From NCBI GenBank assembly GCA_017625615.1, contig JAGAKP010000068.1:54023-118022 (forward strand): DNA of 64,000 nucleotides, read 5' to 3'. Shown in pieces: positions 1 to 64,000 of the stretch. The position numbers and the translations under genes are program-made. The notes under the pieces are model-generated. The model worked only from the letters and a program-made list of their open reading frames with translations. It was not told where the DNA came from and searched no databases. The first letter of the stretch is position 1. Every line of letters begins with the position of its first letter. This stretch comes from Clostridia bacterium. GTDB lineage: Bacteria > Bacillota > Clostridia > Oscillospirales > CAG-382.

Positions 1-1
1 C

Positions 2-346
2 TGTCTTGATAACTTCAGCGGCGAAAACACCGTAGACAATAAATGCTTTGAAGCGATTTTAAAAGGGAAAGGGAAGCGGGGAACGTCTTTGCGTATGTCC
101 GTTGAGCACGCGCCGCTTTCTTTCAGTCAGCTTTGGTTGCTTGCGCATAACAAGGACGGGTACTTTTCTTTGTGTGAGGTATTGCTTTCGTTGTATAAAA
201 ACGATTGCTTTTCCGAAAAGGATATCGAAATGCTGTTAAGCAAAACCAAGGTAAAGCGTGAAAACGTAAAGACTGCGGTTGAGTGGACTGCGGAAAAATG
301 CCCTTGCGAAAAAAGTAATTTTGCTTTATCTCAGGTGTCGTTTTAA
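2..346 (+). CDS. 3' end of a hypothetical protein; the reading frame is open to the window edge
   Basis: The frame holding ORF 89..346 has no stop codon back to base 2. No recognisable motif. Confidence 0.35.
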   Translation, partial: CLDNFSGENTVDNKCFEAILKGKGKRGTSLRMSVEHAPLSFSQLWLLAHNKDGYFSLCEVLLSLYKNDCFSEKDIEMLLSKTKVKRENVKTAVEWTAEKCPCEKSNFALSQVSF

Positions 347-364
347 TACGGCGCCTTTATTTTC

Positions 365-393
365 TTGACATACCTTATAAAAGGTGATATAAT
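365..393 (+). promoter_or_regulatory. sigma-A type promoter upstream of asnA
   Basis: TTGACA at 365-370, a 17-nt spacer, then extended -10 TGaTATAAT at 385-393, about 30 nt upstream of the asnA start. Confidence 0.6.
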
Positions 394-425
394 CCCATTA
401 ATGTTTGATAAAAAGAGGCATTTTT

Positions 426-1433
426 ATGAATAAAGTATACGTTCCCAAAGGATACGTTCCTGCTCTCGGCAGTTACGATACCCAGCGTGCAATTGAATTT
501 ATAAAAGAAAATTTTCAGAAAGCTCTTTCGGAAAGTCTTCACTTAAAGCGCGTATCCGCACCGCTGTTCGTAACGGCCCAGTCGGGACTTAACGATAACC
601 TTTCGGGAAAGGAGCGTCCCGTCTCCTTTGATATCCCCGCGGTTCAGGGCGAGGGACAGGTGGTACACTCTCTCGCAAAATGGAAGCGACTTGCGTTAAA
701 GAGATACGGATTTGTAATGCACAGAGGTCTTTTTACGGATATGAACGCTATCCGCCGCGACGAGGAATTGGATAACCTCCATTCCATTTACGTTGACCAG
801 TGGGACTGGGAAAAGATAATCGCTCCCGAGGACCGCACTATCCAATATCTTTACTCCACCGTAAGCAGTATAGTTTCCGCTATCTGCGAAGTTAACGATA
901 AATTAAAGGAAAAATACCCCGTGCTTAAAACGTCTCTTTCACGTCAGGTGGCGTTTATTACGTCCGAGGAATTGGAGTCGCTGTATCCCGACCTCGCTCC
1001 CGATGAGCGCGAGCACGAGTATACCCGCATTCACCGCACCGTTTTCGTGTCCCGTATCGGCGCGCCCTTAAAGAACGGCGTTCCCCACGGCATGCGCGCT
1101 CCCGACTATGACGATTGGTCACTAAACGGCGATATTCTTTTCTGGCACGATGCGCTGGATACTCATATAGAAATTTCATCAATGGGCATACGAGTTGACC
1201 CCGTGTCCCTCGATGCACAGCTTGCCGCTTCGGGCTGTGATGACAGACGCGTTCTTCCCTTCCACAGTATGCTTCTTAAGGGCGAATTGCCTCTAACCAT
1301 CGGCGGCGGTATCGGTCAGTCCCGTCTTTGCCTGCTTATGCTGGGTAACGTACATATCGGCGAGGTACAATCCTCGGTTTGGGACGCAGAGACCATCCGC
1401 GTCTGCGCAGAAAAAGGAGTGCCCTTGCTGTGA
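426..1433 (+). CDS. asnA: aspartate--ammonia ligase (asparagine synthetase A)
   Basis: Full-length AsnA-like sequence (MNKVYVPKGY..RAIEFIKENF..HSIYVDQWDWEKII..GGGIGQSRLCLLML). The ATG at 426 is preceded by AAGAGG; the track ORF starts 7 codons upstream. Confidence 0.9.
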   Translation: MNKVYVPKGYVPALGSYDTQRAIEFIKENFQKALSESLHLKRVSAPLFVTAQSGLNDNLSGKERPVSFDIPAVQGEGQVVHSLAKWKRLALKRYGFVMHRGLFTDMNAIRRDEELDNLHSIYVDQWDWEKIIAPEDRTIQYLYSTVSSIVSAICEVNDKLKEKYPVLKTSLSRQVAFITSEELESLYPDLAPDEREHEYTRIHRTVFVSRIGAPLKNGVPHGMRAPDYDDWSLNGDILFWHDALDTHIEISSMGIRVDPVSLDAQLAASGCDDRRVLPFHSMLLKGELPLTIGGGIGQSRLCLLMLGNVHIGEVQSSVWDAETIRVCAEKGVPLL

Positions 1434-1936
1434 GTACCGAAAAATGGAACGCATATACGGCTGACGGCACCCTTGTGGATACCGTACTCCTTAGGGACGA
1501 GCCTATTCCCGAGGGGATGTATCACCTCGTGTGCGAGGTGCTTGTAAGACATACCGACGGAAGCTATCTGTGTATGGAGCGTGCCTCCACCAAAAAGGCG
1601 TATCCGGGGTATTACGAAGCCACCGCAGGCGGTTCCGCTTTGCTTGGCGAAACCAAGGAAGAATGTGTCCGCAGAGAATTATGGGAGGAAACGGGTATAA
1701 TAACGGATTCCTTTATTGAAACGGGCAGATACCTTACCAAGGACACCATATATTACACCTACGTCTGTACCGTCGATTGCGATAAGGATACCGTTCTGCT
1801 GCAGGACGGCGAAACGGAAGACTATAAATGGATGACGGAAGAAGAGTTTATCTCCTTTATAAATTCGGATAAAGCCATTCCCACCCAAAGGGAAAGATAC
1901 AAGGAATATTTTAAAAAGCTGGGATATTTACGATAA
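1430..1936 (+). CDS. NUDIX hydrolase
   Basis: Nudix box GGSALLGETKEECVRRELWEETGI. A GTG at 1430 is preceded by AAAAAGGAG (1411-1419) and overlaps the asnA stop (GTGA). Confidence 0.8.
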   Translation: MSTEKWNAYTADGTLVDTVLLRDEPIPEGMYHLVCEVLVRHTDGSYLCMERASTKKAYPGYYEATAGGSALLGETKEECVRRELWEETGIITDSFIETGRYLTKDTIYYTYVCTVDCDKDTVLLQDGETEDYKWMTEEEFISFINSDKAIPTQRERYKEYFKKLGYLR

Positions 1937-1950
1937 TATCCCCTTTTTTT

Positions 1951-2035
1951 GTCGGGGCCCCCACGAAGCCGTAGGGCTTCGCGGGGTGATTTGTCGGGGT
2001 CCCCACGAAGCCGTAAGGCTTCGCGGGGTGATTTT
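1951..2035. repeat. two tandem copies of a ~42-nt GC-rich hairpin repeat (GTCGGGGyCCCCACGAAGCC-GTAr-GGCTTCGCGGGGTGATTT)
   Basis: Units at 1951-1992 and 1993-2035 are near-identical. Each has a 12-bp stem CCCCACGAAGCC/GGCTTCGCGGGG. The same unit recurs at 3561, 3662, 14741 and 25955. Confidence 0.85.
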
Positions 2036-2145
2036 GTGCGTAATATTCAACCGCAAGCGTCACTTGACACGGGCAAGAAAACCGTGCTTGCAAAAATACA
2101 CGTTTTAGTGCATAATATAAGTGATCACTGAAAGGAGAAAATGCT

Positions 2146-3558
2146 ATGACCGTCGGTGAAAAAATACAGTATTACAGAAAAAAGCAGGGCTTGTCCCAAG
2201 AGGACCTCGGTCAAAAGCTTATGGTAAGCAGACAGACCGTAAGCCTTTGGGAAATGGACAAGACCGTTCCGTCAATAGATAACCTCGTCCGTTTAAAGGA
2301 TATCTTCGGCGTTTCCGTTGACGAGATCCTTTGCGGCGGAGAAGTTGAAGCCGAAAGCACAGAACAGCCCCTTGAATCCTATACCGTCACATATACGAAG
2401 GACGAGGCAAAAGGACTTTTCAAATATTCCTTAAGAGCTATATTAAGAAGCTTTGTAATTTCAATTTTTGCTTTTATATTTTTGTTTATCGCATCAATAA
2501 ACGCCGGCGATATTGTAAAGGGCTTTTTTCTCGGAATCCTCGTGCTGTGGATCATCGCCTTTATAAGAACTCTTCTTCTTTTCCGCAAAAACCGCAACGC
2601 GGGATCGGAAAGAATGTCCCAAAGCACGTACCTTTACGACGTTTTTGAATCTCACCTCTCCTTAACCATAACCCATCCCGATAAAAGAAGAAGCCTTAAT
2701 ATAGATCCGAAGGATATTCAAAAGGTATATTTTACGGAAAGGTTTATTATCTTTCAGGTGTCTGACGAGCTGTATGCTTTAAAAGCGGATCAGGTTGGAG
2801 AGGACTCCCATCTGTATATGCTTTTAAAACTGGCTACGTCAAAGGCTCCCGTGTCCCGCGCAAGGGCAAAATGGCGCGCGTTGTCCATAATACTGTTTAT
2901 TGCTTCTATCTCAAGTATTATGCTTGCATTGCTATCGGTTAGCGTGGCAAGTACTATCAACGAAAAACACGTACAGAATATGTGGCTGTTTTTCCTGTAC
3001 CTGCCCATTCCCGTCGGTTCTATCGTATTTTACAGCCTGCTAAAGCGCAAGGGTGTCGTTTTCAAGAAAAACCTTATCGTGGGAATAATAATGTCGGCGC
3101 TCCTTTGTATTTACGGCTCATTCGTTCTGTTCCCCGAGCAGGTGTCCATAAACGGGGTTTACGAGGCATCTATCGAAAACGTCCTTTCGGAAGATTATAC
3201 TTCTCCCGACGTTATCAAGGTATTTCCCCTTAAAAAGGCAGAAGAACACATAGAGACCATTTGTATTTTTCAAACCGAGGACAAGGGCTTGGTGGTAGGC
3301 GCGCTGTACGGCTACGATGGCGATGAGACGACCTATTTTGAGGAGTTTGCTTCCGACGTTGAAATAGGTGAGCGGTATTATTCCGGCGGCTGTACCGGAG
3401 ATTACGATATCGGGTATCAGATATATGAGACCCGCAAGGACGCCCCCGACATTTCCTACGAGCTGCAGGAGATAACCGTCGACGGCAAAAAATATTATTT
3501 CTGCGTGGGCTATATCGGTCACTATATGTCGGACGATACCCACTGGGTAACCGAATAA
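2146..3558 (+). CDS. membrane-anchored XRE-family helix-turn-helix regulator
   Basis: N-terminal HTH_3 signature (EKIQYYRKKQGLSQEDLGQKLMVSRQTVSLWE). It is followed by several hydrophobic segments and a C-terminal domain that is probably extracytoplasmic. Confidence 0.75.
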   Translation: MTVGEKIQYYRKKQGLSQEDLGQKLMVSRQTVSLWEMDKTVPSIDNLVRLKDIFGVSVDEILCGGEVEAESTEQPLESYTVTYTKDEAKGLFKYSLRAILRSFVISIFAFIFLFIASINAGDIVKGFFLGILVLWIIAFIRTLLLFRKNRNAGSERMSQSTYLYDVFESHLSLTITHPDKRRSLNIDPKDIQKVYFTERFIIFQVSDELYALKADQVGEDSHLYMLLKLATSKAPVSRARAKWRALSIILFIASISSIMLALLSVSVASTINEKHVQNMWLFFLYLPIPVGSIVFYSLLKRKGVVFKKNLIVGIIMSALLCIYGSFVLFPEQVSINGVYEASIENVLSEDYTSPDVIKVFPLKKAEEHIETICIFQTEDKGLVVGALYGYDGDETTYFEEFASDVEIGERYYSGGCTGDYDIGYQIYETRKDAPDISYELQEITVDGKKYYFCVGYIGHYMSDDTHWVTE

Positions 3559-3560
3559 CT

Positions 3561-3603
3561 AAAATCACCCCGCGAAGCCATACGGCTTCGTGGGGACCCC
3601 GAC
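3561..3603. repeat. hairpin repeat copy (inverted orientation relative to 1951)
   Basis: AAAATCACCCCGCGAAGCCATACGGCTTCGTGGGGACCCCGAC, starting 3 nt after the stop at 3558. Confidence 0.85.
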
Positions 3604-3605
3604 AA

Positions 3606-3637
3606 CAAAAAGCACCGAAAAACTTCGGTGCTTTTTA
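3606..3637. terminator. bidirectional rho-independent terminator between convergent genes
   Basis: Stem AGCACCGAA/TTCGGTGCT (3611-3631) is flanked by an A-run upstream and TTTTTATT downstream. Confidence 0.7.
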
Positions 3638-3661
3638 TTATGCATTTTCGTGTTGTTAATT

Positions 3662-3699
3662 TCGGGGTCCCCGAGAAACCAAAGGTTTCTTGGGGTGAA
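3662..3699. repeat. hairpin repeat copy, variant with a compensatory stem change
   Basis: TCGGGGTCCCCGAGAAACCAAAGGTTTCTTGGGGTGAA. The stem reads GAAACC/GGTTTC instead of GAAGCC/GGCTTC. It lies 4 nt beyond the hydA stop. Confidence 0.8.
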
Positions 3700-3702
3700 T
3701 AA

Positions 3703-5445
3703 TTAGTTGTATTTCTTGCGTGCGGTGTAGTGGGTGTGGAGAAGCTCGTGAGCCTTGTGGCCGCCGATCTCGCCGAGGTATTCAGCGTAAAGCTTCTTAA
3801 CCTCTTCGTTTTCGTGAGACTTTCTCTTTGCCTTGCCTGCATCCTCTGCGTACAGAGCCTTTGCGCGCTCAGCCTTAACGTCAACGTAGCTGCGCTCGGT
3901 AGCAGAAACGATAGGAGTACCGCCGCCGTGGATACATCCGCCGGGACAAGCCATGATCTCGATAAAGTCGTACTGCTTTTCGCCGCTCTTTATGGATTCA
4001 AGAAGAGCCTTTGCGTTTGCGGTGCCGTGTGCAACTGCAACGCGTACGGTCTTGCCGTTGAGGTCGACCTCTGCTTCCTTGATACCGTCAAGTCCGCGAA
4101 CTGCGGTAAGGTTAACGTCGGTAAGCTCGTTGCCGGTAACAACCTCGTATACGGTACGGAGAGCTGCCTCCATAACGCCGCCGGTGGTACCGAAGATAAC
4201 GGATGCGCCGGTGGATTCGCCCATAAGGCTGTCAAAGTCGCTGTCGGGCAGACGAACGAAATCTATGCTTGCGGTCTTTATCATTCGTGCAAGCTCTCTT
4301 ACGGTGAGAACCGCGTCAACGTCCTTCATACCGTCTCTGGAAAGCTCGGGACGGGAAGCCTCAAACTTCTTGGAGGTACAGGGCATTACGGATACTACGT
4401 AAATATTGTTGGGATCAATACCTTCTTTTTCTGCGAAGTAGCTCTTTATGAGAGCACCTTCCATCTCGTGAGGAGATTTGCAGGAGGAAAGGTTGGGAAT
4501 AAATTCGGGATAGAAGGTCTCGCAGTACTTGATCCAGCCGGGAGAGCAGGAGGTGATCATGGGAAGAACACCGCCGTTCTGCATACGCTGAATAAGCTCG
4601 GTGCCTTCTTCCATAATGGTAAGGTCAGCGCCGAAATCGGTATCGAATACCTTGTCAAAGCCAAGTCTGCGGAGAGCGGAAACCAGCTTGCCGGTTACGG
4701 AAGTACCCATGGGAAGACCGAACTCTTCGCCGAGAGTAGCTCTTACTGCGGGAGCGGGCTGTACTACTACGTACTTTTCGGGATCGTTGAGAGCCGCCCA
4801 AACGTCAGCAGTGTTGTCCTTTTCGTGGAGTGCGCCTACGGGACAGGCGAGTATACACTGACCGCAGTATACGCAGGGTGCGTCAACGATAGAACGGTCG
4901 AATGCGGAGCCTACGGTAGTCTTTATACCGCGTCTGGAAAGGCCGATAGCGCCGATCTTCTGTACGTCGTTACAAGCGGCGATACAGCGGCGGCAGGAGA
5001 TACACTTGCTGTTATCACGTACCAGAGAAGGGGAGATATCGTCAAGTATAGTTTCGGTCTTTTCGCCGTCGTAGGGATAATCGCTTACTCCGTATTCCTT
5101 ACAAAGAGCTGCCAATTCGCAGTTACCGCTGCGTACGCAGGAGGTACACTCTCTGTTATGGTTGGAAAGGAGCAGCTCAAGGTTTATTTTTCTTGCCTTG
5201 CGCAGGTTTTCGGTGTTGGTGCGGATTTCCATTCCGTCGGAAATAGGAGCAACACAGGCAGCCTGATATGCTCTTGCGCCTTTAATCTCTACCAGACACA
5301 GACGGCACGCGCCGATCTGCTGTACGTCCTTAAGATAGCAAAGGGTGGGAATGTTTATATGGGCTTCTCTGGCAGCTTCAAGCACAGTATAATTTGCGGG
5401 TACGGTAACCTGAATGCCGTCTATGGTAATTGTTACGTTGTTCAT
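3703..5445 (-). CDS. hydA: [FeFe]-hydrogenase catalytic subunit with HydA/HndD-type architecture
   Basis: N-terminal 2Fe-2S ferredoxin-like domain, then 4Fe-4S motifs (CISCRRCIAAC, CVYCGQCILACP). H-cluster motifs are TSCSPGW, MPCTSKKFE and EIMACPGGCIHGGG. Confidence 0.9.
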   Translation of the reverse strand: MNNVTITIDGIQVTVPANYTVLEAAREAHINIPTLCYLKDVQQIGACRLCLVEIKGARAYQAACVAPISDGMEIRTNTENLRKARKINLELLLSNHNRECTSCVRSGNCELAALCKEYGVSDYPYDGEKTETILDDISPSLVRDNSKCISCRRCIAACNDVQKIGAIGLSRRGIKTTVGSAFDRSIVDAPCVYCGQCILACPVGALHEKDNTADVWAALNDPEKYVVVQPAPAVRATLGEEFGLPMGTSVTGKLVSALRRLGFDKVFDTDFGADLTIMEEGTELIQRMQNGGVLPMITSCSPGWIKYCETFYPEFIPNLSSCKSPHEMEGALIKSYFAEKEGIDPNNIYVVSVMPCTSKKFEASRPELSRDGMKDVDAVLTVRELARMIKTASIDFVRLPDSDFDSLMGESTGASVIFGTTGGVMEAALRTVYEVVTGNELTDVNLTAVRGLDGIKEAEVDLNGKTVRVAVAHGTANAKALLESIKSGEKQYDFIEIMACPGGCIHGGGTPIVSATERSYVDVKAERAKALYAEDAGKAKRKSHENEEVKKLYAEYLGEIGGHKAHELLHTHYTARKKYN

Positions 5446-5457
5446 TTTCGTTCCCCC

Positions 5458-7254
5458 TTATTTCTTTACTATTGCCTTCTTGGGGCAGCTTGCGAGACAT
5501 ACGCCGCACTTGATACACTTGGACTGATCTATAACGAAGGGGCTCTTGATAGTACCGCTGATCGCGCCAACGGGACACTTCTTGGAGCACAGAGAACAGC
5601 CTACGCACTTAACGGGATCGATAACGATTCTTGCAAGTGCCTTACATGCGCCTGCGGGGCATCTCTTTTCACGGATATGAGCTTCATACTCATCGCGGAA
5701 ATAACGAATGGTGGAAAGTACGGGGTTGGGAGCAGTCTGACCGAGACCGCAAAGTGCGGTAGCCTTGATAGTGTTACCAAGCTCGATAAGCTTTTCGATA
5801 TCGCCCTCTTCGCCCTTACCTTCGGTAATGCGCTCGAGTATCTCAAGCATTCTTCTGGTACCGATACGGCAGGGAGTACACTTACCGCAGGATTCATCAA
5901 CGGTGAAGCCCAGGAAGAACTTTGCAATATCTACCATACAGTTGTCCTCGTCCATAACGATAAGACCGCCGGAGCCCATCATGGAGCCGATAGCGATAAG
6001 GTTGTCGTAATCAACGGGAGTGTCGATAAGGGAAGCGGGGATACATCCGCCGGAAGGACCGCCGGTCTGCGCTGCCTTAAACTTCTTGCCGTTGGGGATA
6101 CCGCCGCCGATCTCTTCGATAATGGTGCGGAGAGGAGTACCCATGGGGATCTCAACAAGACCGGTGTTGGTGATCTTGCCGCCAAGCGCAAATACCTTGG
6201 TGCCGTGGGACTTTTCGGTACCGATGCTCTTGAACCAGTCTGCGCCGTTTATAATAATCTGAGGAATGTTTGCGTAAGTCTCAACGTTGTTGAGGATGGT
6301 GGGCTGACCGAACAGACCCTTAACAGCGGGGAAGGGAGGACGGGGTCTGGGCTCACCGCGGTGACCTTCGATAGAGGTCATAAGAGCGGTTTCTTCGCCG
6401 CAAACGAATGCGCCTGCGCCGAGACGGATATCAAGGTTGAACTTGAAGTCGGTACCGAATATGTTGTCGCCGAGAAGACCGTATTCCTTAGCCTGCTTTA
6501 TAGCGGTGGAAAGTCTCTGTACTGCGATGGGGTACTCTGCACGTACGTATATGTAGCCCTGATCTGCGCCGATAGCGTATCCTGCGATAGCCATAGCCTC
6601 GATAACTGCGTGGGGGTCACCCTCAAGTATGGATCTGTCCATAAATGCGCCGGGGTCGCCTTCGTCGGCGTTACAGCAAACGTATTTCTGTACGTTGCCT
6701 CTGTTGCCGGAAGCAAATTTCCACTTAAGGCCGGTGGGGAAGCCTGCACCGCCGCGTCCGCGGAGTCCGGAATCCAGAATGAGCTGGATAACCTCGTCGG
6801 GAGTCATTTCGGTTACGCACTTGCCCAGTGCGGTATAACCGTCACGGCCGATATATTCTTCGATATTTTCGGGATCTATAACACCGCAGTTACGAAGAGC
6901 GATACGCATCTGGCTTCTGTAGAATGCGGTCTCGCTGAGAGAAGAAGCAGCCTCGCCGCCTTCAACAACGGGATCGTTATAAACGAGTCTCTGTACGGGA
7001 CGTCCCTTAAGGAGATGCTCCTCAACTATTTCGGGGATATCCTCTGCGGTAACTCTTGAATAGAAAACACCCTCGGGATAAACTATCATTATGGGACCGA
7101 GAGCACACAGACCGAAGCATCCGGTCTGCACCATTTTAATTTCCTCTGTAAGTCCGTGCTTTTCAAGCTCGGCGGTCAGTGCGCTTCTGACAGCGGCACT
7201 GCCGGAGGAGGTACAGCCTGTACCTGCACAAATTAGTACGTGAGCGCGAATCAT
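5458..7254 (-). CDS. hydB: NuoF-like NAD(P)H-binding flavoprotein subunit of the hydrogenase
   Basis: Thioredoxin-like 2Fe-2S N-terminus (ICAGTGCTSSG), the NuoF core (GRGGAGFPTGLKW, ESCGKCTPCR) and C-terminal 2x[4Fe-4S] motifs. Confidence 0.9.
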   Translation of the reverse strand: MIRAHVLICAGTGCTSSGSAAVRSALTAELEKHGLTEEIKMVQTGCFGLCALGPIMIVYPEGVFYSRVTAEDIPEIVEEHLLKGRPVQRLVYNDPVVEGGEAASSLSETAFYRSQMRIALRNCGVIDPENIEEYIGRDGYTALGKCVTEMTPDEVIQLILDSGLRGRGGAGFPTGLKWKFASGNRGNVQKYVCCNADEGDPGAFMDRSILEGDPHAVIEAMAIAGYAIGADQGYIYVRAEYPIAVQRLSTAIKQAKEYGLLGDNIFGTDFKFNLDIRLGAGAFVCGEETALMTSIEGHRGEPRPRPPFPAVKGLFGQPTILNNVETYANIPQIIINGADWFKSIGTEKSHGTKVFALGGKITNTGLVEIPMGTPLRTIIEEIGGGIPNGKKFKAAQTGGPSGGCIPASLIDTPVDYDNLIAIGSMMGSGGLIVMDEDNCMVDIAKFFLGFTVDESCGKCTPCRIGTRRMLEILERITEGKGEEGDIEKLIELGNTIKATALCGLGQTAPNPVLSTIRYFRDEYEAHIREKRCPAGACKALARIVIDPVKCVGCSLCSKKCPVGAISGTIKSPFVIDQSKCIKCGVCLASCPKKAIVKK

Positions 7255-7271
7255 TTATACGTTCCCTCCGT

Positions 7272-7643
7272 TTATATCTTATAATTTCCGATAGTGTATT
7301 CGGCTACGGGTTTTCCGCCCTTGATATGCTCTGCAACGATGCGCTTTGCCATATCGGGAGTAACCTTTACGTAAGTAACCTTTTCTTTGCCTGCTTCAAA
7401 AACCTCTACTACGGGCTCGTACTGACAAATGCCGATACATCCCGTCTGTGTTACCGTAGCGGTAGCGGACAGCCCCTCCTTGGAAACCTCTTCAACGAGG
7501 GTATTGAGAACGGGTCTTGCGCCTGCAGCGATACCGCAGGTAGCCATACCGACTACTATGCGGACGCCGTTGACACCCTCACGGATACCGACCTTGTCCT
7601 TCATCTTTTCTCTGATCTGAGCAAGTTCTGCTAATGTTTTCAT
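7272..7643 (-). CDS. thioredoxin-like [2Fe-2S] ferredoxin (HndB-like)
   Basis: Cys pattern ATCGIAAG...QTGCIGICQYEP. Positioned directly upstream of hydB. Confidence 0.7.
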   Translation of the reverse strand: MKTLAELAQIREKMKDKVGIREGVNGVRIVVGMATCGIAAGARPVLNTLVEEVSKEGLSATATVTQTGCIGICQYEPVVEVFEAGKEKVTYVKVTPDMAKRIVAEHIKGGKPVAEYTIGNYKI

Positions 7644-7683
7644 TCAGAAAGATCCTTTCTTTTTCGGAATATATTTACTTTTT

Positions 7684-8223
7684 TTATTTTTCGTACTGTT
7701 GCGTCGTGTAAGCCTTTATCCAAAGCTGTACGTCGGGGTTGGATAAGGGTACACCCTGCAGGACCTCACGCAGTGCGCGTGTATCCAGCTCCACCGTTTC
7801 CTTTCCCTCAATTTTATGGGTAAATACCATATCTCCCTCGCCGCAGCCCTGCGCAAGCAGGCACACCGTGGAAGCGATATCCCCAAGGGGAGTGAAATCT
7901 ATGTGGCTTTTGTTGAACACGCCTGTTATTACCGTCCCGTGATTTACGGGGTCCTTGGTGCTTTGGATGGTGATATACCCTCCCGTCTGCTCCGCCGCCT
8001 GACGGAACAAGGGGATACCCAAGCCCACCTTGCGGGTGGTGCGGGTGGTGTAAAAGGGGTTGGATACTTGCTTCAGTGTATCCTCACTCATACCGCAGCC
8101 GTTATCGACTATCCTTATGGTAAGCTTGTCTGCGCTTTCTTCCAATATTATTTCCGTAAGAGTAGCTCCCGCGGTAAAGGAATTTTGCGCTATATCAAGT
8201 ATGTTTAACGAAAGCTCTTTCAT
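7684..8223 (-). CDS. GHKL-superfamily (HATPase_c) ATP-binding protein
   Basis: N-box-like LDIAQNS, G1 DNGCGM and G2 GLGIPL motifs. No His-phosphoacceptor (DHp) domain is visible. Confidence 0.65.
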   Translation of the reverse strand: MKELSLNILDIAQNSFTAGATLTEIILEESADKLTIRIVDNGCGMSEDTLKQVSNPFYTTRTTRKVGLGIPLFRQAAEQTGGYITIQSTKDPVNHGTVITGVFNKSHIDFTPLGDIASTVCLLAQGCGEGDMVFTHKIEGKETVELDTRALREVLQGVPLSNPDVQLWIKAYTTQQYEK

Positions 8224-8948
8224 TTTCCGCCTCGCAGATAGTCTATAATCCGGTTTCGCACTTCCTCCGCCGTGCCGTGTGCGGACAGGGGAAGAAAATT
8301 CTCTGCCTCGTTAATATCCCATAAACAGTGAGCGTCACTGTCGGAAATAACGGGTGTGTTCTCAAGAATTGGGTTATTCTCTTTTATTTTTTCCGTTTTG
8401 CTTTTGTCCTTTATCTCCACACAGCCGAACACGGGTGCTTCGGGCATCATACCCAGAATACCGATCATACCGTTTGAGGTCTTGTCGATATGTGCGGGCA
8501 CTACTGCCGCGCCGTATTTTGACGCCTTTTCATACAGCTCGTCAACGGAAAGCATGGTGGCTGCGGGAAGCAGATATTCGTATTCGCCGATAATATTATC
8601 GTCCTCGTCAAGTATCTGCTGGTTACCGAAGAGGTCTATGCGGTTTTTTATCTTCATACGGTACCCGTCCAGCTCCTGTTCAAAGCCTTCGGCGTCCTCC
8701 ACCGTCCGAAAATACACCAGCACGTGTATTTCCTCGGCAGTGGTGACCTCCATTCCCGGTACAGCCACGATCCCGTAATGGTCGCACACCCTTTCAAAGG
8801 GACGGCAGTTTTTGCAGGTATTGTGGTCGGTAATGGCTACCGCACGGAGATTTTTGATTTTTGCCATTCCCGCTATATTATTCACCGTCATATCCTCGTC
8901 CCCGCAGGGAGACAGGCAGGAATGTATATGCAGGTCGTATGACGTCAT
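8220..8948 (-). CDS. PHP-domain phosphoesterase
   Basis: N-terminal YDLHIHSCLSPCGD and later TDHNT motifs typical of the PHP fold. A 4-nt overlap with the next gene suggests translational coupling. Confidence 0.7.
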   Translation of the reverse strand: MTSYDLHIHSCLSPCGDEDMTVNNIAGMAKIKNLRAVAITDHNTCKNCRPFERVCDHYGIVAVPGMEVTTAEEIHVLVYFRTVEDAEGFEQELDGYRMKIKNRIDLFGNQQILDEDDNIIGEYEYLLPAATMLSVDELYEKASKYGAAVVPAHIDKTSNGMIGILGMMPEAPVFGCVEIKDKSKTEKIKENNPILENTPVISDSDAHCLWDINEAENFLPLSAHGTAEEVRNRIIDYLRGGK

Positions 8949-9271
8949 AACAGCTTGCTCAGCTTTAAGCAGATGTTATACGCGCTGTCGGGCATAAGAA
9001 GCATATTTACTCCTCTTGCCTCCGCCATAGCGATAACGTCATCCTCGGGACGGGCGTTTTCCGCAATAATTACACAGCTTACGTCGGAAAGGGATGCCAC
9101 TGCGGGTACGTTTATGTTGGACATTATAGTCACCCATACGTTGCCTGCCCGTGCTTTTCCCATTACCCAGCTAAGAAGGTCGCCGGTATAACAGCCGCGC
9201 ACCGTCTTTTCCCCTTCGGGCAGGGAAAGGACTTGGGGTTCAAGTTGTGTTATAAGCTCGTTTACCGTCAT
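8945..9271 (-). CDS. DRTGG-domain-like small protein
   Basis: About 108 aa, with a sequence pattern and gene context like the DRTGG proteins in hydrogenase clusters. The family assignment is from memory of that family, not from a search. Confidence 0.5.
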   Translation of the reverse strand: MTVNELITQLEPQVLSLPEGEKTVRGCYTGDLLSWVMGKARAGNVWVTIMSNINVPAVASLSDVSCVIIAENARPEDDVIAMAEARGVNMLLMPDSAYNICLKLSKLL

Positions 9272-9287
9272 TTCTCGCTTGGCTCCT

Positions 9288-10556
9288 TTATTTGTTTTCG
9301 TTTAATTTCTTTTTTGCAAGCACCACACATTCTTCGGGGTGGGCTTTTCCTCTTACCACGTCGTCCGCAAAGGCACGGCAGTTCGGTGCGCCGCAGTATC
9401 CGCAGTCGATTTCGGGCAGAGTTTCAAAAAAGCTTGCCGCTTCCGCCATAAGGCGTATAGCCGTTTTTCTGTCAGAGGAAAACATACTGACAGGGTTTAC
9501 CTCCGGAAAATCGCCAACATCGTATTCCGCAGGGAATGGAGTTCCGTCTGCGGAGCGGGGCGGGCGGTTCTGGCTTACCGGAAGGTATCTTCTTATGTTT
9601 TGTAATCTTACTCGGGCGATATAGGGATTTTCCATTGTCAGGACACCGCCGACGCATCCGCCGGGGCAGGCGTTAAGCTCAATAAAGTCCAGACAGGGAT
9701 AGGATCCCGTTTCTATATCGTCAAGTACCTTTATAACGTTTTCGATACCGTCTGCCGCAAGGTATCTGTCGTTGAGAAGGGAAGAGGATTCTCCGCCGCT
9801 GGTAGCCCAGTTAACGCCTATCATTCCCGTGCGGGAGATGGGTGCGGGTGATATCTCGTCCTTCATGGTGTCGAGCAGCTCGAAATACATATCGCTCATA
9901 GAGACTACGAGATCGATATTGCTTTTTTCACCGCAAAGTGCGTTTTTAACGTAGCTTACCTTTGCCGTGCAGGGGGATATAAAGACTACTCCAATATCCT
10001 CGTCCGTCAATTCGGGGTGCTCTTTTCTGGCTTTTTCTCTTGCCAGCTTACCCGCTATCTCAACGGGCGGCATTATGGGAATGAGGTTTTTTGCCAGAGT
10101 GGGGAAGCGCAGTGAAATGAGCCTTACTATAACGGGGCAGGCAGAGCTTATAACGGGGCGTTGAATATCCTCGGATTTAAGATACCGTCTCGTGTATTCC
10201 GTAACCATTTCCGCGGCGCACGCCACCTCGAAAACGTCGTCAAACCCGTAATCCAGAAGTCCCTTAAGCATACAGTCCACGTCGTCCAGATTATCGAACT
10301 GACCGTACAGCGTAGGGGGCGGCAGTGCTATTTTGTATTTGAATTTTTTAATGCTGTCAAGGGGATCGTAGATAGCCTTTTTGGCTTTATGTGGACACAG
10401 ACGTATACATTCACCGCAGTCGATACAACGCTCGGTGTTTATAACGGCGTGTCCGTCCCGTATACGTATCGCTTCGGTGGGACATCTGCGCAGACAATGG
10501 GTACAGCCCTTGCATTTTTCGCTTAACAGCGATACCGAGTGTCTGTATGCCGACAT
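9288..10556 (-). CDS. hydrogenase-like Fe-S protein; putative sensory [FeFe]-hydrogenase (HydS-like, no PAS domain)
   Basis: Two ferredoxin-type CX2CX2CX3CP motifs (CKGCTHCLRRCP, CIDCGECIRLCP). H-domain motifs are SSACP (relay Cys replaced by Ala), SPCTAKVSY and ELNACPGGCVGG. A C-terminal CGYCGAPNC cysteine motif is also present. Confidence 0.75.
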   Translation of the reverse strand: MSAYRHSVSLLSEKCKGCTHCLRRCPTEAIRIRDGHAVINTERCIDCGECIRLCPHKAKKAIYDPLDSIKKFKYKIALPPPTLYGQFDNLDDVDCMLKGLLDYGFDDVFEVACAAEMVTEYTRRYLKSEDIQRPVISSACPVIVRLISLRFPTLAKNLIPIMPPVEIAGKLAREKARKEHPELTDEDIGVVFISPCTAKVSYVKNALCGEKSNIDLVVSMSDMYFELLDTMKDEISPAPISRTGMIGVNWATSGGESSSLLNDRYLAADGIENVIKVLDDIETGSYPCLDFIELNACPGGCVGGVLTMENPYIARVRLQNIRRYLPVSQNRPPRSADGTPFPAEYDVGDFPEVNPVSMFSSDRKTAIRLMAEAASFFETLPEIDCGYCGAPNCRAFADDVVRGKAHPEECVVLAKKKLNENK

Positions 10557-10569
10557 TTCTTCCTCACTT

Positions 10570-11001
10570 TCACACGTATACCGTCATGGTGATCTTCGTG
10601 CCCTTGCCGAGCTTGGAATCTATCACCATTTCGTCGGTATATCTTTTCATATTCGGGAGACCCATTCCCGCGCCGAAGCCCAGCGAACGGATGTTATCGG
10701 GCGCGGTGGAAAATCCTTCCTGCATCGCCTGCTCAATATCGGCGATACCGGGGCCCGTATCTGTAAGTATGATTATTATTCTGTCTTCTTCGATGACGAC
10801 CTCTGCCGTTCCGCCGCCTGCGTGGATGACCATGTTTATCTCACCCTCGTACATGGCGATGGAAACTCTGCGTATGGTCTCAGGCTCAAAGCCCACTTCA
10901 CGGAGTATCTTTTTGACCTTGACGGAAGCTTCGCCCGCCGATGTGAAGTTGGCTCCGTCCACATCGAAGCGATAGGATAACTTCTGATTATCCAAGGTCA
11001 T
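10570..11001 (-). CDS. RsbW/SpoIIAB-type anti-sigma-factor-like serine kinase (HATPase_c_2)
   Basis: About 143 aa with DTGPGI and GFGAGMGLPNM motifs. The start is moved to ATG 11001, which is preceded by AAGGAG and sits just after the upstream stop. The track start at 11040 would overlap that gene by 38 nt. Confidence 0.65.
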   Translation of the reverse strand: MTLDNQKLSYRFDVDGANFTSAGEASVKVKKILREVGFEPETIRRVSIAMYEGEINMVIHAGGGTAEVVIEEDRIIIILTDTGPGIADIEQAMQEGFSTAPDNIRSLGFGAGMGLPNMKRYTDEMVIDSKLGKGTKITMTVYV

Positions 11002-11002
11002 A

Positions 11003-11347
11003 TCACTCCTTGCGACCGAGTCCGTTAATATAAAGCTCACCGCACGCTTCGTACATACGCATATCGGTGGTCATTACCACGATACCGCTTTCCCGTGCGG
11101 CTTCTATCATTTCCTCCGAAGGCTTTTTGCTGCGGACGAAAACGATACAGCGCATATCCATCATACTTGCGGTGCGAATGACCTGAAGGTTTACGAGACC
11201 CGTGAGCAGTACCGCCTGGTTTTTAACGTAAGCCAGAACGTCGCTCATCATATCGCTGCCGCAGGCGGAATTTACTTCTGCTTCGCCGTGATCCTCACAG
11301 CACAGAATTTCCGCGTCTATTATCTTTGCCAGCTCAGCTATCTTCAT
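11003..11347 (-). CDS. DRTGG-domain-like small protein
   Basis: 114 aa with VLLTGLVNLQVIRTA, typical of this family. It is the second copy in the operon. Confidence 0.5.
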   Translation of the reverse strand: MKIAELAKIIDAEILCCEDHGEAEVNSACGSDMMSDVLAYVKNQAVLLTGLVNLQVIRTASMMDMRCIVFVRSKKPSEEMIEAARESGIVVMTTDMRMYEACGELYINGLGRKE

Positions 11348-11362
11348 AGGCGTTCCCTGCTT

Positions 11363-11842
11363 TTATCTGTATTTGTCCAGAATGTCTTTTACGTCTGCGG
11401 GAGTAAGTCTGCCGTAAACGTCGTTATTGATAGTCATAACGGGAGCGAGACCGCAGCAGCCGAGGCAGCGTGTATCCTGAATAGTGAATACACCGTCGGG
11501 TGTGGTTTCGCCTGCGCCGATACCGAGTATCTCCATAACCTTGTCAAGAACTGCCTGCGCGCCTTTAACGTAGCAAGCGGTACCGGTGCATACGCTTATG
11601 ATATATTCGCCCTTGGGCTGAAGTGAAAACTGCGAATAAAACGTAGCAACACCGTATACCTCGGTAAGGGGGATATCAAGGGAATCCGCAATAAGCTCTT
11701 GTGTTTCCAAAGAAAGGTATCCGAAAAGTCCCTGTGCGTACTGCATAATGGGCATAAGGGGGCCGTCTGCGTTTTTATGCTCGTTGATAAACTCCTTCAG
11801 CTCGGCTGTTTTTTGCGCCATTTGCTCTTTTGTTAATGCCAT
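11363..11842 (-). CDS. hydC: NuoE-like [2Fe-2S] subunit of the hydrogenase
   Basis: NuoE pattern VCTGTACYVKG...CLGCCGLAPVM. The start is set at ATG 11842, 8 nt after AGGAGG; the track start lies 15 codons upstream. Confidence 0.85.
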   Translation of the reverse strand: MALTKEQMAQKTAELKEFINEHKNADGPLMPIMQYAQGLFGYLSLETQELIADSLDIPLTEVYGVATFYSQFSLQPKGEYIISVCTGTACYVKGAQAVLDKVMEILGIGAGETTPDGVFTIQDTRCLGCCGLAPVMTINNDVYGRLTPADVKDILDKYR

Positions 11843-11904
11843 TCTTTTTGTCCTCCTGAAATTACTTTCGGAACAGATTATATCCATTCACTAATAATAA
11901 ATAT

Positions 11905-11933
11905 ATAGTATCATAAAACTTTGGTATTTTCAA
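11905..11933 (-). promoter_or_regulatory. candidate promoter of the hydC...hydA operon
   Basis: On the minus strand: TTGAAA (11933-11928), a 17-nt spacer, then TACTAT (11910-11905). Confidence 0.4.
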
Positions 11934-11993
11934 TAAAAATATTAAAAAACGTAGTCATTTTTATCAAAAAAACTTTATTTTCTCGAAAATCTA

Positions 11994-12002
11994 TGGTATA
12001 AT
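11994..12002 (+). promoter_or_regulatory. extended -10 element upstream of the alpha-glucosidase gene
   Basis: TGgTATAAT lies about 25 nt upstream of the ATG at 12027. The -35 is weak. Confidence 0.35.
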
Positions 12003-12026
12003 TTTGCAGAAGGGAGTTGTATATGT

Positions 12027-13685
12027 ATGAAAAATAAGACTTGGTGGCATTCAAAGGTCGCTTATCAGATATATCCGCGCTCGTTTATGGATTCCAACGG
12101 CGACGGTATCGGTGATATAAACGGCATTATCAGCAAGCTGGATTACCTTAAGGAATTGGGTGTGGAGATCGTATGGCTCTCTCCCGTTTACCGTTCTCCT
12201 ATGGACGACGGCGGATACGATATTTCGGATTATTACGATATAGACCCTATCTTCGGTAATAAAGAGGATATGGATAAGCTTATCAATGAAGCAAACAAGC
12301 GCGGCATAAAGCTGCTTATGGACCTTGTTATCAACCACTGCTCCGACGAGCACGAGTGGTTCCAAAAGGCGCTCAAGGACCCCGATTGCGAGGAAGCGGA
12401 GTATTTCTGGTTCCGCGAGAGTGCGGGCGGCCCTCCCAACAACTGGCGTTCAATGTTCGGCGGTTCCGCTTGGGAAAACGTGGGCGGCGACAGATATTAT
12501 CTTCATCTGTTCTCCAAAAAACAGCCCGACCTCAACTGGGAGAACCCCAAGCTGAGACAAAAGCTGTACGATATGGTAAATTATTGGCTGGATAAGGGCT
12601 TGGGCGGCTTCCGTATAGACGCTATCACCCATATCAAAAAGGATCCCACCCTTAAATCCTATCCGGCAGATGCGGACGGAATGGCAGGCTGCTTTGCTCC
12701 TACCAGAAACTTCCCCGGTATCGGTGAGTATCTCACCGACCTGCGCAAAAACACCTTTGATAATTACGAGTGCGTAACCGTTGCGGAGGCGGCGGGTGTG
12801 CCCTACGGCGATCTTGGCGCATACGTGGGCACTGAGGACGGATATTTCGATACTATGTTCGATTTTTCATATTCCGAGCCTTACGCCTACGGAAACGGCT
12901 GGCACGATTGCCTTCGTCCCGGCGAATGGGATTTTGCGGATTGGCGCAACAAGCTGTATATGAGCCAGACCGAAACGGAAAAGATCGGCTACGGTGCAGT
13001 GTTTATAGAAAACCACGATTATCCCCGTTCTATGGATAAGTTTATTCCCGATGCGTACAGAAGCGTCCGCGCACAGCGTATGCTTGGTAATATGTACTTC
13101 TTTATGCGCGGTATTCCCTTTATATATCAGGGACAGGAGCTGGGTATGACCAATACCCGCATGGACAGAATCGAGGATTACGACGATATCTCCACCAAAA
13201 ACCATTACCGCGTCGCTTTAAGAGACGGTCTTTCTCCCGAAGAAGCCTTAAAGGGAGTTGCCCGTTATTCCCGTGATAACGCACGCGTTCCTTTCCCTTG
13301 GACCAAGGGTGAAAACGGCGGATTTACCACCGGCACGCCTTGGCTCAAGTGCCATCCCGATTATGAGACCTTTGCCGCTGAGGATCAGATGAAGGAAAAG
13401 GACAGTATGTTCCATTGGTACAAGAATATGATAGATCTCCGCTCAGAGTATGGGGATATTCTCGTAGAAGGCTCCTTCACCCCCATGGACTACGGCGTTG
13501 AAAAGAGCGTTTGCTACGCCCGCACCACCGAAAAGGGCACGATTATAAGCGTAAACTCCTTCTCTCCCGAAGTGACCGAATATGCTTGCGGAGAGGGCAA
13601 GGTAATAAACGGCGACGGTATAAAGAGCTACCAAAACGGTATCGTTACTCTTGAGCCCTTCGGCTGTGCTTTGATACTTTTATAA
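12027..13685 (+). CDS. GH13 alpha-glucosidase / oligo-1,6-glucosidase
   Basis: WWHSKVAYQIYPRSFMDSNGDGIGD, GFRIDAI and FIENHD conserved regions of GH13 exo-alpha-glucosidases. Confidence 0.85.
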   Translation: MKNKTWWHSKVAYQIYPRSFMDSNGDGIGDINGIISKLDYLKELGVEIVWLSPVYRSPMDDGGYDISDYYDIDPIFGNKEDMDKLINEANKRGIKLLMDLVINHCSDEHEWFQKALKDPDCEEAEYFWFRESAGGPPNNWRSMFGGSAWENVGGDRYYLHLFSKKQPDLNWENPKLRQKLYDMVNYWLDKGLGGFRIDAITHIKKDPTLKSYPADADGMAGCFAPTRNFPGIGEYLTDLRKNTFDNYECVTVAEAAGVPYGDLGAYVGTEDGYFDTMFDFSYSEPYAYGNGWHDCLRPGEWDFADWRNKLYMSQTETEKIGYGAVFIENHDYPRSMDKFIPDAYRSVRAQRMLGNMYFFMRGIPFIYQGQELGMTNTRMDRIEDYDDISTKNHYRVALRDGLSPEEALKGVARYSRDNARVPFPWTKGENGGFTTGTPWLKCHPDYETFAAEDQMKEKDSMFHWYKNMIDLRSEYGDILVEGSFTPMDYGVEKSVCYARTTEKGTIISVNSFSPEVTEYACGEGKVINGDGIKSYQNGIVTLEPFGCALILL

Positions 13686-13698
13686 GGCAGGAAAAAAT

Positions 13699-14736
13699 AT
13701 GATCAGAATAGGATTAAGCGGCGTGGGACGGATGGGCTCCTACCATCTGGCAGTGTATGAAAAATTAATGAGAGAGGGCTTCCCCGTAAAGGTGGTGGCG
13801 GTCTGCGACGTTGATAAGACCCGCCTTGACGGAAGCAAGGTCACCCTTTCCAATCTTGCAGGCGAAAAGGGAAACATATCCGCCTATAATCAGTATACCG
13901 ATATTGACGAAATGCTCCGTAACGAGGAATTGGACGCGGTGGACGTTATTATGCCTACCTACCTCCATTGCGATGCGGCTGTAAAGGTTCTTGAAAGCGG
14001 CAGACACTGTATGTGCGAAAAGCCTATGGCGCTTGACCGCGAGCAGTGCGACAGAATGATAAAGGCGTCAGAGCGCAACGGCAAAACTCTTATGATCGGA
14101 CATTGCCTCCGCTTCTGGCGTGAGTACGTTTACCTCAAGGAGGTAACGGAAAAATCGGTTTACGGTGCCTGCCTCAAGGCGTCCTTCTGGCGCGGCGGTT
14201 ATCAGGACCACGTAAATTCCCCCTCTTGGGAGGATTGGATAATCACCCGTGAAAAGGGCGGCGGCGGTCTGTTTGATCAGCATATTCACGATGCGGACTG
14301 TATCCGTTGGCTCTTCGGCGACCCCGAATATTTAAGCGCCATCGGCAAGACCGTGTTCCCCAAAAGCGCAAACGATATCGTAAGCACCAACTACGGCTAC
14401 GATGATAAGATCGTTTACGCTCACGACGATATAACCTACAAGGGTTATCCCTTCGGCTACGGCTTTACCGTTAGCTTTGAGCACGGCACGCTGGAATATA
14501 AGGACAACGTGCTTACCGTGTACCCCGAAGAGGGGGATCCCTTCAAGCCCGAGCTTTCCTCCTACGGCGAAACGGAGGACGCGTATTATAACGAGCTCAA
14601 GTATTTTCTCACCTGCCTGCTTGAAAATACCTTCCCCGAAAGATGTCATCCCGCAGACAGCGCCTGCGCAGTGGACCTCGTAACAGCGGAAACCACCTCC
14701 GCAGACAACAAGGGAAAGATCATCTCGTACAAATGA
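13699..14736 (+). CDS. Gfo/Idh/MocA-family oxidoreductase
   Basis: N-terminal Rossmann motif IGLSGVGRMG and the EKP motif (CEKPMAL). Confidence 0.8.
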   Translation: MIRIGLSGVGRMGSYHLAVYEKLMREGFPVKVVAVCDVDKTRLDGSKVTLSNLAGEKGNISAYNQYTDIDEMLRNEELDAVDVIMPTYLHCDAAVKVLESGRHCMCEKPMALDREQCDRMIKASERNGKTLMIGHCLRFWREYVYLKEVTEKSVYGACLKASFWRGGYQDHVNSPSWEDWIITREKGGGGLFDQHIHDADCIRWLFGDPEYLSAIGKTVFPKSANDIVSTNYGYDDKIVYAHDDITYKGYPFGYGFTVSFEHGTLEYKDNVLTVYPEEGDPFKPELSSYGETEDAYYNELKYFLTCLLENTFPERCHPADSACAVDLVTAETTSADNKGKIISYK

Positions 14737-14740
14737 TCAT

Positions 14741-14783
14741 AAATCACCCCAAGAAGCCTTACGGCTTCGTGGGGACCCCGATA
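14741..14783. repeat. hairpin repeat copy
   Basis: AAATCACCCCAAGAAGCCTTACGGCTTCGTGGGGACCCCGATA, starting 5 nt after the stop at 14736. Confidence 0.85.
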
Positions 14784-14785
14784 AT

Positions 14786-14814
14786 AAAAAACGCCCGATT
14801 TCTCGGGCGTTTTA
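14786..14814. terminator. bidirectional rho-independent terminator
   Basis: Stem ACGCCCGA/TCGGGCGT (14791-14810) is flanked by A-run and T-run sequences between convergent genes. Confidence 0.7.
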
Positions 14815-14822
14815 AATCGCTT

Positions 14823-16256
14823 TCATTGAATGTAAAGTAACAGATCGTGATCGCAATGCTTTAGATATTTGTGGTACCAAACGTTGTAGCCTTCATATTC
14901 GCGGACGGAATTGCTTCCCGATACGTTGCAATAATACGTTTTCTTTATCAGAACGCCGTTTTCGTCGTAGAAGTATTCGGTTACGCTGTCAACTTTACCG
15001 CTATGATCGTTATATCCTTTTTCCGTCTTTTTAATTACTCTGCCGTTTTCATCGTAGGTATACTCATATCTGCAATAATCGTTTTCCAGATGCTCAATGC
15101 TTTTGTAATCGAAAGACGTTCTGTAACCGTTTTCGTCATATTCGTATACGTAGCGGAATATCTGAGTTTCGCCTTTTTTCTTTTCGTCCACCAAAAGATT
15201 TCCGTTTTCATCGTAGGTGAGCGTCTCAATGGCAACGGAACCGTCATAAAAACGCGTTTCCGCCTTTATCAGCTTTCCGTTTTCTTCGTATGTGTACGTC
15301 GTGACCTCGGAGTTGACCGTTTCTTCGATAATTCTGCCTTCCGAATCGTGCTTCCATTTTTCGATTCGGTAAACCCCTTGATCGCTGCTATAATATTCTC
15401 TGTGGATCATTCTTCCGTTGCTGTCGTATGCGTATCTTATTCCCTGTATTTTATCGTTGGAAGTATGGGTCGTAGTTTCTTTTGATGCAAGCAATCCGTT
15501 GCCGTACCAAGTAAACACGGTGGTTGCTGAATACCCGTCACGTTCCTCTGTGGTTTTCACCAGCGTACCGTCGGTATTGTAGTGGTAGTCAAGGTAGTCG
15601 CGCGTTCCGCCTTCAAATAAACCGTTTTTGTTAAAAATATAACTTATCACGCTTTCGCTGTATCCTCCGTTACTGTAAGAGGAGCGATACATAGATACGG
15701 GAAAACCGTTTTTATCAAGCGAATACTGAACGTATGCAAATCCGTCGTCGTTACGAATTTTATCGTTGTAATCGAAGTTTTGTTTAACATAAAATTCACC
15801 GAAATTTTCAAGCAGTTGAATAGCGTAAATATCGTTTTCTTTTTCTTGCAACAGATCGAACGCTTTTCTGTATTCACCGTTGTTAATAAGCGAAATTATT
15901 TCTTCATATCCCTTGGGAACGGTAATAACTTCGGGCGTTTCGGGGAAATCCTCGCTTATCATAGGCTTCGCAGGCTCTTCTTCCGGCTTGCTTTCTTCGG
16001 GTACGCTTACCTCCGGCTCGCTCTCTTCGGGCTTGCTTTCTTCGGGAGTGCTTTCATCGGGCTTACTCTTCTCGGGTTTGCTCTCCTCGGGCTCGCTTTC
16101 TTCGGGCTCGGACACACTTTCGTTCACACTCTCTTCTTGTGATACAGAGCGGGAAACATCTTCGCTTGTGTCGGCAGGCTCGTCGGCTGCGCATGAAACC
16201 GAAAATAAAATGACGGATAAAATAAGTGCTGTAAAAACTAAAACTTTGGTTTTCAT
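14823..16256 (-). CDS. lipoprotein with an acidic E/S/K/P linker and YD/RHS-like repeats
   Basis: Signal peptide plus lipobox (LFSVSC). The linker carries (E/K)S(K/E)PE repeats. Repeated Y-x-Y-D-E-N-G motifs follow (YTYDENGRVIKK, YFYDENGVLIKK, YEYDENGY). Confidence 0.7.
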   Translation of the reverse strand: MKTKVLVFTALILSVILFSVSCAADEPADTSEDVSRSVSQEESVNESVSEPEESEPEESKPEKSKPDESTPEESKPEESEPEVSVPEESKPEEEPAKPMISEDFPETPEVITVPKGYEEIISLINNGEYRKAFDLLQEKENDIYAIQLLENFGEFYVKQNFDYNDKIRNDDGFAYVQYSLDKNGFPVSMYRSSYSNGGYSESVISYIFNKNGLFEGGTRDYLDYHYNTDGTLVKTTEERDGYSATTVFTWYGNGLLASKETTTHTSNDKIQGIRYAYDSNGRMIHREYYSSDQGVYRIEKWKHDSEGRIIEETVNSEVTTYTYEENGKLIKAETRFYDGSVAIETLTYDENGNLLVDEKKKGETQIFRYVYEYDENGYRTSFDYKSIEHLENDYCRYEYTYDENGRVIKKTEKGYNDHSGKVDSVTEYFYDENGVLIKKTYYCNVSGSNSVREYEGYNVWYHKYLKHCDHDLLLYIQ

Positions 16257-16290
16257 TTGTTTCTCCTCCTTGAAAATGTGTGTATTTTTT
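16164..16290. repeat. junction module copy 1 (signal-peptide coding, RBS and 5' leader)
   Basis: A 127-nt stretch nearly identical to 18913-19039, with only a few mismatches by eye. Confidence 0.8.
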
Positions 16291-16322
16291 TGCGTTTTGC
16301 AATTATGGTGTAAGGCGTACCG

Positions 16323-17342
16323 TCATTCTTTATTTATGGGATGAACCGTGAAATATTCTTTCTGCATTTCGGGTGTACCGAAAAGGTAATCTGTATTGTG
16401 CGCCTTGTATTCCAAGTTTCTGAAAATTTCATTGTATGTTTCGAGGGTTATATCGAAATCATCAATGAACTTCAAAATATTTTGTTCTTTGTCGTCGGTG
16501 TTTGCAAGCCATTGGTTGAAAGCGTCCTGTCCAACGTAATTGATCAAAAGACGGTCTATGATGTAATAATATCTGGTATATCCGTTCCTGTCCTCGATAT
16601 GGGTGTAGTGATCATCAAGATCAGCATATCTGTATCCGTAGGGAATAAACCGTTCATCGTTCCAGAACTCGTTGTTATACCACACGTCTTCGGCAAATGT
16701 GGGATAAAATTCGGCATACACAGGCGTGCCGTAATGCTCATATTCACCCAAAGACATTATACGGCGGTATTCGTAATCCGTGTAAAAGCCTATATAATCC
16801 TCCCACGGTATGTTGAAATACTCCAAAACGTGTCCGGCGGCGATGTATTCGGTTCTATCAAACATAGCGAGATACTTTTCCCTTTCCGCAGTGCTGAAAT
16901 ACGAGTCTACGAAATGGTAATCCAAGCCGTAATAGCCTTTTACGTGCCGTTGACCGTTGGGGGCAACGGATCGGGAAATATATAATGCTTGGTCGATCAT
17001 TCCCGGCAGATCCTCCTGCGAATACCATTCGCCCTCGGGAAGCGTTCCGATAACGTAGCCGTCGTATTTTGAATAATCCACCACCGGCTCGCTTTCTTCG
17101 GGCACGCTTTCTTCTTCGGGTATGCTTTCTTCTTCGGGTATGCTTTCTTCGGGTACGCTTTCTTCTTGCGCCGTACTTTCTTCCGGCATGGAAACGTCTT
17201 CGCTCACACTCGTGTCGGCGTGTTGCGCCTCGGAGCGGGAAACGGTATCGTTCATATCGGCAGGCGCGTTGGCGTTACATGAAAACATAAACAAAATAAG
17301 GGTGACAATTAATGCTGTAAATACTAAAGTCTTGCTTTTCAT
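16323..17342 (-). CDS. Tyr-rich lipoprotein of unknown function
   Basis: The start is set at ATG 17342 (MKSKTLVFTALIVTLILFMFSC lipobox), preceded by AAGGAGGAG. The track's upstream extension only translates the conserved leader. Confidence 0.65.
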   Translation of the reverse strand: MKSKTLVFTALIVTLILFMFSCNANAPADMNDTVSRSEAQHADTSVSEDVSMPEESTAQEESVPEESIPEEESIPEEESVPEESEPVVDYSKYDGYVIGTLPEGEWYSQEDLPGMIDQALYISRSVAPNGQRHVKGYYGLDYHFVDSYFSTAEREKYLAMFDRTEYIAAGHVLEYFNIPWEDYIGFYTDYEYRRIMSLGEYEHYGTPVYAEFYPTFAEDVWYNNEFWNDERFIPYGYRYADLDDHYTHIEDRNGYTRYYYIIDRLLINYVGQDAFNQWLANTDDKEQNILKFIDDFDITLETYNEIFRNLEYKAHNTDYLFGTPEMQKEYFTVHPINKE

Positions 17343-17456
17343 TTGTTTCTCCTCCTTGAAAATGTGTGTATTTTTTGGTGTTTTGCGTGTATAGAGTTTT
17401 TTACCAGTTTCCTGCAAGAAGCTCTGCTTTTATGGGCAGCATGCTCTCGTCGGCGT
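17335..17456. repeat. junction module copy 2 (C-terminal coding end, intergenic leader, RBS and start of the next gene)
   Basis: A 122-nt stretch identical to 18999-19120 except for 2 mismatches. Confidence 0.85.
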
Positions 17457-19005
17457 CCTGCATTTTTAGTGAAATTTGGACTTTAAGAGATCCATTGTCT
17501 TCCGTAGCAGAAAAATCAAATCCGATAAGCATGCCTGTTTTTAAATCATAAGTGAAGTTGGCAGTATCTTCAAAACTGTTTTTATTTTCTCGCTTGTCTA
17601 TAATTATACCATCTCTGGGACGAATATGGTAATACAAGAATGACAGATATCTGTCTGTGCAATCAGTAGATACTGTAACGGTTCCGTCGGAATTGTATGT
17701 GTATTCCGTGCCTATAAAATTTGCAGAGCGAAGTAAATATAGCTCGAAGTCGTTTTTTGAAAGGGAATCAAAGTCGTTTCTGTTCATACTGAAAGCTATA
17801 TTTTCGTATATTGATTCACAATAAGATAACAGAATAAATTCTTCACTGGCTTGCGTTGTTTCCGTTTTGTCCTGTTCCCAGTGATCACCGTATTGATATC
17901 CGTAACCGTATTGTTGTCTGCGAACGGTTTGCTCTCCGTCTTTTAAATAAGAGTAGATGTTTGAATAAAAACCGTCAAGTCTGGTGCTTTCGTTTAAAGG
18001 GTAAGCGTTGTACGGCATCCTCTCGTAACTGAAAGCAGAAGTTATATCGTCATCGTTTTTTAAAACGATCTGCTTTATGTTTAAATATGACCACACGTCT
18101 TCTGCACCCGGAGTGAAGGTTCCGATATCGTAAAGGTTAACCTCAATCAGCTTGTTTGTAAAAACAGATTCATCATACACAAAGAAACTGTTATAAAACC
18201 GATTAAACTCTGTCATCGATTCTTTAAATGAATTTAAAGATGAGTATGTGTCGGTTTTATATATTTCATTTTCATCAATGCTGATTTCTTGGGTATCAAG
18301 ATATAACTTAAGATCAGTTTGAACTCCGTCGACGAAGACAGTGAAAACGTAACCAATACCTTCATAAACTGTCAACGCGCCCCGTACAAACGATTCTTCT
18401 TCAGCGTTGTCGGTGTTATTTAATGCGCAAGAACCGCTGAACTGATAAACTTGGTCTCCACGGTCAGAAGTTTTACGATCAACATCAAGTGTTTGGCTAT
18501 TTATAATTTTCAATAAAAGGTCTTTTTTCGAAAACGCGGGTTCTGCATATACAGAGATTAGCTCATTATAGTCATTTTCATCTCCGGATATAATGGAACG
18601 CGAAGTATCATTGACGATTATATCGATATTTTTATCCTTATAACTGTATTTGAACATATCAGTTTTAAGTGAGTGAATATCATTTTCAAAGTCATAAGAC
18701 AAAGAATAGCCATCATAAACTATTCGACCGCGTTTTTCTGTGTTAGCTGTAATCGTTTCCGCTACCTGAGCAAAAGCTTTTTTTATTTCCTCGGGCTTAC
18801 TTTCTTCTATAGGCAGGCTTGTTTTTTCGGGCGGCGGCGCATTTTCGCCAACGCTTTCTTCGGTGCTTGCTTCAACACTTTCGTCTTTGCTTTCGGAGGC
18901 CGAAACTGAACTGCTTGTGTCGGCGGGCTCGTCGGCTATGCATGAAACCGAAAATAAAATGACGGATAAAATAAGTGCTGTAAAAATTAAAACTTTGGTT
19001 TTCAT
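17401..19005 (-). CDS. lipoprotein paralogous to the extracellular domain of the adjacent M56 protein
   Basis: The start is set at ATG 19005 (MKTKVLIFTALILSVILFSVSC). It shares the blocks EEIKKAF, IYKTDTYS and FNRFYNSF and an identical C-terminus DADESMLPIKAELLAGNW with ORF 19064..21721. Confidence 0.65.
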   Translation of the reverse strand: MKTKVLIFTALILSVILFSVSCIADEPADTSSSVSASESKDESVEASTEESVGENAPPPEKTSLPIEESKPEEIKKAFAQVAETITANTEKRGRIVYDGYSLSYDFENDIHSLKTDMFKYSYKDKNIDIIVNDTSRSIISGDENDYNELISVYAEPAFSKKDLLLKIINSQTLDVDRKTSDRGDQVYQFSGSCALNNTDNAEEESFVRGALTVYEGIGYVFTVFVDGVQTDLKLYLDTQEISIDENEIYKTDTYSSLNSFKESMTEFNRFYNSFFVYDESVFTNKLIEVNLYDIGTFTPGAEDVWSYLNIKQIVLKNDDDITSAFSYERMPYNAYPLNESTRLDGFYSNIYSYLKDGEQTVRRQQYGYGYQYGDHWEQDKTETTQASEEFILLSYCESIYENIAFSMNRNDFDSLSKNDFELYLLRSANFIGTEYTYNSDGTVTVSTDCTDRYLSFLYYHIRPRDGIIIDKRENKNSFEDTANFTYDLKTGMLIGFDFSATEDNGSLKVQISLKMQDADESMLPIKAELLAGNW

Positions 19006-19120
19006 TTGTTTCTCCTCCTTGAAAATGTGTGTATTTTTTGGTGTTTCGCGTGTATAGAGTTTGTTACCAGTTTCCTGCAAGAAGCTCTGCTTTTATGGGC
19101 AGCATGCTCTCGTCGGCGTC
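18913..19120. repeat. junction module copy 3 (covers both copy-1-like and copy-2-like parts)
   Basis: 18913-19039 matches 16164-16290. 18999-19120 matches 17335-17456. Confidence 0.85.
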
Positions 19121-21721
19121 GGTTACGGTAAGGTCAAATTCGTGCTTATACCAAAAACCGTCTCTCGTAGCCGTGCAGTCCACGGAAAGTGAGGTCATCA
19201 TTCCCGTTTCGGAATCGTAGGTAAGCGTCGCAACATGGTCATAGACGTTTTTCTCGCTAATCCAATGACCGTTTATCTGATACGTTGTTCCGAACAGGAG
19301 ACTAAGTATATGTTGTCTTCCCGAACAGGTGAAATTTACGGTTATGGTTCCGTCGTCGTTGCTTGTGTATTCTATTTTGTCAAACGCGCAGACTATTCTT
19401 TTAAAGCAATGCAGGTCGGTGGAGAGTTTCCCGCCGTTTTTCAAATAATCCGTGAAAAATGTATCGTCTCGGTATACTTGTACCGAACGGTCGGAAAACA
19501 GCAACTCTTGCTCTTTGGAATCAACTTCGTCGTGTTTGATAACAGAACCGTACGGGAGGTCGATGTTGTGGAAGTTATATGCTTCCCAAATTCTGCGGGA
19601 ATCGTAGCCTTTTTCGGTTATATAGGAGTATGTATCGCTTTTGTATATTTCTCCCGACGGCCTGTAGTACTCCTGCAATTTCGCTACAACGTAGTCGTCG
19701 TTAGCACCAACCGCTACTGTCTTTTCGTTCAAATAGCCATTGGAGCCTCTGCTGTCCACGCCTTTGTAATTGACGTATATAGCTTTGTTAAGGGAATTTT
19801 TCCCCAAATTATATACGCTGCTGTAAAATTCATAAATCCTGTTGCAATAATCCTCGTATTCCTTCAAATCCTTAAAATTGTAAGTTTTATCCGCCTTGCT
19901 GTAAAGTATCGGCTTTGCGGGATTTGAATGCAGACCGAGCGTGTATTCTTTGGTAAAGGTCTTCGGGGTGGTTTTTCCGTTGTAAACCTCTTTGTAGTTG
20001 TATTGCGCAACGATTGTTATTTCTCTTTCCCGTGCTATGGCGTTTATCTTTACGGTTCCTTCATATTTTTCGTTGTGCACGTATTTTGCCGTGGTGACGT
20101 ACTGTTCGCCTTGAGGTAATTCTATAAAGGTTATTTCCGAATCCGTTTCAAGCAGCGTGCGTATAAGCTCGTTACCGTTTTCCCTTGTACGGGTGATCGT
20201 GTTTCCTGTCCATTTAACAAAGGTTTCGTAATCGGCTTTTTCAATAAATAACGCAACATTTAAGTCGTAGCCGGGAAGGTACGCGTAAATACCGTTATTG
20301 TAGTAGTTGTATTCGGAGTTGTTTTCTTCTACATACGTTGAATTATCCGCGGAGCAATACCTGATGGTAGTGCCGTTGTATTCTTCTCTGTATCCCGGTT
20401 CCTGTTTCTCCTTCAAAGCGGATAAATAATTTCTGAATTTTTCTTTTATTTCCTCTTGTGTGAGTTTCGGCTTGCTTTCTGCCGGTTTGCTTTCCTCAGG
20501 CTTACTTTCCTCAGGCTTGCTTTCTTCGGGCTCGCTTACGTCGCTTTCATCGATAACGTCGCTCACTTCGCTTACGTCAACAATGTTGCTTACGTCGCTT
20601 ACGTCGCTTGTTTCTTTATCGGCGGCGGGGCTTGTCAAAAAGAACACAGCTACTGCCGCACAGATAATTATCGCCGCTATCATTACCCAAAACAGCGGTT
20701 TCTTGTAATTAAGTGTGTTTTTCACTCGCTTTTTCACTCCTGTCTCGCCAAATGCTATGGGACAGGCGGAAATTCTGCTCTTGCTTACTCCGCATTCCAG
20801 CAGTGCTTCCGCATACGCTTTTCTTGCTTCGGCACTCATATTCTTTACAACCTTCTCGTCACATGCGTACTCGATATCCCTGCAGAGAAGGATGTAGCCC
20901 AGCCATACCAACGGATTGAACCAGTGAATCGTCAGTATCGCATATCCTATAGGTTTAATTAAGTGATCGCCGCGCTTCAAATGCGCTCTCTCGTGTGCCA
21001 GAACGTGCTCTTCCGTGGTTTTTGTAAGTCCGAAGGGCATATATATCCTCGGACGGAATAATCCCAGTATAAACGGCGAACCTACCGCTTCGCTTTTGCG
21101 TATGTCCTTTCCCTCGGGTATGGAGGTAGCAAGACGCTTTTTGAGAAGCAGATAGTTTATTACGGCGTTCAATATCAACACCGCCATACCGATCATCCAG
21201 ATACAGCTTGCCCAAAAGGTAACGGTCTGCAAAGCGTTTTTGCTTTCTCCGTTTTCGACCTTGGCGGTAGACTGTATAATGGGATTTACTCTGTCGTCAA
21301 TGGCGCTTATACCGCTGTGGATAAATTCATCGGGAACGTACAGATTTTCGGGCGGCGCAAAATGGTCGGGAGCATCTGTGTTCGGAACGTCATTGGGAAC
21401 ATCCGTATCCGCGGGCGGCGTATCCGTGTCCTGAACGGGCGTATCGGTGTCTTCATTTTCGGGCGGCGTAACGTCTGGCGTCTGCAGGACCGTCTCGCCG
21501 TATACCGATTCGGGGATTATCGTTTCTCTGCTGGGAACGAGGCTTACTGCGCTTTCCAAGGAGAAGGGCAGTATTAATCTTATACCGACCATTGCCCACA
21601 GCAGACATGAAAGCCACTTGGGCGCGCGTTGTCGTATAACGAGCCTTACGAGCATTACTACAGCTATCAGCCAGCTTGCCGTAATACTTAAATTAAGCAC
21701 GTCCAAAAATAATTTTGCCAT
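19064..21721 (-). CDS. BlaR1/MecR1-type M56 peptidase-family signal transducer with a large novel extracellular domain
   Basis: The N-terminus is typical of M56 proteins (LSITASWLIAVVMLVRLVIRQRAPKW). It has the HEXXH motif (LAHERAHLKRGDH), TM segments, an ESKPE linker and a C-terminal domain of about 450 aa. Confidence 0.8.
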   Translation of the reverse strand: MAKLFLDVLNLSITASWLIAVVMLVRLVIRQRAPKWLSCLLWAMVGIRLILPFSLESAVSLVPSRETIIPESVYGETVLQTPDVTPPENEDTDTPVQDTDTPPADTDVPNDVPNTDAPDHFAPPENLYVPDEFIHSGISAIDDRVNPIIQSTAKVENGESKNALQTVTFWASCIWMIGMAVLILNAVINYLLLKKRLATSIPEGKDIRKSEAVGSPFILGLFRPRIYMPFGLTKTTEEHVLAHERAHLKRGDHLIKPIGYAILTIHWFNPLVWLGYILLCRDIEYACDEKVVKNMSAEARKAYAEALLECGVSKSRISACPIAFGETGVKKRVKNTLNYKKPLFWVMIAAIIICAAVAVFFLTSPAADKETSDVSDVSNIVDVSEVSDVIDESDVSEPEESKPEESKPEESKPAESKPKLTQEEIKEKFRNYLSALKEKQEPGYREEYNGTTIRYCSADNSTYVEENNSEYNYYNNGIYAYLPGYDLNVALFIEKADYETFVKWTGNTITRTRENGNELIRTLLETDSEITFIELPQGEQYVTTAKYVHNEKYEGTVKINAIAREREITIVAQYNYKEVYNGKTTPKTFTKEYTLGLHSNPAKPILYSKADKTYNFKDLKEYEDYCNRIYEFYSSVYNLGKNSLNKAIYVNYKGVDSRGSNGYLNEKTVAVGANDDYVVAKLQEYYRPSGEIYKSDTYSYITEKGYDSRRIWEAYNFHNIDLPYGSVIKHDEVDSKEQELLFSDRSVQVYRDDTFFTDYLKNGGKLSTDLHCFKRIVCAFDKIEYTSNDDGTITVNFTCSGRQHILSLLFGTTYQINGHWISEKNVYDHVATLTYDSETGMMTSLSVDCTATRDGFWYKHEFDLTVTDADESMLPIKAELLAGNW

Positions 21722-21736
21722 TGGCGCTTCCCCTCC

Positions 21737-21754
21737 TGACTACTCTATTAGTCA
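21737..21754. promoter_or_regulatory. 6-6-6 inverted repeat (TGACTA-N6-TAGTCA) between the promoter and RBS of the M56 gene; candidate operator
   Basis: Perfect 6-bp arms read directly from the sequence. It lies between the -10 element and the GGAGGGG RBS. Confidence 0.35.
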
Positions 21755-21759
21755 TACAT

Positions 21760-21788
21760 AGTCTAACACATAAGACAGCGTTTGTCAA
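21760..21788 (-). promoter_or_regulatory. candidate promoter of the M56-lipoprotein operon
   Basis: On the minus strand: TTGACA (21788-21783), a 17-nt spacer, then TAGACT (21765-21760). Confidence 0.5.
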
Positions 21789-21933
21789 CAAGTAATTTTC
21801 TTTTTTTGTAAAAAAATCAAAAACGCCCGATTATCTCAGTCCTTTTGCCTTTACAATTTTATTATACGGAATATAGTTAAAATGTCTATAAACAAATTGT
21901 TAATAAATTATTTTTTGTACAAATGCACAAAAA

Positions 21934-21991
21934 CACGGGGCTGTTTTTGTATATAAAAACAGCCCCGTGAGGAAAATAAACCTCGCGGGGC
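21934..21991 (-). terminator. two overlapping hairpins with T-runs downstream of the amidase gene
   Basis: On the minus strand, GCCCCGCGAGG/CCTCACGGGGC is followed by TGTTTTT. Then CACGGGGCTGTTTTT/AAAAACAGCCCCGTG is followed by TTTTTG. The two stems share the GCCCCGTG segment. Confidence 0.6.
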
Positions 21992-21999
21992 GTCAAAAG

Positions 22000-23679
22000 C
22001 TATTTTATTTTACGTAATACGGCGATATAATCGTTGATTTTTATTTCTTTATCCCCGTTTATGTCGGGATACCCGCGGGAAACGTCCTCTCCCACGATTA
22101 TCCTGCGGATGCACTCCGCATCACGCTTGTCGATGATACCGTTGCAGTCGGCGTCACCCTGTATCACCTTGGTTGCCGCCTCCACGGAGGTGGTCACCAT
22201 ATACGCCGTGCCGTCGGTGCCGATAAGGTAATCGGGCAGCTTTTCGGAGGGAGAATAGGTCTTGCGCACGGTGCGCTCGCCCTCTTCGGTCATGGCGGAA
22301 TAGTATTTGTTTACCAGCTTCATAAAGTAGTTCCAGCCGGTGCCGTCGTGCACCAGAACCTTGTTGCTGTTAAGCCGCATATAGTAGGGACACTGCTTGG
22401 TGTGGAAATAGTAAACGTCTGTGTGCTGAAGTATCTTGTCGGGCGTAAGATCGTATCTCACCAAAAGCTCTGCGGTAAGCACCGCCGCGTTTTCCATTGC
22501 GGGCGTAAAGGTTTCGGCATACCATTTTTCGTATTCCTCACCCTTTGTGATAGGATCGTTGTTTCCGCCCGGTCCTACGGGTGCGCCGTTAAGACAGATC
22601 TCTATGCCTATGGTATAAAAATTATAGTTTGTCGCCGCGTGCCAGCCCGCAACCACGTCGGGCAGACCGTGGTATATCACGTTGCCGTCGACGGTGTAAT
22701 GCCACGACGAGGACGAGCCGTCGGTCTTGTTCACGAGATAATTGTGTACGAAATCCGCATCGGAATAGCTTTCGCACATACCCGTGTTGTGAATTACGAT
22801 GTAGCGGATATCGTTGACGTAATGGGAATAATAGGGTCTTCCAACCGACATAAAATCGTTTATTACCTTAACCTTTTCCCCAAATCCTTCACCGATGTAG
22901 AAGGTTTTATCAGGTTCGTCAAAATCCGCGCCGGAGGGGTAAGCGTGTCCTTTTACGGTGGTAATGCTGTTTTCAAGCTTACCGTTGGGAATGGCGTATC
23001 CGCTTGAAAGATCGTAGGTCCTTCCTTCACCGTCACCGCCGTTTTTGTTTATACGCTCAATATTTCCGTAGGCGGAAACGCATATTTCATCGGTCAGCGT
23101 GGTATACGCCGCATCCTGAGTAAAGGTTACTTTGATATATCTTGCGGAAAACGTCTCCTCAAGCTGAATACGGTTTATCAGTATCTCGGTGCGCTTGTTT
23201 TCAACGTTTTGAACCTGCAATTCACCTACGGAGAAAAAGCTCTCTCCGTCAATGGACGCCTTTACGGAAATGGAGGGGGTAAGTCCCTTTATGCGACGCT
23301 CGGTCATGGTGCGTATAAACACCTGACCTATCTCGCGGGCGATATAGCCAATATCCAGCGTAACGGTGACGGAATAAGTACCGCTTCCGCTTTCGGAACG
23401 GTAGCCTGCCCAGCCGCCGCTTCCGATCCAATCGCTGTTTTCGTAATCGATAACGGGTGCGAAGATACCGTCGGTAAGCTCATTGCCGCTGTCGGCGTAA
23501 TCCTCCAGAGGAACCGCATCCTCGTATTCAACGGTGTATGGCTTGTTGAGCGACACCGTCGCCTGCTTTTCAACGCCGCGCTCCGACGTATCGTACACGG
23601 GAGTTTTTCCTGCGGCGCTTGCCGTAAGGGGAAGGATCACCATCAGCGCCGCAAGTATTATTAAAACTGTTTTTTTCAA
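22000..23679 (-). CDS. secreted N-acetylmuramoyl-L-alanine amidase (Amidase_2/PGRP type) with a C-terminal dockerin
   Basis: Signal peptide, then the amidase block YIVIHNTG...SSWHYTVDG...AGWHA...TIGIEIC. The C-terminus has two Ca-loop motifs, DADCNGIIDKRD and DINGDKEIKINDY. Confidence 0.8.
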   Translation of the reverse strand: MKKTVLIILAALMVILPLTASAAGKTPVYDTSERGVEKQATVSLNKPYTVEYEDAVPLEDYADSGNELTDGIFAPVIDYENSDWIGSGGWAGYRSESGSGTYSVTVTLDIGYIAREIGQVFIRTMTERRIKGLTPSISVKASIDGESFFSVGELQVQNVENKRTEILINRIQLEETFSARYIKVTFTQDAAYTTLTDEICVSAYGNIERINKNGGDGEGRTYDLSSGYAIPNGKLENSITTVKGHAYPSGADFDEPDKTFYIGEGFGEKVKVINDFMSVGRPYYSHYVNDIRYIVIHNTGMCESYSDADFVHNYLVNKTDGSSSSWHYTVDGNVIYHGLPDVVAGWHAATNYNFYTIGIEICLNGAPVGPGGNNDPITKGEEYEKWYAETFTPAMENAAVLTAELLVRYDLTPDKILQHTDVYYFHTKQCPYYMRLNSNKVLVHDGTGWNYFMKLVNKYYSAMTEEGERTVRKTYSPSEKLPDYLIGTDGTAYMVTTSVEAATKVIQGDADCNGIIDKRDAECIRRIIVGEDVSRGYPDINGDKEIKINDYIAVLRKIK

Positions 23680-23685
23680 TTAAAA

Positions 23686-24387
23686 TCAACCTTTTTTAGA
23701 GTCAGCCGCTCTTTTAATCTTTTCGACCGCTTCGTCGGTCATAGCATCGGGATGTACGGTAAAGGAAAAACTGCCGTTATCGGTAATTATTTCCGCAATA
23801 AAGCTTTCCACGTACTTGTTCTTCTTTTTAACTTCCTTGGTGTAGCTCTTGTCGGTAGTCTTTACGTCCTTTACGTCTGCAAGAAAAACGGAAAAACGGC
23901 TCGTTTTAACGTCGCCCGTGATAAGGTCGATATTTCCCGCAACCGCATACAGAGTATCGGGCGTGTAGGTAAGCGCACCGCCGCCGTATATTTCACAGCG
24001 GGGAGTGTTATCGGTACCGAAAACGGTAATCTTTACGTCATCGTCCCACAGCGCGTATCCGCCGGAGGTGTAATCAAACACGCGGTTTACCTTTTTGTGC
24101 TTTTCGCTTTCGTTAACGAATTCGTCAAGCTGATTTTCCAATTCCTTGTGGAAGGTTGCCGCGTATTCGTCCACGGCGCCGTCGCGCACGCGGATAGTAA
24201 AGTGGCACATAATGACGACTATGCCCGCAACCATTATGAGCCAAGCAGCCTGATACAGGTCGAAGGAGCGGATTATACCGAAGTACAGCGTTAAAAACAG
24301 CAGAAATCCTGCGGCAAATACGCCTATTCCCGCATACAGCAGCTTTTTGGTCTGGGTAAAATATTTTTTAAAGCTTTTTTTCTCCAT
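23686..24387 (-). CDS. membrane protein of unknown function
   Basis: Two N-terminal hydrophobic helices. Tightly packed with the flanking genes. No motif recognised. Confidence 0.5.
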   Translation of the reverse strand: MEKKSFKKYFTQTKKLLYAGIGVFAAGFLLFLTLYFGIIRSFDLYQAAWLIMVAGIVVIMCHFTIRVRDGAVDEYAATFHKELENQLDEFVNESEKHKKVNRVFDYTSGGYALWDDDVKITVFGTDNTPRCEIYGGGALTYTPDTLYAVAGNIDLITGDVKTSRFSVFLADVKDVKTTDKSYTKEVKKKNKYVESFIAEIITDNGSFSFTVHPDAMTDEAVEKIKRAADSKKG

Positions 24388-24390
24388 TAA

Positions 24391-25542
24391 TTATTTTTCC
24401 GCCTTTTTGATAGTATCGATAATTCTCTCGTATACCGCCTCGGCGTAGTCACCGTAGGTCTCGTTCTTGGGATGCAGGCCGTCGGTGAATACCGCGTCGT
24501 TTTCTTTACCCCAAGTGTAGAGGTCAACCTGAGGAAGCTCGTATTCCTCTGCGATCTGCTTTATAAGGGGCAGGGAATATGCGTCAAGGTTTTTGTTCCA
24601 GTTGGGTGCGTCCCAATGACCGCGTCCGTCAAAGAGAGGGGTGGGGATGCAAATAAATATCTGGGTATCCTTGTTTACTGCATAGAAGGAATCAAGCAAT
24701 TCTCTTGCGGAATTGAGGAACAGATCCTTTCTGTTGGGGTCGGACCAATCCTTCCAGTCCTGACCGGGGTTGGAATCGTTTGTTCCCAGCGCGAATATAA
24801 CAACGTCGGGCACGAACTTAAGGGCGGTCTGGTACTGCTGGCATTTTGCGTATGCGTAAGGGTCCGTATTGCAAATTGAGTATCCGCTGAGTCCCGCGTT
24901 AAGCACGCAGTAATCCCAGCCCAACAGCTTTTGCAGGTAAGCGGGGTAGGTAAGCTCGTTGGAAATAGAGTTTATACCCTGAGTAATACTGTCACCTACG
25001 CAGGCAACCTTCACTACGTCCTTCTTACCGCTGGACATAAAATCGGTGAGGTTTGCGTCCTCGTCGGTCTTGCACGCTTTTATAAATACCTCCAAGGCGT
25101 TGTGCCAGCCGTTTGCGTATGCGCCTGCCAGCATTACCTTGGTGCCCTTTACTACCAGTGAAAACTGTCCCGCCTCGAAGGAGTCTCTGTCAAAGGCGTT
25201 TCTCAAGTCTCTGCCTGCGGTAAAGCCGATAAGTATTTCGTTTTCCGTTTCGGGAGTGGTGTCGGGCACTGCTTCAAGTGTGTATCCGCAGTATTCCTCT
25301 AAAAACGCGTTTATTTCCTCTACCAGAAGGCGGTAGTGGTTGTAACCGTCGAAGGTAAGGCTCTGGCAGTATACTATGGTAAACTCCTTAAGGCTTACTC
25401 CGTTTACGGTTATTTCTCTGGGGCCGTAGCCTTTATCCTCGGATACTTCGCTTACATTCTCGCTTGTTTCGTTTCCGCCTTCGCAGGCAACCATGGAAAT
25501 TAACAAAATAAAGCACAAAAGCATACAAATAATTTTTTTCAT
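24391..25542 (-). CDS. SGNH/GDSL-family hydrolase lipoprotein
   Basis: Lipobox (LISMVAC) and SGNH blocks GDSITQG, GTNDSN and DGLHP. Confidence 0.75.
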   Translation of the reverse strand: MKKIICMLLCFILLISMVACEGGNETSENVSEVSEDKGYGPREITVNGVSLKEFTIVYCQSLTFDGYNHYRLLVEEINAFLEEYCGYTLEAVPDTTPETENEILIGFTAGRDLRNAFDRDSFEAGQFSLVVKGTKVMLAGAYANGWHNALEVFIKACKTDEDANLTDFMSSGKKDVVKVACVGDSITQGINSISNELTYPAYLQKLLGWDYCVLNAGLSGYSICNTDPYAYAKCQQYQTALKFVPDVVIFALGTNDSNPGQDWKDWSDPNRKDLFLNSARELLDSFYAVNKDTQIFICIPTPLFDGRGHWDAPNWNKNLDAYSLPLIKQIAEEYELPQVDLYTWGKENDAVFTDGLHPKNETYGDYAEAVYERIIDTIKKAEK

Positions 25543-25743
25543 ATCCTTAACTCCTTGTTCATTAATGTATCCATTATAAATGGTTTTTGTTTATGTGTCA
25601 ATCTTTTTGATACATATTTATATTACCTTTATTTGCGATTTATATGTTTATATGTATACATAATCATATATGGATATATACAATCAAGCAAATTGTCAAG
25701 AATATATATCTCCAATAAAATATATATGTGGAGGTGCTGTGTG

Positions 25744-25947
25744 ATGATAAAACTCACTCTTGACAAAGCATTGGAAAAACGCGGAATAAGCAGATATCGC
25801 TTATCAAAGCTTACCGGAATACAGTTTCAGGTTGTTGATAAATACTATAAAAACAAAGTAGTACGTTACGATAGCTATATTTTGGAGCGTATCTGTCTTG
25901 CTCTTGATTGCGGTATAGAGGATATTATCGAAGTAACCAAAGAATAA
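25744..25947 (+). CDS. small Cro/C1-type HTH protein
   Basis: A 67-aa protein (MIKLTLDKALEKRGISRYRLSKLTGIQFQVVDKY). The ATG at 25744 follows GGAGGTG. The track's longer N-terminus is AT-rich junk. Confidence 0.7.
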   Translation: MIKLTLDKALEKRGISRYRLSKLTGIQFQVVDKYYKNKVVRYDSYILERICLALDCGIEDIIEVTKE

Positions 25948-25954
25948 ATAGTAC

Positions 25955-25996
25955 GAATCACCCCAAGAAGCCTTGCGGCTTCTCGGGGACCCCAAT
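25955..25996. repeat. hairpin repeat copy
   Basis: GAATCACCCCAAGAAGCCTTGCGGCTTCTCGGGGACCCCAATA, starting 8 nt after the stop at 25947. Confidence 0.85.
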
Positions 25997-26027
25997 AAAA
26001 AAGCGTGGCGGGTACCCGTCACGCTTT
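25997..26027 (-). terminator. rho-independent terminator of rph
   Basis: On the minus strand, stem AAAGCGTGaCGGGT/ACCCGcCACGCTTT is followed by TTTTTTATT. Confidence 0.6.
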
Positions 26028-26031
26028 ATCA

Positions 26032-26745
26032 CTATCCGTTTATTGCCTCGTTTTGCTTTTCCATAAGGGCGGCAATTCCTTTTTTGCCAAGGGAAAGAAG
26101 CTGTGCAAGCTCGTCTGCGGTAAAGGCTCTTCCCTCGCCGGTGCCCTGTATTTCAATAAATGCGCCGCTTTCGTCCATTACGAGGTTCATATCCACCTCT
26201 GCGCTTGAATCCTCACGGTAACAAAGGTCAAGCATAGGTGTGTCTCCGTTTATACCTACGGATACTGCGGCGATCTGATGAATTAAGGGGTTTTTCTGCA
26301 AAAGTCCTTGCTTCATCCATTTTTTTATACCCAGAGCAAGTGCCACGTAGGCGCCCGTAATGGATGCAGTGCGGGTACCGCCGTCTGCCTGAATAACGTC
26401 GCAGTCGATCCATATAGTCTTTTCGCCCAGTGCTTCAAAATCCACCGCCTGACGCAACGCTCTTCCTATAAGACGCTTTATTTCCGTGCTGCGTCCGTCG
26501 GGCTTAAGGGTCTCTCTTTTCTTTCTTCCGCCGGTGGAGGAGGGAAGCATAGCGTATTCCGCAGTAAGCCAGCCCTTTCCCGTGTCCTTCAGAAAGGGCA
26601 TCGTGCCTTCCTCGAGGAGGGCGGTGCATATAACTCTCGTTTTACCCCAGTTTATAAGCACGCTTCCTCCTGTGGTTTCGGTAAAATCCACGGTAATATC
26701 AACCTTTCGGAGTGCGTCGGGAGTTCTTCCGTCAGTACGAAGCAT
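26032..26745 (-). CDS. rph: ribonuclease PH
   Basis: Full-length RNase PH-like sequence (RTDGRTPDALRKV..GSVLINWGKTRVICTA..DCDVIQADGGTRTASITGAYVAL). Confidence 0.92.
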   Translation of the reverse strand: MLRTDGRTPDALRKVDITVDFTETTGGSVLINWGKTRVICTALLEEGTMPFLKDTGKGWLTAEYAMLPSSTGGRKKRETLKPDGRSTEIKRLIGRALRQAVDFEALGEKTIWIDCDVIQADGGTRTASITGAYVALALGIKKWMKQGLLQKNPLIHQIAAVSVGINGDTPMLDLCYREDSSAEVDMNLVMDESGAFIEIQGTGEGRAFTADELAQLLSLGKKGIAALMEKQNEAING

Positions 26746-26827
26746 AATAAATCCATCCTTTTCTTTTGGTTATAAAAAGTATACAATAAACCTTTCAAAA
26801 TGTCAAACTATTCTTAAGAGGTATATC

Positions 26828-27214
26828 ATGTTCGGAAAAGCCTTAAAGCAATACAGAAAAAAGCATAACCTTACCCAACGCTCCCTTTCCCGCATAAGCG
26901 GTGTTGACCGTGATATTATCAGCCGTATAGAGCGCGGCACGGAGAATGCGGACACCGAAACGCAGGGACGTATAGTGAACGCCGTTCTGCGGAATAAATC
27001 CCATTTCCGTCCCGAAAACGTCTGCGAATTTGAGCGGGGCGAGCAGCTCGGTCTGCTTCTCAGCACCCTTCCCGACGGAATGGCGGAGGAGGTATACGAG
27101 GATATTATCAACAAGCTGAGAGAATACGTGGGCTTTCAGATAGACGTGGATATTTTAACCAAACCGCCTTGCCCCGTAAAGCGAAAAAGAAAGCACGTGC
27201 AAAACAGGTTTTAA
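26828..27214 (+). CDS. XRE-family HTH protein
   Basis: MFGKALKQYRKKHNLTQRSLSRISGVDRDIISRIERG. The start is set at ATG 26828; the track ORF extends back antisense into rph. Confidence 0.7.
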   Translation: MFGKALKQYRKKHNLTQRSLSRISGVDRDIISRIERGTENADTETQGRIVNAVLRNKSHFRPENVCEFERGEQLGLLLSTLPDGMAEEVYEDIINKLREYVGFQIDVDILTKPPCPVKRKRKHVQNRF

Positions 27215-27219
27215 AAGAT

Positions 27220-27248
27220 CCCCCGAGATGCATGGGGCTTCTCGGGGG
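27220..27248. terminator. hairpin between convergent genes
   Basis: Stem CCCCCGAGA/TCTCGGGGG with an 11-nt loop. The T-runs are weak. Confidence 0.4.
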
Positions 27249-27259
27249 AAACGTAAATA

Positions 27260-27823
27260 TTAATCAAGCTTTTCTTTTCCGTATTGGTTTTCGTAGTCCT
27301 TTTTGCCAAGCATCCAAAGCTTTTTGCAAAGGAAAAATACTCCTGCAAGGAACGCTGCCAATATAACGAAGTATATCACGGAATACACCGCGTCGTCGAT
27401 AAAATCAAATACGCCCACCGTGGACTCGTCCATTTTACTGCCGTATACCATATAATACATGGATGTGGTCACCTTTTCAAAATATCTGTCGTAAAACAGC
27501 ACGCAGGCAATATATTTTGTCAATTCACCGGGAAGGATAAGACCTATCGTCTTTTTTATCCATAATTTTTCGTCCTCGCTTCTGTGGTACAGAGTGGGGA
27601 ATTTTTTGTACAGATATACGCCCACTATCACCCAGCAAAGCAGTATATACAGCACCGGCATAACCAACAGAAAAAGAGGATATACCACCGCGGGATGGGG
27701 AATTTTCTCCGCTATCGCCTCCACCGCCCAATATACCAGATTGGATGATACTATAGACGCCAGAAAGGTCATTACCACGTAAATGAACTTCGAATCCAAA
27801 GAAACCTTCTTTTCCATATCCAT
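27260..27823 (-). CDS. polytopic membrane protein of unknown function
   Basis: Four or five hydrophobic segments. No motif recognised. Confidence 0.5.
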   Translation of the reverse strand: MDMEKKVSLDSKFIYVVMTFLASIVSSNLVYWAVEAIAEKIPHPAVVYPLFLLVMPVLYILLCWVIVGVYLYKKFPTLYHRSEDEKLWIKKTIGLILPGELTKYIACVLFYDRYFEKVTTSMYYMVYGSKMDESTVGVFDFIDDAVYSVIYFVILAAFLAGVFFLCKKLWMLGKKDYENQYGKEKLD

Positions 27824-27911
27824 TCCTCCTTGTAAATTGCATTATCATAGTATCACACTTGTGACGGTATGTCAATATTAAACGGCAGTTATTTCAACTG
27901 CCGTTTTGATA

Positions 27912-28544
27912 TTATTCCTTGCTTATTACCTTTTTCTGCCAGCTTTTCTTTCCGCATTCGGGGCATTTTATATATCTCGTTCTGCCCATGTGCATGGAAA
28001 ATGACACAGTCTTGAAATCGGGCACGTGGGTGTGACCGCAATGCTTGCACTTATAGTATCCCGCCACCTGCTCTATCTTAAGGGCAAAGAAGAAACCCGC
28101 AAAGCAGGGTATAAATCCCGAAAATACTATTACCATTCGTACCCACTCCTGTTCGATAGGCAGATAGGCTGCGATGATAATGGGAATTAACAATATCAGA
28201 ACGGACAAAACACCGATTACCCATTCAAGGGTAAGAAGCTGTTTGTCCTTTTGCTCCTTTTCCTTTATCATTTCAATAAGCTGTTTTTCCATTTCCTTGT
28301 TGTAGTTTTCCATTTTAATAACCTCCCCGTGTAATAGATCGTTTACCGTAATTTTTAATTCCTCGCACAGCAACAGCATTATGGATGAATCGGGCATTGC
28401 ACGTCCCGTCTCCCATTTGGAAACGGCTCTGTCGGTAATATTCAGCCGCTCCGCAAGCTGTGCCTGAGTCAAGGCCTGCTTTTTTCTCTGCTCGGCAATA
28501 AATTTGCCGATCTTTATCTGGTCCAATTTCTTGCCTCCTTTCAC
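27912..28544 (-). CDS. membrane-anchored XRE-family regulator with a C-terminal zinc-ribbon-like motif
   Basis: HTH_3 N-terminus (IGKFIAEQRKKQALTQAQLAERLNITDRAVSKWE), a coiled region, two TM segments, then CKHCGH...CPECG. Confidence 0.75.
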   Translation of the reverse strand: MKGGKKLDQIKIGKFIAEQRKKQALTQAQLAERLNITDRAVSKWETGRAMPDSSIMLLLCEELKITVNDLLHGEVIKMENYNKEMEKQLIEMIKEKEQKDKQLLTLEWVIGVLSVLILLIPIIIAAYLPIEQEWVRMVIVFSGFIPCFAGFFFALKIEQVAGYYKCKHCGHTHVPDFKTVSFSMHMGRTRYIKCPECGKKSWQKKVISKE

Positions 28545-28645
28545 GTAAATATTATACCGCTTCTTTACAAAAGTCTACATACCGTCGGTTGAGTCGGGGA
28601 GAGATCAACCGAATACGGGTATCAAAACGTTACGGGTATGCTTTT

Positions 28646-31093
28646 TTAATCGCCGTTTATGCGAAGATAAGCGGAATCCAGCTCGATGTTCAGCTCCGAT
28701 ACCGTTCCGACCTTGGCAGACAGATCTATACCGATCTTGAAAATATTCGTTCCCGTATCTCCTGCCTGCTCAACGTTTTCCCACAAAAGCTTTCCGTCAA
28801 CGTACATATCGTAGGTGTATACGTTATTTTCGCTCTTTTTTACGGTTATCTCATAATCGTGCCATAGGGAAGTGTCCAGACTTGTGTTCCGCGACGGATC
28901 GGAGTATGAGTTGAATACGGAGCCTATATTGTTTTCGGAAGAAGATAAAATGATACGGATACAGTACTCCGCGCTTCTCACGGTAAACTCCGCTATTCCT
29001 TCCGAATTAAGCTTTGCTCTGAATCCGAAGGTGAAATCGGATACGGGGGATACAAATCCCTTTCTCGTAATATAGGAATAGTCGGTAAGGGGATCTCTTT
29101 GAAGGGTAACGGAGGATTGGTTCTGGATTACGTTTACCGCGCATCCCGCTCCGTGAGCTTTTCCCCATTCGCTCCAATCATCAAAGGCGTCCTCAAATTC
29201 ACAGTTCATCAATTCCGCCTTGGTCAGCGTAAGCACGCCGCCGTTGGCAACCAGAATTCTTTGCAGCTTGGTTACGTCAATATCGTGGACCTTGGTTTTG
29301 TCCTGCACCGAAATAGCCGCGGCTGTGCCTGCCGCTTCTCCGATGATCATATATTGGGGCTCCATACGGATGGTGGAATAAGCAACGTGGCTCGCGGAAA
29401 GGGTGCAGGTTACCAAAAGATTATCCGCCTCGGCTTTTTTGGGCAATAAGGCTCTGTAGGAAATTTCATAGGGGTCTACGTTGACCTCCATATTGCCCTC
29501 GTTTCGGATATATCCGTCTGAAGTGATATATCTTTGAACGTTGTGGGAATCGCTGTTATAGGATCCCATACCGATAGTATCCTGCTTTGTTAAATTTTTT
29601 CCGCCGCCCTTTTCAATATCCCTTTGTGTCATTACGTATTCACCGATCATTCGGCGTCCCTCGCGGATATAAAGCTGGAAGGTCCAGTTGTCGGTTTCCA
29701 CGTATTCGTCCTTGGGTATTCCCCATTGGGACATGGCGTTTCGCACGGAAGAGTTAACGGATGGATCGTTTGCAAGAAAATAGAAAAGTCCCGCAACGTA
29801 ATTATAGTGGTCGTTCCATATCTCCTTACGTTGTGCGTACGTGGCATCGGGATAATCGTAGTTTCCGCCGATATAATCGGTAGAAAAAGCACCGTTATTG
29901 TTAAAATCGTGCTTGCCGTTTACACCGGGTCCCACCCCGAACAGATTATATACTGTCGGAGCGGTTCCTTTTGCTTTTACCCACGCGTCGATATAATCCG
30001 CAAGCAGAGTATACCGTGTGGGATCGTATCCTTCCGGCTTGGGAAAGGGGAGCATATTGCTCTTATTATTGGTTACGCATACGCGGAAATTATAGGCTTG
30101 GATTTTTTTATCTCCCGTTCCGTAGGGCGCGAGAGGCTCTTCGCTTACCTCTTTGTACTTCAGATTTCCGTTTTCATCTCTTGCGGCTATCTTAAAATTG
30201 AAATTATGGTTGCTTGCGCCCTGAATATCGGGGGAAACGACACCCGCCAGAGATTCACCGTATTCCTCGCGTCCTTCCCTGCCGTAGGTGTAGGAAACTC
30301 CTGCCTGAGCCATCAGGTCACCCTCGTAAGAAGCATCTATAAAGTTTAAAGCGGCAAATTCCTTTCCGCTTTCGCATATTATTTTGGTAATGGCAGTGCC
30401 GTGCATTTCGACGCCTGTGCCTTCAACCAATCTTTCTCCCAAAAACACCTCTACGGGATATTGGGTGCTTTTGGTTTCGTTCAGCATATCGGCAAAGATC
30501 TCCTCCGCAACGTGGGGCTCAAAATTCCAATCCACCGCATTGCCCGAATCGTTGCCTTTTATAAAAGCGTTTCTTTGGAAAAATTCCTTCGCCATTCCGC
30601 CAATAACGCTTGCGTTTCCTACGTCGGTGGCAAACAGACCGCCCGACATCATTCCGCCGAGCTGTGTATTGGGCGCCACGAGGGCAACCGTCGCTCCCTG
30701 ACGGCTTGCGGCAACCGCGGAAACCACCGCCGCCGCAGTGTCGCCGTAAACGACCACGTCGTATCTCAGCACATTTTCCTCCTCGTCGGGAAGGGGCTCT
30801 TCGTCCGGCGCGGAGGTGTCGGCGCTCGTTTCATCCTCCGAAATCTCCGTTTCTTCACCGCTCGTCTCCTGCTCGGAAGTTTCCGGCTCTTCCTCGCTTA
30901 TCTCTGCGGAAATATCCGAATTTTCTTCGCTTACTTCTTCCGGGATTTCAGAGCCTTCGCTGACCGTTTCGGAATAATTGCCGTTTGAAAAATTATCGGT
31001 AGTGCTTTCTTCGTTATTTCCGCAAGCGCATAAAGCCCCCGCCGACAGTACGAATGAAAGCAATAAAGCCGTAATCATAGTAATTCTATTCAT
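28646..31093 (-). CDS. FAD-dependent oxidoreductase-family lipoprotein with a C-terminal beta-sandwich-like domain
   Basis: The start is set at ATG 31093 (MNRITMITALLLSFVLSAGALCAC lipobox). An acidic linker precedes the dinucleotide-binding motif VVVYGDTAAAVVSAVAASRQG. Calling the C-terminal ~200 aa a lectin or LamG-like domain is inference. Confidence 0.7.
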   Translation of the reverse strand: MNRITMITALLLSFVLSAGALCACGNNEESTTDNFSNGNYSETVSEGSEIPEEVSEENSDISAEISEEEPETSEQETSGEETEISEDETSADTSAPDEEPLPDEEENVLRYDVVVYGDTAAAVVSAVAASRQGATVALVAPNTQLGGMMSGGLFATDVGNASVIGGMAKEFFQRNAFIKGNDSGNAVDWNFEPHVAEEIFADMLNETKSTQYPVEVFLGERLVEGTGVEMHGTAITKIICESGKEFAALNFIDASYEGDLMAQAGVSYTYGREGREEYGESLAGVVSPDIQGASNHNFNFKIAARDENGNLKYKEVSEEPLAPYGTGDKKIQAYNFRVCVTNNKSNMLPFPKPEGYDPTRYTLLADYIDAWVKAKGTAPTVYNLFGVGPGVNGKHDFNNNGAFSTDYIGGNYDYPDATYAQRKEIWNDHYNYVAGLFYFLANDPSVNSSVRNAMSQWGIPKDEYVETDNWTFQLYIREGRRMIGEYVMTQRDIEKGGGKNLTKQDTIGMGSYNSDSHNVQRYITSDGYIRNEGNMEVNVDPYEISYRALLPKKAEADNLLVTCTLSASHVAYSTIRMEPQYMIIGEAAGTAAAISVQDKTKVHDIDVTKLQRILVANGGVLTLTKAELMNCEFEDAFDDWSEWGKAHGAGCAVNVIQNQSSVTLQRDPLTDYSYITRKGFVSPVSDFTFGFRAKLNSEGIAEFTVRSAEYCIRIILSSSENNIGSVFNSYSDPSRNTSLDTSLWHDYEITVKKSENNVYTYDMYVDGKLLWENVEQAGDTGTNIFKIGIDLSAKVGTVSELNIELDSAYLRINGD

Positions 31094-31229
31094 AAAGTCC
31101 ACTCCCGTTTTATTTGGTGTTCTCGTATACATTCTAACACGCTGCCGAAAAAATGTCCACATAAATTTCGGATGACAGTCCACCGGACTGTCATATTTAA
31201 CGCCGCCAGCCTCCTTGAGGTTCAAGTCC

Positions 31230-31415
31230 TCACATATCAAAAAACAGCATCGCCACGAGGGCAATGCCGTTTTTTGGTGCACCTGAGCATTCTATAATCG
31301 AACCGTTTACCTGTTCTAAGGTTACGGTTTTGCATGCTTCCTTATAATTGAATGTTATAACCAGCTTGTCGTCGTAGAGATATACGGCGTTTATCAGGTT
31401 TTTAGTTATGCGCAA
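31230..31415 (-). pseudogene. possible C-terminal remnant of a serine-recombinase-type gene
   Basis: The peptide ...NLINAVYLYDDKLVITFNYKEACKTVTLEQV resembles, from memory, the C-terminal tails of clostridial recombinase-family proteins. The upstream frame is broken by stops, so no catalytic domain remains. Confidence 0.3.
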
Positions 31416-32144
31416 ATTTGTGATGCAATAGCATACTTTGGTGTAAAAGCAGATGATTTTAAGTCCAAAGAAGCCGCTTGGATAAATTTGCTCACCTTTA
31501 ATTTAAGTTCGGTTAACTAACCGCTTGTTGGCCTCGGTACGTTTGAAATATGTGAGCGTGGTGAGCATACCGATGAGAACCCTCAAATCGTATAAACTGT
31601 TACCATCACAGCATACAAGGCTCATGCATTCAAGGTAGGTAAGGTCCGTTAAAGATGATGTAAACAAGTAATCTGACAAGAATCATGTCCTTAATTAAAC
31701 GACCACTTTAAACTCAGGTGGTCATTTTTTGTTTATTGTTTGAAAGCAAGTACGGGTAATTATGAAATGATTTCTAAATAATAAAGCGAACGCTTTATTA
31801 TCTATTGGATTTCTTGCAAATATGATATAATAAACCATTATGGTGATCTGTATGACTACGAAAACGGTGCATGACTGAATAACGTAGATATCGAGAAATA
31901 TGATATTTTGATCAACGGTGAGTTGATTGAAAAGGAAATCCGCCATACGCTTCTTCTCGCGGTCAGCAGTTTGTTTTGGATAAGGAATACTTCTTGTCGA
32001 TCAAGTGTTATATTTGATTGGGGCGCTGCTTGGAATTTTATAGAGATTCTAAAGAGAAAAGAAAGACGTGAATGAGTTTTAAAAAAGTATATTTTTGTTT
32101 GTCCGAAAATGGATTGCTGAAGGTATATAGTTTATGAAGGCAGA

Positions 32145-32693
32145 ATGGAGGTGAATGAAGTGTCTAATAACTTTAAAGTGAATTATGTTTGCAATAAGGC
32201 CATTATTGGTATAGCGAGGGGCAATATTGATGCTCTTTCAGATGTTTATGATTCTATAGGCAAACAGGTTTATTTTATTGCATATTCCGTTTTGAAAAAT
32301 CATCATGATGCTGAAGATGTTCTCCAAAAAGTGCTTTGCGAAATCGTAAAATGTGCCCATACTTATAAACCTATGAGTAATGCGCGAGCTTGGATCTTAT
32401 CAATTGCTCGAAATCAAGCACTTAAATATCTTCGTGACAAGAAGATGCACATATCTTTGGATGATATTGAAAACGATCCTCAGTTTTCTTATGACGTTTC
32501 ATTCATATCTAATATGACCTTATTCGATGCTTTGAATAGCTTAACTGATGATGAAAGGCAAGTTGTTTTGTTGCACATTGAATCGGAAATGAAATTCAGA
32601 GAGATTGCTGATTTTCTTTGCATAACAAGTGATGCTGCACAAAAACGATATCAGAGAGCGATAAAAAAACTCAAGGCATACTACTCAAATTAA
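32145..32693 (+). CDS. ECF-type sigma-70 family RNA polymerase sigma factor
   Basis: Region 2 (DAEDVLQKVLCEIVKCAHTY..ARAWILSIARNQALKYLR) and region 4 (DDERQVVLLHIESEMKFREIADFLCITSDAAQKRYQRAIKKLK). Confidence 0.8.
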   Translation: MEVNEVSNNFKVNYVCNKAIIGIARGNIDALSDVYDSIGKQVYFIAYSVLKNHHDAEDVLQKVLCEIVKCAHTYKPMSNARAWILSIARNQALKYLRDKKMHISLDDIENDPQFSYDVSFISNMTLFDALNSLTDDERQVVLLHIESEMKFREIADFLCITSDAAQKRYQRAIKKLKAYYSN

Positions 32694-32706
32694 CGAGGTG
32701 ACCCTG

Positions 32707-33651
32707 ATGAAATTTGAAAAAAGAATAAAAAAGACTCTTGTAAACGATGCAGATATGTTTATGAGAGCGAGGAAGCAAGATATTCTTTCTAAGGATTTTC
32801 TTGATTCGGTAAGGGCACAACAGCCTTTGCGCAACAAGCGAGAGTTCGTTCCCGTTAAGCGTGTTCTTGCGGCTGTAATGGTTGCTGTTCTTGTCATTTG
32901 CTCGGTAATATTTGTTCCTTTGTCGTTAAGGGACAATGGTTTTTCTGTAATAGATCAAGGTTCTACGGATTCGGGATCTCGCCCAAATCTTCCCGTTATA
33001 AACGATCCTGTTTTTGAGCCGTCACAATGGGTTGGTGAGGCAGATACACCTTATGCAATAATTAATATTGGTGAAATAAGTAGTGACACAATCAGATTGT
33101 CTCAAAATGGTGTTTTGCAAAACTACGTTAAGGTCGAGGGTGAGGTCATTGCATCTTACAACACCGAGAAATTTGATATTAATAATTCTTCGCTCTCTGG
33201 TGCAGATGTAACCGAGTCAAAGGTTGTCGCATTTAATAACATTCGAGAATTTTATATAACTGAGCAGTCGATTGAATTGATTGAAGGATTAGATGCTATT
33301 TTTGTTAATGTTGTTAAAATGAACATGGATGGTAAATTTTATTATGGTCCGGTAACAAACGATCAAGGAATCGCGGAATTTCTTCCTGTGGTAGAAGGAA
33401 AACTTCAAATCAATGAGAATGATTATAACACTCGTTCTTTTTTGTCAATTAAAATCCTAAATGATACCTTAGATGAATTGATGGATTATCGTGATCGCGG
33501 AGGAGAAGAAACCGAATTCACAAAAGCGTTACCGTCAAAAAAGATTATGAACGGCGTATCTACTGATGAGGTTGATCTGTACTTTAAAGCATGGAATTGT
33601 GCAAAAAAGATCAATGCTACCAATCGTAGAACTTCCGAAATTCCGACTTAG
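32707..33651 (+). CDS. putative anti-sigma factor: a single-pass membrane protein with an extracytoplasmic domain
   Basis: It lies immediately downstream of the sigma gene. A short cytoplasmic N-terminus is followed by one TM segment (VLAAVMVAVLVICSVIFVPL) and an external domain of about 240 aa. The ATG at 32707 follows GAGGTG. Confidence 0.55.
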   Translation: MKFEKRIKKTLVNDADMFMRARKQDILSKDFLDSVRAQQPLRNKREFVPVKRVLAAVMVAVLVICSVIFVPLSLRDNGFSVIDQGSTDSGSRPNLPVINDPVFEPSQWVGEADTPYAIINIGEISSDTIRLSQNGVLQNYVKVEGEVIASYNTEKFDINNSSLSGADVTESKVVAFNNIREFYITEQSIELIEGLDAIFVNVVKMNMDGKFYYGPVTNDQGIAEFLPVVEGKLQINENDYNTRSFLSIKILNDTLDELMDYRDRGGEETEFTKALPSKKIMNGVSTDEVDLYFKAWNCAKKINATNRRTSEIPT

Positions 33652-33971
33652 CCAACAGAAAAGGAATTGTGATACCAATGGGCTATATTGTATAATTGGT
33701 TTTTTGCAACGTATCGTGAATTTTTAATCACATTAATGACTAATGGAGGAAAAGCATTATGTGCGGTTTTCCGTTTGTCGTTGGTTCTGCGATTTTGAGA
33801 TGCTATTTTGTCTGACGCATGAAACGACGCATAAAATTTTGGACTGTGTGAAAGTAATGGACTGAAGTGAATTTCATTATGTCCATATAGTACAATATAT
33901 CAAGGAAAATCGGAGATAATGTACAGAGCGACTAACTCTGTACTGCCACAAACAAAGGCTATTTAACATCT

Positions 33972-34025
33972 TTTAAGAAAACAACAAACCCGAACGTTTC
34001 ACCAATCGGTAAAAGGTTCGGGTTT
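33972..34025 (-). terminator. terminator downstream of tRNA-Leu
   Basis: Stem AAACCCGAAC/GTTCGGGTTT (33986-33995 and 34016-34025) with a 20-nt loop, followed on the minus strand by GTTGTTTTCTT. Confidence 0.5.
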
Positions 34026-34033
34026 GAATGCTT

Positions 34034-34116
34034 TGGTGCGGATGACAGGACTTGAACCTGCACGCAATTGCACCGGTTTCTAAGACCGGCTCGTCTGCCA
34101 GTTCCGACACATCCGC
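34034..34116 (-). tRNA. tRNA-Leu (anticodon UAG), CCA encoded
   Basis: The reverse complement reads GCGGATG..CCGGTCTTAGAAACCGG (anticodon loop CTTAGAA)..long variable arm..GCAGGTTCAAGTCCTGTCATCCGCACCA. Length is 83 nt with a class II cloverleaf. Confidence 0.9.
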
Positions 34117-34131
34117 GTATTCTGCCCGAGT

Positions 34132-34160
34132 ATTTTAACACATCGGGCTTTGTTTGTCAA
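34132..34160 (-). promoter_or_regulatory. promoter of tRNA-Leu
   Basis: On the minus strand: TTGACA (34160-34155), a 17-nt spacer, then TAAAAT (34137-34132), about 15 nt upstream of the tRNA 5' end. Confidence 0.6.
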
Positions 34161-34166
34161 CTTAAA

Positions 34167-35807
34167 TTATATCTGCACGTTGCGTGCGGCTTCGAGCGCG
34201 GCGTCGATATGGGGGAAGAATCTGTCTTCACCGATCTCTGCAACGAATCCGTCCTTTTTCATTACGGAGTACGGCTGCTCGTTGGCGTGGGATATAAATA
34301 CACGCACGTCCTTGCTCTTGCAGATATTGTATACCGAACGGAGTGCGCGCATAGCGGTCTCGTCCAAAGCGGGCACGTTACGCATACGGATAATTATTAT
34401 CTTCACTCCGTCGCGTACGGGAACGGAAATTTTATCGGACGCGGCGAAGAACATAGGTCCGTTTATCTCAAAAACGTCGGTGTGCTCGGGAATATCCTTC
34501 AGTCTGCCGCCGTCGGACTCAAGCATTTCGTCAGCCTTCGTCCAGTGGCGCACATTGGTGCTTTCCGCCATTCTGCGTAAAAACAGCACTGCGGTGAGAA
34601 GCATACCCACCTCAATAGCCACTACGAGGTCGAATATAACGGTGAGCAGGAAGGTGATTACAAGCACCGCGATATCGCTCTTGGGTGCAGTCTTGCATAT
34701 ACGGACGAACTGACGCCATTCGCACATATTATAGGCAACGATAAAGAGTATTGCGGCGATAACGGGCATAGGTATCCAAGCGGCGAAGGGCATAAGCACC
34801 ACGAGGATGAGAAGCAGTACTACCGCGTGTATAATTCCCGCAACGGGAGTTCTACCGCCGTTTTTCACGTTGGCGGCGGTACGCGCTATGGCGCCGGTGG
34901 CGGGAATACCGCCGAATAGACCGGAGCAGATGTTACCGAGTCCCTGCGCGATAAGCTCCGTGTTGGAATTGTGGCGGTCGTTTATCATTCCGTCGGATAC
35001 CACGCAGGAAAGGAGAGATTCTATTCCCGCAAGTATTGCAATGGTAAAGGCCGAGGGGATAAGCTGTCGGATAAGGTCAAAGCTCAATTCGGGCATTGCA
35101 AAGGAGGGGAGGGATCCCGAAATGGTGTAAAGATCGCCTATGGTGTTAACGTCCATATTAAGGAGCTTCACCATAGCCGTTCCCACGATTACCGCAATAA
35201 GTGAGCCGGGTATTTTTTTGCTTATATAAGGCCAGATTATGAGTATCGCCAATGCAACGGCACCCACTACCAAAGCCTGCCAGTTTACGGTGGTGATTGA
35301 CTTTATTACCGCTTCAACCTTTTCCATGGTTTCCACGGCGTGGGTTCCCTCGGGATAGGTAAGACCAAAAAAGTCCTTTATCTGACCGATAACGATGGTC
35401 ACCGCAATGCCGAAGGTAAAGCCGGTGGTAATGGCGTGAGGAATGTATTTTATAAGGCTTCCGAACTTAAGGACGCCCATAAGTATAAGCAGTATACCTG
35501 CCATTATGGTGGCGATAACCAGTCCGCTCGTGCCGTGAGTCGCGACTATTCCCGCAACGATGGTGGCAAATGCCGCGGTGGGTCCCGATATATTAACCTT
35601 GCTTCCGCCGAACAAGGCGATAACGAATCCCGCAATAATAGCGGTGTAAAGTCCCTTTTCGGGAGAAACTCCGCTGGCGATGGCAAGTGCTATGGAAAGG
35701 GGCAGCGCGATTATGGCGACGATAATTCCCGCCACGATATCGCTTACCACCTGCTTTTTGCTGTAGCTTTTCAGGGAGGAGATTATCTTCGGTTCAAATA
35801 TTTTCAT
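34167..35807 (-). CDS. SulP-family anion transporter with a C-terminal STAS domain
   Basis: SulP N-terminal motifs (DIVAGIIVAIIALPLSIALAIASG) and a STAS-like tail. The start is set at ATG 35807 after AAGGAAG. Confidence 0.85.
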   Translation of the reverse strand: MKIFEPKIISSLKSYSKKQVVSDIVAGIIVAIIALPLSIALAIASGVSPEKGLYTAIIAGFVIALFGGSKVNISGPTAAFATIVAGIVATHGTSGLVIATIMAGILLILMGVLKFGSLIKYIPHAITTGFTFGIAVTIVIGQIKDFFGLTYPEGTHAVETMEKVEAVIKSITTVNWQALVVGAVALAILIIWPYISKKIPGSLIAVIVGTAMVKLLNMDVNTIGDLYTISGSLPSFAMPELSFDLIRQLIPSAFTIAILAGIESLLSCVVSDGMINDRHNSNTELIAQGLGNICSGLFGGIPATGAIARTAANVKNGGRTPVAGIIHAVVLLLILVVLMPFAAWIPMPVIAAILFIVAYNMCEWRQFVRICKTAPKSDIAVLVITFLLTVIFDLVVAIEVGMLLTAVLFLRRMAESTNVRHWTKADEMLESDGGRLKDIPEHTDVFEINGPMFFAASDKISVPVRDGVKIIIIRMRNVPALDETAMRALRSVYNICKSKDVRVFISHANEQPYSVMKKDGFVAEIGEDRFFPHIDAALEAARNVQI

Positions 35808-36037
35808 ATTTTTCCGTACTTCCTTTATTATTATATTGTAAGCGTTTTTTACCAAGTGACAATTATAGCACTTCGGCGGTATTTTACAATAAACAAAATT
35901 TACAAATTTTTCAAGGGTTTATCACGTCTTTTACACGTTTTCGTTGACATGTCCCTATGGGATATGATATAATTAAAGCAAGGAAGGCTTCGGCTTTTTT
36001 CACGGACTCACTTTTTTGAAAAACGAGGTGTTTTATT

Positions 36038-36955
36038 TTGAAGAAAAATTATATCCGCACTTTATTCGTGTTTCTTCTCGTGTCTGCTCTGCTGTTACTT
36101 TCCGCATGCTCCGCAAGCAGTGACGGATACTATGAAAACGAGCCCGAAAACGGTTATACCGATACCAACGGCGATAAGACCGAGGTAGGCACCACCGAAG
36201 GGGTTACCGAGGTCAATCCCAACGGAAAGATAATCCGCAACGTAGTTCTCCGCGGCGAGACCAAGGATTTTGATACTGCGTTGGAAACTCTTAAAAACAA
36301 GATCTCCGAAAACGGCGGATACGTGGAAAAATCCAGCGTGACCGGCGGTGAGAGCCTCGGCTCAAACAGAAAAAGCTCCCGCAACGCCGTTTATACCATC
36401 CGAATTCCCGCGGAAAAGCTCGATAACTTCCTTGAAAAGACCGAGGATATGCTTAATATCATCTCCTCCTCCGAAACCACTACCGACGTTACTCTTGAGT
36501 ATTACGATATCCAATCCCGTATGAATACTCTTGAGGCAAAAAGGGCGGCTCTTGAAAAAATGCTTGAGCAGGCAACCTCGCTCAACGATATACGTACCCT
36601 TCAGGACGATCTGTACGAGGTTATCGGCGAGATAGAGGCGTACCGCTCAAAGCTTAACGTCTTTGACAGTAAAGTAAGCTATTCCACCGTAGACCTTACC
36701 ATAACCGAGGTTATCGAATATACCGAAATAAAGGAAGAAGAGCCTACCTTCTGGGAGCGTATCTCCACCACCTTCTTAAAGACCTGGACGGGATTCTGGG
36801 AATTCTGTCAGGACCTTGCGGTGTTCCTTGTCGGGGCAATGCCCGTGTTCTGCGTCTTTGGCGTTATAGGACTTATAGTGCTGCTCATAATCGTCCTCGT
36901 TAAGAAGCGAAACAGAAAACGACTCCAGCGTTGGAAAGAACAGAATAAGCAGTAA
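36038..36955 (+). CDS. DUF4349-like lipoprotein with a C-terminal TM anchor
   Basis: A TTG start follows GAGGTG. It has a lipobox (LLLSAC), a coiled-coil middle section and a C-terminal TM segment. The family assignment is from memory. Confidence 0.65.
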   Translation: MKKNYIRTLFVFLLVSALLLLSACSASSDGYYENEPENGYTDTNGDKTEVGTTEGVTEVNPNGKIIRNVVLRGETKDFDTALETLKNKISENGGYVEKSSVTGGESLGSNRKSSRNAVYTIRIPAEKLDNFLEKTEDMLNIISSSETTTDVTLEYYDIQSRMNTLEAKRAALEKMLEQATSLNDIRTLQDDLYEVIGEIEAYRSKLNVFDSKVSYSTVDLTITEVIEYTEIKEEEPTFWERISTTFLKTWTGFWEFCQDLAVFLVGAMPVFCVFGVIGLIVLLIIVLVKKRNRKRLQRWKEQNKQ

Positions 36956-36962
36956 TAACAAA

Positions 36963-36989
36963 ATCCCGCGATTTTCTCGCGGGATTTTA
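36963..36989. terminator. rho-independent terminator; the sequence is duplicated at 39078
   Basis: ATCCCGCGATTTTCTCGCGGGAT hairpin followed by TTTT. Confidence 0.7.
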
Positions 36990-37107
36990 CAATTTGTTCA
37001 TAAATGGCGCGCGTGTGTATGTTATAATTTATTCGAAGGAAAAAATTTTAAACTTTTTTATAGACAAAACTCCTTTTTTTAACATTTATATAGTGGGGGA
37101 CACGATT

Positions 37108-37953
37108 ATGCGTAAATTAAATAAAACGTTCGTATGTTTGTTGCTGGTACTGTTTTGCTTATCTTCTTGCTCACACGCTTCTGACAACGAAATTATTGAT
37201 AACGATAATTACACTATTGCTACAGAAGACGATATATGTTATCTGCATTTGAAGAAGAATTTTTCCGACGCTTATTCATATGAAAATATGGCGCCGTACG
37301 TTATGCACGATTTGTCGTTTAAAAGCATATCGGAATTATACTCAAAAATTAAGAACAACGGCTTTACTGAATACCAATTGGCACATATTCAAAAAGTTTT
37401 CACGCATGATGAATCCGGAAGAGTTATTGTTTGCGATATAAATAAGTTATTTGTGCCTGCTTTACCGGAACAAGGCAGTGTGGGAAAAGTATATTGGGGC
37501 GGAGCCGACTACTCTTATTCTTTACAGTTTTCTGACAACGTGCACGGTTTTTTTATCTGTTCTGTATCTGAGATTTTCAATCAGCGGTATCAAACAGGCT
37601 ATGTTGATTATATAGATAATTCTTTGTTTACGCTTGGAGAAACAAAGACTGTATCGGACAGAAACGCGACTGAGTATTATTATACGACTTCACAAGGGAG
37701 TTTAAAAGCCATTCAATATACTCTCGAAAGCGGCAACAAGAAAATATTTGTTTGTGAAAAATATGCGTTGGAATTGAACCATGATCTCGGCGACGTATCG
37801 GATACCGTTCCTTATCAAATCGACCTATTTATTTTCGATGAAAATAATACGTGTGAAATTTTATTGTATGATTTCACTTCCCGCCCCACCGAAGAATGGC
37901 TGCTTTCATTCGGAATGGAGCCCTACGTTCCCGAAGATACCGCAACCGAATAA
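37108..37953 (+). CDS. lipoprotein of unknown function
   Basis: The ATG at 37108 gives MRKLNKTFVCLLLVLFCLSSC, which contains a lipobox. The C-terminus ends in PEDTATE. Confidence 0.6.
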   Translation: MRKLNKTFVCLLLVLFCLSSCSHASDNEIIDNDNYTIATEDDICYLHLKKNFSDAYSYENMAPYVMHDLSFKSISELYSKIKNNGFTEYQLAHIQKVFTHDESGRVIVCDINKLFVPALPEQGSVGKVYWGGADYSYSLQFSDNVHGFFICSVSEIFNQRYQTGYVDYIDNSLFTLGETKTVSDRNATEYYYTTSQGSLKAIQYTLESGNKKIFVCEKYALELNHDLGDVSDTVPYQIDLFIFDENNTCEILLYDFTSRPTEEWLLSFGMEPYVPEDTATE

Positions 37954-38039
37954 ACCACCCTCTTCTCCCCGAAAGTTTTAGGTGAGAAAAGATTGTCTGC
38001 GCAATAACCAACCCATAAAAGGAAATTAAGGAGGTTATT

Positions 38040-39002
38040 ATGAAAAAAACAGTGATATCCGTATTGTTGGCAGTAATGGTTTTAGGACTTTTTTCTTGTT
38101 CTGAAGATATGCCCTTACCCGACGGCGAAACCGATTCCTATTTTGCTGTAAGAGTTGGAACAACAGATGGCGATTATTTCAAGGAAGACGAAAACTTTAT
38201 TCACGATAGTAAATTGTTTGTCGACAAAGATGTTAAAAAACAGAGAGTTTTCAGTTTTAATGAAAAGACGTTTAATCTCGAGTATGTGAATTCTGATAAT
38301 TATGTATACAATGAGAGACAAAGGTATCGTTTAAACACGCTGAACGGAGAATTAGAAGCTAAGTTTTTTACGGACAGCGGTGAACTTGCATGGTTCAGCA
38401 TACCAAAAACACTTACGGACGCTCCGGAAACATTTCGAAGCGAGTCTGAATTTCGTGAATGGGCAGAGAGCTTTTTGAAAAAGTTTGGCATAAACGATAT
38501 GTCCGGATACACAATTAATTACAAAACGGATTTTGTGTACAGTGTTCCGGGAAAAACTTCGAGTAGAACTGTAGACAGCTTCTATATTCCTGAACCCGAT
38601 TCAAATGTAACGGTATCTTTTTATGTTATTATGTACACATATGCTATAGATGGTGTTGATACTTCTGACCGTTACGAGTTCTTGTTTAACACCGAAAAAG
38701 ATGGTAGGATTACCGTGTTTTTGCCTAACGCCAGTTTTGACGAGTACGAAAGCTGTCCGTTGGATATGGAAAAAGCAGATAAAGCGCTTGACGATTATGT
38801 CAAAGCCTATTTGAACACAACCATTTATGAATTGGATTCGTATGACGTTACTCAAAAAACGCTAACCATTATAAACGGAGAGTTGGCGTGCGAGTATGAT
38901 TTGTCTATAGAGCTTACCAGAGACGGTTGGGATTCAACTCTTACGACATTACTTTCTGTTGCAGTGTTTCCGGATATCCCCGAAGATACCGCAACCGAAT
39001 AA
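38040..39002 (+). CDS. lipoprotein of unknown function, sharing its 3' end with the preceding gene
   Basis: MKKTVISVLLAVMVLGLFSC lipobox. The C-terminus ends in PEDTATE. Confidence 0.6.
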   Translation: MKKTVISVLLAVMVLGLFSCSEDMPLPDGETDSYFAVRVGTTDGDYFKEDENFIHDSKLFVDKDVKKQRVFSFNEKTFNLEYVNSDNYVYNERQRYRLNTLNGELEAKFFTDSGELAWFSIPKTLTDAPETFRSESEFREWAESFLKKFGINDMSGYTINYKTDFVYSVPGKTSSRTVDSFYIPEPDSNVTVSFYVIMYTYAIDGVDTSDRYEFLFNTEKDGRITVFLPNASFDEYESCPLDMEKADKALDDYVKAYLNTTIYELDSYDVTQKTLTIINGELACEYDLSIELTRDGWDSTLTTLLSVAVFPDIPEDTATE

Positions 39003-39013
39003 ACCACCCTTTT

Positions 39014-39045
39014 CTCCCCGAAAAAAGCTTTCGGGGAGAGTTTTT
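39014..39045 (+). terminator. rho-independent terminator
   Basis: Stem CTCCCCGAAA/TTTCGGGGAG followed by AGTTTTTG. Confidence 0.65.
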
Positions 39046-39077
39046 GCTCCGGGTGGAACACACCAAAGCATTAAAAA

Positions 39078-39104
39078 ATCCCGCGATTTTCTCGCGGGAT
39101 TTTT
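39078..39104. terminator. second copy of the ATCCCGCGATTTTCTCGCGGGAT terminator hairpin
   Basis: Identical core to 36963-36985. It is flanked by A-run and T-run sequences between convergent genes. Confidence 0.7.
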
Positions 39105-39112
39105 ATGTGCAT

Positions 39113-40183
39113 TTATTTACCTATATGGGGGTTCTGTCTGTGTGCTTCTTCGATGACTGCAAGCTGCTGGCGTACCTGACAAAGCTTGATATCGTGTTCT
39201 CTGCCTTCGGTAAAGAGTGCGTATATCTGGTCGTAATATGTCTGTACAGCGGCGATAAAGGGAGCCTGAGGGTCGCCTTCCCAGCTTTCCTCGTGCCAAT
39301 TAAGCTTTTCGGTACAGTAAGCAGGGAAGCATTCTACCTTGTCTGCAGTAAGAGGATCCTTTATAAGATGCTGTTCCTCGTTTTCCTCGGGAATAAAATA
39401 CTTCCAGTCTATATGAGCCATAGTGCCCTTAAGAGAACCGCGTGTTCCGTGGAGCTTGTATGTAAACAGAGGATATCCGTCCGCCGAAGAAATCTCAAGG
39501 TCGATAAGAGGCTTATTCGGCGCGGTAAGGATGAGCTTGCAGTAATCCTCCGCGTCGCCGAAGGTGTTGCATCTGTCCATACGGCAGAATACCTCGGGCA
39601 TACCGTCGTACATATCCATAATATTAAGCGCCTGATCGAGAGGGTGGGGGCCTGTATTTGCAAGATTACCGCCGTTAAATTCGCGGCAACACTGCCAGTC
39701 CCAGCGGCGTGCGTATCCGTTGAACTGAATGCCCACCTGAACGATTCTGCCAAGCACTCCGGAAGCGATAACTTCCTTTACCTTTTCAAAATAATGAGCA
39801 AATCTGGATTGCTGGAATACGAGGAATATTCTTCCGTTATTCTTTGCAATTTCGCACAGCTCGTCAAATTCCTTTACCGTGGGAACGCAGGGCTTTTCGC
39901 AAAGCACGTTAAAGCCGTGCTCAAGAAGATCCTTGGTTACGGAATAATGAAGATGGCTGGGTGTGGAATTAACGACGAGATCTATATCGGTTCTGCCGTA
40001 AAGCTGTGTATGTGAAGTAAAGGTCTCGCAACCGAATTCTTCGGCGGCGCGGTTACGGCGTACCTCCATAGGCTCAACGACACCGATAACCTTAAAGCGC
40101 TCGGTATCCTTTTTCAGATGCAGACCGTGAATATCTCTGCCGCTTCTGCCCTGACCGAGTATGACTACGTTTAACTGTTTCAT
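39113..40183 (-). CDS. Gfo/Idh/MocA-family oxidoreductase
   Basis: MKQLNVVILGQGRSGRDIH Rossmann motif and the CEKP motif. The ATG at 40183 lies downstream of AAGGAG. Confidence 0.8.
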   Translation of the reverse strand: MKQLNVVILGQGRSGRDIHGLHLKKDTERFKVIGVVEPMEVRRNRAAEEFGCETFTSHTQLYGRTDIDLVVNSTPSHLHYSVTKDLLEHGFNVLCEKPCVPTVKEFDELCEIAKNNGRIFLVFQQSRFAHYFEKVKEVIASGVLGRIVQVGIQFNGYARRWDWQCCREFNGGNLANTGPHPLDQALNIMDMYDGMPEVFCRMDRCNTFGDAEDYCKLILTAPNKPLIDLEISSADGYPLFTYKLHGTRGSLKGTMAHIDWKYFIPEENEEQHLIKDPLTADKVECFPAYCTEKLNWHEESWEGDPQAPFIAAVQTYYDQIYALFTEGREHDIKLCQVRQQLAVIEEAHRQNPHIGK

Positions 40184-40252
40184 ATTTTTCACCACTCCTT
40201 GATGTGTTGCCTTGATTATACCATAGCAAAAAAAGGAAGTAAAGAAAAATAT

Positions 40253-40612
40253 TTATTTTTTGCCTAAAAGAATACCCGTTTTTTTATCCCATCTTTGTAT
40301 TGCCGTCCTTCCCTCCCGACGGATCGCTCCGTCAAAGACGAAGGTGCGTATTTTTACGGTCATCTGCTTTTCGTCTTCCTCCGTTACGTATTTCATCACA
40401 GCGGAAAAGGGCTTGAAATTCTCCTTGACTTGCGTCTTTACCGCCAAGGGTAAAAGACGTTTTTTTGCAAATAAAATATATTTTTCCGCCAACTCCCTGT
40501 AAAACGGCTCCGCCTTCTTTTTAAGTATCCCGTTTCCGAAATCGGGGAGTGAAAGGTTTATATACACCGCGTCCTCCCCGTTTTCGGATTTCAATATCTG
40601 CTTTATAAGCAT
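40253..40612 (-). CDS. hypothetical soluble protein
   Basis: A 119-aa ORF that overlaps the upstream gene's end by 10 nt. No motif recognised. Confidence 0.45.
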   Translation of the reverse strand: MLIKQILKSENGEDAVYINLSLPDFGNGILKKKAEPFYRELAEKYILFAKKRLLPLAVKTQVKENFKPFSAVMKYVTEEDEKQMTVKIRTFVFDGAIRREGRTAIQRWDKKTGILLGKK

Positions 40613-41142
40613 TTTTCATTCCTCCCGCCACATTTTATGCGCTTTGCACCCCATAAAAGAACGGGTATTACCGGCGGAAGCAGTAAGCATACCACGAGCA
40701 CTCCGCCCGAGCTGAAGGTCACGGGAATTAAAACCGCCAAGGCAATGCACAAGCCTTTTATTTTGCTTTTGGGCGCGCATCCCGCCGCGCAGGGAATGAG
40801 TGGGATAAGCGCAAGCTCGGTCAGGGAATGGCACGCGCTTCCCCTCATTCCCGTTATTGCCGCCACCGCCGCCACGGCAAGCAGTATGGGCAGGGGATAG
40901 TAATAGTTTTTCTTTACCGCCGTCATTATAAGACAGCAGGTGTAAACTATCAGCGTGGATTTTAAGGGCAGAGTAAGTCCGCATAACGCAAAAAGCAGTG
41001 GAATTGCATAGGGAGTGCAATATCTCAGCCCCTTTATATTTGAAAGCACCGCCGCCGATACCGCAAATATAACTCCCGCTATGGGCGTGGCGTTGGTGAC
41101 CGCTACGCAAACGGTCACCACTGCCGCAAATGCCGCCGTCAA
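40603..41142 (-). CDS. small polytopic membrane protein
   Basis: A TTG start overlaps the stop of the GerA-family gene (TTGA). About 5 hydrophobic segments. Confidence 0.5.
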   Translation of the reverse strand: MTAAFAAVVTVCVAVTNATPIAGVIFAVSAAVLSNIKGLRYCTPYAIPLLFALCGLTLPLKSTLIVYTCCLIMTAVKKNYYYPLPILLAVAAVAAITGMRGSACHSLTELALIPLIPCAAGCAPKSKIKGLCIALAVLIPVTFSSGGVLVVCLLLPPVIPVLLWGAKRIKCGGRNEKCL

Positions 41143-42500
41143 AGCTTTTCTCTCCTGAACACCGTTTTACCGGGGAAGGCAGTGATAAAATCCTGCAGTC
41201 CTTCCCTTGAAAGGGGTGCAAGCGGTGTCATATAAGGCTTGCCGAAGCTTTCCTTTGAGCAAAGCAGACAGAATATAAGGGATGCGAATGCAAACACCCC
41301 GGGGAACCCCGCAAGCCAGCCTGCCGCCAGCAGAATATATCTGGCAATGACCGACGAATACATATATACCGGTACTATAAAGGCGGTCACCTCCGAGAGG
41401 GCGACTACCATTACGGTGGTAGGTGCGATAAGCCCTGCGCTTACCGCTGCCTCTCCCAATATAAGCGAGCCTACTATTCCCACGGCGTCACCGAGCCGTT
41501 GGGGCATCCGAACTCCCACCTCGCGCAGCAGCTCAAAGACGGTGAGGGCGGCAAAGACCTCTGCCCATACGGGCATCGGAAGCTTGGCGGCGTATTCCTC
41601 CAAGGATATCCGTATGGCTTCGGGCAATAATTGGGGAGCGTGATACCAAGCGGCGCAAAACAGCGCAGGCAAAAACAGCGATACCAGCATTGCGGAAAAC
41701 CGCAGTGAGCGTATGAAGGTGGCGTATGCGGGGGAGCGGTAGTAATCGTCGGACGCCTGCAGTGCCTCCGCGAAAACGTACGGCGCGGTCAGCACGAAGG
41801 GCGACCCGTCGCAAATTATTGCCACTCTCCCCGCTATTATTTTGGAAACCACCTTGTCCGCTTTTTCCGAGCTTCCGAAGGTCGGTATCATACCGTTTCC
41901 CGTAAGAAGAGTTTCAAGATTTCCCGAATCGGTAAGTCCGGTTATTCTTTGCTCCTTAAGGTCCTTTATTATCCTTTCGGGCATACCCTTTTCAGCCCTG
42001 CCTTCTATCCATACGACCGCTACGCGCGTGCTTGTAACGTCACCCATTATAACGGGTACGGATTTAAGATTTTCGGATTTCACGCATCTGCGTATGAGGG
42101 CAAGATTTATTTCCCAGTCCTCCGTAAAGCCGACCTTGGGACCGCGTACGGTAATGTCGGTATCGGGCTCGGTTACAGACCTTTTTACCGTTGCCGCCGC
42201 GTTTGCCACAATACTTTCGTTTCCGCATATTATCAGCGCCTGACCGTCAAGCACCGCCGCCACCGCCTCGTTTGCGTCCTTTGGCTCGGTCGCGGTTACA
42301 GAACTAAGTATTTCCTTAAGGCTGCCCTTTCCGTCGTTTTCGGTTATGGGGGAAATCATCTCGCGGGAGATATAGCCTCTGTCAGCCATACCTCTCAAAA
42401 AACAGATAAACAATCTTTTTTTACCCAGAATTATTTCTCTGGATATAAAATCCGAGCAATTTTCAAACCGTTTTTCTATTTCCTCACGCACTTTTTTCAC
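41139..42500 (-). CDS. GerA/SpoVAF-family spore germination protein (A-subunit type)
   Basis: N-terminal soluble domain (SDFISREI..LFICFLRGMADRGYISREMISPI) and a C-terminal membrane domain typical of GerAA/SpoVAF. Confidence 0.8.
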   Translation of the reverse strand: MKKVREEIEKRFENCSDFISREIILGKKRLFICFLRGMADRGYISREMISPITENDGKGSLKEILSSVTATEPKDANEAVAAVLDGQALIICGNESIVANAAATVKRSVTEPDTDITVRGPKVGFTEDWEINLALIRRCVKSENLKSVPVIMGDVTSTRVAVVWIEGRAEKGMPERIIKDLKEQRITGLTDSGNLETLLTGNGMIPTFGSSEKADKVVSKIIAGRVAIICDGSPFVLTAPYVFAEALQASDDYYRSPAYATFIRSLRFSAMLVSLFLPALFCAAWYHAPQLLPEAIRISLEEYAAKLPMPVWAEVFAALTVFELLREVGVRMPQRLGDAVGIVGSLILGEAAVSAGLIAPTTVMVVALSEVTAFIVPVYMYSSVIARYILLAAGWLAGFPGVFAFASLIFCLLCSKESFGKPYMTPLAPLSREGLQDFITAFPGKTVFRREKL

Positions 42501-42623
42501 ACTCCCGATCCTTATGTTTTCCGCAAAGGAAAAATTTTATACCAAAAAGCCATTGACTAAAAGGGACGGTGCGTATATAATTAATATGTTATAATATGTT
42601 AAAATAACGGAGATGTGTTTGAT

Positions 42624-43085
42624 ATGAAAAAGATGTTTTTTGTTTTGCTTGCGGTTTCTCTGCTTCTTTGCTCCTGCGGCAGAAGCTTTACCGTAAACGT
42701 AAAGGAAGCGGGCACCGCTATGGCAGAGGCTACGGGATACGCTTTTCTTGAGTACGATGCCGACAGCATCTATAACGATACCGGCATATCCGAGGATATG
42801 TACGTAAACGGATTTTTTGCCTGGCTTCTTGAAGCGAGCGTCGGCAACTGCGCCTGCGTAGCGGTCTTTGAGGCGGCAGATGCGGAAAAGGCAGAGGAGA
42901 TAGAAACTTATCTTCAGGCATACCTTACCGATATGCAGCTCGTGCAGAAGGAGTACAACGCAGACAACTATCAGCTTACCCTTAACGCAGAGCTTAAGGT
43001 GGACGGAAACTACGTGGTATTCTCCGTCGCACCCGACAATACCGCGGTCATCAATGCGTTTAACAGCGCAAAGGTCTCCCAGTAA
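42624..43085 (+). CDS. DUF4358-like lipoprotein
   Basis: MKKMFFVLLAVSLLLCSC lipobox. The family assignment is from memory. The ATG at 42624 follows GGAG. Confidence 0.6.
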   Translation: MKKMFFVLLAVSLLLCSCGRSFTVNVKEAGTAMAEATGYAFLEYDADSIYNDTGISEDMYVNGFFAWLLEASVGNCACVAVFEAADAEKAEEIETYLQAYLTDMQLVQKEYNADNYQLTLNAELKVDGNYVVFSVAPDNTAVINAFNSAKVSQ

Positions 43086-43097
43086 AGGCAGGATAAA

Positions 43098-44714
43098 ATG
43101 AACAAACAAAACAGCGGCCTTCGGGCGTTCTTTACGGTGCTTATGTTTATACCCCTCGGGTTTATAATTTATTTCGCCGTAACCTTTGTAAACCACAATA
43201 TTCCCGTTACCGAGGTGGTGTCGGTTTCCGTCACTGCGGGCGACGGTCAGACCTACGATTATACCGACGAGGATACCCGCGCCTTCTTTCTTGACGTGTA
43301 CCTTGATGCGGTCGCGGACGACAGCATAACTGCTCCTCCCGCTTCCTCCGTTCCCGCCTCCGTCACCTGCGACAGAGGGGACAAGCGTATAGACTACAAG
43401 CTGTATCCCGATAAGAAAACGGGAAAAGTGCTTCTTGCAGACGAAAACGGACATTTTTATCTGCTCCCCTCCGACGTTGAGGCACAGCTTCTGGTCAGAA
43501 AAGAGTTTCAATATCTCTATGCAGAGGATCTCCTTCCCGAATTCACCGTAATTTCGGGCGACAGAGTTCAGACCGTTGCTCCCACCAGCTATAAGTGGTC
43601 CTATAAAAAGGCGGACGGTAATTATTACAAGGATAATATTTCCGATACCTATAAGGACGAGCTTGACCTCCGCATTTATTCCGACCGTGAAAATTCCATT
43701 TCCTTCTCTGTAGAGCCCACAACCGTAGAGCTTCGCATCAACGGCGAAAGCGTAGCGCCCGGCAGCTTTTCGGGACTTGCATATTCCGCAGATACGTCCC
43801 TTGACGTTACCGTACGCGCAAGCTGGGTAAGCGACGGAGACAATAATTTCGGCACGGCTGAATACAACTTCAAGATACTTTACGATATCCCCGCAAGGGT
43901 ATATCTGTCCCACGACGTTTGCACCCGCGGCGATACACTTCTTCTCCGCGTGGATATGCTTACCGACGGCGAAAGCGTATTCCTTGAAAGCGACCTTATC
44001 ACCACCGCACCCGAATTTGAGGTTCAGGGCGGTATAGCATACGCCATTCTTCCCGTTTCACTTGAAAACGAGCCCGGTACTTACGATCTCGTTTTCACCT
44101 CGGGCGAAAACTCCGTTGAGCTTACCCTTGAGGTGGTGGACGGCGATTACGGCTTTGCCACCTACCATTATCCCAACGATATCTTCAAGCAGAATATAGC
44201 CTACGATAAGGTCGAGGAATTGACCGCGGTAATAGACGAGACCGCAGCAGTGGGCGGCGCAATGTTCTTTACCTTTGACAGCCCCTTTGCTCCCGCGTGC
44301 GGAGGCGGCACCCTTATCGAATCCTTCGGTAAGAGCATCGTCGTAAACGATGAGACTGCAGGGGAGGCTCCCTTCAGCGGATACGTTCCCGGTAACGTAT
44401 ACGAGGTCGCCGCAGGCACCTCCATCACCTCTATGCAGAGAGGTAAGGTAGTCTTCTCGGGCGAAACCACTCTTACGGGCGGAACCGTTATCATAAGCCA
44501 CGGTATGGGAATTTATTCCTATTACTTCCACCTTACGGATATTACCGTAGCCGAGGGCACCACCGTACAGAAGGGCGCAATTCTCGGAAAGGCAGGTGTA
44601 AGTCCCCTTTCTATGGAGGGCGTGGGCAATATAGCACACACCGCCGTTTCCGTGGGAAGCGTGTTCGTGGACGCAGCTCCCTTTATCGAGGGCAAGATAT
44701 TTATAGAGCAATAA
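43098..44714 (+). CDS. M23-family metallopeptidase with an N-terminal TM anchor
   Basis: C-terminal LytM/M23 block GTVIISHGMGIYSYYFHLTDITVAEGTTVQKGAILGKAG. Confidence 0.75.
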   Translation: MNKQNSGLRAFFTVLMFIPLGFIIYFAVTFVNHNIPVTEVVSVSVTAGDGQTYDYTDEDTRAFFLDVYLDAVADDSITAPPASSVPASVTCDRGDKRIDYKLYPDKKTGKVLLADENGHFYLLPSDVEAQLLVRKEFQYLYAEDLLPEFTVISGDRVQTVAPTSYKWSYKKADGNYYKDNISDTYKDELDLRIYSDRENSISFSVEPTTVELRINGESVAPGSFSGLAYSADTSLDVTVRASWVSDGDNNFGTAEYNFKILYDIPARVYLSHDVCTRGDTLLLRVDMLTDGESVFLESDLITTAPEFEVQGGIAYAILPVSLENEPGTYDLVFTSGENSVELTLEVVDGDYGFATYHYPNDIFKQNIAYDKVEELTAVIDETAAVGGAMFFTFDSPFAPACGGGTLIESFGKSIVVNDETAGEAPFSGYVPGNVYEVAAGTSITSMQRGKVVFSGETTLTGGTVIISHGMGIYSYYFHLTDITVAEGTTVQKGAILGKAGVSPLSMEGVGNIAHTAVSVGSVFVDAAPFIEGKIFIEQ

Positions 44715-44719
44715 TTTAT

Positions 44720-44748
44720 TTAAGCACCTTTTTCGGGTGCTTAAATTT
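44720..44748 (+). terminator. rho-independent terminator
   Basis: Stem TTAAGCACC/GGTGCTTAA followed by ATTTTT. Confidence 0.65.
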
Positions 44749-44751
44749 TTC

Positions 44752-44780
44752 TTTACAAATACAAAATATAGTGGTATAAT
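44752..44780 (+). promoter_or_regulatory. nrdR promoter
   Basis: TTTACA at 44752-57, a 17-nt spacer, then TGgTATAAT at 44772-80. Confidence 0.55.
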
Positions 44781-44821
44781 ATAACGTAAATACAAAAAGT
44801 CCGAAAGGAAAAGCGTATATT

Positions 44822-45271
44822 ATGAAATGTCCCATGTGCTCCTATCCCGAAAGCAAGGTTATAGATTCCCGCCCCTCCGCAGACCATTCCTCCATTCGCC
44901 GCCGCAGAGAGTGCGAAAAGTGCCAGAAGCGCTTTACCACCTATGAAATAGTGGAAACGGTGCCTCTCGTAGTGGTCAAGCGCGATAAATCCCGCGAGAC
45001 CTTTGACAGAAGCAAGCTTCTCCGCTCCATAATCTCCGCCTGCGACAAACGCCACGTTTCCCGCGAGCAGATGGAGTCTATTGCGGACGAGATACAGTTC
45101 AATCTGCAGAACGCTCTGCAAAACGAGGTCACCTCCGCTTATATCGGCGAATTGGTGCTTGAAAAATTACGCGTGATAGACGAGGTCGCCTACATACGCT
45201 TCGCGTCGGTATACCGCTCCTTCAAGGATATTTCCCAGTTTATGGAAGAAATAACCAAATTGAATAAATAG
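44822..45271 (+). CDS. nrdR: transcriptional repressor NrdR
   Basis: Zinc ribbon MKCPMCSYPESKVIDSR...RRRRECEKCQKRFTTYE plus an ATP-cone. Confidence 0.92.
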   Translation: MKCPMCSYPESKVIDSRPSADHSSIRRRRECEKCQKRFTTYEIVETVPLVVVKRDKSRETFDRSKLLRSIISACDKRHVSREQMESIADEIQFNLQNALQNEVTSAYIGELVLEKLRVIDEVAYIRFASVYRSFKDISQFMEEITKLNK

Positions 45272-45282
45272 TATTTTGCTTA

Positions 45283-45310
45283 AGGACCGCTTAAAAAGGC
45301 GGTCCTTTTA
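45283..45310 (+). terminator. rho-independent terminator of nrdR
   Basis: Stem AGGACCGC/GCGGTCCT followed by TTTTA. Confidence 0.65.
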
Positions 45311-45347
45311 TCTTTTAAAAAATATTGAAAAACTTTTAAAAATCCCC

Positions 45348-45376
45348 TTGACAAATACATTTTACGGTGGTATATT
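45348..45376 (+). promoter_or_regulatory. feoAB promoter
   Basis: TTGACA at 45348-53, a 17-nt spacer, then TATATT at 45371-76. Confidence 0.55.
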
Positions 45377-45384
45377 ATGCGTGG

Positions 45385-45398
45385 TTAGCATATGCTAA
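45385..45398. promoter_or_regulatory. perfect 14-bp palindrome TTAGCATATGCTAA; candidate metal-repressor operator
   Basis: It lies 8 nt downstream of the -10 element of the feo promoter. The TTAGC/GCTAA half-sites resemble DtxR/IdeR-type boxes more than Fur boxes. Confidence 0.4.
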
Positions 45399-45421
45399 TA
45401 ACATATTGAGGTAGGTTTCAT

Positions 45422-45637
45422 ATGAACTTAACGAACGCTATTGAGGGAAACGAATATATCATTCAGAGCATTGAAACCGATGACGAGGAGCTTAACTCCT
45501 TCCTGTTTTCGCTGGGCTGCTACAGCGGTGAGCGTATAACGGTAGTGTCCCGCCGCAAGGGAACCATGGTGGTTTCCATCAAGGACGGCAGATACAGCAT
45601 CGATAATCAGCTTGGTGAAGCTATAATCGTTGAATAA
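45422..45637 (+). CDS. feoA: FeoA-family protein
   Basis: A 71-aa SH3-like FeoA pattern located upstream of feoB. Confidence 0.85.
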   Translation: MNLTNAIEGNEYIIQSIETDDEELNSFLFSLGCYSGERITVVSRRKGTMVVSIKDGRYSIDNQLGEAIIVE

Positions 45638-45725
45638 AGAAAAGCCTTGACGGGCTGTTTTCTTTAGCCTTTGAGTTAGTCCTCGCTAACTTCCTATCAC
45701 ATCTGACCTATCGGGAGGAATAAAA

Positions 45726-48023
45726 ATGAGAATTGCTTTCGCAGGCAACCCAAACAGCGGTAAGACCACCATGTACAACGCGCTTACCGGCAGAAACGAA
45801 AAAGTCGGCAACTGGGCAGGCGTTACCGTTGACAAAAAGGAAAGCCCTATCAAAAAGAGCTTTTGCGGCGAGAACGACGTTATCGCGGTTGACCTTCCCG
45901 GTGCATATTCCATGTCGCCCTTCACTTCCGAGGAAAGCATCACCAACGCATACGTCAAAAACGAAAAGCCCGACGTTATCGTAAATATCGTGGACGCTAC
46001 CAACCTCAGCAGAAGCTTGTTCTTTACCACACAGCTTCTCGAGCTGGGCGTTCCCGTCGTGGTCGCACTCAATAAGAGGGATATCAACGAAAAAAAGGAA
46101 ACCATAATAGACGCCGACCTTCTTTCCAAGGAGCTTGGCTGTCCCGTAGTTCTTACGGTATCCACCACCCGCGGCGATAACGGTCTTTCCGAGGTTGTAA
46201 AAGCGGCAATTTCTCTTAAGGGTAAGGAGCAGAAGGCACCCTTCCTGCAGACCGACGTTGACCTTACCGATAAAAAGAGCGTTGAGGCAGGCGACAGAAG
46301 ACGCTTTGCATACGTAAACAAGCTGGTTTCCAAGGTAGAGACCAGAAAGGTAAAGACCAAGGATAAGAATTTTCAGGATAAAATAGATTTCGTTCTCACA
46401 AGCTGGTGGGGCGGAATTCCCATATTCTGCGTGGTAATGTTCCTTGTGTTCCAGATCTCTCAGGCTTGGGTAGGTCCTTGGATCGCGGAAGGCTACGTTT
46501 TCGAAAAGGACGATTCTATCGCTATTACATATAACGGCACCGATTACGAGCTGTTTAAAGAAGATAACCCCGATACCGACGCGGACGATGAAGGCATAGT
46601 CGGCACTTGGGTGCAGGAAAGCACTTCTCTTGTATTTGCCGAGGACGGCACCGCTACTCTTATTGCCGACGGCAAGACGGTAAACGGCGAATATTCCTTT
46701 GATGAAGAGGAAGGTCTCTCGCTTACCGTAGACGGTAACGAGCTTACCGCCGCACACGAAACCAACGACATTGAGATAAAGGGTCTCGTTTCCTATATCG
46801 AAATGCTCGGCGAATGGGTCGGCGGACTTATGGAAAACGCAAATCCCCTTCTCACCTCCATTCTCGTTGACGGTATCATCGGCGGCGTAGGCGCAGTAGT
46901 TGGCTTTTTGCCTCTGGTAATGGTAATGTACTTCCTTATAGCCCTTCTTGAGGATTGCGGCTATATGGCGCGCGTTTCCGTAGTGCTTGACCCCATCTTC
47001 AAAAAGGTAGGTCTTTCCGGTAAATCCGTAATTCCCTTCGTTATCGGTACCGGCTGTGCCATTCCCGGCGTTATGGCTTGCCGTACTATCCGTAACGAGC
47101 GTGAGCGCAGAGCTACCGCAATGCTCGCACCCTTTATGCCCTGCGGCGCAAAGCTTCCCGTTATCGCCCTCTTTGCAGGCGCTTTCTTCGGCGAGGCTTC
47201 CTGGGTAGGTACTCTTATGTACTTCGTGGGAATAGTTATCATATTCTTCTCCGCACTTCTCGTAAACAAGATCACCGGCTACAAGCAGAGAAAATCCTTC
47301 TTCATTATGGAGCTGCCCGAGTACAAGGCACCTTCCGTAAAGAGAGCATTCCTTTCCATGTGTCAGCGCGGCTGGTCCTACGTGGTAAAAGCAGGTACCA
47401 TCATTCTAGTATGTAACTTTGCGGTTCAGCTTATGCAGTCCTTCAGCTGGAGCCTTACTCCCGTTGAAAACGCGGCTGATTCCATTCTCGCAACCGTTGC
47501 AACTCCCTTTGCATATATCTTCGCTCCCATCGTGGGCGTCGTTGCGTGGCAGCTTGCGGCTGCGGCTATAACCGGATTTATAGCCAAGGAAAACGTAGTA
47601 GGTACTCTTGCGGTATGCTTCGTCGGACTTGAAAATCTTATCGATACCGAAGAACTTGCCCTTATGGAGGGCGCAGGCGCAGAGGTAGCGGGAATTATGG
47701 CTATTACCAAGGTTGCGGCCCTTGCATATCTTATGTTCAACCTCTTTTCTCCTCCTTGCTTTGCCGCTATCGGCGCAATGAACTCCGAAATGAAGAGCAA
47801 AAAGTGGCTGTGGGGCGGTATCGGACTTCAGCTCGGCGTAGGCTACTCCGTAGGCTTCCTCGTATACTTCTTCGGCACCCTCTTCACCGGCGCTTCCTTC
47901 GGTCCCGTATGGATGCCCGTTCTCGGCTGGGCTGTGGTTGCGGTATTCGTAACCGTTATCACCGTGCTGATAGTAAAAGCTAACGCCAATATTAAGAAAG
48001 AGTACGCTTTAAGCGCAAAATAA
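45726..48023 (+). CDS. feoB: ferrous iron transporter FeoB
   Basis: G-domain motifs (GNPNSGKTT, DLPG, NKRD) and the membrane domain (LVDGIIGGVGAVVGFLP). Confidence 0.92.
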   Translation: MRIAFAGNPNSGKTTMYNALTGRNEKVGNWAGVTVDKKESPIKKSFCGENDVIAVDLPGAYSMSPFTSEESITNAYVKNEKPDVIVNIVDATNLSRSLFFTTQLLELGVPVVVALNKRDINEKKETIIDADLLSKELGCPVVLTVSTTRGDNGLSEVVKAAISLKGKEQKAPFLQTDVDLTDKKSVEAGDRRRFAYVNKLVSKVETRKVKTKDKNFQDKIDFVLTSWWGGIPIFCVVMFLVFQISQAWVGPWIAEGYVFEKDDSIAITYNGTDYELFKEDNPDTDADDEGIVGTWVQESTSLVFAEDGTATLIADGKTVNGEYSFDEEEGLSLTVDGNELTAAHETNDIEIKGLVSYIEMLGEWVGGLMENANPLLTSILVDGIIGGVGAVVGFLPLVMVMYFLIALLEDCGYMARVSVVLDPIFKKVGLSGKSVIPFVIGTGCAIPGVMACRTIRNERERRATAMLAPFMPCGAKLPVIALFAGAFFGEASWVGTLMYFVGIVIIFFSALLVNKITGYKQRKSFFIMELPEYKAPSVKRAFLSMCQRGWSYVVKAGTIILVCNFAVQLMQSFSWSLTPVENAADSILATVATPFAYIFAPIVGVVAWQLAAAAITGFIAKENVVGTLAVCFVGLENLIDTEELALMEGAGAEVAGIMAITKVAALAYLMFNLFSPPCFAAIGAMNSEMKSKKWLWGGIGLQLGVGYSVGFLVYFFGTLFTGASFGPVWMPVLGWAVVAVFVTVITVLIVKANANIKKEYALSAK

Positions 48024-48024
48024 T

Positions 48025-48198
48025 ATGGAAAACTATATTGCTATATGTGTTATACTCCTTATAGTGGGACTTGCCGCGTGGTACATTATACGCGCCAAGA
48101 AAAAGGGCAAAAAGTGTATCGGCTGTCCCTACGGTTGTTGCCCGTCCAAGGATAACTGCAACGGTTCCTGCAGCTGCTGCGGCGGCAACGAAAAGTAA
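48025..48198 (+). CDS. FeoB-associated Cys-rich small membrane protein
   Basis: A 57-aa ORF below the track cutoff. It has one TM segment followed by CIGCPYGCCPSKDNCNGSCSCCGG. It starts 2 nt after the feoB stop. Confidence 0.6.
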   Translation: MENYIAICVILLIVGLAAWYIIRAKKKGKKCIGCPYGCCPSKDNCNGSCSCCGGNEK

Positions 48199-48213
48199 AT
48201 AAACAAAAAACAG

Positions 48214-48248
48214 CCCTTGCTTAATGCGAAAAGCAAGGGTTGTTTTTG
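48214..48248. terminator. bidirectional rho-independent terminator
   Basis: Stem CCCTTGCTT/AAGCAAGGG is flanked by an A-run upstream and TTGTTTTTGG downstream. Confidence 0.7.
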
Positions 48249-48262
48249 GTTAAAGGCGTTTA

Positions 48263-48949
48263 TTAATCGAGACCGATAACGGTATCTATGGGAATGGATA
48301 ATACCATACCCTGAGCTTCACTGCTCATACCGCATTTTTCGCTTATGGCGTTCATAATATCGAGCTTGCTCTTGTTGTCGGCTACGATGACCACCATATC
48401 CTTTTCCTCTTGGAAGCTGAGCCCCCAGCGGCTTGCCTCCTGCTCGTCACCTACGCGGTGGGAATGTATTACCGTGCCGCCGCCTGCGCCCGCAGTGCGT
48501 GCCGCATCCATAACCTCCTGACTAAAGCCGTGGTTTACGGTGGCTACTATAAGAGAATGTGTGGTTGCCATAGGTGCTTCATCCTTTCCGTCGGTGATAA
48601 GGGGGGATTGTAATTTATCCATAATATGTATAAGCAGTGCGCTTGCTCCCGTAAGGGGCAGGGTAAAGGCAATACCGCTGTCCACCGCGCCGAGCTTAAG
48701 CTGCTTTTTGAAAACCTTAAGTATTTCCTCTGCGTTTTCCTTGTGGAGCGCCGTTACGAGTATGGCCTTATCGGGGCTTCCCAGACCGAGAATGTCCGTC
48801 ATTTCGTTGGGCGCCGTGCCAAGACCGCTTATACGGTACACCGTGGGGATATCCCGCTGACGGCATATCTCCGCGGCTTTATCTGCTTTTTTCGGTGAGG
48901 TTATAAGCACTCCTATACGCAGGGATGCTTTTCTTTTTTCGGAGCTCAT
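48263..48949 (-). CDS. tandem P-II-like domain protein
   Basis: There are two repeats of a P-II-like fold pattern. The second, LIVATVNHGFSQEVMDAARTAGAGGGTVIHSHRVG, is the clearest. It lies immediately downstream of the DUF1538 gene. Confidence 0.6.
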   Translation of the reverse strand: MSSEKRKASLRIGVLITSPKKADKAAEICRQRDIPTVYRISGLGTAPNEMTDILGLGSPDKAILVTALHKENAEEILKVFKKQLKLGAVDSGIAFTLPLTGASALLIHIMDKLQSPLITDGKDEAPMATTHSLIVATVNHGFSQEVMDAARTAGAGGGTVIHSHRVGDEQEASRWGLSFQEEKDMVVIVADNKSKLDIMNAISEKCGMSSEAQGMVLSIPIDTVIGLD

Positions 48950-48950
48950 A

Positions 48951-50405
48951 TTAAAATTCCTCCTCGATTTCGATGATCATATCGCTGTCGTCGGGAATTA
49001 CGTATTCCTGTGCGTCTGCCTTGTGCTGCTTGTTGAGCTTGATGCGGTAAGCGATACCCATTATCTGTATTGCGATAAGGGGAGTAAGGGCTACCAACGC
49101 AACCACTCCGAATGCGTCCGTCATTACGTTTCCGCCCAACGCCTGACAGCATCCTATACAAAGAGGAAGCAGGAAGGTGGACGTCATGGGACCGCTGGCA
49201 ACTCCGCCGGAGTCGAAGGCGATACCAACGAATATCTTGGGCACGAAAAGGGACATTATCAGCGCGATGATATATCCGGGAATAACTATGTACTGAATGG
49301 GTATGCCCGTAAGAATACGGAGCACCGCAAGTCCGATACTCACCGCAACGCCGATAGACAAGGCGCGGTTCATTGATCTTGCGCTTATTGCGCCGTTGGT
49401 TACCGTCTGTACCTGACGGTTGAGTATCTGTATGGCAGGCTCTGCTTTAACGATAAAGTAACCGATAAGCATTCCTATTGGAACCAAAAACCACTTAATG
49501 TTTCCCGCTGCAAGCTGTTCGCCAAGCAGGCTTCCTACGGGAGCAAAGCCCACGTTAACGCCGCAAAGGAACAGAACGAGACCGATATAAGTGTATATAA
49601 AGCCGACTATAACTCTTAATTGCTGTCTTTTGTGAGCCCGCTTGCCGATAAGCTGGAACACTGCGTACACCGCTACGATGGGAAGCATGGATATAAGCAC
49701 TTCCTTGGCGTAGCGGGGAAGCTCAAGGGCAAATGCCTTTGCCACGTCCTGCATGGTAATAACCTCGGGTATCACCGTTTCGGATATGGAGGCTCCGTCG
49801 GGCTTATAGAAAAATCCCAGTATCATTACGGCAAGTATGGGACCGATGCTCGAAAGGGCAACCAGACCGAAGCTGTCGCTGGACGCGGATTTGTCACCTC
49901 GCATAGAGGACAATCCGAGACCCATCGCCATTATAAAGGGAACGGTTATGGGACCGGTGGTAACTCCGCCCGAGTCAAAGGCAACTGCAAGGAACTCCTT
50001 GGGTACGAAGAAGGAGAAAAGAAGCAAAACGCCGTAAAGTATGATAAGCAATCTTGAAAGGTCGATTCTGTGAATAATACGAAGCACCGCAAGGGCGAGA
50101 AACAGACCGACTCCGATGGCTACCGTTATTATTATGGTGAAATTGGGAATAGAGGGCACCTGCTGGGAAAGTATCTGCAGGTCAGGCTCGGCAATGGTGA
50201 TAAGCACGCCCATCACGAAGCTGATCACCGCAGCAATAACAATTTTTTTGCTTTTTGTCAGCGATGCGCCGATACTCTCGCCCAAGGGTGACATGGCGGT
50301 CTCCGCACCCAGCTGGAACATTCCCATTCCGAATATAAGCATTACCGCGCCGACGAAAAACATCGCCATGGTTCCTATTTCAAGAGGAACGAGAAACACC
50401 GTCAA
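48951..50405 (-). CDS. DUF1538-family polytopic membrane protein
   Basis: It has an internally duplicated membrane architecture. The frame stays open and family-like (KEKIKESLSAVLPITGIVLAL) for 21 further codons upstream of the TTG at 50405, up to a TAA. That stretch has no ATG, GTG or TTG. Confidence 0.75.
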   Translation of the reverse strand: MTVFLVPLEIGTMAMFFVGAVMLIFGMGMFQLGAETAMSPLGESIGASLTKSKKIVIAAVISFVMGVLITIAEPDLQILSQQVPSIPNFTIIITVAIGVGLFLALAVLRIIHRIDLSRLLIILYGVLLLFSFFVPKEFLAVAFDSGGVTTGPITVPFIMAMGLGLSSMRGDKSASSDSFGLVALSSIGPILAVMILGFFYKPDGASISETVIPEVITMQDVAKAFALELPRYAKEVLISMLPIVAVYAVFQLIGKRAHKRQQLRVIVGFIYTYIGLVLFLCGVNVGFAPVGSLLGEQLAAGNIKWFLVPIGMLIGYFIVKAEPAIQILNRQVQTVTNGAISARSMNRALSIGVAVSIGLAVLRILTGIPIQYIVIPGYIIALIMSLFVPKIFVGIAFDSGGVASGPMTSTFLLPLCIGCCQALGGNVMTDAFGVVALVALTPLIAIQIMGIAYRIKLNKQHKADAQEYVIPDDSDMIIEIEEEF

Positions 50406-50670
50406 CGCAAGAACGATACCGGTTATAGGCAGTACTGCGGAAAGAGATTCTTTTATTTTCTCTTTAGTTTAAGATTCAATTGTCTTTTTCCACCGCCTTT
50501 TTCAAAAATAAAGCTTACATATTTATTATATATGCGAAAAATGGTAAAGTCAACACCGTGTAAAAAAATTAACAACTCAAAAAAAGGGGATATAAGAGTC
50601 TTTGTTTTTGTTGATATTACCGTGAAAATGTGATATTATTAAACTAAACCAAACAAAGGATGAACGGCAT

Positions 50671-50985
50671 ATGAAGAAAGTCAGAATAACCGTAATGCGC
50701 GTTGCGCGTTACGACGATCTTATAAATAAATACGAAAACCCCATTTCCCACGCCTGCGATATGGTGGAGGGAACCGTCTTTATTGCAAACGGCTGGGAAA
50801 AGCCGTCGGGTATGTGCGACAGCGCGTGGGAAAGTATGTCCTCCTTCGTAATGGCACTTGCTCACGGCGGTAGCGATTTTTACGACGGATGGATGAAGGA
50901 TCCCCGCTCCGCAATGATATCCTGCAACGACGGCTTCCGTCCCGTCAGCTTTTATCTTGAAGCGATGGATGAGGAGGCGGAATAA
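50671..50985 (+). CDS. TIGR04076-like small protein
   Basis: 104 aa with MKKVRITVMRV...CDSAW..ISCNDGFRPVSFYLE. The family assignment is from memory. Confidence 0.6.
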   Translation: MKKVRITVMRVARYDDLINKYENPISHACDMVEGTVFIANGWEKPSGMCDSAWESMSSFVMALAHGGSDFYDGWMKDPRSAMISCNDGFRPVSFYLEAMDEEAE

Positions 50986-51479
50986 TGAAAAGAATAATGT
51001 TCGTATGCCTCGGAAATATATGCCGCTCCCCAATGGCTGAGTTCATATTCAAGGATATGGTCAAAAAAGCGGGATTGGAAAATGAATTTATCATTTCCTC
51101 CTGCGCCACGAGCACCGATGAGATCATCGGCGGTATCGGAAACCCCGTATATCCTCCCGCAAGGCGCGAGCTTGAAAAGCACGGTATTTCCTGCGCAGAC
51201 AAGCGTGCGGTGCAGTTGAAGTGGGCGGATTACGATAATTACGATCTTTTTATCGGTATGGATTCCAGCAATATCCGCAATATGCACTTAATACTCAAGG
51301 GCGATAAAAAGGACAAGATACGCCGTCTTATGGACTATACTCCGCGCAGAGGCGACGTTGCCGACCCCTATTTCACAGACCGCTTCGATATCGCCTACAG
51401 GGATATTTACGAAGGCTGTGAGGGACTTTTTAAAGCCTTGACAAAACAAAACCGCAAGTGGTATAATTCCGAGGAGTAA
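50985..51479 (+). CDS. low-molecular-weight protein-tyrosine phosphatase
   Basis: P-loop FVCLGNICRSPMAE and a DP motif. Its start overlaps the upstream stop (TAATG). Confidence 0.85.
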   Translation: MKRIMFVCLGNICRSPMAEFIFKDMVKKAGLENEFIISSCATSTDEIIGGIGNPVYPPARRELEKHGISCADKRAVQLKWADYDNYDLFIGMDSSNIRNMHLILKGDKKDKIRRLMDYTPRRGDVADPYFTDRFDIAYRDIYEGCEGLFKALTKQNRKWYNSEE

Positions 51480-51497
51480 AGGAATCGGGAGACGAAA

Positions 51498-52328
51498 ATG
51501 AACGCTAATTTGGTCTACTATTATTGTAACGTGTCTACCGCCTTGGCTGTTTTAAGGGAAAAGGAAATATGGATGACGGATATCCGCAACCTCAACGACC
51601 TTAACGAGCTTACCGGCGTTTACAATATGTTTTTCAATCTTTTGGAGGAGCACGATCAGGATAATAAAAACGCCTTGTCCGCCCTTCTTGAAATTGCCCG
51701 TCAGCCGGGCGCAATACAGCTTTACGAGCGTCCTTCCGGTGCTCACCCATATTACGTTGCCTGCTTCAGCAAAAATCAGGATTCGGTAAGCCAGTGGGTG
51801 TCCTTCGCCGACGACGGCCACGGAGTGGCTATCGGCTTTGATGAAAGCTGTCTTATGGAGGCGGCGCAGGCGGACGGTCTTGAATACCACGCCATTTCCT
51901 ACGTCCGCGAGGATGATATAAAGCAGCATATACCCGAAATATACGAATATCTCCTTAACAGCGGCTTTACCACCGGCAGAGCTATGATGGACGCAACCAT
52001 GTCCCGCATAAAGGAGATATACGAATCGGGCGCATACTACAAGACTCACCATTACAGAAGCGAAAACGAAAAGCGTATTATATACGAATATCCCCATACC
52101 GTCAAAAACCTTCCCGAGGGCTGGGCGGTAAAGGGAATAAAGGCGTATGCAAAAAAGAATATGATAAATACCTGCGTGCCTCTGGCGTTCCCGCCCTCTG
52201 CAATAAAGGCGATAATCACGGGACCCAAATACCAGAAGAACTATTACGAGCTTGAAATGGCGCTCGAGGTGCTGGGATACAAGGTATCGGATATAAATAT
52301 TCAGGAATCCACCAGCGGATACAGATAA
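51498..52328 (+). CDS. DUF2971-like protein
   Basis: The N-terminal pattern LVYYYCNVSTALAVLREKEIWMTDIRNLNDLNE is typical of DUF2971. The assignment is from memory. Confidence 0.6.
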   Translation: MNANLVYYYCNVSTALAVLREKEIWMTDIRNLNDLNELTGVYNMFFNLLEEHDQDNKNALSALLEIARQPGAIQLYERPSGAHPYYVACFSKNQDSVSQWVSFADDGHGVAIGFDESCLMEAAQADGLEYHAISYVREDDIKQHIPEIYEYLLNSGFTTGRAMMDATMSRIKEIYESGAYYKTHHYRSENEKRIIYEYPHTVKNLPEGWAVKGIKAYAKKNMINTCVPLAFPPSAIKAIITGPKYQKNYYELEMALEVLGYKVSDINIQESTSGYR

Positions 52329-52367
52329 AAAATACCCCGAGAAAACCACCCCACAAATGCAAAAATA

Positions 52368-52402
52368 AGGAACTGCCTTTTTACAGACAGTTCCTTTTTG
52401 TT
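52368..52402 (+). terminator. rho-independent terminator
   Basis: Stem AAGGAACTG/CAGTTCCTT followed by TTTGTTGTTG. Confidence 0.6.
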
Positions 52403-52430
52403 GTTGAGGTGATTGTCGGGATACTTGTTT

Positions 52431-53099
52431 CTATGCTTTCTTTTCGGAAACGAGGAATTTATATACCACAGCCGCCAAAGCGCCGCCTATGAGAGGAGCG
52501 ACTATGAATACCCATACGTTTGCCAGCGCGTCTCCGCCAACGAAAAGTGCGGGACCGAAGGAACGGGCGGGATTGACCGATGTTCCCGTGAAGGAAATGC
52601 CGAGAATGTGAACGAGGGTGAGGGAAAGACCTATAACTATACCTGCAACAGCGCCGTTATTTTCCTTGGAGGTAACGCCCAATATGGCAATAACGAAGAC
52701 AAAGGTGAGTATCACCTCGATAAGAAGGGAAAGCCAGATGTTGCCTTTGTAAAGTGCGTTTGCGCCCAGACCGCTTTCCTTGCCCACAAACGCCATAAGT
52801 ACTGCCGCACCTGCGATAGAACCCAAAAACTGTGCGATAACGTAACCTGCAAAATCCATTATATTCATTTTGCCGTTAATAAGCATCGCAACAGAAACCG
52901 CGGGATTGATATGACAGCCGGATACGTTACCTATAGAATACGCCATCGCTACGATAACAAGACCAAAAGCAAGAGCGGTAAGCAGATAACCGGTGCCGTT
53001 TTCCGCAGAACAGCCTACAACGGCTGCGGTTCCGCAGGCGAAGAATACCAGTACAAAGGTGCCGATAAACTCTGCGAGATACTTTTTGATACTGTTCAT
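52431..53099 (-). CDS. aqpZ: MIP-family aquaporin
   Basis: Two NPA boxes (HINPAVS, SVNPARS) and a six-TM pattern. Confidence 0.85.
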   Translation of the reverse strand: MNSIKKYLAEFIGTFVLVFFACGTAAVVGCSAENGTGYLLTALAFGLVIVAMAYSIGNVSGCHINPAVSVAMLINGKMNIMDFAGYVIAQFLGSIAGAAVLMAFVGKESGLGANALYKGNIWLSLLIEVILTFVFVIAILGVTSKENNGAVAGIVIGLSLTLVHILGISFTGTSVNPARSFGPALFVGGDALANVWVFIVAPLIGGALAAVVYKFLVSEKKA

Positions 53100-53296
53100 A
53101 ATTGTTCCTCCTATAATATATTAAGTATAATAAATATATAACATACGCTTTGCGGAATGTCAAGAATATGCTGTAAAAACGGGATTTTTCCATTAAAAAA
53201 TAAAAAATATCGTACAAACTCTTTCATTTTGCATATTTGTGTGTTATACTGTATTTTGAATTGTTGTAATTCCACTTTGTGAGGAGATAGATTTTT

Positions 53297-54574
53297 ATGG
53301 CAAATATAGAAACTAAATGCGTACAGGGCGGCTACACCCCCGGAAACGGTGAGCCCAGACAGATCCCCATCATCCAAAGCACCACCTTCAAATACGATAC
53401 GGGCACGGATATGGGCAAGCTGTTCGACCTTGAAGCAAGCGGATATTTTTATTCCCGTCTGCAAAACCCCACCTGCGATACCGTTGCGGCAAAGATATGC
53501 CAGCTTGAGGGCGGTACTGCGGCCATGCTTACCTCCTCGGGTCAGGCGGCGTCCTTTTTTGCCATTTTCAATATAGCTCAGGCAGGAGACCACGTGGTGT
53601 CCTCCTCCAGCATCTACGGCGGTACCTTTAATCTGTTCAACGTTACCATGCGTAAAATGGGTATCGAGTTCACCTTTATTTCTCCCGATTGCTCCGACGA
53701 GGAGCTTGAAAATGCCTTCCGTCCCAACACCAAGGCGGTTTTCGGTGAAACGGTGGCAAATCCTGCTCTCACCGTTCTGGATATAGAGCGCTTCGCAAAG
53801 GCGGCTCACGCTCACGGCTGTCCTCTTATTATTGACAACACCTTCGCAACTCCCGTAAACTGCCGTCCCTTTGAGTGGGGCGCGGATATAGTTACCCATT
53901 CCACCACCAAGTATATGGACGGTCACGGCTCTGCCGTGGGCGGTTGTATAGTTGACAGCGGCAAGTTCGATTGGACAAAGTACGCAGATAAATTCCCCGG
54001 ACTCTGCACCCCCGACGAAAGCTACCACGGCATCACTTATACCGAGCGCTTCGGAATCGAGGGCGCGTATATAACCAAAGCCACCGCACAGCTTATGCGT
54101 GACCTTGGCTCCACGCAGTCTCCCCAGTCCGCTTTTATTCTCAATCTCGGTCTCGAAAGTCTGCATCTTCGTATGAAGCAGCACTGCAAGAACGCGCAGG
54201 CGGTTGCCGAATACCTTTCCGAACACGAAAAGATATCCTGGGTAAAATACTGCGGTCTCAAGGGAGATAAGGATTACGCTCTGGCGCAGAAATATATGCC
54301 CAACGGCTCCTGCGGCGTCGTAAGCTTCGGCGTTAAGGGCGGAAAAGCCGCAGCCGAAAAGTTTATGGAGGCGCTTACCATCGCGGCAATAGAGACCCAC
54401 GTTGCAGATGCAAGAAGCTGCTGTCTACATCCCGCAAGCACCACACACCGTCAGCTTTCCGATGAGGAGCTCGTGGCGTGCGGCGTAACTCCCGACCTTA
54501 TCCGTCTTTCCTGCGGTATCGAGGGTACCGAGGATCTTATCGCGGATATCGCTCAGGCGCTTGAAAAAATATAA
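53297..54574 (+). CDS. metY: O-acetylhomoserine sulfhydrylase (PLP-dependent)
   Basis: The Cys/Met-metabolism PLP family pattern (IIQSTTFKYD.., HSTTKYMDGHG with the PLP Lys) and a length of 425 aa. Confidence 0.85.
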   Translation: MANIETKCVQGGYTPGNGEPRQIPIIQSTTFKYDTGTDMGKLFDLEASGYFYSRLQNPTCDTVAAKICQLEGGTAAMLTSSGQAASFFAIFNIAQAGDHVVSSSSIYGGTFNLFNVTMRKMGIEFTFISPDCSDEELENAFRPNTKAVFGETVANPALTVLDIERFAKAAHAHGCPLIIDNTFATPVNCRPFEWGADIVTHSTTKYMDGHGSAVGGCIVDSGKFDWTKYADKFPGLCTPDESYHGITYTERFGIEGAYITKATAQLMRDLGSTQSPQSAFILNLGLESLHLRMKQHCKNAQAVAEYLSEHEKISWVKYCGLKGDKDYALAQKYMPNGSCGVVSFGVKGGKAAAEKFMEALTIAAIETHVADARSCCLHPASTTHRQLSDEELVACGVTPDLIRLSCGIEGTEDLIADIAQALEKI

Positions 54575-54592
54575 AAAGGATAATATACTTAT

Positions 54593-55513
54593 ATGCCTAT
54601 AAAAATACCCAACGACCTGCCTGCGGTAAAAACACTGGCAGACGAAAACATTTTCGTTATGACCGAAAAACGGGCAATAACTCAGGATATCCGACCGCTC
54701 AAGCTGTTGGTGCTCAACCTTATGCCCACCAAGATCGAAACGGAAACCCAGTTTTCCCGTCTGCTGGGCAACACTCCCTTGCAGATCGAAATGGAGCTTA
54801 TCCATACCAAGACCCACCGCTCCAAAAACGTGGCGGACGACCATCTCTTTTCCTTTTACAAAACCTTTGACGAGGTTAAGGACCGCACCTTTGACGGAAT
54901 GATAATCACCGGTGCACCTGTAGAAAAATTGGATTTCGAGCAGGTCGATTACTGGCAGGAGCTTTGCGAGATAATGGAATGGACCAAGACCAACGTCCAC
55001 TCCACTCTCCACATCTGCTGGGGTGCTCAGGCGGCGTTATATTACCATTACGGAATAAACAAGGTCCCCCTTGATAAAAAGCTTTTCGGCGTGTATCCCC
55101 ACGTGGTGGAATACAAAAATTCCATTCTCTTCCGCGGCTTTGACGACGTGTTTATGGCACCTCATTCCCGCCATACCACCGTTCCGAGGGAGTGTATCGA
55201 GGCGGTGCCCGAATTAAAGATACTCGCTTCATCCGACGAAGCAGGGGTGTACGCACTTAAAAACGAAAGCAGCAGTCAGGTCTTCGTCTTCGGCCATTCG
55301 GAATACGACGCGGGCACCCTCAACAAGGAATACCTCCGCGATAAGAATGCAGGCCTTCCCATAGAGATACCCAAAAACTATTTCCCCGGTGACGACGATA
55401 CCAAGCCGCCCGTGGTAACGTGGCGTTCCCACGCAAATCTGCTGTTTTATAACTGGCTTAATTATTTCGTTTACCAGACCACACCATACGATATTTCTCA
55501 GATACACAAATAA
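54593..55513 (+). CDS. metA: homoserine O-acyltransferase (MetA family)
   Basis: [11 protein letters not shown]...[15 protein letters not shown]; [12 protein letters not shown]; GHSEYD. Confidence 0.9.
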
Positions 55514-55521
55514 AAAGGCAA

Positions 55522-55548
55522 AAACGGGGCAGAATTGCCTCGTTTTTA
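55522..55548 (+). terminator. rho-independent terminator of metA
   Basis: Stem ACGGGGCA/TGCCTCGT (one G-U pair) followed by TTTTT. Confidence 0.6.
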
Positions 55549-55587
55549 AATTATTTTGAAAAAATGCACTTTTTTTATAAAAAGCCC

Positions 55588-55616
55588 TTGTATTTTCCTT
55601 TGGCTTGCGTTATAAT
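55588..55616 (+). promoter_or_regulatory. promoter of the tyrosine-kinase operon
   Basis: TTGTAT at 55588-93, a 17-nt spacer, then TATAAT at 55611-16. Confidence 0.5.
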
Positions 55617-55687
55617 TACACTGTATCTATTTATATAGTGCGGAATACTGTTTGAAAGCATTTTTTTGACTTTTCGGGAGCTTTTAT

Positions 55688-57283
55688 ATGAACGAGAATA
55701 AAACGGTAGACAAAAACGAAAAAATGGAAATAGATATTCAACGGCTTATCGGCGCTGTATGGAGCAGGGCTTGGGTCGTCGTACTCGTTTCCGTTCTCTG
55801 TGCCGTTATAACCTTCCTCGGCACCTTCTATTTCGTTACTCCGATGTATAAATCCTCCGCAATGTTTTACGTTAACAACAGCAATCTTTCTATCGGCGAT
55901 ACTCAGGTCACCCTTTCCAGCGCAAACCTTACCGCCTCCAGAAACCTTGTTGATTCTTATATCGTTATTCTTAAGACCCGCACCTCTCTTAACGAGATCA
56001 TAGATTACGCGGGAGTAGACCGCTCCTACGGCGAATTGCGCGGTATGATATCCGCCGCATCCGTTAACTCCACCGAAATTTTCGAGGTGGTGGTAACCAG
56101 TCCCGATCCCGTTGAGGCGGAGAGAATAGCAAACGCCGTTGCGTACATCCTGCCCAACCGTATAAAGAATATTATCGAGGGAACCTCCGCAAAGGTAGTG
56201 GATAACGCTATCGTTGCATCATCTCCCTCTTCTCCCAGCTATACCAAAAATACCCTCATCGGATTTTTGGTAGGCTTGGTCATTTCCGTAGGCGCAATCG
56301 TTCTTATGGAGATATTCGATATCACCATCCGTTCCGAGGAGGATATCGAGCAGGTATGCAAGCATCCCATCCTTGCCGCCGTGCCGGATATGTCGGCACC
56401 CTCCAAGGGAGGCTACTATTACGCATACGACGGAAGCAACAAGCGTAAGAGAAAGAAAAAGCACGCCACCTCCCGTCCTTCTGAGCCCAGCCTTATCGGT
56501 AAGAATATCAGCTTTGCCGCTTCCGAAGCGTACAAGCTGCTCCGTACCAAGCTTCAGTTCTCCTTTGCGGACGAAAACGATTGCCACGTTATCGGCGTAT
56601 CCAGTGCGCTGTCCGGCGAAGGTAAGAGCTTGTCCTCCGTAAACCTTGCGTACACTCTCGCTCAGCTTGATAAAAAAGTTCTGCTTATCGACTGCGATAT
56701 GCGCCGTCCTTCCATCAACGATAAGCTTCCCGTACAAAAGAGCCCCGGATTATCCGGTTATCTTTCCAATCAGGTCCATCTGGATACCCTTATCCAGAAG
56801 TGCGGTATCGAAGGCGAAGAGAATGCGTTTGACGTTATCTCCGCAGGTCAGAATCCGCCTAACCCCATAGAGCTGCTCAGCTCCGCAAGAATGATCCGTC
56901 TGCTTACCCGTCTCCGCGAGGCGTACGATTATATCATTCTCGACTTCCCGCCCGTAGGCGAGGTTAGTGACGCTATGGCGGTAGCCAAGCTTACCGACGG
57001 TATGCTGGTAGTTGTCCGTCAGCACTACTGTAACCGTATCGTGCTTGCGGAAGCACTCCGTCAGTTCGATTTCGTCGGCTCCAAAATGCTGGGCGTTGTA
57101 TACAACTGCGCTACCGAATCCGGCGGAAGCTACAGCAAGGGTTATTACAAGCGTTATTACAGAAGATACTATAAGAGATATTCCAAGTATTCCCGTTACG
57201 GCTACGGTTACGGCTACGAGCATGCCGCAAAGAAGGTGGCAAAGCAGGAGTCCGAAAAATCCGAGAAGACGGAAAAACCGTAA
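55688..57283 (+). CDS. fused Wzz/CpsC chain-length modulator and CpsD/CapB-type tyrosine autokinase
   Basis: The N-terminal Wzz domain has two TM segments. The kinase has Walker A SSALSGEGKS, Walker A' LLIDCDMRRP and Walker B ILDFPPV. The C-terminal Tyr cluster is YYKRYYRRYYKRYSKYSRYGYGYGY. Confidence 0.85.
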   Translation: MNENKTVDKNEKMEIDIQRLIGAVWSRAWVVVLVSVLCAVITFLGTFYFVTPMYKSSAMFYVNNSNLSIGDTQVTLSSANLTASRNLVDSYIVILKTRTSLNEIIDYAGVDRSYGELRGMISAASVNSTEIFEVVVTSPDPVEAERIANAVAYILPNRIKNIIEGTSAKVVDNAIVASSPSSPSYTKNTLIGFLVGLVISVGAIVLMEIFDITIRSEEDIEQVCKHPILAAVPDMSAPSKGGYYYAYDGSNKRKRKKKHATSRPSEPSLIGKNISFAASEAYKLLRTKLQFSFADENDCHVIGVSSALSGEGKSLSSVNLAYTLAQLDKKVLLIDCDMRRPSINDKLPVQKSPGLSGYLSNQVHLDTLIQKCGIEGEENAFDVISAGQNPPNPIELLSSARMIRLLTRLREAYDYIILDFPPVGEVSDAMAVAKLTDGMLVVVRQHYCNRIVLAEALRQFDFVGSKMLGVVYNCATESGGSYSKGYYKRYYRRYYKRYSKYSRYGYGYGYEHAAKKVAKQESEKSEKTEKP

Positions 57284-57994
57284 ATGAGCATCACGGTAAC
57301 GGATTTTCACAGCCACATTCTTCCTTGCATCGACGACGGAAGCGCTTCCGTGGAGGAATCCGCGGAAATGCTCCGCAGAGAGTATTCGCAAGGCATAAAA
57401 AGGGTAGTGGCAACCCCCCATTTTTACCCGCAGTACAATACGCCGAGCGCTTTTTTGCAAAAAAGAGCGCTCTCGGCAGAGCTTCTTGAAAAGCATATTT
57501 CAGGCGATCGACCTCTTCCGGAAATTATTTTGGGTGCAGAAGTGTATTTTTTCCGCGGAATCAGCGAATCCGAGGAGATTAAGGGGTTGACAATCGGAGA
57601 AAAAAAGTATATACTTATTGAGATGCCGCTTCCTCCGTGGTCGGATTCTATGTATAAAGAGCTTGAGGCAATCTATACGAAGCAGGGATTATTCCCCGTA
57701 ATCGCTCACGTGGATCGGTATATAGCACCCTTCAGAACCTTCGGTATCCCCGAAAAGCTGGAGGATTTGCCTGTTTACGTGCAAGCAAACGCATCCTTTT
57801 TCATACGCAAGACAACACAGCGTATGGCGTTGCGTATGCTTAAACAGGATAAGATCCACCTGCTTGGGTCTGATTGCCACAATATGGAGACCCGCCTTCC
57901 CAATCTCGGAGAAGCGTTGGAGGTCATCCGTAACCGCCTCGGCGAAGAGGCAATATCCCGCATCAATTCCTACGAGCGGGAGATATTGGATTGA
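57284..57994 (+). CDS. CpsB/CapC-type (PHP) protein-tyrosine phosphatase
   Basis: TDFHSHILPCIDDGS N-terminus and a later H-rich PHP motif. It starts directly after the kinase stop. Confidence 0.8.
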   Translation: MSITVTDFHSHILPCIDDGSASVEESAEMLRREYSQGIKRVVATPHFYPQYNTPSAFLQKRALSAELLEKHISGDRPLPEIILGAEVYFFRGISESEEIKGLTIGEKKYILIEMPLPPWSDSMYKELEAIYTKQGLFPVIAHVDRYIAPFRTFGIPEKLEDLPVYVQANASFFIRKTTQRMALRMLKQDKIHLLGSDCHNMETRLPNLGEALEVIRNRLGEEAISRINSYEREILD

Positions 57995-58056
57995 AAACAG
58001 AGCTTCCTTTTTTGGCGCTTTGAATATATTATGATAATTTATGTGGAGATGATTAT

Positions 58057-58752
58057 ATGAAAAAACTGATCTGCTTTTCTGTAATGCTGGTACTCTGCCT
58101 CACTATGGTATGCCCCGCTTTTGCAGAGGAAAGCGAGTTCGTTCCCAGTATCGGCTACAAGGATCACCCCGATATCGTTGGTGACGTTGAGCTTGTCGAT
58201 CCTGAGAACAAGGTTATCGACGTAGTTCCCGAAGAGTGTCTCGTTATCGTTCCTATCGCGGACGTACTTAATAAGACGGACGAAGAGCTTACCGATGACG
58301 AAAAGAAAATGTTTGAGGAGCTTTACAATAAGCTTTCCGATGGTACTATAAAGGTTCCTTATCCCGACGGAGACCCCAACAAGGTAATACGCGATCTGTT
58401 CTATGCAAAGCTCATTTGCGAAGACCGCCGCGTTGAGCTTGAAAAGGACGACGTTTATATCAAGATCACTCTCGATACCGGCGTTGACGAAGATGAGACC
58501 GTAACCGTTATGGTATTTGACGGCGAAGAGTGGATTCCCGCAGAGAAGACTGAAAATAACGGCGACGGCACCGTTACCGTAGTTCTCGATATTCTCGGCG
58601 TTATCTCCGTATCCGTTCCCAACGGCGGCGATACTCCCATTACCGGCGATAACTCTTCTTCCGCTACCCTTCTTTGGGTAATCCTTATGGTAGCTTCCGC
58701 AGCAGCTCTTGTTGTGGTTATAGTTTCGCGCCGCAAAATAGTTGAACAGTAA
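58057..58752 (+). CDS. acidic secreted protein with a C-terminal sorting-signal-like tail
   Basis: Signal peptide. The C-terminus reads DTPITGDNSSSATLLWVILMVASAAALVVVIVSRRK: a motif, a hydrophobic stretch, then a basic tail. Confidence 0.55.
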   Translation: MKKLICFSVMLVLCLTMVCPAFAEESEFVPSIGYKDHPDIVGDVELVDPENKVIDVVPEECLVIVPIADVLNKTDEELTDDEKKMFEELYNKLSDGTIKVPYPDGDPNKVIRDLFYAKLICEDRRVELEKDDVYIKITLDTGVDEDETVTVMVFDGEEWIPAEKTENNGDGTVTVVLDILGVISVSVPNGGDTPITGDNSSSATLLWVILMVASAAALVVVIVSRRKIVEQ

Positions 58753-58784
58753 TTCCCCGATCTTTACTTGAATAGGATAATATT

Positions 58785-59771
58785 ATGAGTAAACGAAAAA
58801 GTATACGTAACGTAGTTTTTCTGGTACTCATCCTTGTCCTGGTGCTTGTTATGATCTTCAGTGGGCTCCGGATTTTGGAGTCCACTGTTTTATTTGATGA
58901 GCAAAGCGGAGGGGATGACGTATCTTCCAAGACGGTTATCCGCGACGGAGTTGAATACTTCCCGCGGCAGGATATGACAGTGGTGCTCTTTATCGGTATC
59001 GATCAGGAGGGTAAGGCGGTTCCCAGCCCTTCTTATAATAACCCCGGCGCGGCAGACGTGGTTTCTCTCGTTATTTTTGATGAAACCAACAAGACCTGCA
59101 GCGTGCTGTGCCTCAACCGTGATACTATGCTCAAAATGCCCGTTCTCGGCTTGGGCGGCAAGCCTGCAGGCAGTAATTACGGTCAGCTCGCCCTTTCCCA
59201 TACCTACGGCACCGGTATGGAGGATAGCTGTGAGAACGTAAAGAATACGGTCTCCGATTTCCTTATGGGCGTCCGCATAGATTATTACGTTTCCATGCGT
59301 ATGGATGCCATCGGCATCGTTAACGATACCGTCGGCGGCGTGACCGTCACTGTCAAGGACGATTTTTCTGCAGTTGACCCCGCTATCACCAAGGGCGAAT
59401 TTACTCTCAAGGGCGATCAGGCAATGACCTTCGTCCGCAGCAGAAAAGACCTTGGCAACCAGCTCAACGTGTCCCGTATGGAGCGCCAGCAGGAGTATAT
59501 CAATGGATTTATGAAGGCTCTTTCCGCCAAGCTTGAGGAAAGCGATTCATTTGCGCTGACCGCTTATCAGGATGTGGAGGAATATATCGTAACCGATTGC
59601 TCCGTCAACGCCCTTACAAACCTTGTGGATAAATTTTCGGATTATTCCATAAAGGAGATAGTTTCTCCCAAGGGCGAAAACGTCCGCGGCGAGAAGTATT
59701 ACGAATTTCACGTAGATAAGGAAGCGCTGGAGGACCTCGTCATCCGCCTTCTCTACGCACCCAAAAAATAA
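58785..59771 (+). CDS. LCP (LytR-CpsA-Psr) family protein
   Basis: N-terminal TM segment and the LCP core (VLFIGIDQ..AADVVSLVIFDETNKTCSVLCLNRDT..FVRSRKD). Confidence 0.8.
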   Translation: MSKRKSIRNVVFLVLILVLVLVMIFSGLRILESTVLFDEQSGGDDVSSKTVIRDGVEYFPRQDMTVVLFIGIDQEGKAVPSPSYNNPGAADVVSLVIFDETNKTCSVLCLNRDTMLKMPVLGLGGKPAGSNYGQLALSHTYGTGMEDSCENVKNTVSDFLMGVRIDYYVSMRMDAIGIVNDTVGGVTVTVKDDFSAVDPAITKGEFTLKGDQAMTFVRSRKDLGNQLNVSRMERQQEYINGFMKALSAKLEESDSFALTAYQDVEEYIVTDCSVNALTNLVDKFSDYSIKEIVSPKGENVRGEKYYEFHVDKEALEDLVIRLLYAPKK

Positions 59772-59780
59772 AAGCAACAA

Positions 59781-59803
59781 ACGCCCTGCCAAAAGCAGGG
59801 CGT
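59781..59803. terminator. hairpin between convergent genes
   Basis: Stem ACGCCCTGC/GCAGGGCGT with loop CAAAA. The T-run is weak. Confidence 0.5.
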
Positions 59804-59820
59804 TCTCATTGTCGGGGTGA

Positions 59821-60597
59821 TTATTCATTTTCGACTATTACAATTTCAATACCCTGCTTGTCAAATTTTGCAAGGTCTTCTTCAAGGGCGTTCCAATCTG
59901 TAATAAGCGTATTCAGTCTGCTTGCGGGACAGATGCTTACGATAGACTCAAATCCTATCTTTTCGGTGGGGAACAGTCCTATTGCTTGCTTCGAACTGTC
60001 AATTACCGCGTTCCAAAAGCTTATCGCTTGGGACTTTTGTATAGATAGTCCGAAGTCGGCGCTTATAGCAGCGGCGGTAATAAAGCACTTGTCAAACCTT
60101 AATCTCTTTACGGTGTCGATGGCAAAGGCATCGTAGCAGTTACCCTTGGCATCCATTTCACCGCCAAGCATAATAACCTGCACACCTTGCTTTTTTCTTA
60201 ATTCTTCTGCAATAATAATAGAGTTCGTGACTGCGCGCACGTTCAGGTCGGCAGGTATCTCCCGAGCCATAAAATATCCAACTGTGGCGGAGGTAATAAA
60301 AACAACGTCATTCTTGTTTATCATAGAAACCGCCTTTTTGGCGATAGCGACGTAGTTTTCTTTTTCTTGCGCAAAATCCCTGCACGTTACGTTTTTCGGC
60401 TTTCCCGCAGCAACCTGCCGTAACGGTATGGCGCCGCCATGAGTGCGCTTTAAAAGTCCTTGCTTCTCAAGTATGCGCAGGTCTCGTTGCGCGGAACCGT
60501 ATCCAACGTTAAACATTGTCTGTATATCCGTTACGGATATGCTTCCTCTTTCTGCAAGTATATCCAAAATCGCTTGGTGTCTTTCCTCTATAAACAT
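59821..60597 (-). CDS. DeoR/GlpR-family transcriptional regulator
   Basis: HTH (ERHQAILDILAERGSISVTDIQTMFNVGYGSAQRDLRILEKQGLLKRTHGGA) plus a sugar-binding C-terminal domain. The start is set at ATG 60597. Confidence 0.85.
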   Translation of the reverse strand: MFIEERHQAILDILAERGSISVTDIQTMFNVGYGSAQRDLRILEKQGLLKRTHGGAIPLRQVAAGKPKNVTCRDFAQEKENYVAIAKKAVSMINKNDVVFITSATVGYFMAREIPADLNVRAVTNSIIIAEELRKKQGVQVIMLGGEMDAKGNCYDAFAIDTVKRLRFDKCFITAAAISADFGLSIQKSQAISFWNAVIDSSKQAIGLFPTEKIGFESIVSICPASRLNTLITDWNALEEDLAKFDKQGIEIVIVENE

Positions 60598-60790
60598 AAA
60601 AACATTCCTTTCTGAACTTAAAAATAGACCTATCAAATGGGCGCCATTTCCGTCGTCTGTTTACACTATATCACGTTTGTTTACGTTTGTCAATACTAAA
60701 CCGTCAATAATCGTTAAAATATTTTAACGATTATTGACGGTTGCATTTAAGTACGCTATATGTTATACTATAAAAAAGGAGGTGGAAAAG

Positions 60791-61675
60791 ATGCTGTATT
60801 TAAAAAGCTTTACTTTGCCGAGCCGCAAGGACGAGGACGGATATTTGCTTTCCTTTCCGTATCAGCTTGAGATGGGCTGTTATTCTCATAACGACGTGTA
60901 TCCCTTCAAGCTGTTTCCTCAAAAGGAGCTTAAGGATATCTCCTTCGAGCCAATAACCATTTTTTACGGCGGTAACGGATCGGGAAAATCCACCCTGCTC
61001 AACGTAATTGCAGAAAAACTGGATATCACCCGTTCTTCTTTGTTTAACGATACCCCTTATATGGTTTCATATCTTGATATGTGCAAGTTTTCTTTGGCGA
61101 TGGAGGCAAAAAAGGTGCCGACTGCCAGCCGAAAGATAACCAGCGACGACGTCTTCGATTTTCTCCTCGACGTCCGCGCAGTAAACGAGGGCATCGACCG
61201 CAGACGGGAAGCGCTTTTGAATGAGCACTATTTCACCAACGAAGCTCCTATGCCGCGGTTCACTTCTCTTGCGGAGCACGACGAATTCAAGCGGTGTCTT
61301 GAGGCGAAGCGGTCCACCAAGTCAGCCTACGTCTCCCGCCGACTGCCAAAGGAGCTTGCAGGTAAATCCAACGGCGAAAGCGCGTTTGTGTATTTCACTC
61401 AAAAAATAGAGGAAAACGCCCTTTATCTGCTTGACGAGCCGGAAAACAGCCTTTCTCCCAAGCTGCAGCAGGAAATGGTGTCCTTTTTGGAGGATTCCGC
61501 CCGCTTTTACGGATGTCAGTTCGTCATCTCCACCCATTCGCCCTTTCTCCTTGCGGCAAAGGGCGCCAAGATCTACGATCTCGATTCCAATCCCGTCACC
61601 CCGAAAAAGTGGTTTGAGCTGGAGAACGTCCGCACTTACCACGATTTTTTCAAAAAACACACACATCTGTTTTAA
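60791..61675 (+). CDS. stand-alone ABC-like AAA ATPase
   Basis: Walker A GGNGSGKST, Walker B LYLLDEPENSLSP and H-loop STHSP. The ATG at 60791 follows AAGGAGGTGG. Confidence 0.7.
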   Translation: MLYLKSFTLPSRKDEDGYLLSFPYQLEMGCYSHNDVYPFKLFPQKELKDISFEPITIFYGGNGSGKSTLLNVIAEKLDITRSSLFNDTPYMVSYLDMCKFSLAMEAKKVPTASRKITSDDVFDFLLDVRAVNEGIDRRREALLNEHYFTNEAPMPRFTSLAEHDEFKRCLEAKRSTKSAYVSRRLPKELAGKSNGESAFVYFTQKIEENALYLLDEPENSLSPKLQQEMVSFLEDSARFYGCQFVISTHSPFLLAAKGAKIYDLDSNPVTPKKWFELENVRTYHDFFKKHTHLF

Positions 61676-61679
61676 AAAC

Positions 61680-61718
61680 AAAAGCTTTTTGCTGTATTGG
61701 CAAAAAGCTTTTTGTATT
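61680..61718. terminator. bidirectional rho-independent terminator
   Basis: Stem AAAGCTTTTTGC/GCAAAAAGCTTT followed by TTGTATTTT, with an A-run upstream. Confidence 0.7.
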
Positions 61719-61722
61719 TTGA

Positions 61723-63288
61723 TTAATTATTGATACTTTTTAATATCTCTTCTTTTGTTAAATTATATTCTCGCGCAATGTCCATAGCATAGCTTTGTCC
61801 ATAATAACCGCGTATTATCTTAAATGCTCGTTTGTGCGATGTTTCGTCGATACGTGCGCACAGATTAATGATCTTCGCTTTTCCGCTTGTGTATGAGTTT
61901 TCCAAACTGCACAACTCGTGAAAATGAGTAGTCCATATTCCACGTGCACCGATGTCTGAATATGCGGTGATAATTTCTGTTGCGATAACTACCGCTTCGG
62001 TAGAATTAGTACTTGAAAGTGCTTCATCAAATAAAAACAAACTGTTATTGGTGATGTTTTTATTTATTGCTTGTATTTTTTCACATTCATCGGATAATCT
62101 TCCGTGTACATATGAGCGGTCTTTTATATCTATGAAATGAACTAAAATTCCGTCAACAGCTTTAATATCAGCAGTTTTGGCGGGAAGCGGTAATCCTAAA
62201 TGGAGCATTGCATATAAAATTCCGACAGATTGTGTGTAAATGGACTTTCCTCCTTGATTTGGCCCTGTTAATATGTATATATCACCATTATCGTCAAATG
62301 TAAGATCGTTTTTTATTAAGCCTTTGTCTGCTTTAGAGTTCAAAGCCAGTATTGGGTGATAAAGCCCTTCAATTTTGTCGTTTTTGACAAGATTGGGCTT
62401 ACACAATGACAAGCCATTCTCATTTAGCTCAACAAGTGTTTTCATACACGCAACAATAAATCGCCATTCGTGGATTGTGTGGGATAATACGTTAAGATTG
62501 TTTACCGCATATTTTTTCACAACACCTGCCCAAGACTTTAGTCCTGAAGCAAACACCTTGTTTAAAGCCGAGTTTGTCGATGCGCGCAACGAGCTTGCTT
62601 CTTCGGCGGTTAAGCTCTTGTCGAGTGGAACAAGTGGAGAAGCGCAGACAAACTCACTATTTTTAAAATTAAGGCGCATAAGCTTGTCCATAAATTCACC
62701 GGAAACGTAGCTCTCTTCGTGTACGGATATAAGCCCTGCCTCAACAGGTTTCATTTGAGCATTTAAATTAATACCTACAGTAATGCTCTTTATTTCGGTA
62801 ATAGTGTGTATTTGCTTATCCACTTCTTCGCAAAGGGTGTCAAATTCTTTTGTGGTGCAGATGGGCTTTACCTTTTCCCACAGCACCAAAAGCGCACGGC
62901 TTTTTACTTGGTGTTCGTCAAAAATGCTTTTTATTTCTTTAAGATATTCAACTCTTGTTTCAATCTCTTTTATACTGTACAGCAGCTTTTCGTTAGAAAG
63001 CGCAGTTTCTTTTTCTTTTTGTATTTCAAAAAAGTCTTCCAGCACTAAAAAGCTCTTTGAAAGCCTTTCGTAAAGGGTAGGCTTTTCCAACAACTCTGCA
63101 AAAAGTTCCTGCCTTTGCTCCATCGTGCCTTTATCAACAGTGAAAAATTCACACAGATCTCTTTCGGGTTCACCGAATTTTCTTCCATAGTTGATGTTTA
63201 TCAGAGCGTTTATATCCAATCTCTTAATAAAAGAAAAATCGGAAAAAGATCTTCTTGTATCGGTTTCTGCCCAAATGATGCTTTTCAT
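61723..63288 (-). CDS. MutS-related ATPase (domain V type) without a recognisable mismatch-binding N-terminal domain
   Basis: Walker A LTGPNQGGKSIYTQSVG, Walker B LFLFDEALSSTN and TTHFHEL. The start is set at ATG 63288 after GGAGAG, which avoids a 106-nt overlap with the upstream ORF. Confidence 0.7.
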   Translation of the reverse strand: MKSIIWAETDTRRSFSDFSFIKRLDINALININYGRKFGEPERDLCEFFTVDKGTMEQRQELFAELLEKPTLYERLSKSFLVLEDFFEIQKEKETALSNEKLLYSIKEIETRVEYLKEIKSIFDEHQVKSRALLVLWEKVKPICTTKEFDTLCEEVDKQIHTITEIKSITVGINLNAQMKPVEAGLISVHEESYVSGEFMDKLMRLNFKNSEFVCASPLVPLDKSLTAEEASSLRASTNSALNKVFASGLKSWAGVVKKYAVNNLNVLSHTIHEWRFIVACMKTLVELNENGLSLCKPNLVKNDKIEGLYHPILALNSKADKGLIKNDLTFDDNGDIYILTGPNQGGKSIYTQSVGILYAMLHLGLPLPAKTADIKAVDGILVHFIDIKDRSYVHGRLSDECEKIQAINKNITNNSLFLFDEALSSTNSTEAVVIATEIITAYSDIGARGIWTTHFHELCSLENSYTSGKAKIINLCARIDETSHKRAFKIIRGYYGQSYAMDIAREYNLTKEEILKSINN

Positions 63289-63302
63289 AGCTTTTTTCTC
63301 TC

Positions 63303-63620
63303 CTACGGAATTAAATAATACAACAGCATTTTTATTCCTGTTGAAACGAATATCGCGGTTAAGGGGATCGAGATTAGCCACGCGATAGAGTAGCGGTATG
63401 AGCGCCATATCTTACAAAAGAAATAGTAAAAATATCCTTCTATTACTAAAAAAGGTATAGTGATGATTAATGCTAATCCGCTCGAAAGTGTAAGTAAAAT
63501 TACTGCAACCATAAATAGGATTACGGCATTTATTAAAAGCTTTTTTGTTGGCGCAAGTATATAATGGTGTTCATCGCTTGCATCAAGTATATGCGCTGCC
63601 GCATTTGCTAATCTGTACAT
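63303..63620 (-). CDS. small membrane protein
   Basis: The ATG at 63620 follows AAAGGAG. Two or three hydrophobic helices. It ends 15 nt before the MutS-like start. Confidence 0.45.
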   Translation of the reverse strand: MYRLANAAAHILDASDEHHYILAPTKKLLINAVILFMVAVILLTLSSGLALIITIPFLVIEGYFYYFFCKIWRSYRYSIAWLISIPLTAIFVSTGIKMLLYYLIP

Positions 63621-63645
63621 TACATACTCCTTTCTTGTGTTTTGC

Positions 63646-64000
63646 TTATTTAACAACAACCCGCTTATTCTCTGTCTTGCCCGTAAGAATCTCTTTGCCG
63701 TTGCGGTAAACAGCAAAGTCTTGGCGGTTCACCTTTATATCGTAGCAGCCGCCGCAAATGCGGATCTTGGAAAGGGACACCTTTTCCATTCCCTTTGGCA
63801 CGTAGGGCGTGAATGAGAAGGAAGAAAGACCTTCGGGCATAATTCCGAACATTCCCTCTGTCACGGTGCGCACGAACAGAGCGCTTTCTGCGGAAAGATG
63901 GCGTTTCGCCCCCTCGGGATAAGCCTCAACTGCGTACGGCACGCGGTCGCACAACAGGCGTTTGTGGCAGTAATCCAAAAAAGGTTGTATTATTCTGTCC
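63646..64000 (-). CDS. 3' end of a larger gene (possibly a glycoside-hydrolase-like protein); the frame is open to the window edge
   Basis: There is no stop between 63978 and base 64000 in this frame. The functional guess rests only on a weak resemblance of the C-terminal beta-sandwich tail. Confidence 0.35.
   Translation of the reverse strand, partial: DRIIQPFLDYCHKRLLCDRVPYAVEAYPEGAKRHLSAESALFVRTVTEGMFGIMPEGLSSFSFTPYVPKGMEKVSLSKIRICGGCYDIKVNRQDFAVYRNGKEILTGKTENKRVVVK

Follow-up and report, generated by a model that had tools for sequence, protein, structure and literature searches.

A group D HydS and its companion genes as a putative regulatory cassette of a HydABC-type [FeFe]-hydrogenase operon in a Clostridia bacterium

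The region described here belongs to a window of 64,000 nucleotides, the whole stretch of DNA analyzed, from a Clostridia bacterium. We read it as a regulatory cassette which accompanies the HydABC-type, NADH/ferredoxin-linked [FeFe]-hydrogenase operons of many Clostridia, an overall explanation about which we are evenly divided. Its 422-aa hydrogenase-like protein is almost certainly a group D (M2e) HydS of the TamHydS type, a putative sensor, and the cassette is, with somewhat better than even confidence, an H2-responsive regulator. The sensory function of group D HydS is a hypothesis even for TamHydS, a slow enzyme with a bound H-cluster that has been proposed to be a sensor (PMC8163306, PMC10407848, PMC13104023). 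The arrangement itself is not new, the cassette being a further copy of a cluster known from many anaerobic Clostridia. M2e hydrogenases located next to kinases and bifurcating hydrogenases were tabulated in PMC3561251, and the whole cluster was listed for Halanaerobium (PMC4237134). This linkage has been in print since 2010–2014, and the question of its output has been raised in the literature as well.

The ORF layout of the window contains ten co-directional minus-strand ORFs from 11842 down to 3703 (Table 1), with spacings of -4 to +40 nt between neighbours, in agreement with the preliminary description of ten genes separated by at most ~40 nt or overlapping. Domains were assigned by Pfam and NCBIfam profile searches of the ten proteins. 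These upheld the domain calls made earlier for the six non-structural genes, that of DRTGG-2 by profile homology.

Table 1. Features of the hydrogenase locus, in operon order (positions in the window).
Feature	Position	Strand	Description
Promoter-like site TTGAAA-17-TACTAT with TG	11905..11933	-	Candidate site, matched by consensus scan only
hydC	11363..11842	-	NuoE-like 2Fe-2S subunit of HydABC; PF01257, 177.6 bits; heads the operon in this lineage
DRTGG-1	11003..11347	-	114-aa stand-alone DRTGG-domain protein; PF07085
GHKL-1	10570..11001 (ORF to 11040)	-	SpoIIAB/RsbW-like Ser-kinase-type ATPase, ~143 aa; HATPase_c_2
HydS	9288..10556	-	422 aa, group D (M2e) putative sensory [FeFe]-hydrogenase
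DRTGG-2	8945..9271	-	108-aa degenerate paralogue of DRTGG-1; PF07085 below cut-off
PHP	8220..8948	-	PHP-family metal-dependent phosphoesterase, 242 aa; PF02811
GHKL-2	7684..8223	-	179 aa, histidine-kinase-type ATP-binding domain; HATPase_c, 52.9 bits
fdx	7272..7643	-	Small 2Fe-2S ferredoxin-like protein (HydD-type); PF01257 weak; NF041612, 45 bits
hydB	5458..7254	-	NuoF-like FMN/NADH subunit; Complex1_51K, NADH_4Fe-4S, Fer4 x2, N-terminal 2Fe-2S domain
hydA	3703..5445	-	Catalytic [FeFe]-hydrogenase, HydABC type; NF040763, 917 bits vs cut-off 765

Judged from its sequence, the operon encodes a HydABC-type [FeFe]-hydrogenase in which a group A HydA is joined by a NuoE-like and a NuoF-like subunit, bifurcation itself being putative. 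Among solved structures, HydA comes closest to the HydA1 chains of the bifurcating complexes from A. woodii and T. kivui, with that of the A. woodii HydABC complex first (7Q4V, E 3.8e-235).

The identity of HydS rests first on its alignment with TamHydS, at 46% identity over 416 aa (E 3e-133); the TamHydS sequence was reconstructed from supplementary data of PMC13104023 and compared with P0121, to which it is 99% identical. Pfam assigned two Fer4 motifs, Fe_hyd_lg_C and PF04060 (47.6 bits), with 114.8 bits for PF02906. The H-cluster motifs are SSAC140P, SPC196TAK and AC297PGGC301, and the residues C140, C196, C297 and C301 (CpI C300, C355, C499 and C503) are invariant in 86 HydS sequences, as are all 16 cluster cysteines, eight of them N-terminal. 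The four H-cluster cysteines, previously read from SSACP, SPCTAK and ACPGGC, are thus all present. The extra C-terminal motif announced as CX2CX4C does exist, but it was incomplete in that form: it comprises four cysteines rather than three (C385-x2-C388-x4-C393-x16-C410), likewise invariant in the 86 sequences. The AF2 model (pLDDT 90.8) matched only [FeFe]-hydrogenases in a structure search (TMq 0.61-0.67, probability 1.00). The profile and structural analyses, proposed beforehand as a way to reveal a protein unable to bind an H-cluster, thus point to a predicted site that is complete.

Alanine (A139) occupies the position of the relay cysteine (CpI C299), as had been reported, and is found there in 85 of the 86 sequences. 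S194 stands at the position of CpI M353 (Ser in 83/86) and N295 at that of CpI M497 (Asn in 76/86). Absence of the relay cysteine and residues other than Met at CpI M353 and M497 are criteria of the putative sensory type (PMC8163306), and none of the 86 sequences has the relay cysteine or the proton path of group A. E256 and E293 are invariant in the same set and correspond to TamHydS E252 and E289, which form an alternative proton path (PMC10407848).

HydS has its domains in the order known from TamHydS of Thermoanaerobacter mathranii (group D/M2e), with two [4Fe-4S] motifs followed by the H-domain and Cx2Cx4Cx16C. The two proteins also agree in Ala and Ser at CpI C299 and M353, respectively, and in the two glutamates of the alternative path, but HydS differs by Asn instead of Leu at CpI M497. 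Neither protein has a PAS domain: the Pfam search gave no PAS match in HydS, which bears out the earlier assignment to a HydS type devoid of PAS, and like TamHydS it belongs to group D. Group C proteins (M2f: TmHydS, R. albus HydS, HfsB) similarly combine an H-cluster site lacking the relay cysteine with a C-terminal [4Fe-4S] motif, and adjoin a working hydrogenase with kinase/phosphatase genes close by (PMC8163306, PMC5707799, PMC3561251). However, group C carries PAS and the PP2C-type serine phosphatase HfsC, whereas in the present cassette a PHP protein is the candidate phosphatase and there are two DRTGG proteins in addition.

Synteny of the ten-gene set holds in 87 of the 88 related loci, which span several orders, so it is not a chance arrangement, and the linkage to hydABC, for which a gene-neighbourhood check had been suggested, is conserved. 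The exception (locus L084) contains DRTGG-1, GHKL-1 and HydS only, without any HydABC. DRTGG-1 lies immediately upstream of GHKL-1 in every locus. Another order is more widespread, namely DRTGG-1–GHKL-1–HydS–DRTGG-2–PHP followed by hydC–GHKL-2–fdx–hydB–hydA, and occurs in Thermoanaerobacter, Caldicellulosiruptor, Coprothermobacter and some gut MAGs. Since GHKL-2 lies between hydC and fdx in these loci, it is native to the structural hyd operon, and hydC has moved to the front in the present lineage. The preliminary description had proposed a six-gene block inserted in hydCBA; six genes do separate hydC from fdx, but the order in relatives leads us to reject an inserted unit in favor of a five-gene sensor module plus an ATPase of the hyd operon, with hydC relocated.

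The TamHydS locus contains the same five companion genes adjoining HydABC, but hydC follows PHP there, whereas here it precedes the sensor module, which makes the ten genes one tightly spaced unit. In Thermoanaerobacter, by contrast, a gap of 110-170 nt separates the sensor and structural modules. The hyd clusters of Caldanaerobacter and Halanaerobium consist of the same gene set, again with hydC after PHP rather than first in the operon. GHKL-2 is the counterpart of tte0891 in Caldanaerobacter hydC–tte0891–hydD–hydB–hydA (PMC4694547) and of the "histidine kinase" Halsa_1865 in Halanaerobium Halsa_1862–1871, where PHP, an Fe-S hydrogenase and an anti-sigma-type kinase are also listed (PMC4237134).

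The named protein nearest to GHKL-1 is SpoIIAB, the anti-sigma F factor (TIGR01925, 62.3 bits vs cut-off 135; PDB 1TIL, E 5e-9), and RsbW models gave 24-27 bits vs cut-offs of 145-155. These scores fall under the equivalog cut-offs, and GHKL-1 is a relative, not an orthologue, of SpoIIAB/RsbW. Its alignment with SpoIIAB covers residues 36-134 of the latter and shows the N-box E/N, DxGxGI and the GMG lid to be conserved; conservation reaches ≥95% at E65, N69, D94xGxG98 and G121-G127, and the motifs of the Bergerat ATP-binding fold (N-box, G1, G2 lid) are found with a SpoIIAB-like lid. DRTGG-1 scored 32.3 bits with PF07085 (cut-off 25.2), its residues conserved at ≥95% including D32, M34-A39, T49, G50, R58 and T59. 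DRTGG-2 scored 23.5 bits, slightly below that cut-off, yet its profile aligned over the full length with that of DRTGG-1 (hhalign 99.1%, E 1.9e-18), the conserved R58, T59, T49 and G50 being lost. The PHP protein (PF02811, 35.4 bits) is predicted to have the complete metal site of the PHP fold, with H7, H9, D41, H42, E67, H75, H153, D205 and H207 conserved at ≥95% in 82 orthologues. In GHKL-2, N14, D40xGxG44 and G67xG69 are conserved; Pfam and the orthologue alignment gave no HisKA/DHp match, H-box or conserved His, and the protein starts at the N-box. A two-component system was thus rejected, GHKL-2 lacking HisKA and the conserved His and the cluster lacking a receiver domain.

Pfam/NCBIfam found no HisKA, receiver, STAS or DNA-binding domain in any of the ten proteins, which extends to the whole operon the absence of DNA-binding, receiver and STAS domains first noticed for six of them. 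Nor did the ten proteins include a STAS antagonist, PP2C phosphatase or cognate sigma factor, and none was conserved in the regions flanking the cluster in 80 loci. These flanks contained no gene common to unrelated loci and no DNA-binding regulator conserved beside the cluster; a canonical output regulator kept in relatives, which had been raised as an outcome that would count against the idea, was thus not encountered.

A specific relay in which GHKL-1, the DRTGG proteins and PHP act on HydABC is possible, although we regard it as doubtful. H2 binding at the slow H-cluster would alter the conformation of HydS, and the change would be sensed through direct contact with GHKL-1 and DRTGG-1, a trio never found apart. 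GHKL-1 may then phosphorylate or sequester a DRTGG protein, as SpoIIAB does SpoIIAA, and PHP with DRTGG-2 would reset the switch. The output would most likely act on HydABC after translation, through its activity or its assembly, because none of the loci has a linked DNA-binding partner and an ATPase gene is found amid the structural ones. A signal passing from HydS to a neighbouring Ser/Thr kinase has been suggested for group C (PMC5707799).

Like the SpoIIAB–SpoIIAA–SpoIIE and RsbW–RsbV–RsbU systems, the cassette encodes a small SpoIIAB-like ATPase that stands alone and whose ATP lid is conserved, and it has a dedicated phosphoesterase gene linked to it. Unlike them, it has no STAS antagonist, PP2C phosphatase or sigma factor in cis, so the partner-switch analogy leans on one protein family, and DRTGG and PHP would have to fill the vacant roles. 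That DRTGG-1, the SpoIIAB-like kinase and HydS, together with DRTGG-2 and PHP, form an undescribed partner-switching relay, with DRTGG replacing STAS and PHP replacing PP2C, and with H2 switching the bifurcating hydrogenase on and off post-translationally without a transcription factor, is a more tentative proposal still. The 150 best relatives of DRTGG-1 included no protein with DRTGG fused to a kinase, an absence that counts against the relay, as does the role of DRTGG domains in other proteins as ligand-binding or dimerisation modules. Elsewhere, these domains are not known to act as phospho-acceptors. Also, HydABC purified from relatives, in the work of Soboh in 2004 and in the cryo-EM complexes, reportedly lacked the GHKL-2 protein, a further point against the relay.

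A transcriptional output appears unlikely. GHKL-1 would then be a true anti-sigma factor releasing an unlinked sigma factor on an H2 signal from HydS/DRTGG-1, with control of the hyd operon or fermentation genes. SpoIIAB is indeed its closest named and solved relative, and a role in regulating expression is assumed for the group C sensory hydrogenases (PMC10055695, PMC5707799). However, none of the 88 loci has a linked gene for a sigma factor or a STAS protein, GHKL-1 reaches only 62 bits of the 135 set by the SpoIIAB model, and the cassette is also present in non-sporulating lineages. In the [NiFe] system HoxBC–HoxJ–HoxA of Ralstonia, a slow hydrogenase senses H2 for the genes that encode the working hydrogenases (PMC5707799), a role that is putative here, but the metal site is unrelated and that system relies on a histidine kinase with PAS and on a response regulator, neither of which occurs in the cassette.

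That HydS is no sensor seems quite unlikely. In that case the protein would act as a catalytic or electron-entry module of low rate, or else help to assemble or repair HydABC, with the GHKL ATPases, DRTGG and PHP as ATP-dependent chaperone or maturation helpers. GHKL folds do include chaperones, and the position of one ATPase among the structural genes would suit such helpers. Moreover, TamHydS turns over H2 and H+ (PMC8163306), and H2 does not reduce its C-terminal cluster (PMC13104023). However, the relay cysteine and group A proton path are lost (86/86), activity is very low (PMC10407848), the trio occurs without HydABC in the exceptional locus, and Caldanaerobacter HydABCD was made in E. 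coli from a synthetic operon with tte0891 but without the five upstream genes (PMC4694547). A small-molecule relay, in which DRTGG would bind an adenine nucleotide and PHP hydrolyse it, integrating H2 with energy charge without protein phosphorylation, is very unlikely. DRTGG domains are known from CBS-pyrophosphatases and from the regulatory regions of Pta, both DRTGG proteins weakly match CBS-type diphosphatases in NCBIfam, and the weaker PHP-protein matches include nucleotide phosphatases and RNases, but all these matches lie far under family cut-offs, no nucleotide cyclase or synthetase is linked, and DRTGG-2 has lost the four conserved residues listed above.

Concerning expression of the operon, the promoter-like site falls within an AT-rich 140-nt stretch upstream of hydC, and no Rex-like box was found in that stretch, the best match having 4 mismatches. 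The hydC ORF is open to 11887; its start was placed at the ATG at 11842, as in the preliminary description, because an AGGAGG ribosome-binding site lies 8 nt ahead. The likely ATG of GHKL-1 is at 11001, 2 nt past the DRTGG-1 stop. Overlaps of 4 nt between the DRTGG-2 stop and the PHP start, and between PHP and GHKL-2, suggest that both pairs are translationally coupled.

Ten head-to-tail open reading frames (ORFs) occupy the minus strand, with hydC first and hydA last (see the table). They comprise the genes of HydABC, the NADH/ferredoxin-linked working hydrogenase, and of a small 2Fe-2S ferredoxin, together with a cassette encoding two DRTGG proteins, a SpoIIAB-like ATPase (GHKL-1), a 422-aa putative sensory [FeFe]-hydrogenase (HydS), a PHP phosphoesterase and a second ATP-binding protein (GHKL-2). 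Gene spacing ranged from 4-nt overlaps (DRTGG-2/PHP and PHP/GHKL-2) to 40 nt; the cassette genes lie close together, and the overlaps suggest that translation of some of them is coupled. The domain names proposed in the preliminary description were all borne out by Pfam and NCBIfam, and its hydC start is likely correct, since an AGGAGG site stands ahead of it. A 140-nt AT-rich stretch upstream of hydC contains promoter-like hexamers. Inside the operon, no terminator-like site was found on the coding strand, and an Rfam search detected no RNA element. Also, a 1109-aa open frame on the plus strand (3730-7059) lies antisense to the whole of hydA and the greater part of hydB; it has the look of a shadow ORF opposite a strongly biased coding strand, and nothing indicates that it is a gene.

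Genes of the hydrogenase operon in window coordinates
Feature	Position	Strand	Remark
hydC	11363-11887	-	ORF extent; likely start ATG 11842
DRTGG-1	11003-11347	-	ORF
GHKL-1	10570-11040	-	ORF; likely start ATG 11001, 2 nt past the DRTGG-1 stop
422-aa protein (HydS)	9288-10556	-	ORF
DRTGG-2	8945-9271	-	ORF
PHP	8220-8948	-	ORF
GHKL-2	7684-8223	-	ORF
small 2Fe-2S ferredoxin (fdx)	7272-7643	-	ORF
hydB	5458-7254	-	ORF
hydA	3703-5445	-	ORF

Pfam searches of HydS showed two ferredoxin-type [4Fe-4S] motifs, Fe_hyd_lg_C and, at the C-terminus, PF04060. The C-terminal motif, first described without its fourth cysteine, is the full Cx2Cx4Cx16C described in PMC8163306. The protein TamHydS, the characterised counterpart of Thermoanaerobacter mathranii, was rebuilt from the codon-optimised gene in the supplement of PMC13104023, and this reconstruction was validated by a database protein (P0121) 99% identical to it. 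The window HydS shares 46% identity with it over 416 residues (E 3e-133). In an alignment of 86 HydS sequences (the window and 85 loci), the 4 H-cluster, 8 N-terminal and 4 C-terminal cysteines were invariant (86/86), as were E256 and E293, which match E252 and E289 of the alternative proton path of TamHydS (PMC10407848). With CpI as reference for residue numbering, the C299 position was Ala in 85 of the 86 sequences and the M353 position Ser in 83. The M497 position (N295 of HydS, 9672-9674) was Asn in 76/86 of the group D sequences sampled, Leu being limited to Thermoanaerobacter-type sequences, including TamHydS, the sole characterised member. In TmHydS, a group C sensory hydrogenase, the equivalent position tunes the cluster potential (PMC10055695), and the gut and rumen HydS clade with Asn at this position may have a different H2 sensing range.

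The PDB held no structure of a group C or group D hydrogenase. An AF2 model of HydS built on a 20-sequence alignment (pLDDT 42) was discarded, and a model based on 130 sequences (pLDDT 90.8) was used instead. Its 50 best PDB matches were all [FeFe]-hydrogenases (probability 1.00, TMq 0.61-0.67), and the unmatched remainder of the model is plausibly the C-terminal domain, which is absent from PDB hydrogenases. On sequence and predicted fold, the 422-aa protein thus behaved as a group D (M2e) HydS in every test, with cofactor binding predicted.

A scan of 185,579 species genomes revealed at least 553 confirmed loci, from which the 80 best were kept; these came from MAGs of gut, rumen and other Clostridia, with HydS 55-92% identical to that of the window. 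Eight further, more distant loci were obtained by exact-protein look-up. The ten genes were present in each of the 80 best loci where the contig was long enough, and 78 of the 80 presented the window gene order. The order in L008 and L080 was DRTGG-1–GHKL-1–HydS–DRTGG-2–PHP–hydC–GHKL-2–fdx–hydB–hydA (order B). Order B, with a gap of 110-210 nt before hydC, was also found in Thermoanaerobacter (L081), C. bescii (L082), Coprothermobacter (L083), Thermoanaerobacterium (L085) and a metagenome scaffold (L087). The contig of the 99%-identical TamHydS protein (L088) has an order-B beginning and ends inside PHP, and one 3.58-Mb genome (L086) has the window order. This comparison indicates that the ten genes travel as one block, in which a sensor module of five genes is joined to a structural operon of five, GHKL-2 already among the latter, and that the sole difference of the window lineage is hydC at the head. 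The six-gene insertion into hydCBA proposed in the preliminary description is therefore better replaced by these two units.

The window cluster belongs to a kind already published, and its gene order is specific to the lineage. Carere et al. (2012) tabulated "D M2e" hydrogenases located upstream of trimeric bifurcating ones (Athe_1292, Csac_1857, TTE0887, Cthe_0335, Cphy_3798, Teth39_1463) and also remarked on M2e adjoining protein kinases, citing Calusinska 2010 (PMC3561251). The entire Halanaerobium cluster, including a PHP protein, a "histidine kinase" and an anti-sigma-type kinase, was listed by Mormile (2014) (PMC4237134), and the natural order hydC–tte0891–hydD–hydB–hydA was given by Kelly et al. 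(2015) (PMC4694547). TamHydS was characterised by Land et al. (2020), who noted that its gene precedes a bifurcating hydrogenase and has a kinase-like ATPase alongside, and who asked by which route the signal is transduced (PMC8163306). Our literature search on DRTGG proteins together with hydrogenase found nothing relevant. How the signal leaves the module, raised as a puzzle in the preliminary description, is a genuine question, but one already posed in the literature and not particular to the window.

GHKL-1 aligns to residues 36-134 of SpoIIAB, with the N-box E/N, the DxGxGI-x-DIE-x-A segment and the GMG lid in common; the residues of these three elements were at least 95% conserved in 83 orthologues. 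Its score falls well under the SpoIIAB and RsbW equivalog cut-offs, so that it is related to these kinases without being one itself. GHKL-2 starts right at the N-box and keeps DxGxG and GxG, its C-terminal ~75 aa being without family match; by domain search and orthologue conservation, both a HisKA domain and a conserved His are absent. The metal-ligand set of PHP was complete according to orthologue conservation. BLAST detected no similarity between DRTGG-1 and DRTGG-2, but their profiles align full length (hhalign 99.1%, E 1.9e-18), with a common D-[LM]-[LM]-S-x-V motif and S35 of DRTGG-1 aligned with S34 of DRTGG-2. T49, G50, R58 and T59, conserved in DRTGG-1, are lost in DRTGG-2. PDB sequence searches gave no close solved relatives of DRTGG-1, PHP or GHKL-2. 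A search of 1.84 billion representatives for relatives of DRTGG-1 gave no DRTGG–kinase fusion among the 150 best; the longer proteins in this set were either SPOR+DRTGG or chimeric fragments. SPOR and DRTGG occur in one chain in a database protein, P0247 (389 aa).

Besides a complete sensor-type hydrogenase, the cassette encodes two ATP-binding proteins whose motifs are intact, a phosphoesterase that keeps its metal site, and the paralogous pair of DRTGG proteins. We consider it rather probable that it regulates HydABC in response to H2. The specific relay proposed here has a fairly low probability. HydS would change conformation to signal H2, an idea raised for TamHydS in work that a 2026 study cites; that study itself reports that H2 does not reduce the C-terminal cluster (PMC13104023). 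The signal would reach GHKL-1 and DRTGG-1, which with HydS form the never-separated trio, and GHKL-1 would then phosphorylate or sequester a DRTGG protein; the Ser common to both paralogues is a candidate phospho-site, which is speculation. PHP with DRTGG-2 would undo this step, and the output would act on HydABC itself, perhaps via GHKL-2.

In the loci examined, no HisKA, receiver, STAS, PP2C, sigma or DNA-binding partner was ever linked to the cassette, and when the 366 ORFs flanking 80 of the loci were clustered, unrelated loci had no flanking family in common. An "AraC family regulator" was stated to flank TamHydS (PMC8163306); none was seen beside the cassette in the Thermoanaerobacter locus or in the contig with the 99%-identical TamHydS protein. 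An unlinked sigma factor as the output of the SpoIIAB-like kinase appears doubtful. A non-sensory redox or assembly role for the cassette and its sensor-type hydrogenase is unlikely, and a relay by a nucleotide ligand very unlikely.

The invariant core is DRTGG-1, the SpoIIAB-like kinase and HydS, and DRTGG-2 and PHP are a second, coupled pair. In a Peptococcaceae MAG (L084, 7496-13025), DRTGG-1–GHKL-1–HydS stand alone, with DRTGG-2, PHP and HydABC not nearby, and in some lineages the trio may serve outputs of another kind. The distribution of the cassette spans several orders, though our sample is biased to close relatives. As to neighbouring genes, a SPOR-like protein of ~265 aa is encoded directly upstream of DRTGG-1 in order B of Thermoanaerobacter type (L081:8412-9203, L085:7405-8199, L087:5822-6658, L088:4235-5026); in L084, a CheW gene lies 165 nt upstream of the trio and a PAS-GGDEF gene two genes downstream.

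Group D hydrogenases are intensively studied as spectroscopic models. Our comparison narrows the search for their signalling target to the core trio and the DRTGG-2/PHP pair, with no linked DNA-binding partner. The same cassette is carried by biofuel organisms amenable to genetics (C. thermocellum, C. bescii, Thermoanaerobacterium) as well as by many Clostridia of the gut and rumen, so that insight into the relay mechanism would bear on H2/ethanol yields and on hydrogen transfer between gut species. The window's own contribution is the rearranged gene order alone, which gives no special leverage on the signalling puzzle.

Of 77 upstream regions from L001-L087, 15 carried a Rex-like operator (TTGTTAAnnnnTTAACAA or TTGTGAAnnnnTTCACAA, with up to 2 mismatches) in the 240 nt preceding the first cluster gene, versus 1.0 +/- 0.9 expected from dinucleotide shuffles; examples are found at -115 (L045), -119 (L014) and -61 (L047). 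Upstream of the window hydC (11852-12092) there was none, the best match having 4 mismatches. Through these candidate sites, the whole cluster is probably under NADH/NAD+ control in many relatives.

Residues 298-304 of HydA (4531-4551) read TSCSPGW, versus TSCCPGW in CpI. The Ser thus occupies the position generally assigned to the [4Fe-4S]H ligand Cys300. Since all 49 HydA orthologues in the loci have this Ser, as does the solved structure of A. woodii HydA1 (7Q4V), it marks the subfamily and is no defect.

The operon is flanked on one side by genes for AsnA, a NUDIX protein and an HTH_3 membrane protein, and on the other by those for a GH13 enzyme and a Gfo/Idh/MocA oxidoreductase; these genes are unrelated to it. 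The HTH_3 gene (2146-3558, plus strand), convergent with the hydA end, encodes 470 aa with an N-terminal Xre-type domain and several hydrophobic segments; it is not conserved beside the cluster in other loci, except for one similar gene ~1.3 kb past hydA in L025. Beyond the sugar genes upstream of the operon, the minus strand (14823-21721) encodes an RHS-repeat protein, two family-less proteins and a BlaR1-type M56 peptidase. A tRNA-Leu (34034-34116) is the sole RNA gene found in the window.

Follow-up and report, generated by a model that had tools for sequence, protein, structure and literature searches.

A four-gene operon at a fast-changing surface-protein locus of a gut or rumen Clostridia strain begins with a gene, g1, in which a BlaR-like M56 module is fused to an extracellular domain that relatives usually carry as a free surface protein. 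DNA comparisons with these relatives show that module and ectodomain were joined in frame by recombination inside the repeats that encode an acidic linker. The explanation that we favor, and consider probable as a whole, is that the site flanked by an Amidase_2 and a GFO/IDH gene is a hypervariable cassette site for surface proteins, where one ectodomain family is displayed on interchangeable anchors (a lipoprotein signal peptide, a single transmembrane (TM) helix or a BlaR-like M56 module), and that a BlaI repressor encoded elsewhere most likely controls the operon and would be cleaved by the M56 protease of g1. All coordinates refer to the window, that is, the whole 64,000-nucleotide stretch of DNA that was analysed (Table 1).

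The genes g1 to g4 are co-oriented on the minus strand at 14823-21721, and an ORF check returned the coordinates given in a preliminary description of this DNA. The gaps g1/g2, g2/g3 and g3/g4 measure 58, 58 and 66 nt, no strong terminator was predicted between any of the four genes, and they form a single operon. Its upstream limit is the terminator of the Amidase_2 gene, which is kept at the corresponding locus of a sister strain (L002).

Table 1. Features of the operon and its surroundings in the window
Feature	Position	Strand	Basis or remark
g1, M56-ectodomain fusion, 885 aa	19064-21721	-	ORF, Pfam, BlaR1 alignment, hydropathy
Peptidase_M56 domain, aa 139-334	20720..21307	-	Pfam E 3.6e-47
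Acidic low-complexity linker after TM4, aa 368-419	20465..20620	-	9-nt and 15-nt tandem repeats
g1 ectodomain, 466 aa	19067..20464	-	96% identical to free lipoprotein P0001
g2, probable lipoprotein, 534 aa from ATG	17401-19005	-	lipobox LFSVSC read from sequence
g3, Tyr-rich probable lipoprotein, 339 aa	16323-17342	-	11 homologs
g4, YD/RHS-repeat probable lipoprotein, 477 aa	14823-16256	-	Pfam RHS_repeat E 9e-08; TIGR01643
P1, promoter-like, TAGACA-16-TATAAT	21861..21888	-	11/12 consensus matches
P2, sigma-70-type, TTGACA-17-TAGACT, TG before -10 box	21760..21788	-	M56 operon promoter
Operator 1 (putative), GTCTTA-TGTG-TTAGAC	21761..21776	-	palindrome over -10 box
Operator 2 (putative), GACTAA-TAGA-GTAGTC	21738..21753	-	between -10 box and ribosome-binding site
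Intrinsic terminator, Amidase_2 gene	21934..21969	-	15-bp stem, 8 GC pairs, then T-run
Intrinsic terminator closing the four-gene operon	14788..14813	-	11-bp stem, then T-run
M56 module missing in sister strain	20538..21842	-	blastn breakpoints vs L002
Segment with g3 and the larger part of g2, missing in sister strain	16301..18912	-	blastn vs L002
Junction repeat 1: tail of g1, gap with ribosome-binding site, signal peptide and first linker part of g2	18893..19120	-	
Junction repeat 2: tail of g2, gap with ribosome-binding site, signal peptide of g3	17230..17457	-	
Junction repeat 3: end of g3, gap with ribosome-binding site, signal peptide of g4	16144..16371	-	

The identification of g1 as an M56 transducer with a HEXXH motif was borne out. 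The motif (HERAH, aa 243-247, encoded at 20981-20995) is intact and, together with the conserved Glu motif (EYACDE, aa 284-289, encoded at 20855-20872), aligns to S. aureus BlaR1 (PDB 8exs), and the hydropathy plot has the four hydrophobic segments of a four-TM, BlaR1-like profile. The module represents one of three lineages in a conserved clade that lacks a neighbouring blaI; the dN/dS of g1 against the two other M56 genes is 0.11-0.14, with dS of 0.7-1.4 among the M56 genes of these lineages. Judged by this purifying selection, the retained catalytic residues and the four-TM profile, the module is functional. Between TM4 and the ectodomain lies the acidic linker, whose DNA holds two tandem-repeat arrays found by TRF (20469-20537 and 20532-20609). 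A disordered linker of this length makes tight allosteric coupling between membrane and ectodomain uncertain, which is a point against the mechanism proposed below.

The BlaR1-BlaI and MecR1-MecI systems of S. aureus and B. licheniformis (8exp-8ext; PMC9834060) have the same N-terminal four-TM zinc-protease module with HEXXH and Glu motifs, and the same placement of an extracellular C-terminal domain after the last TM segment. Compared with them, g1 lacks the transpeptidase (penicillin-binding) sensor domain and an adjacent blaI, has a linker of ~50 acidic, disordered residues before the ectodomain, and scores 64 bits with the NCBIfam model blaR1_generic, against a cutoff of 400 bits. The preliminary description had singled out the replacement of the penicillin-binding sensor; none is indeed present, but this is the norm among M56 proteins, of which only ~6% have a transpeptidase domain (PMC13492132). 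What sets g1 apart is rather the missing blaI, since ~96% of M56 proteins are encoded within 5 genes of one (PMC13492132). Non-canonical BlaIR systems such as CenIR of C. difficile likewise have the commonest M56 architecture, in which the C-terminal region has no counterpart among known domains, and they are presumed, as g1 may be, to sense something other than beta-lactams (PMC13492132). CenR, however, has a BlaI gene within 5 genes, unlike the clade of g1, and the C-terminal part of g1 is a large domain of 466 aa, predicted to fold with confidence rather than being short or disordered, that also occurs as a free lipoprotein.

The family of this ectodomain has no Pfam or NCBIfam model and is small and lineage-restricted (9 clusters among 1.84 billion proteins); an AlphaFold2 model of it (pLDDT 88, pTM 0.80) gave only weak structural matches, to LolA/VioE-like folds. 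BLASTP aligns it with g2 at E 2e-20 and 30% identity over ~300 aa, plus a weak N-terminal segment, and hhalign with a g1-type profile built without g2 aligned 438 columns (probability 99.8%, E 1.6e-28), from residues 3-466 of the g1 ectodomain and 2-465 of that of g2. The paralogy proposed for the two therefore holds over the full length and well beyond the shared terminal ~57 nt. As to the shared blocks first cited, the C-terminal 18 residues are identical (DADESMLPIKAELLAGNW), but IYK(S/T)DTYS falls at non-homologous positions of the alignment. At 24-30% identity, g2 is by sequence an old and distant full-length paralog rather than a recent copy, and among outside proteins it is closest to the ectodomain of another M56 fusion (P0134; 28.6% identity, E 1e-46).

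The sister strain has a syntenic locus with flanks 98.3% identical, without M56, in which the near-identical ectodomain (P0001) is a free lipoprotein. The family is nearly always found at this locus, with the amidase gene and the GFO/IDH gene on either side, and usually as a free lipoprotein or TM-anchored protein. Other alleles of the site carry one or two free lipoproteins (L003, L007), two TM-anchored paralogs (L138) or an M56 module fused to a short ectodomain (L011). The L138 pair matches at 36/40 positions of the N-terminus, at 31% in the middle and at 24/24 of the C-terminus, in keeping with paralogs whose ends are conserved and whose middles diverge. The short ectodomain of P0013 also has a free-lipoprotein version (P0133), and in P0134, a third M56 fusion, the ectodomain is of the g2 type. 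The original idea that the sensor domain had been duplicated as a free lipoprotein is thus turned around: relatives carry the domain basically as a free surface protein, and the close counterpart of the g1 ectodomain is the free lipoprotein of the sister strain, not g2.

The breakpoints against the sister strain lie at 21842/21843 on the left and, on the right, at ~20537-20545 in the 15-nt linker repeats, where a three-way DNA alignment switches from L011-like to L002-like. The module between them holds a degenerate terminator remnant, P2 with both operators, and M56 aa 1-395, and is homologous to L011 7683-9002 (82% nt identity); in L002 its place is taken by a 212-nt segment with ribosome-binding site, signal peptide and linker. 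This presence and absence fits gain here or loss in the sister strain alike. A junction inside 9-nt and 15-nt tandem repeats might also be an artifact, in which short-read metagenome assembly joined two genes through the repetitive linker, and the exact fusion was found in assemblies of this one strain only, the window contig and ENA scaffold L001, which are probably not independent. Such a chimera is nonetheless very improbable: the linker repeats of different genes are just 65-84% identical over <140 nt, the reading frame is unbroken, the module also joins the conserved intergenic region cleanly on its left side, and independent samples contain homologous M56 fusions with the same ectodomain family (L011, L017/L027), one of them at the same locus.

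Each of the three gene junctions of the operon carries a copy of a DNA repeat of 137-228 nt, which takes in the C-terminal tail of one gene, the gap with its ribosome-binding site, and the signal peptide and first part of the linker of the next gene. The signal-peptide and acidic-linker design noticed earlier in the three lipoproteins thereby extends to the DNA. Direct copies of this repeat (19049-18913 and 16300-16164; 137 nt, 94.9% identical) bound the second segment missing in the sister strain, and by these boundaries g2 and g3 are an indel between junction repeats. The few homologs of g3 include one (P0149) elsewhere, downstream of a Peptidase_M23 gene, and its AlphaFold2 model is poor (pLDDT 50). 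The YD/RHS-like repeats first noticed in g4 were recovered by domain models, and several relatives have this gene, with orthologs in L002 and L003. It had been suggested that g2, perhaps with g3 and g4, serves the M56 sensor in ligand capture, as decoy or as co-receptor. Although g2 is homologous to the sensor ectodomain over its full length and is co-transcribed directly downstream, a ligand shared with g1 is doubtful because of the low identity, M56 fusions occur without an adjacent free paralog (L011, L017), free members occur without any M56 (L002, L003, L007, L138), and g2 and g3 behave as an indel. With no obligate sensor-plus-decoy pairing among relatives, such a role is improbable, and under the cassette explanation g2, g3 and g4 would be co-expressed cargo rather than obligate partners of the sensor.

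The 278 nt upstream of g1 were said to contain only a promoter; there is indeed no adjacent blaI, but two palindromes had been overlooked as a dual operator. Operator 1 is unique in the window (0.02 matches expected by chance), fits the consensus of blaI-blaR promoters and is kept in L011 and L017. Operator 2, the inverted repeat pointed out earlier, also occurs once in the window; its offset equals that in L011, L017 and canonical operons, and it departs from the usual consensus, matching at 9/12 positions with GAC...GTC in place of GTC...GAC, which counts against the mechanism proposed below. Both are conserved across the blaI-less lineages while the spacer between them varies. M56 homologs at ~50% identity all have blaI immediately upstream, and their promoters share with the window the -35 box, operator 1 over the -10 box, and operator 2; the P2 layout is also found upstream of blaI in L012 and L016. 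The pattern occurs in at least 119 loci, mostly in Clostridia, where a rough hand estimate gives ~9 by chance, and promoters with a strong operator 2 precede blaI in 47/57 cases and M56 in 2/57. In one MAG, the same operator type stands before blaI (L122) and, on another contig, before a surface lipoprotein (L127). The dual-operator layout, as judged from these promoters, marks clostridial blaI-blaR operons, and it is present here. Palindromic operators overlapping core promoter elements are shared with BlaR1-BlaI and MecR1-MecI, but staphylococcal half-sites are of the TACA/TGTA type and those here GTCTAA or GACTAA.

In C. thermocellum, the BlaI_0696 and BlaI_1845 regulons (DAP-seq, EMSA) likewise have a pair of inverted-repeat operators in each promoter, which can accommodate four protomers and are built from half-sites GTCTAT or GACTAT (PMC8457756). 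Operator 1 matches the GTCTAT inverted repeat bound by BlaI_0696, and the operator 2 half-site, GACTA(A/T), matches BlaI_1845. These proteins also regulate promoters in trans, BlaI_0696 binding outside its own operon (PMC8457756). The C. thermocellum repressors lie beside BlaR1 genes, whereas here the operators precede a sensor gene without a repressor gene beside it, the first gene of an operon for surface lipoproteins.

The absence of a BlaI gene reported for the immediate surroundings extends across the window. A tblastn search with five classical BlaI/MecI/CopY sequences, approximate in their letters, gave nothing better than E 0.3 over the 64 kb, and an HMM of 64 clostridial BlaI proteins had no match at E<=10 among six-frame ORFs of >=50 aa from the whole window, with its positive control recovered at E 1e-56. 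The target of the protease had been called unknown; since the two palindromes constitute the dual operator of blaI-blaR operons, it is likely to be a BlaI-family repressor encoded elsewhere. Alternatively, the M56 protein might work without any BlaI, as a polytopic anchor or as a protease with another substrate, leaving the palindromes as blaI-blaR relics. All three clade members lack blaI in their sequenced neighbourhood, and the M56 start codon lies where blaI would begin. We nevertheless regard this as unlikely, given that both palindromes are kept across lineages at the above dS despite a variable spacer, that a mere anchor fits poorly with purifying selection on the entire module, catalytic residues included, and that trans targets of BlaI are documented (PMC8457756).

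In the mechanism that we propose, a BlaI-family repressor encoded elsewhere would bind operators 1 and 2 and repress the four genes, and a cue on the g1 ectodomain would activate the cytoplasmic zinc protease, which would cleave the repressor. The locus would thereby switch from constitutive expression, as expected in relatives with P1 only, to signal-responsive, self-amplifying expression. P1 itself has no BlaI-type palindromes and is common to relatives with a free lipoprotein gene only, and 21843-22000 shares 98% identity with the L002 sequence that stands immediately before that gene. This constitutive-looking promoter lies upstream of P2 and could read through it, which also counts against the proposed mechanism.

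Mycoplasma Vlp/Vsp-type arrays consist of tandem lipoprotein genes with a near-identical leader, divergent mature regions and variable gene number. The resemblance, which is one of analogy only, lies in the shared leader, signal peptide and repetitive linker and in a gene number that varies by recombination. Unlike those arrays, the locus described here gave no evidence of phase variation, invertible promoters or site-specific recombinases; its variation is between strains, and one of its cassettes is coupled to a signalling protease. The locus offers a natural example of BlaR-type sensors swapping their sensing domains.

The ectodomain that g1, the first gene of the array, joins to an M56 peptidase module belongs to a tiny family: 5.8 billion proteins contained 12 matches, and among 1.84 billion representatives a profile search found only 9 clusters at E<1e-10. 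Nearly all members lie at one syntenic locus with the order Amidase_2 / X / GFO/IDH (convergent) / alpha-amylase. In the sister strain L002 (GCA_045630745.1), with flanks 98.3% identical to the window, X consists of a free lipoprotein, P0001, that is 96% identical to the g1 ectodomain, and an RHS lipoprotein; this locus has no counterparts of M56, g2 or g3. Three loci with flanks ~73% identical each carry one free lipoprotein, accompanied by an RHS lipoprotein in L003 and standing alone in L007 and L008, and at L138 the same synteny encloses two paralogs with a TM-helix anchor. The only gene at X in L011 (GCA_052829665.1; flanks 86-88% identical) is an M56 fusion, P0013, in which an M56 part 82% identical to the window's carries a short form of the ectodomain; this short ectodomain also exists as a free lipoprotein, P0133 (52% identity). 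A third M56 fusion, P0134 (L017/L027), is found in a different genomic context and combines a g2-type ectodomain with an M56 part that shares 74% identity with that of the window. Because each subtype occurs both M56-fused and free, the ectodomain is not dependent on M56, and the preliminary description's interpretation of the free paralogs as decoys or co-receptors is not supported, though it keeps a low probability. In P0134 an additional domain of ~200 aa separates TM4 from the family ectodomain, and upstream of P0134 (L017 1913-2251) is a gene for a 112-aa lipoprotein without a Pfam match.

Within the window, g1-g4 are arranged head to tail with intergenic gaps of 58, 58 and 66 nt, and they are taken to form one operon because no convincing terminator was found between the genes. 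The array-closing terminator (14787-14817) shares 94% identity with L011 7670-7701, a sequence that separates the amidase gene from the M56 promoter there. The M56 module of the window has a degenerate half-copy of it (ATCGGGCGTTTTT) at its left edge, so this terminator element seems to accompany the cassettes or to delimit them. The upstream Amidase_2 gene encodes an N-acetylmuramoyl-L-alanine amidase with a dockerin-like segment at its end, DADCNGIIDKRD...DINGDKEIKINDY, and a faint Dockerin_1 match is seen in the orthologs from L003 and L007; a peptidoglycan amidase with a dockerin suggests anchoring to a cell-surface cohesin scaffold. Elsewhere in the window, a stretch of low GC (36% vs ~47%; GC skew +0.17) that encodes an ECF-type sigma factor and an ORF without a Pfam match, and that adjoins the window's only tRNA gene, may represent either a small island or a pair of sigma and anti-sigma factors.

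Coordinates of genes, signals and rearrangement segments in the window
Feature	Position	Strand	Detail
g1, M56-ectodomain fusion	19064-21721	minus	885 aa
g2, probable lipoprotein	17401-19005	minus	534 aa
g3, probable lipoprotein	16323-17342	minus	339 aa
g4, probable lipoprotein, RHS/YD	14823-16256	minus	477 aa
Strong terminator of upstream Amidase_2 gene	21969-21934		
Terminator closing the g1-g4 array	14813-14788		
Degenerate half-copy of array-closing terminator	~21815-21842		ATCGGGCGTTTTT
P1, promoter-like site	21888-21861		TAGACA-16-TATAAT
op1, candidate operator	21761-21776		GTCTTA...TTAGAC
op2, candidate operator	21738-21753		GACTAA...GTAGTC
Event (a), M56 module	21842-20538		
Left breakpoint of event (a)	21842/21843		
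Event (b), g2 and g3	18912-16301		
Amidase_2 gene	22000-23679	minus	
Low-GC stretch	32001-34116		
ECF-type sigma factor	32145-32693		
ORF without Pfam match	32698-33651		317 aa
tRNA-Leu	34034-34116	minus	

The M56 portion of g1 (aa 139-334; PF05569, E 3.6e-47) contains the HEXXH motif HERAH at aa 243-247 and a downstream Glu motif, EYACDE, at aa 284-289, and its HEXXH aligns with that of S. aureus BlaR1 (8exs; E 4.7e-5). Kyte-Doolittle hydropathy, on which the topology is based, gives four hydrophobic segments (~aa 4-31, 36-62, 165-194 and 339-369), and HERAH falls between the last two. While g1 shares the M56 HEXXH and downstream Glu with BlaR1/MecR1, it lacks their transpeptidase sensor (no Pfam match to PF00905) and scores below the cutoffs of the NCBIfam models for these beta-lactam sensor-transducers (NF000326, NF033108 and NF033109): 64.3 bits vs 400 for blaR1_generic, and 41 bits for MecR1 and 20.5 bits for BlaR1 vs 1200 for each. 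The M56 part has a dN/dS of 0.11-0.14, at dS 0.7-1.4, across all three pairwise comparisons of the window, P0013 and P0134, and the catalytic motifs are kept in all three of these blaI-less proteins; the comparisons indicate an M56 module that is intact and under selection. The predicted transmembrane segment 4 is followed by an acidic linker of ~50 aa, encoded by 9-nt and 15-nt tandem repeats, and such a long disordered linker calls into question any tight coupling between ectodomain and protease.

The 466-aa C-terminal ectodomain that follows the linker has no Pfam, NCBIfam or PDB sequence match; the PDB search, consulted for clues to function, returned chance-level matches to filamin. Its relationship to g2 is evident from BLASTP (E 2e-20, 30% identity over ~300 aa) and from an hhalign comparison in which a g1-type profile built without g2 aligned to the g2-type profile over 438 columns, essentially the entire domain (99.8% probability, E 1.6e-28). 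Judged by these alignments the two are homologous, as the preliminary description had suggested in calling g2 apparently paralogous to the ectodomain along its length, and the final 18 residues are indeed identical. One of the shared blocks named there, IYK(S/T)DTYS, was dropped as positionally non-homologous because its two copies align at different positions. An AlphaFold2 model of the g1 ectodomain from a 10-sequence alignment (pLDDT 88, pTM 0.80) confidently predicts repeated helix-plus-antiparallel-sheet modules, and its best Foldseek match is the S. aureus lipoprotein 4eg9 (E 4e-4). VioE, with a LolA-like fold, was matched with a Foldseek probability of up to 1.00 at a weak E of about 1e-3; the TM was 0.35-0.42 when scaled to the target but stayed below 0.21 for the query. 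All of the PDB matches, to LolA/VioE-like, TbpB and porin folds, were weak, with query TM <0.21, and a Foldseek search of a viral structure library gave nothing meaningful. Comparison of the ectodomain (19067-20464) with L002 10247-11644 yields a dN/dS of ~0.70 at dS 0.025, a value that rests on few substitutions and is not significant; it hints at relaxed or diversifying selection on an exposed domain.

The products of g2, g3 and g4 each begin with a signal peptide made up of a Lys-rich N-terminus and a hydrophobic core, with no charge in the six positions before the lipobox. The predicted lipoboxes, judged by reading the translations against a PROSITE PS51257-type rule with an invariant Cys, are ...ILFSVSC in g2 and g4 and ...ILFMFSC in g3. 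The shared lipoprotein signal design proposed earlier is present in all three, and it has a counterpart in the DNA: each of the three gene junctions carries a repeat, 137-228 nt in length, that takes in the gene tail, the intergenic DNA and the ribosome-binding site within it, the signal peptide and the beginning of the linker. The YD/RHS-like repeats ascribed to g4 also score above cutoff, both with PF05593 (32.8 bits vs 22) and with TIGR01643 (26.7 bits vs 15.8); Pfam and NCBIfam detect no RHS-core, toxin or immunity-related domain in g4, which at only 477 aa does not have a polymorphic toxin architecture. NCBIfam models gave no match for g2, g3, the amidase or a 233-aa protein. The AlphaFold2 model of g3 (11 homologs) reached a pLDDT of 50, and a Peptidase_M23 gene lies in the neighbourhood of one g3 homolog, a context that gives too little information on g3.

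The window and L002 differ by two events. In event (a), a segment consisting of the degenerate terminator remnant, the promoter and M56 aa 1-395 stands in place of 212 nt in L002 that comprise a ribosome-binding site, a signal peptide and the start of a linker. Its right breakpoint falls within the acidic-linker repeats, where the sequence changes from L011-like to L002-like at ...GACGTAAGC|GAGCCCGAAGAAAGC... A trivial source of such a junction would be an assembly chimera that joined two genes through the repetitive linker. This is unlikely, because from gene to gene the linker repeats share only 65-84% identity and are <140 nt long, the g1 reading frame is unbroken, and homologous fusions are present in independent samples. 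Parsimony over five alleles is ambiguous as to whether the exchange of M56 for a signal peptide was a gain in the window or a loss in L002. Event (b) concerns g2 and g3, which are flanked by a pair of junction repeats sharing 94.9% identity, the signature of a homologous-recombination insertion or deletion. Within one locus, paralogs are nearly identical at their ends and diverge in the middle. In the L138 pair, 36/40 positions match at the N-terminus and 24/24 at the C-terminus, with 31% identity in the middle, and 88 of the first 90 nt agree. This pattern indicates that the anchor and junction modules undergo concerted evolution. The locus is a modular cassette locus, and the linker and junction repeats suggest a plausible route for domain exchange.

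Most M56 proteins lack a transpeptidase domain, and ~96% of all M56 proteins have BlaI within five genes (PMC13492132). Precomputed Pfam annotation shows no BlaI-family (PF03965) gene in the window, L011 or L017. Within the 64-kb window, tblastn with classical BlaI/MecI/CopY proteins (approximate query sequences) found no match, and an HMM trained on 64 BlaI sequences from clostridia gave nothing at E<=10 among the six-frame ORF segments and recovered its positive control at E 1e-56. The absence of an adjacent BlaI gene, already remarked upon from the sequence, can thus be extended to the whole window. A blaI pseudogene between promoter and M56 was also rejected, because only ~16 nt separate op2 from the ATG and no HMM match is present. 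The next-closest M56 proteins (~50% identity; L012, L014 and L016) all have a Penicillinase_R gene directly upstream.

Unlike BlaIR pairs, then, g1 has no blaI within the window, yet its promoter carries paired palindromic candidate operators of the BlaI type. This promoter, TTGACA-AACGCT-GTCTTATGTGTTAGACT-ATGTAT-GACTAATAGAGTAGTC-AGGAGG, is conserved in L011 and L017 and resembles those before blaI in L012 and L016. In promoters of this type op1 (GTCTAA-N4-TTAGAC) overlaps the -10 box and op2 lies a few bases downstream; the op2 of the window deviates from the consensus. DAP-seq and EMSA work on C. thermocellum has shown that BlaI_0696 binds GTCTAT inverted repeats and BlaI_1845 GACTAT, that real targets have two such palindromes, and that BlaI_0696 also binds promoters distant from its own operon (PMC8457756); op1 and op2 of the window fit these half-sites. 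A scan for the -35/op1/-10 pattern, with one genome per species, found at least 119 loci vs ~9 expected by chance (a rough estimate), and the matches listed come mostly from Oscillospiraceae, Acutalibacteraceae, Ruminococcus and Lachnospiraceae. Among these listed matches, the first gene behind the 57 promoters with a strong op2 is blaI in 47, M56 in 2, another gene in 7 and none called in 1, vs 19, 0, 41 and 2, respectively, for the 62 promoters with a weak op2 or none. When the op2 variant pattern was used in a metagenome scan for the cognate repressor, the four matches were all unrelated and attributable to chance.

Dual-operator promoters also stand directly before non-blaI genes among the matches listed (L085, L095, L104, L116, L127 and L133), and these genes mostly encode exported lipoproteins or LRR, cell-wall-binding or dockerin proteins. 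Two contigs of one MAG carry the operator followed by blaI (L122) and the operator followed by a gene for a 545-aa LRR/dockerin lipoprotein (L127). It may be common in such Clostridia for BlaI regulons to extend in trans to surface proteins. A further locus, L119 (JAZRPU010000289.1), inverts the usual blaI-blaR order: the first gene behind its dual-operator promoter encodes an M56 protein of 975 aa, which has repeated domains and LRR_5-like repeats, and a blaI-like gene comes second.

The likeliest account of how the array is regulated is that a BlaI-family repressor encoded elsewhere would repress P2, the promoter before g1 that carries op1 and op2. A signal perceived via the g1 ectodomain would activate the presumably cytoplasmic protease, which would cleave the repressor and so induce g1-g4. 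In lipoprotein-only relatives the locus would be driven by the plain promoter P1, which is still present upstream of g1 in the window; read-through of P2 from P1 could occur.

Three features of the locus are unusual: a conserved blaI-less M56 clade that retains BlaI-type operators, the interchange of a sensor-side domain with a free lipoprotein between strains only ~2% divergent, and linker and junction repeats that would mediate the exchange. A broader reading, possible but on balance doubtful, is that BlaR-type sensors gain input domains by acidic-linker-repeat recombination with neighbouring surface-lipoprotein genes, and that the blaI-less M56 clade feeds a remote repressor. One strain has the ectodomain as a free lipoprotein, and a strain ~2% divergent has it as a sensor domain coupled to M56; on this reading the locus would catch the acquisition of a BlaR-type sensor domain in the act. 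There would also be several sensors per repressor, and a hypervariable surface-protein locus under signal-dependent control. For most M56/BlaR-like proteins the origin and ligand of the sensor region are unknown. The two strains provide a natural matched pair, with the same ectodomain with and without a transducer in near-isogenic backgrounds, so that the ways in which BlaR-type sensors gain inputs, and M56 signalling through a repressor at another locus, become testable. Finally, the widespread dual-operator signature (GTCTAA-N4-TTAGAC, twice) could serve for mapping the BlaI regulons of Clostridia from gut and rumen; surface lipoproteins seem to belong to several of these regulons.
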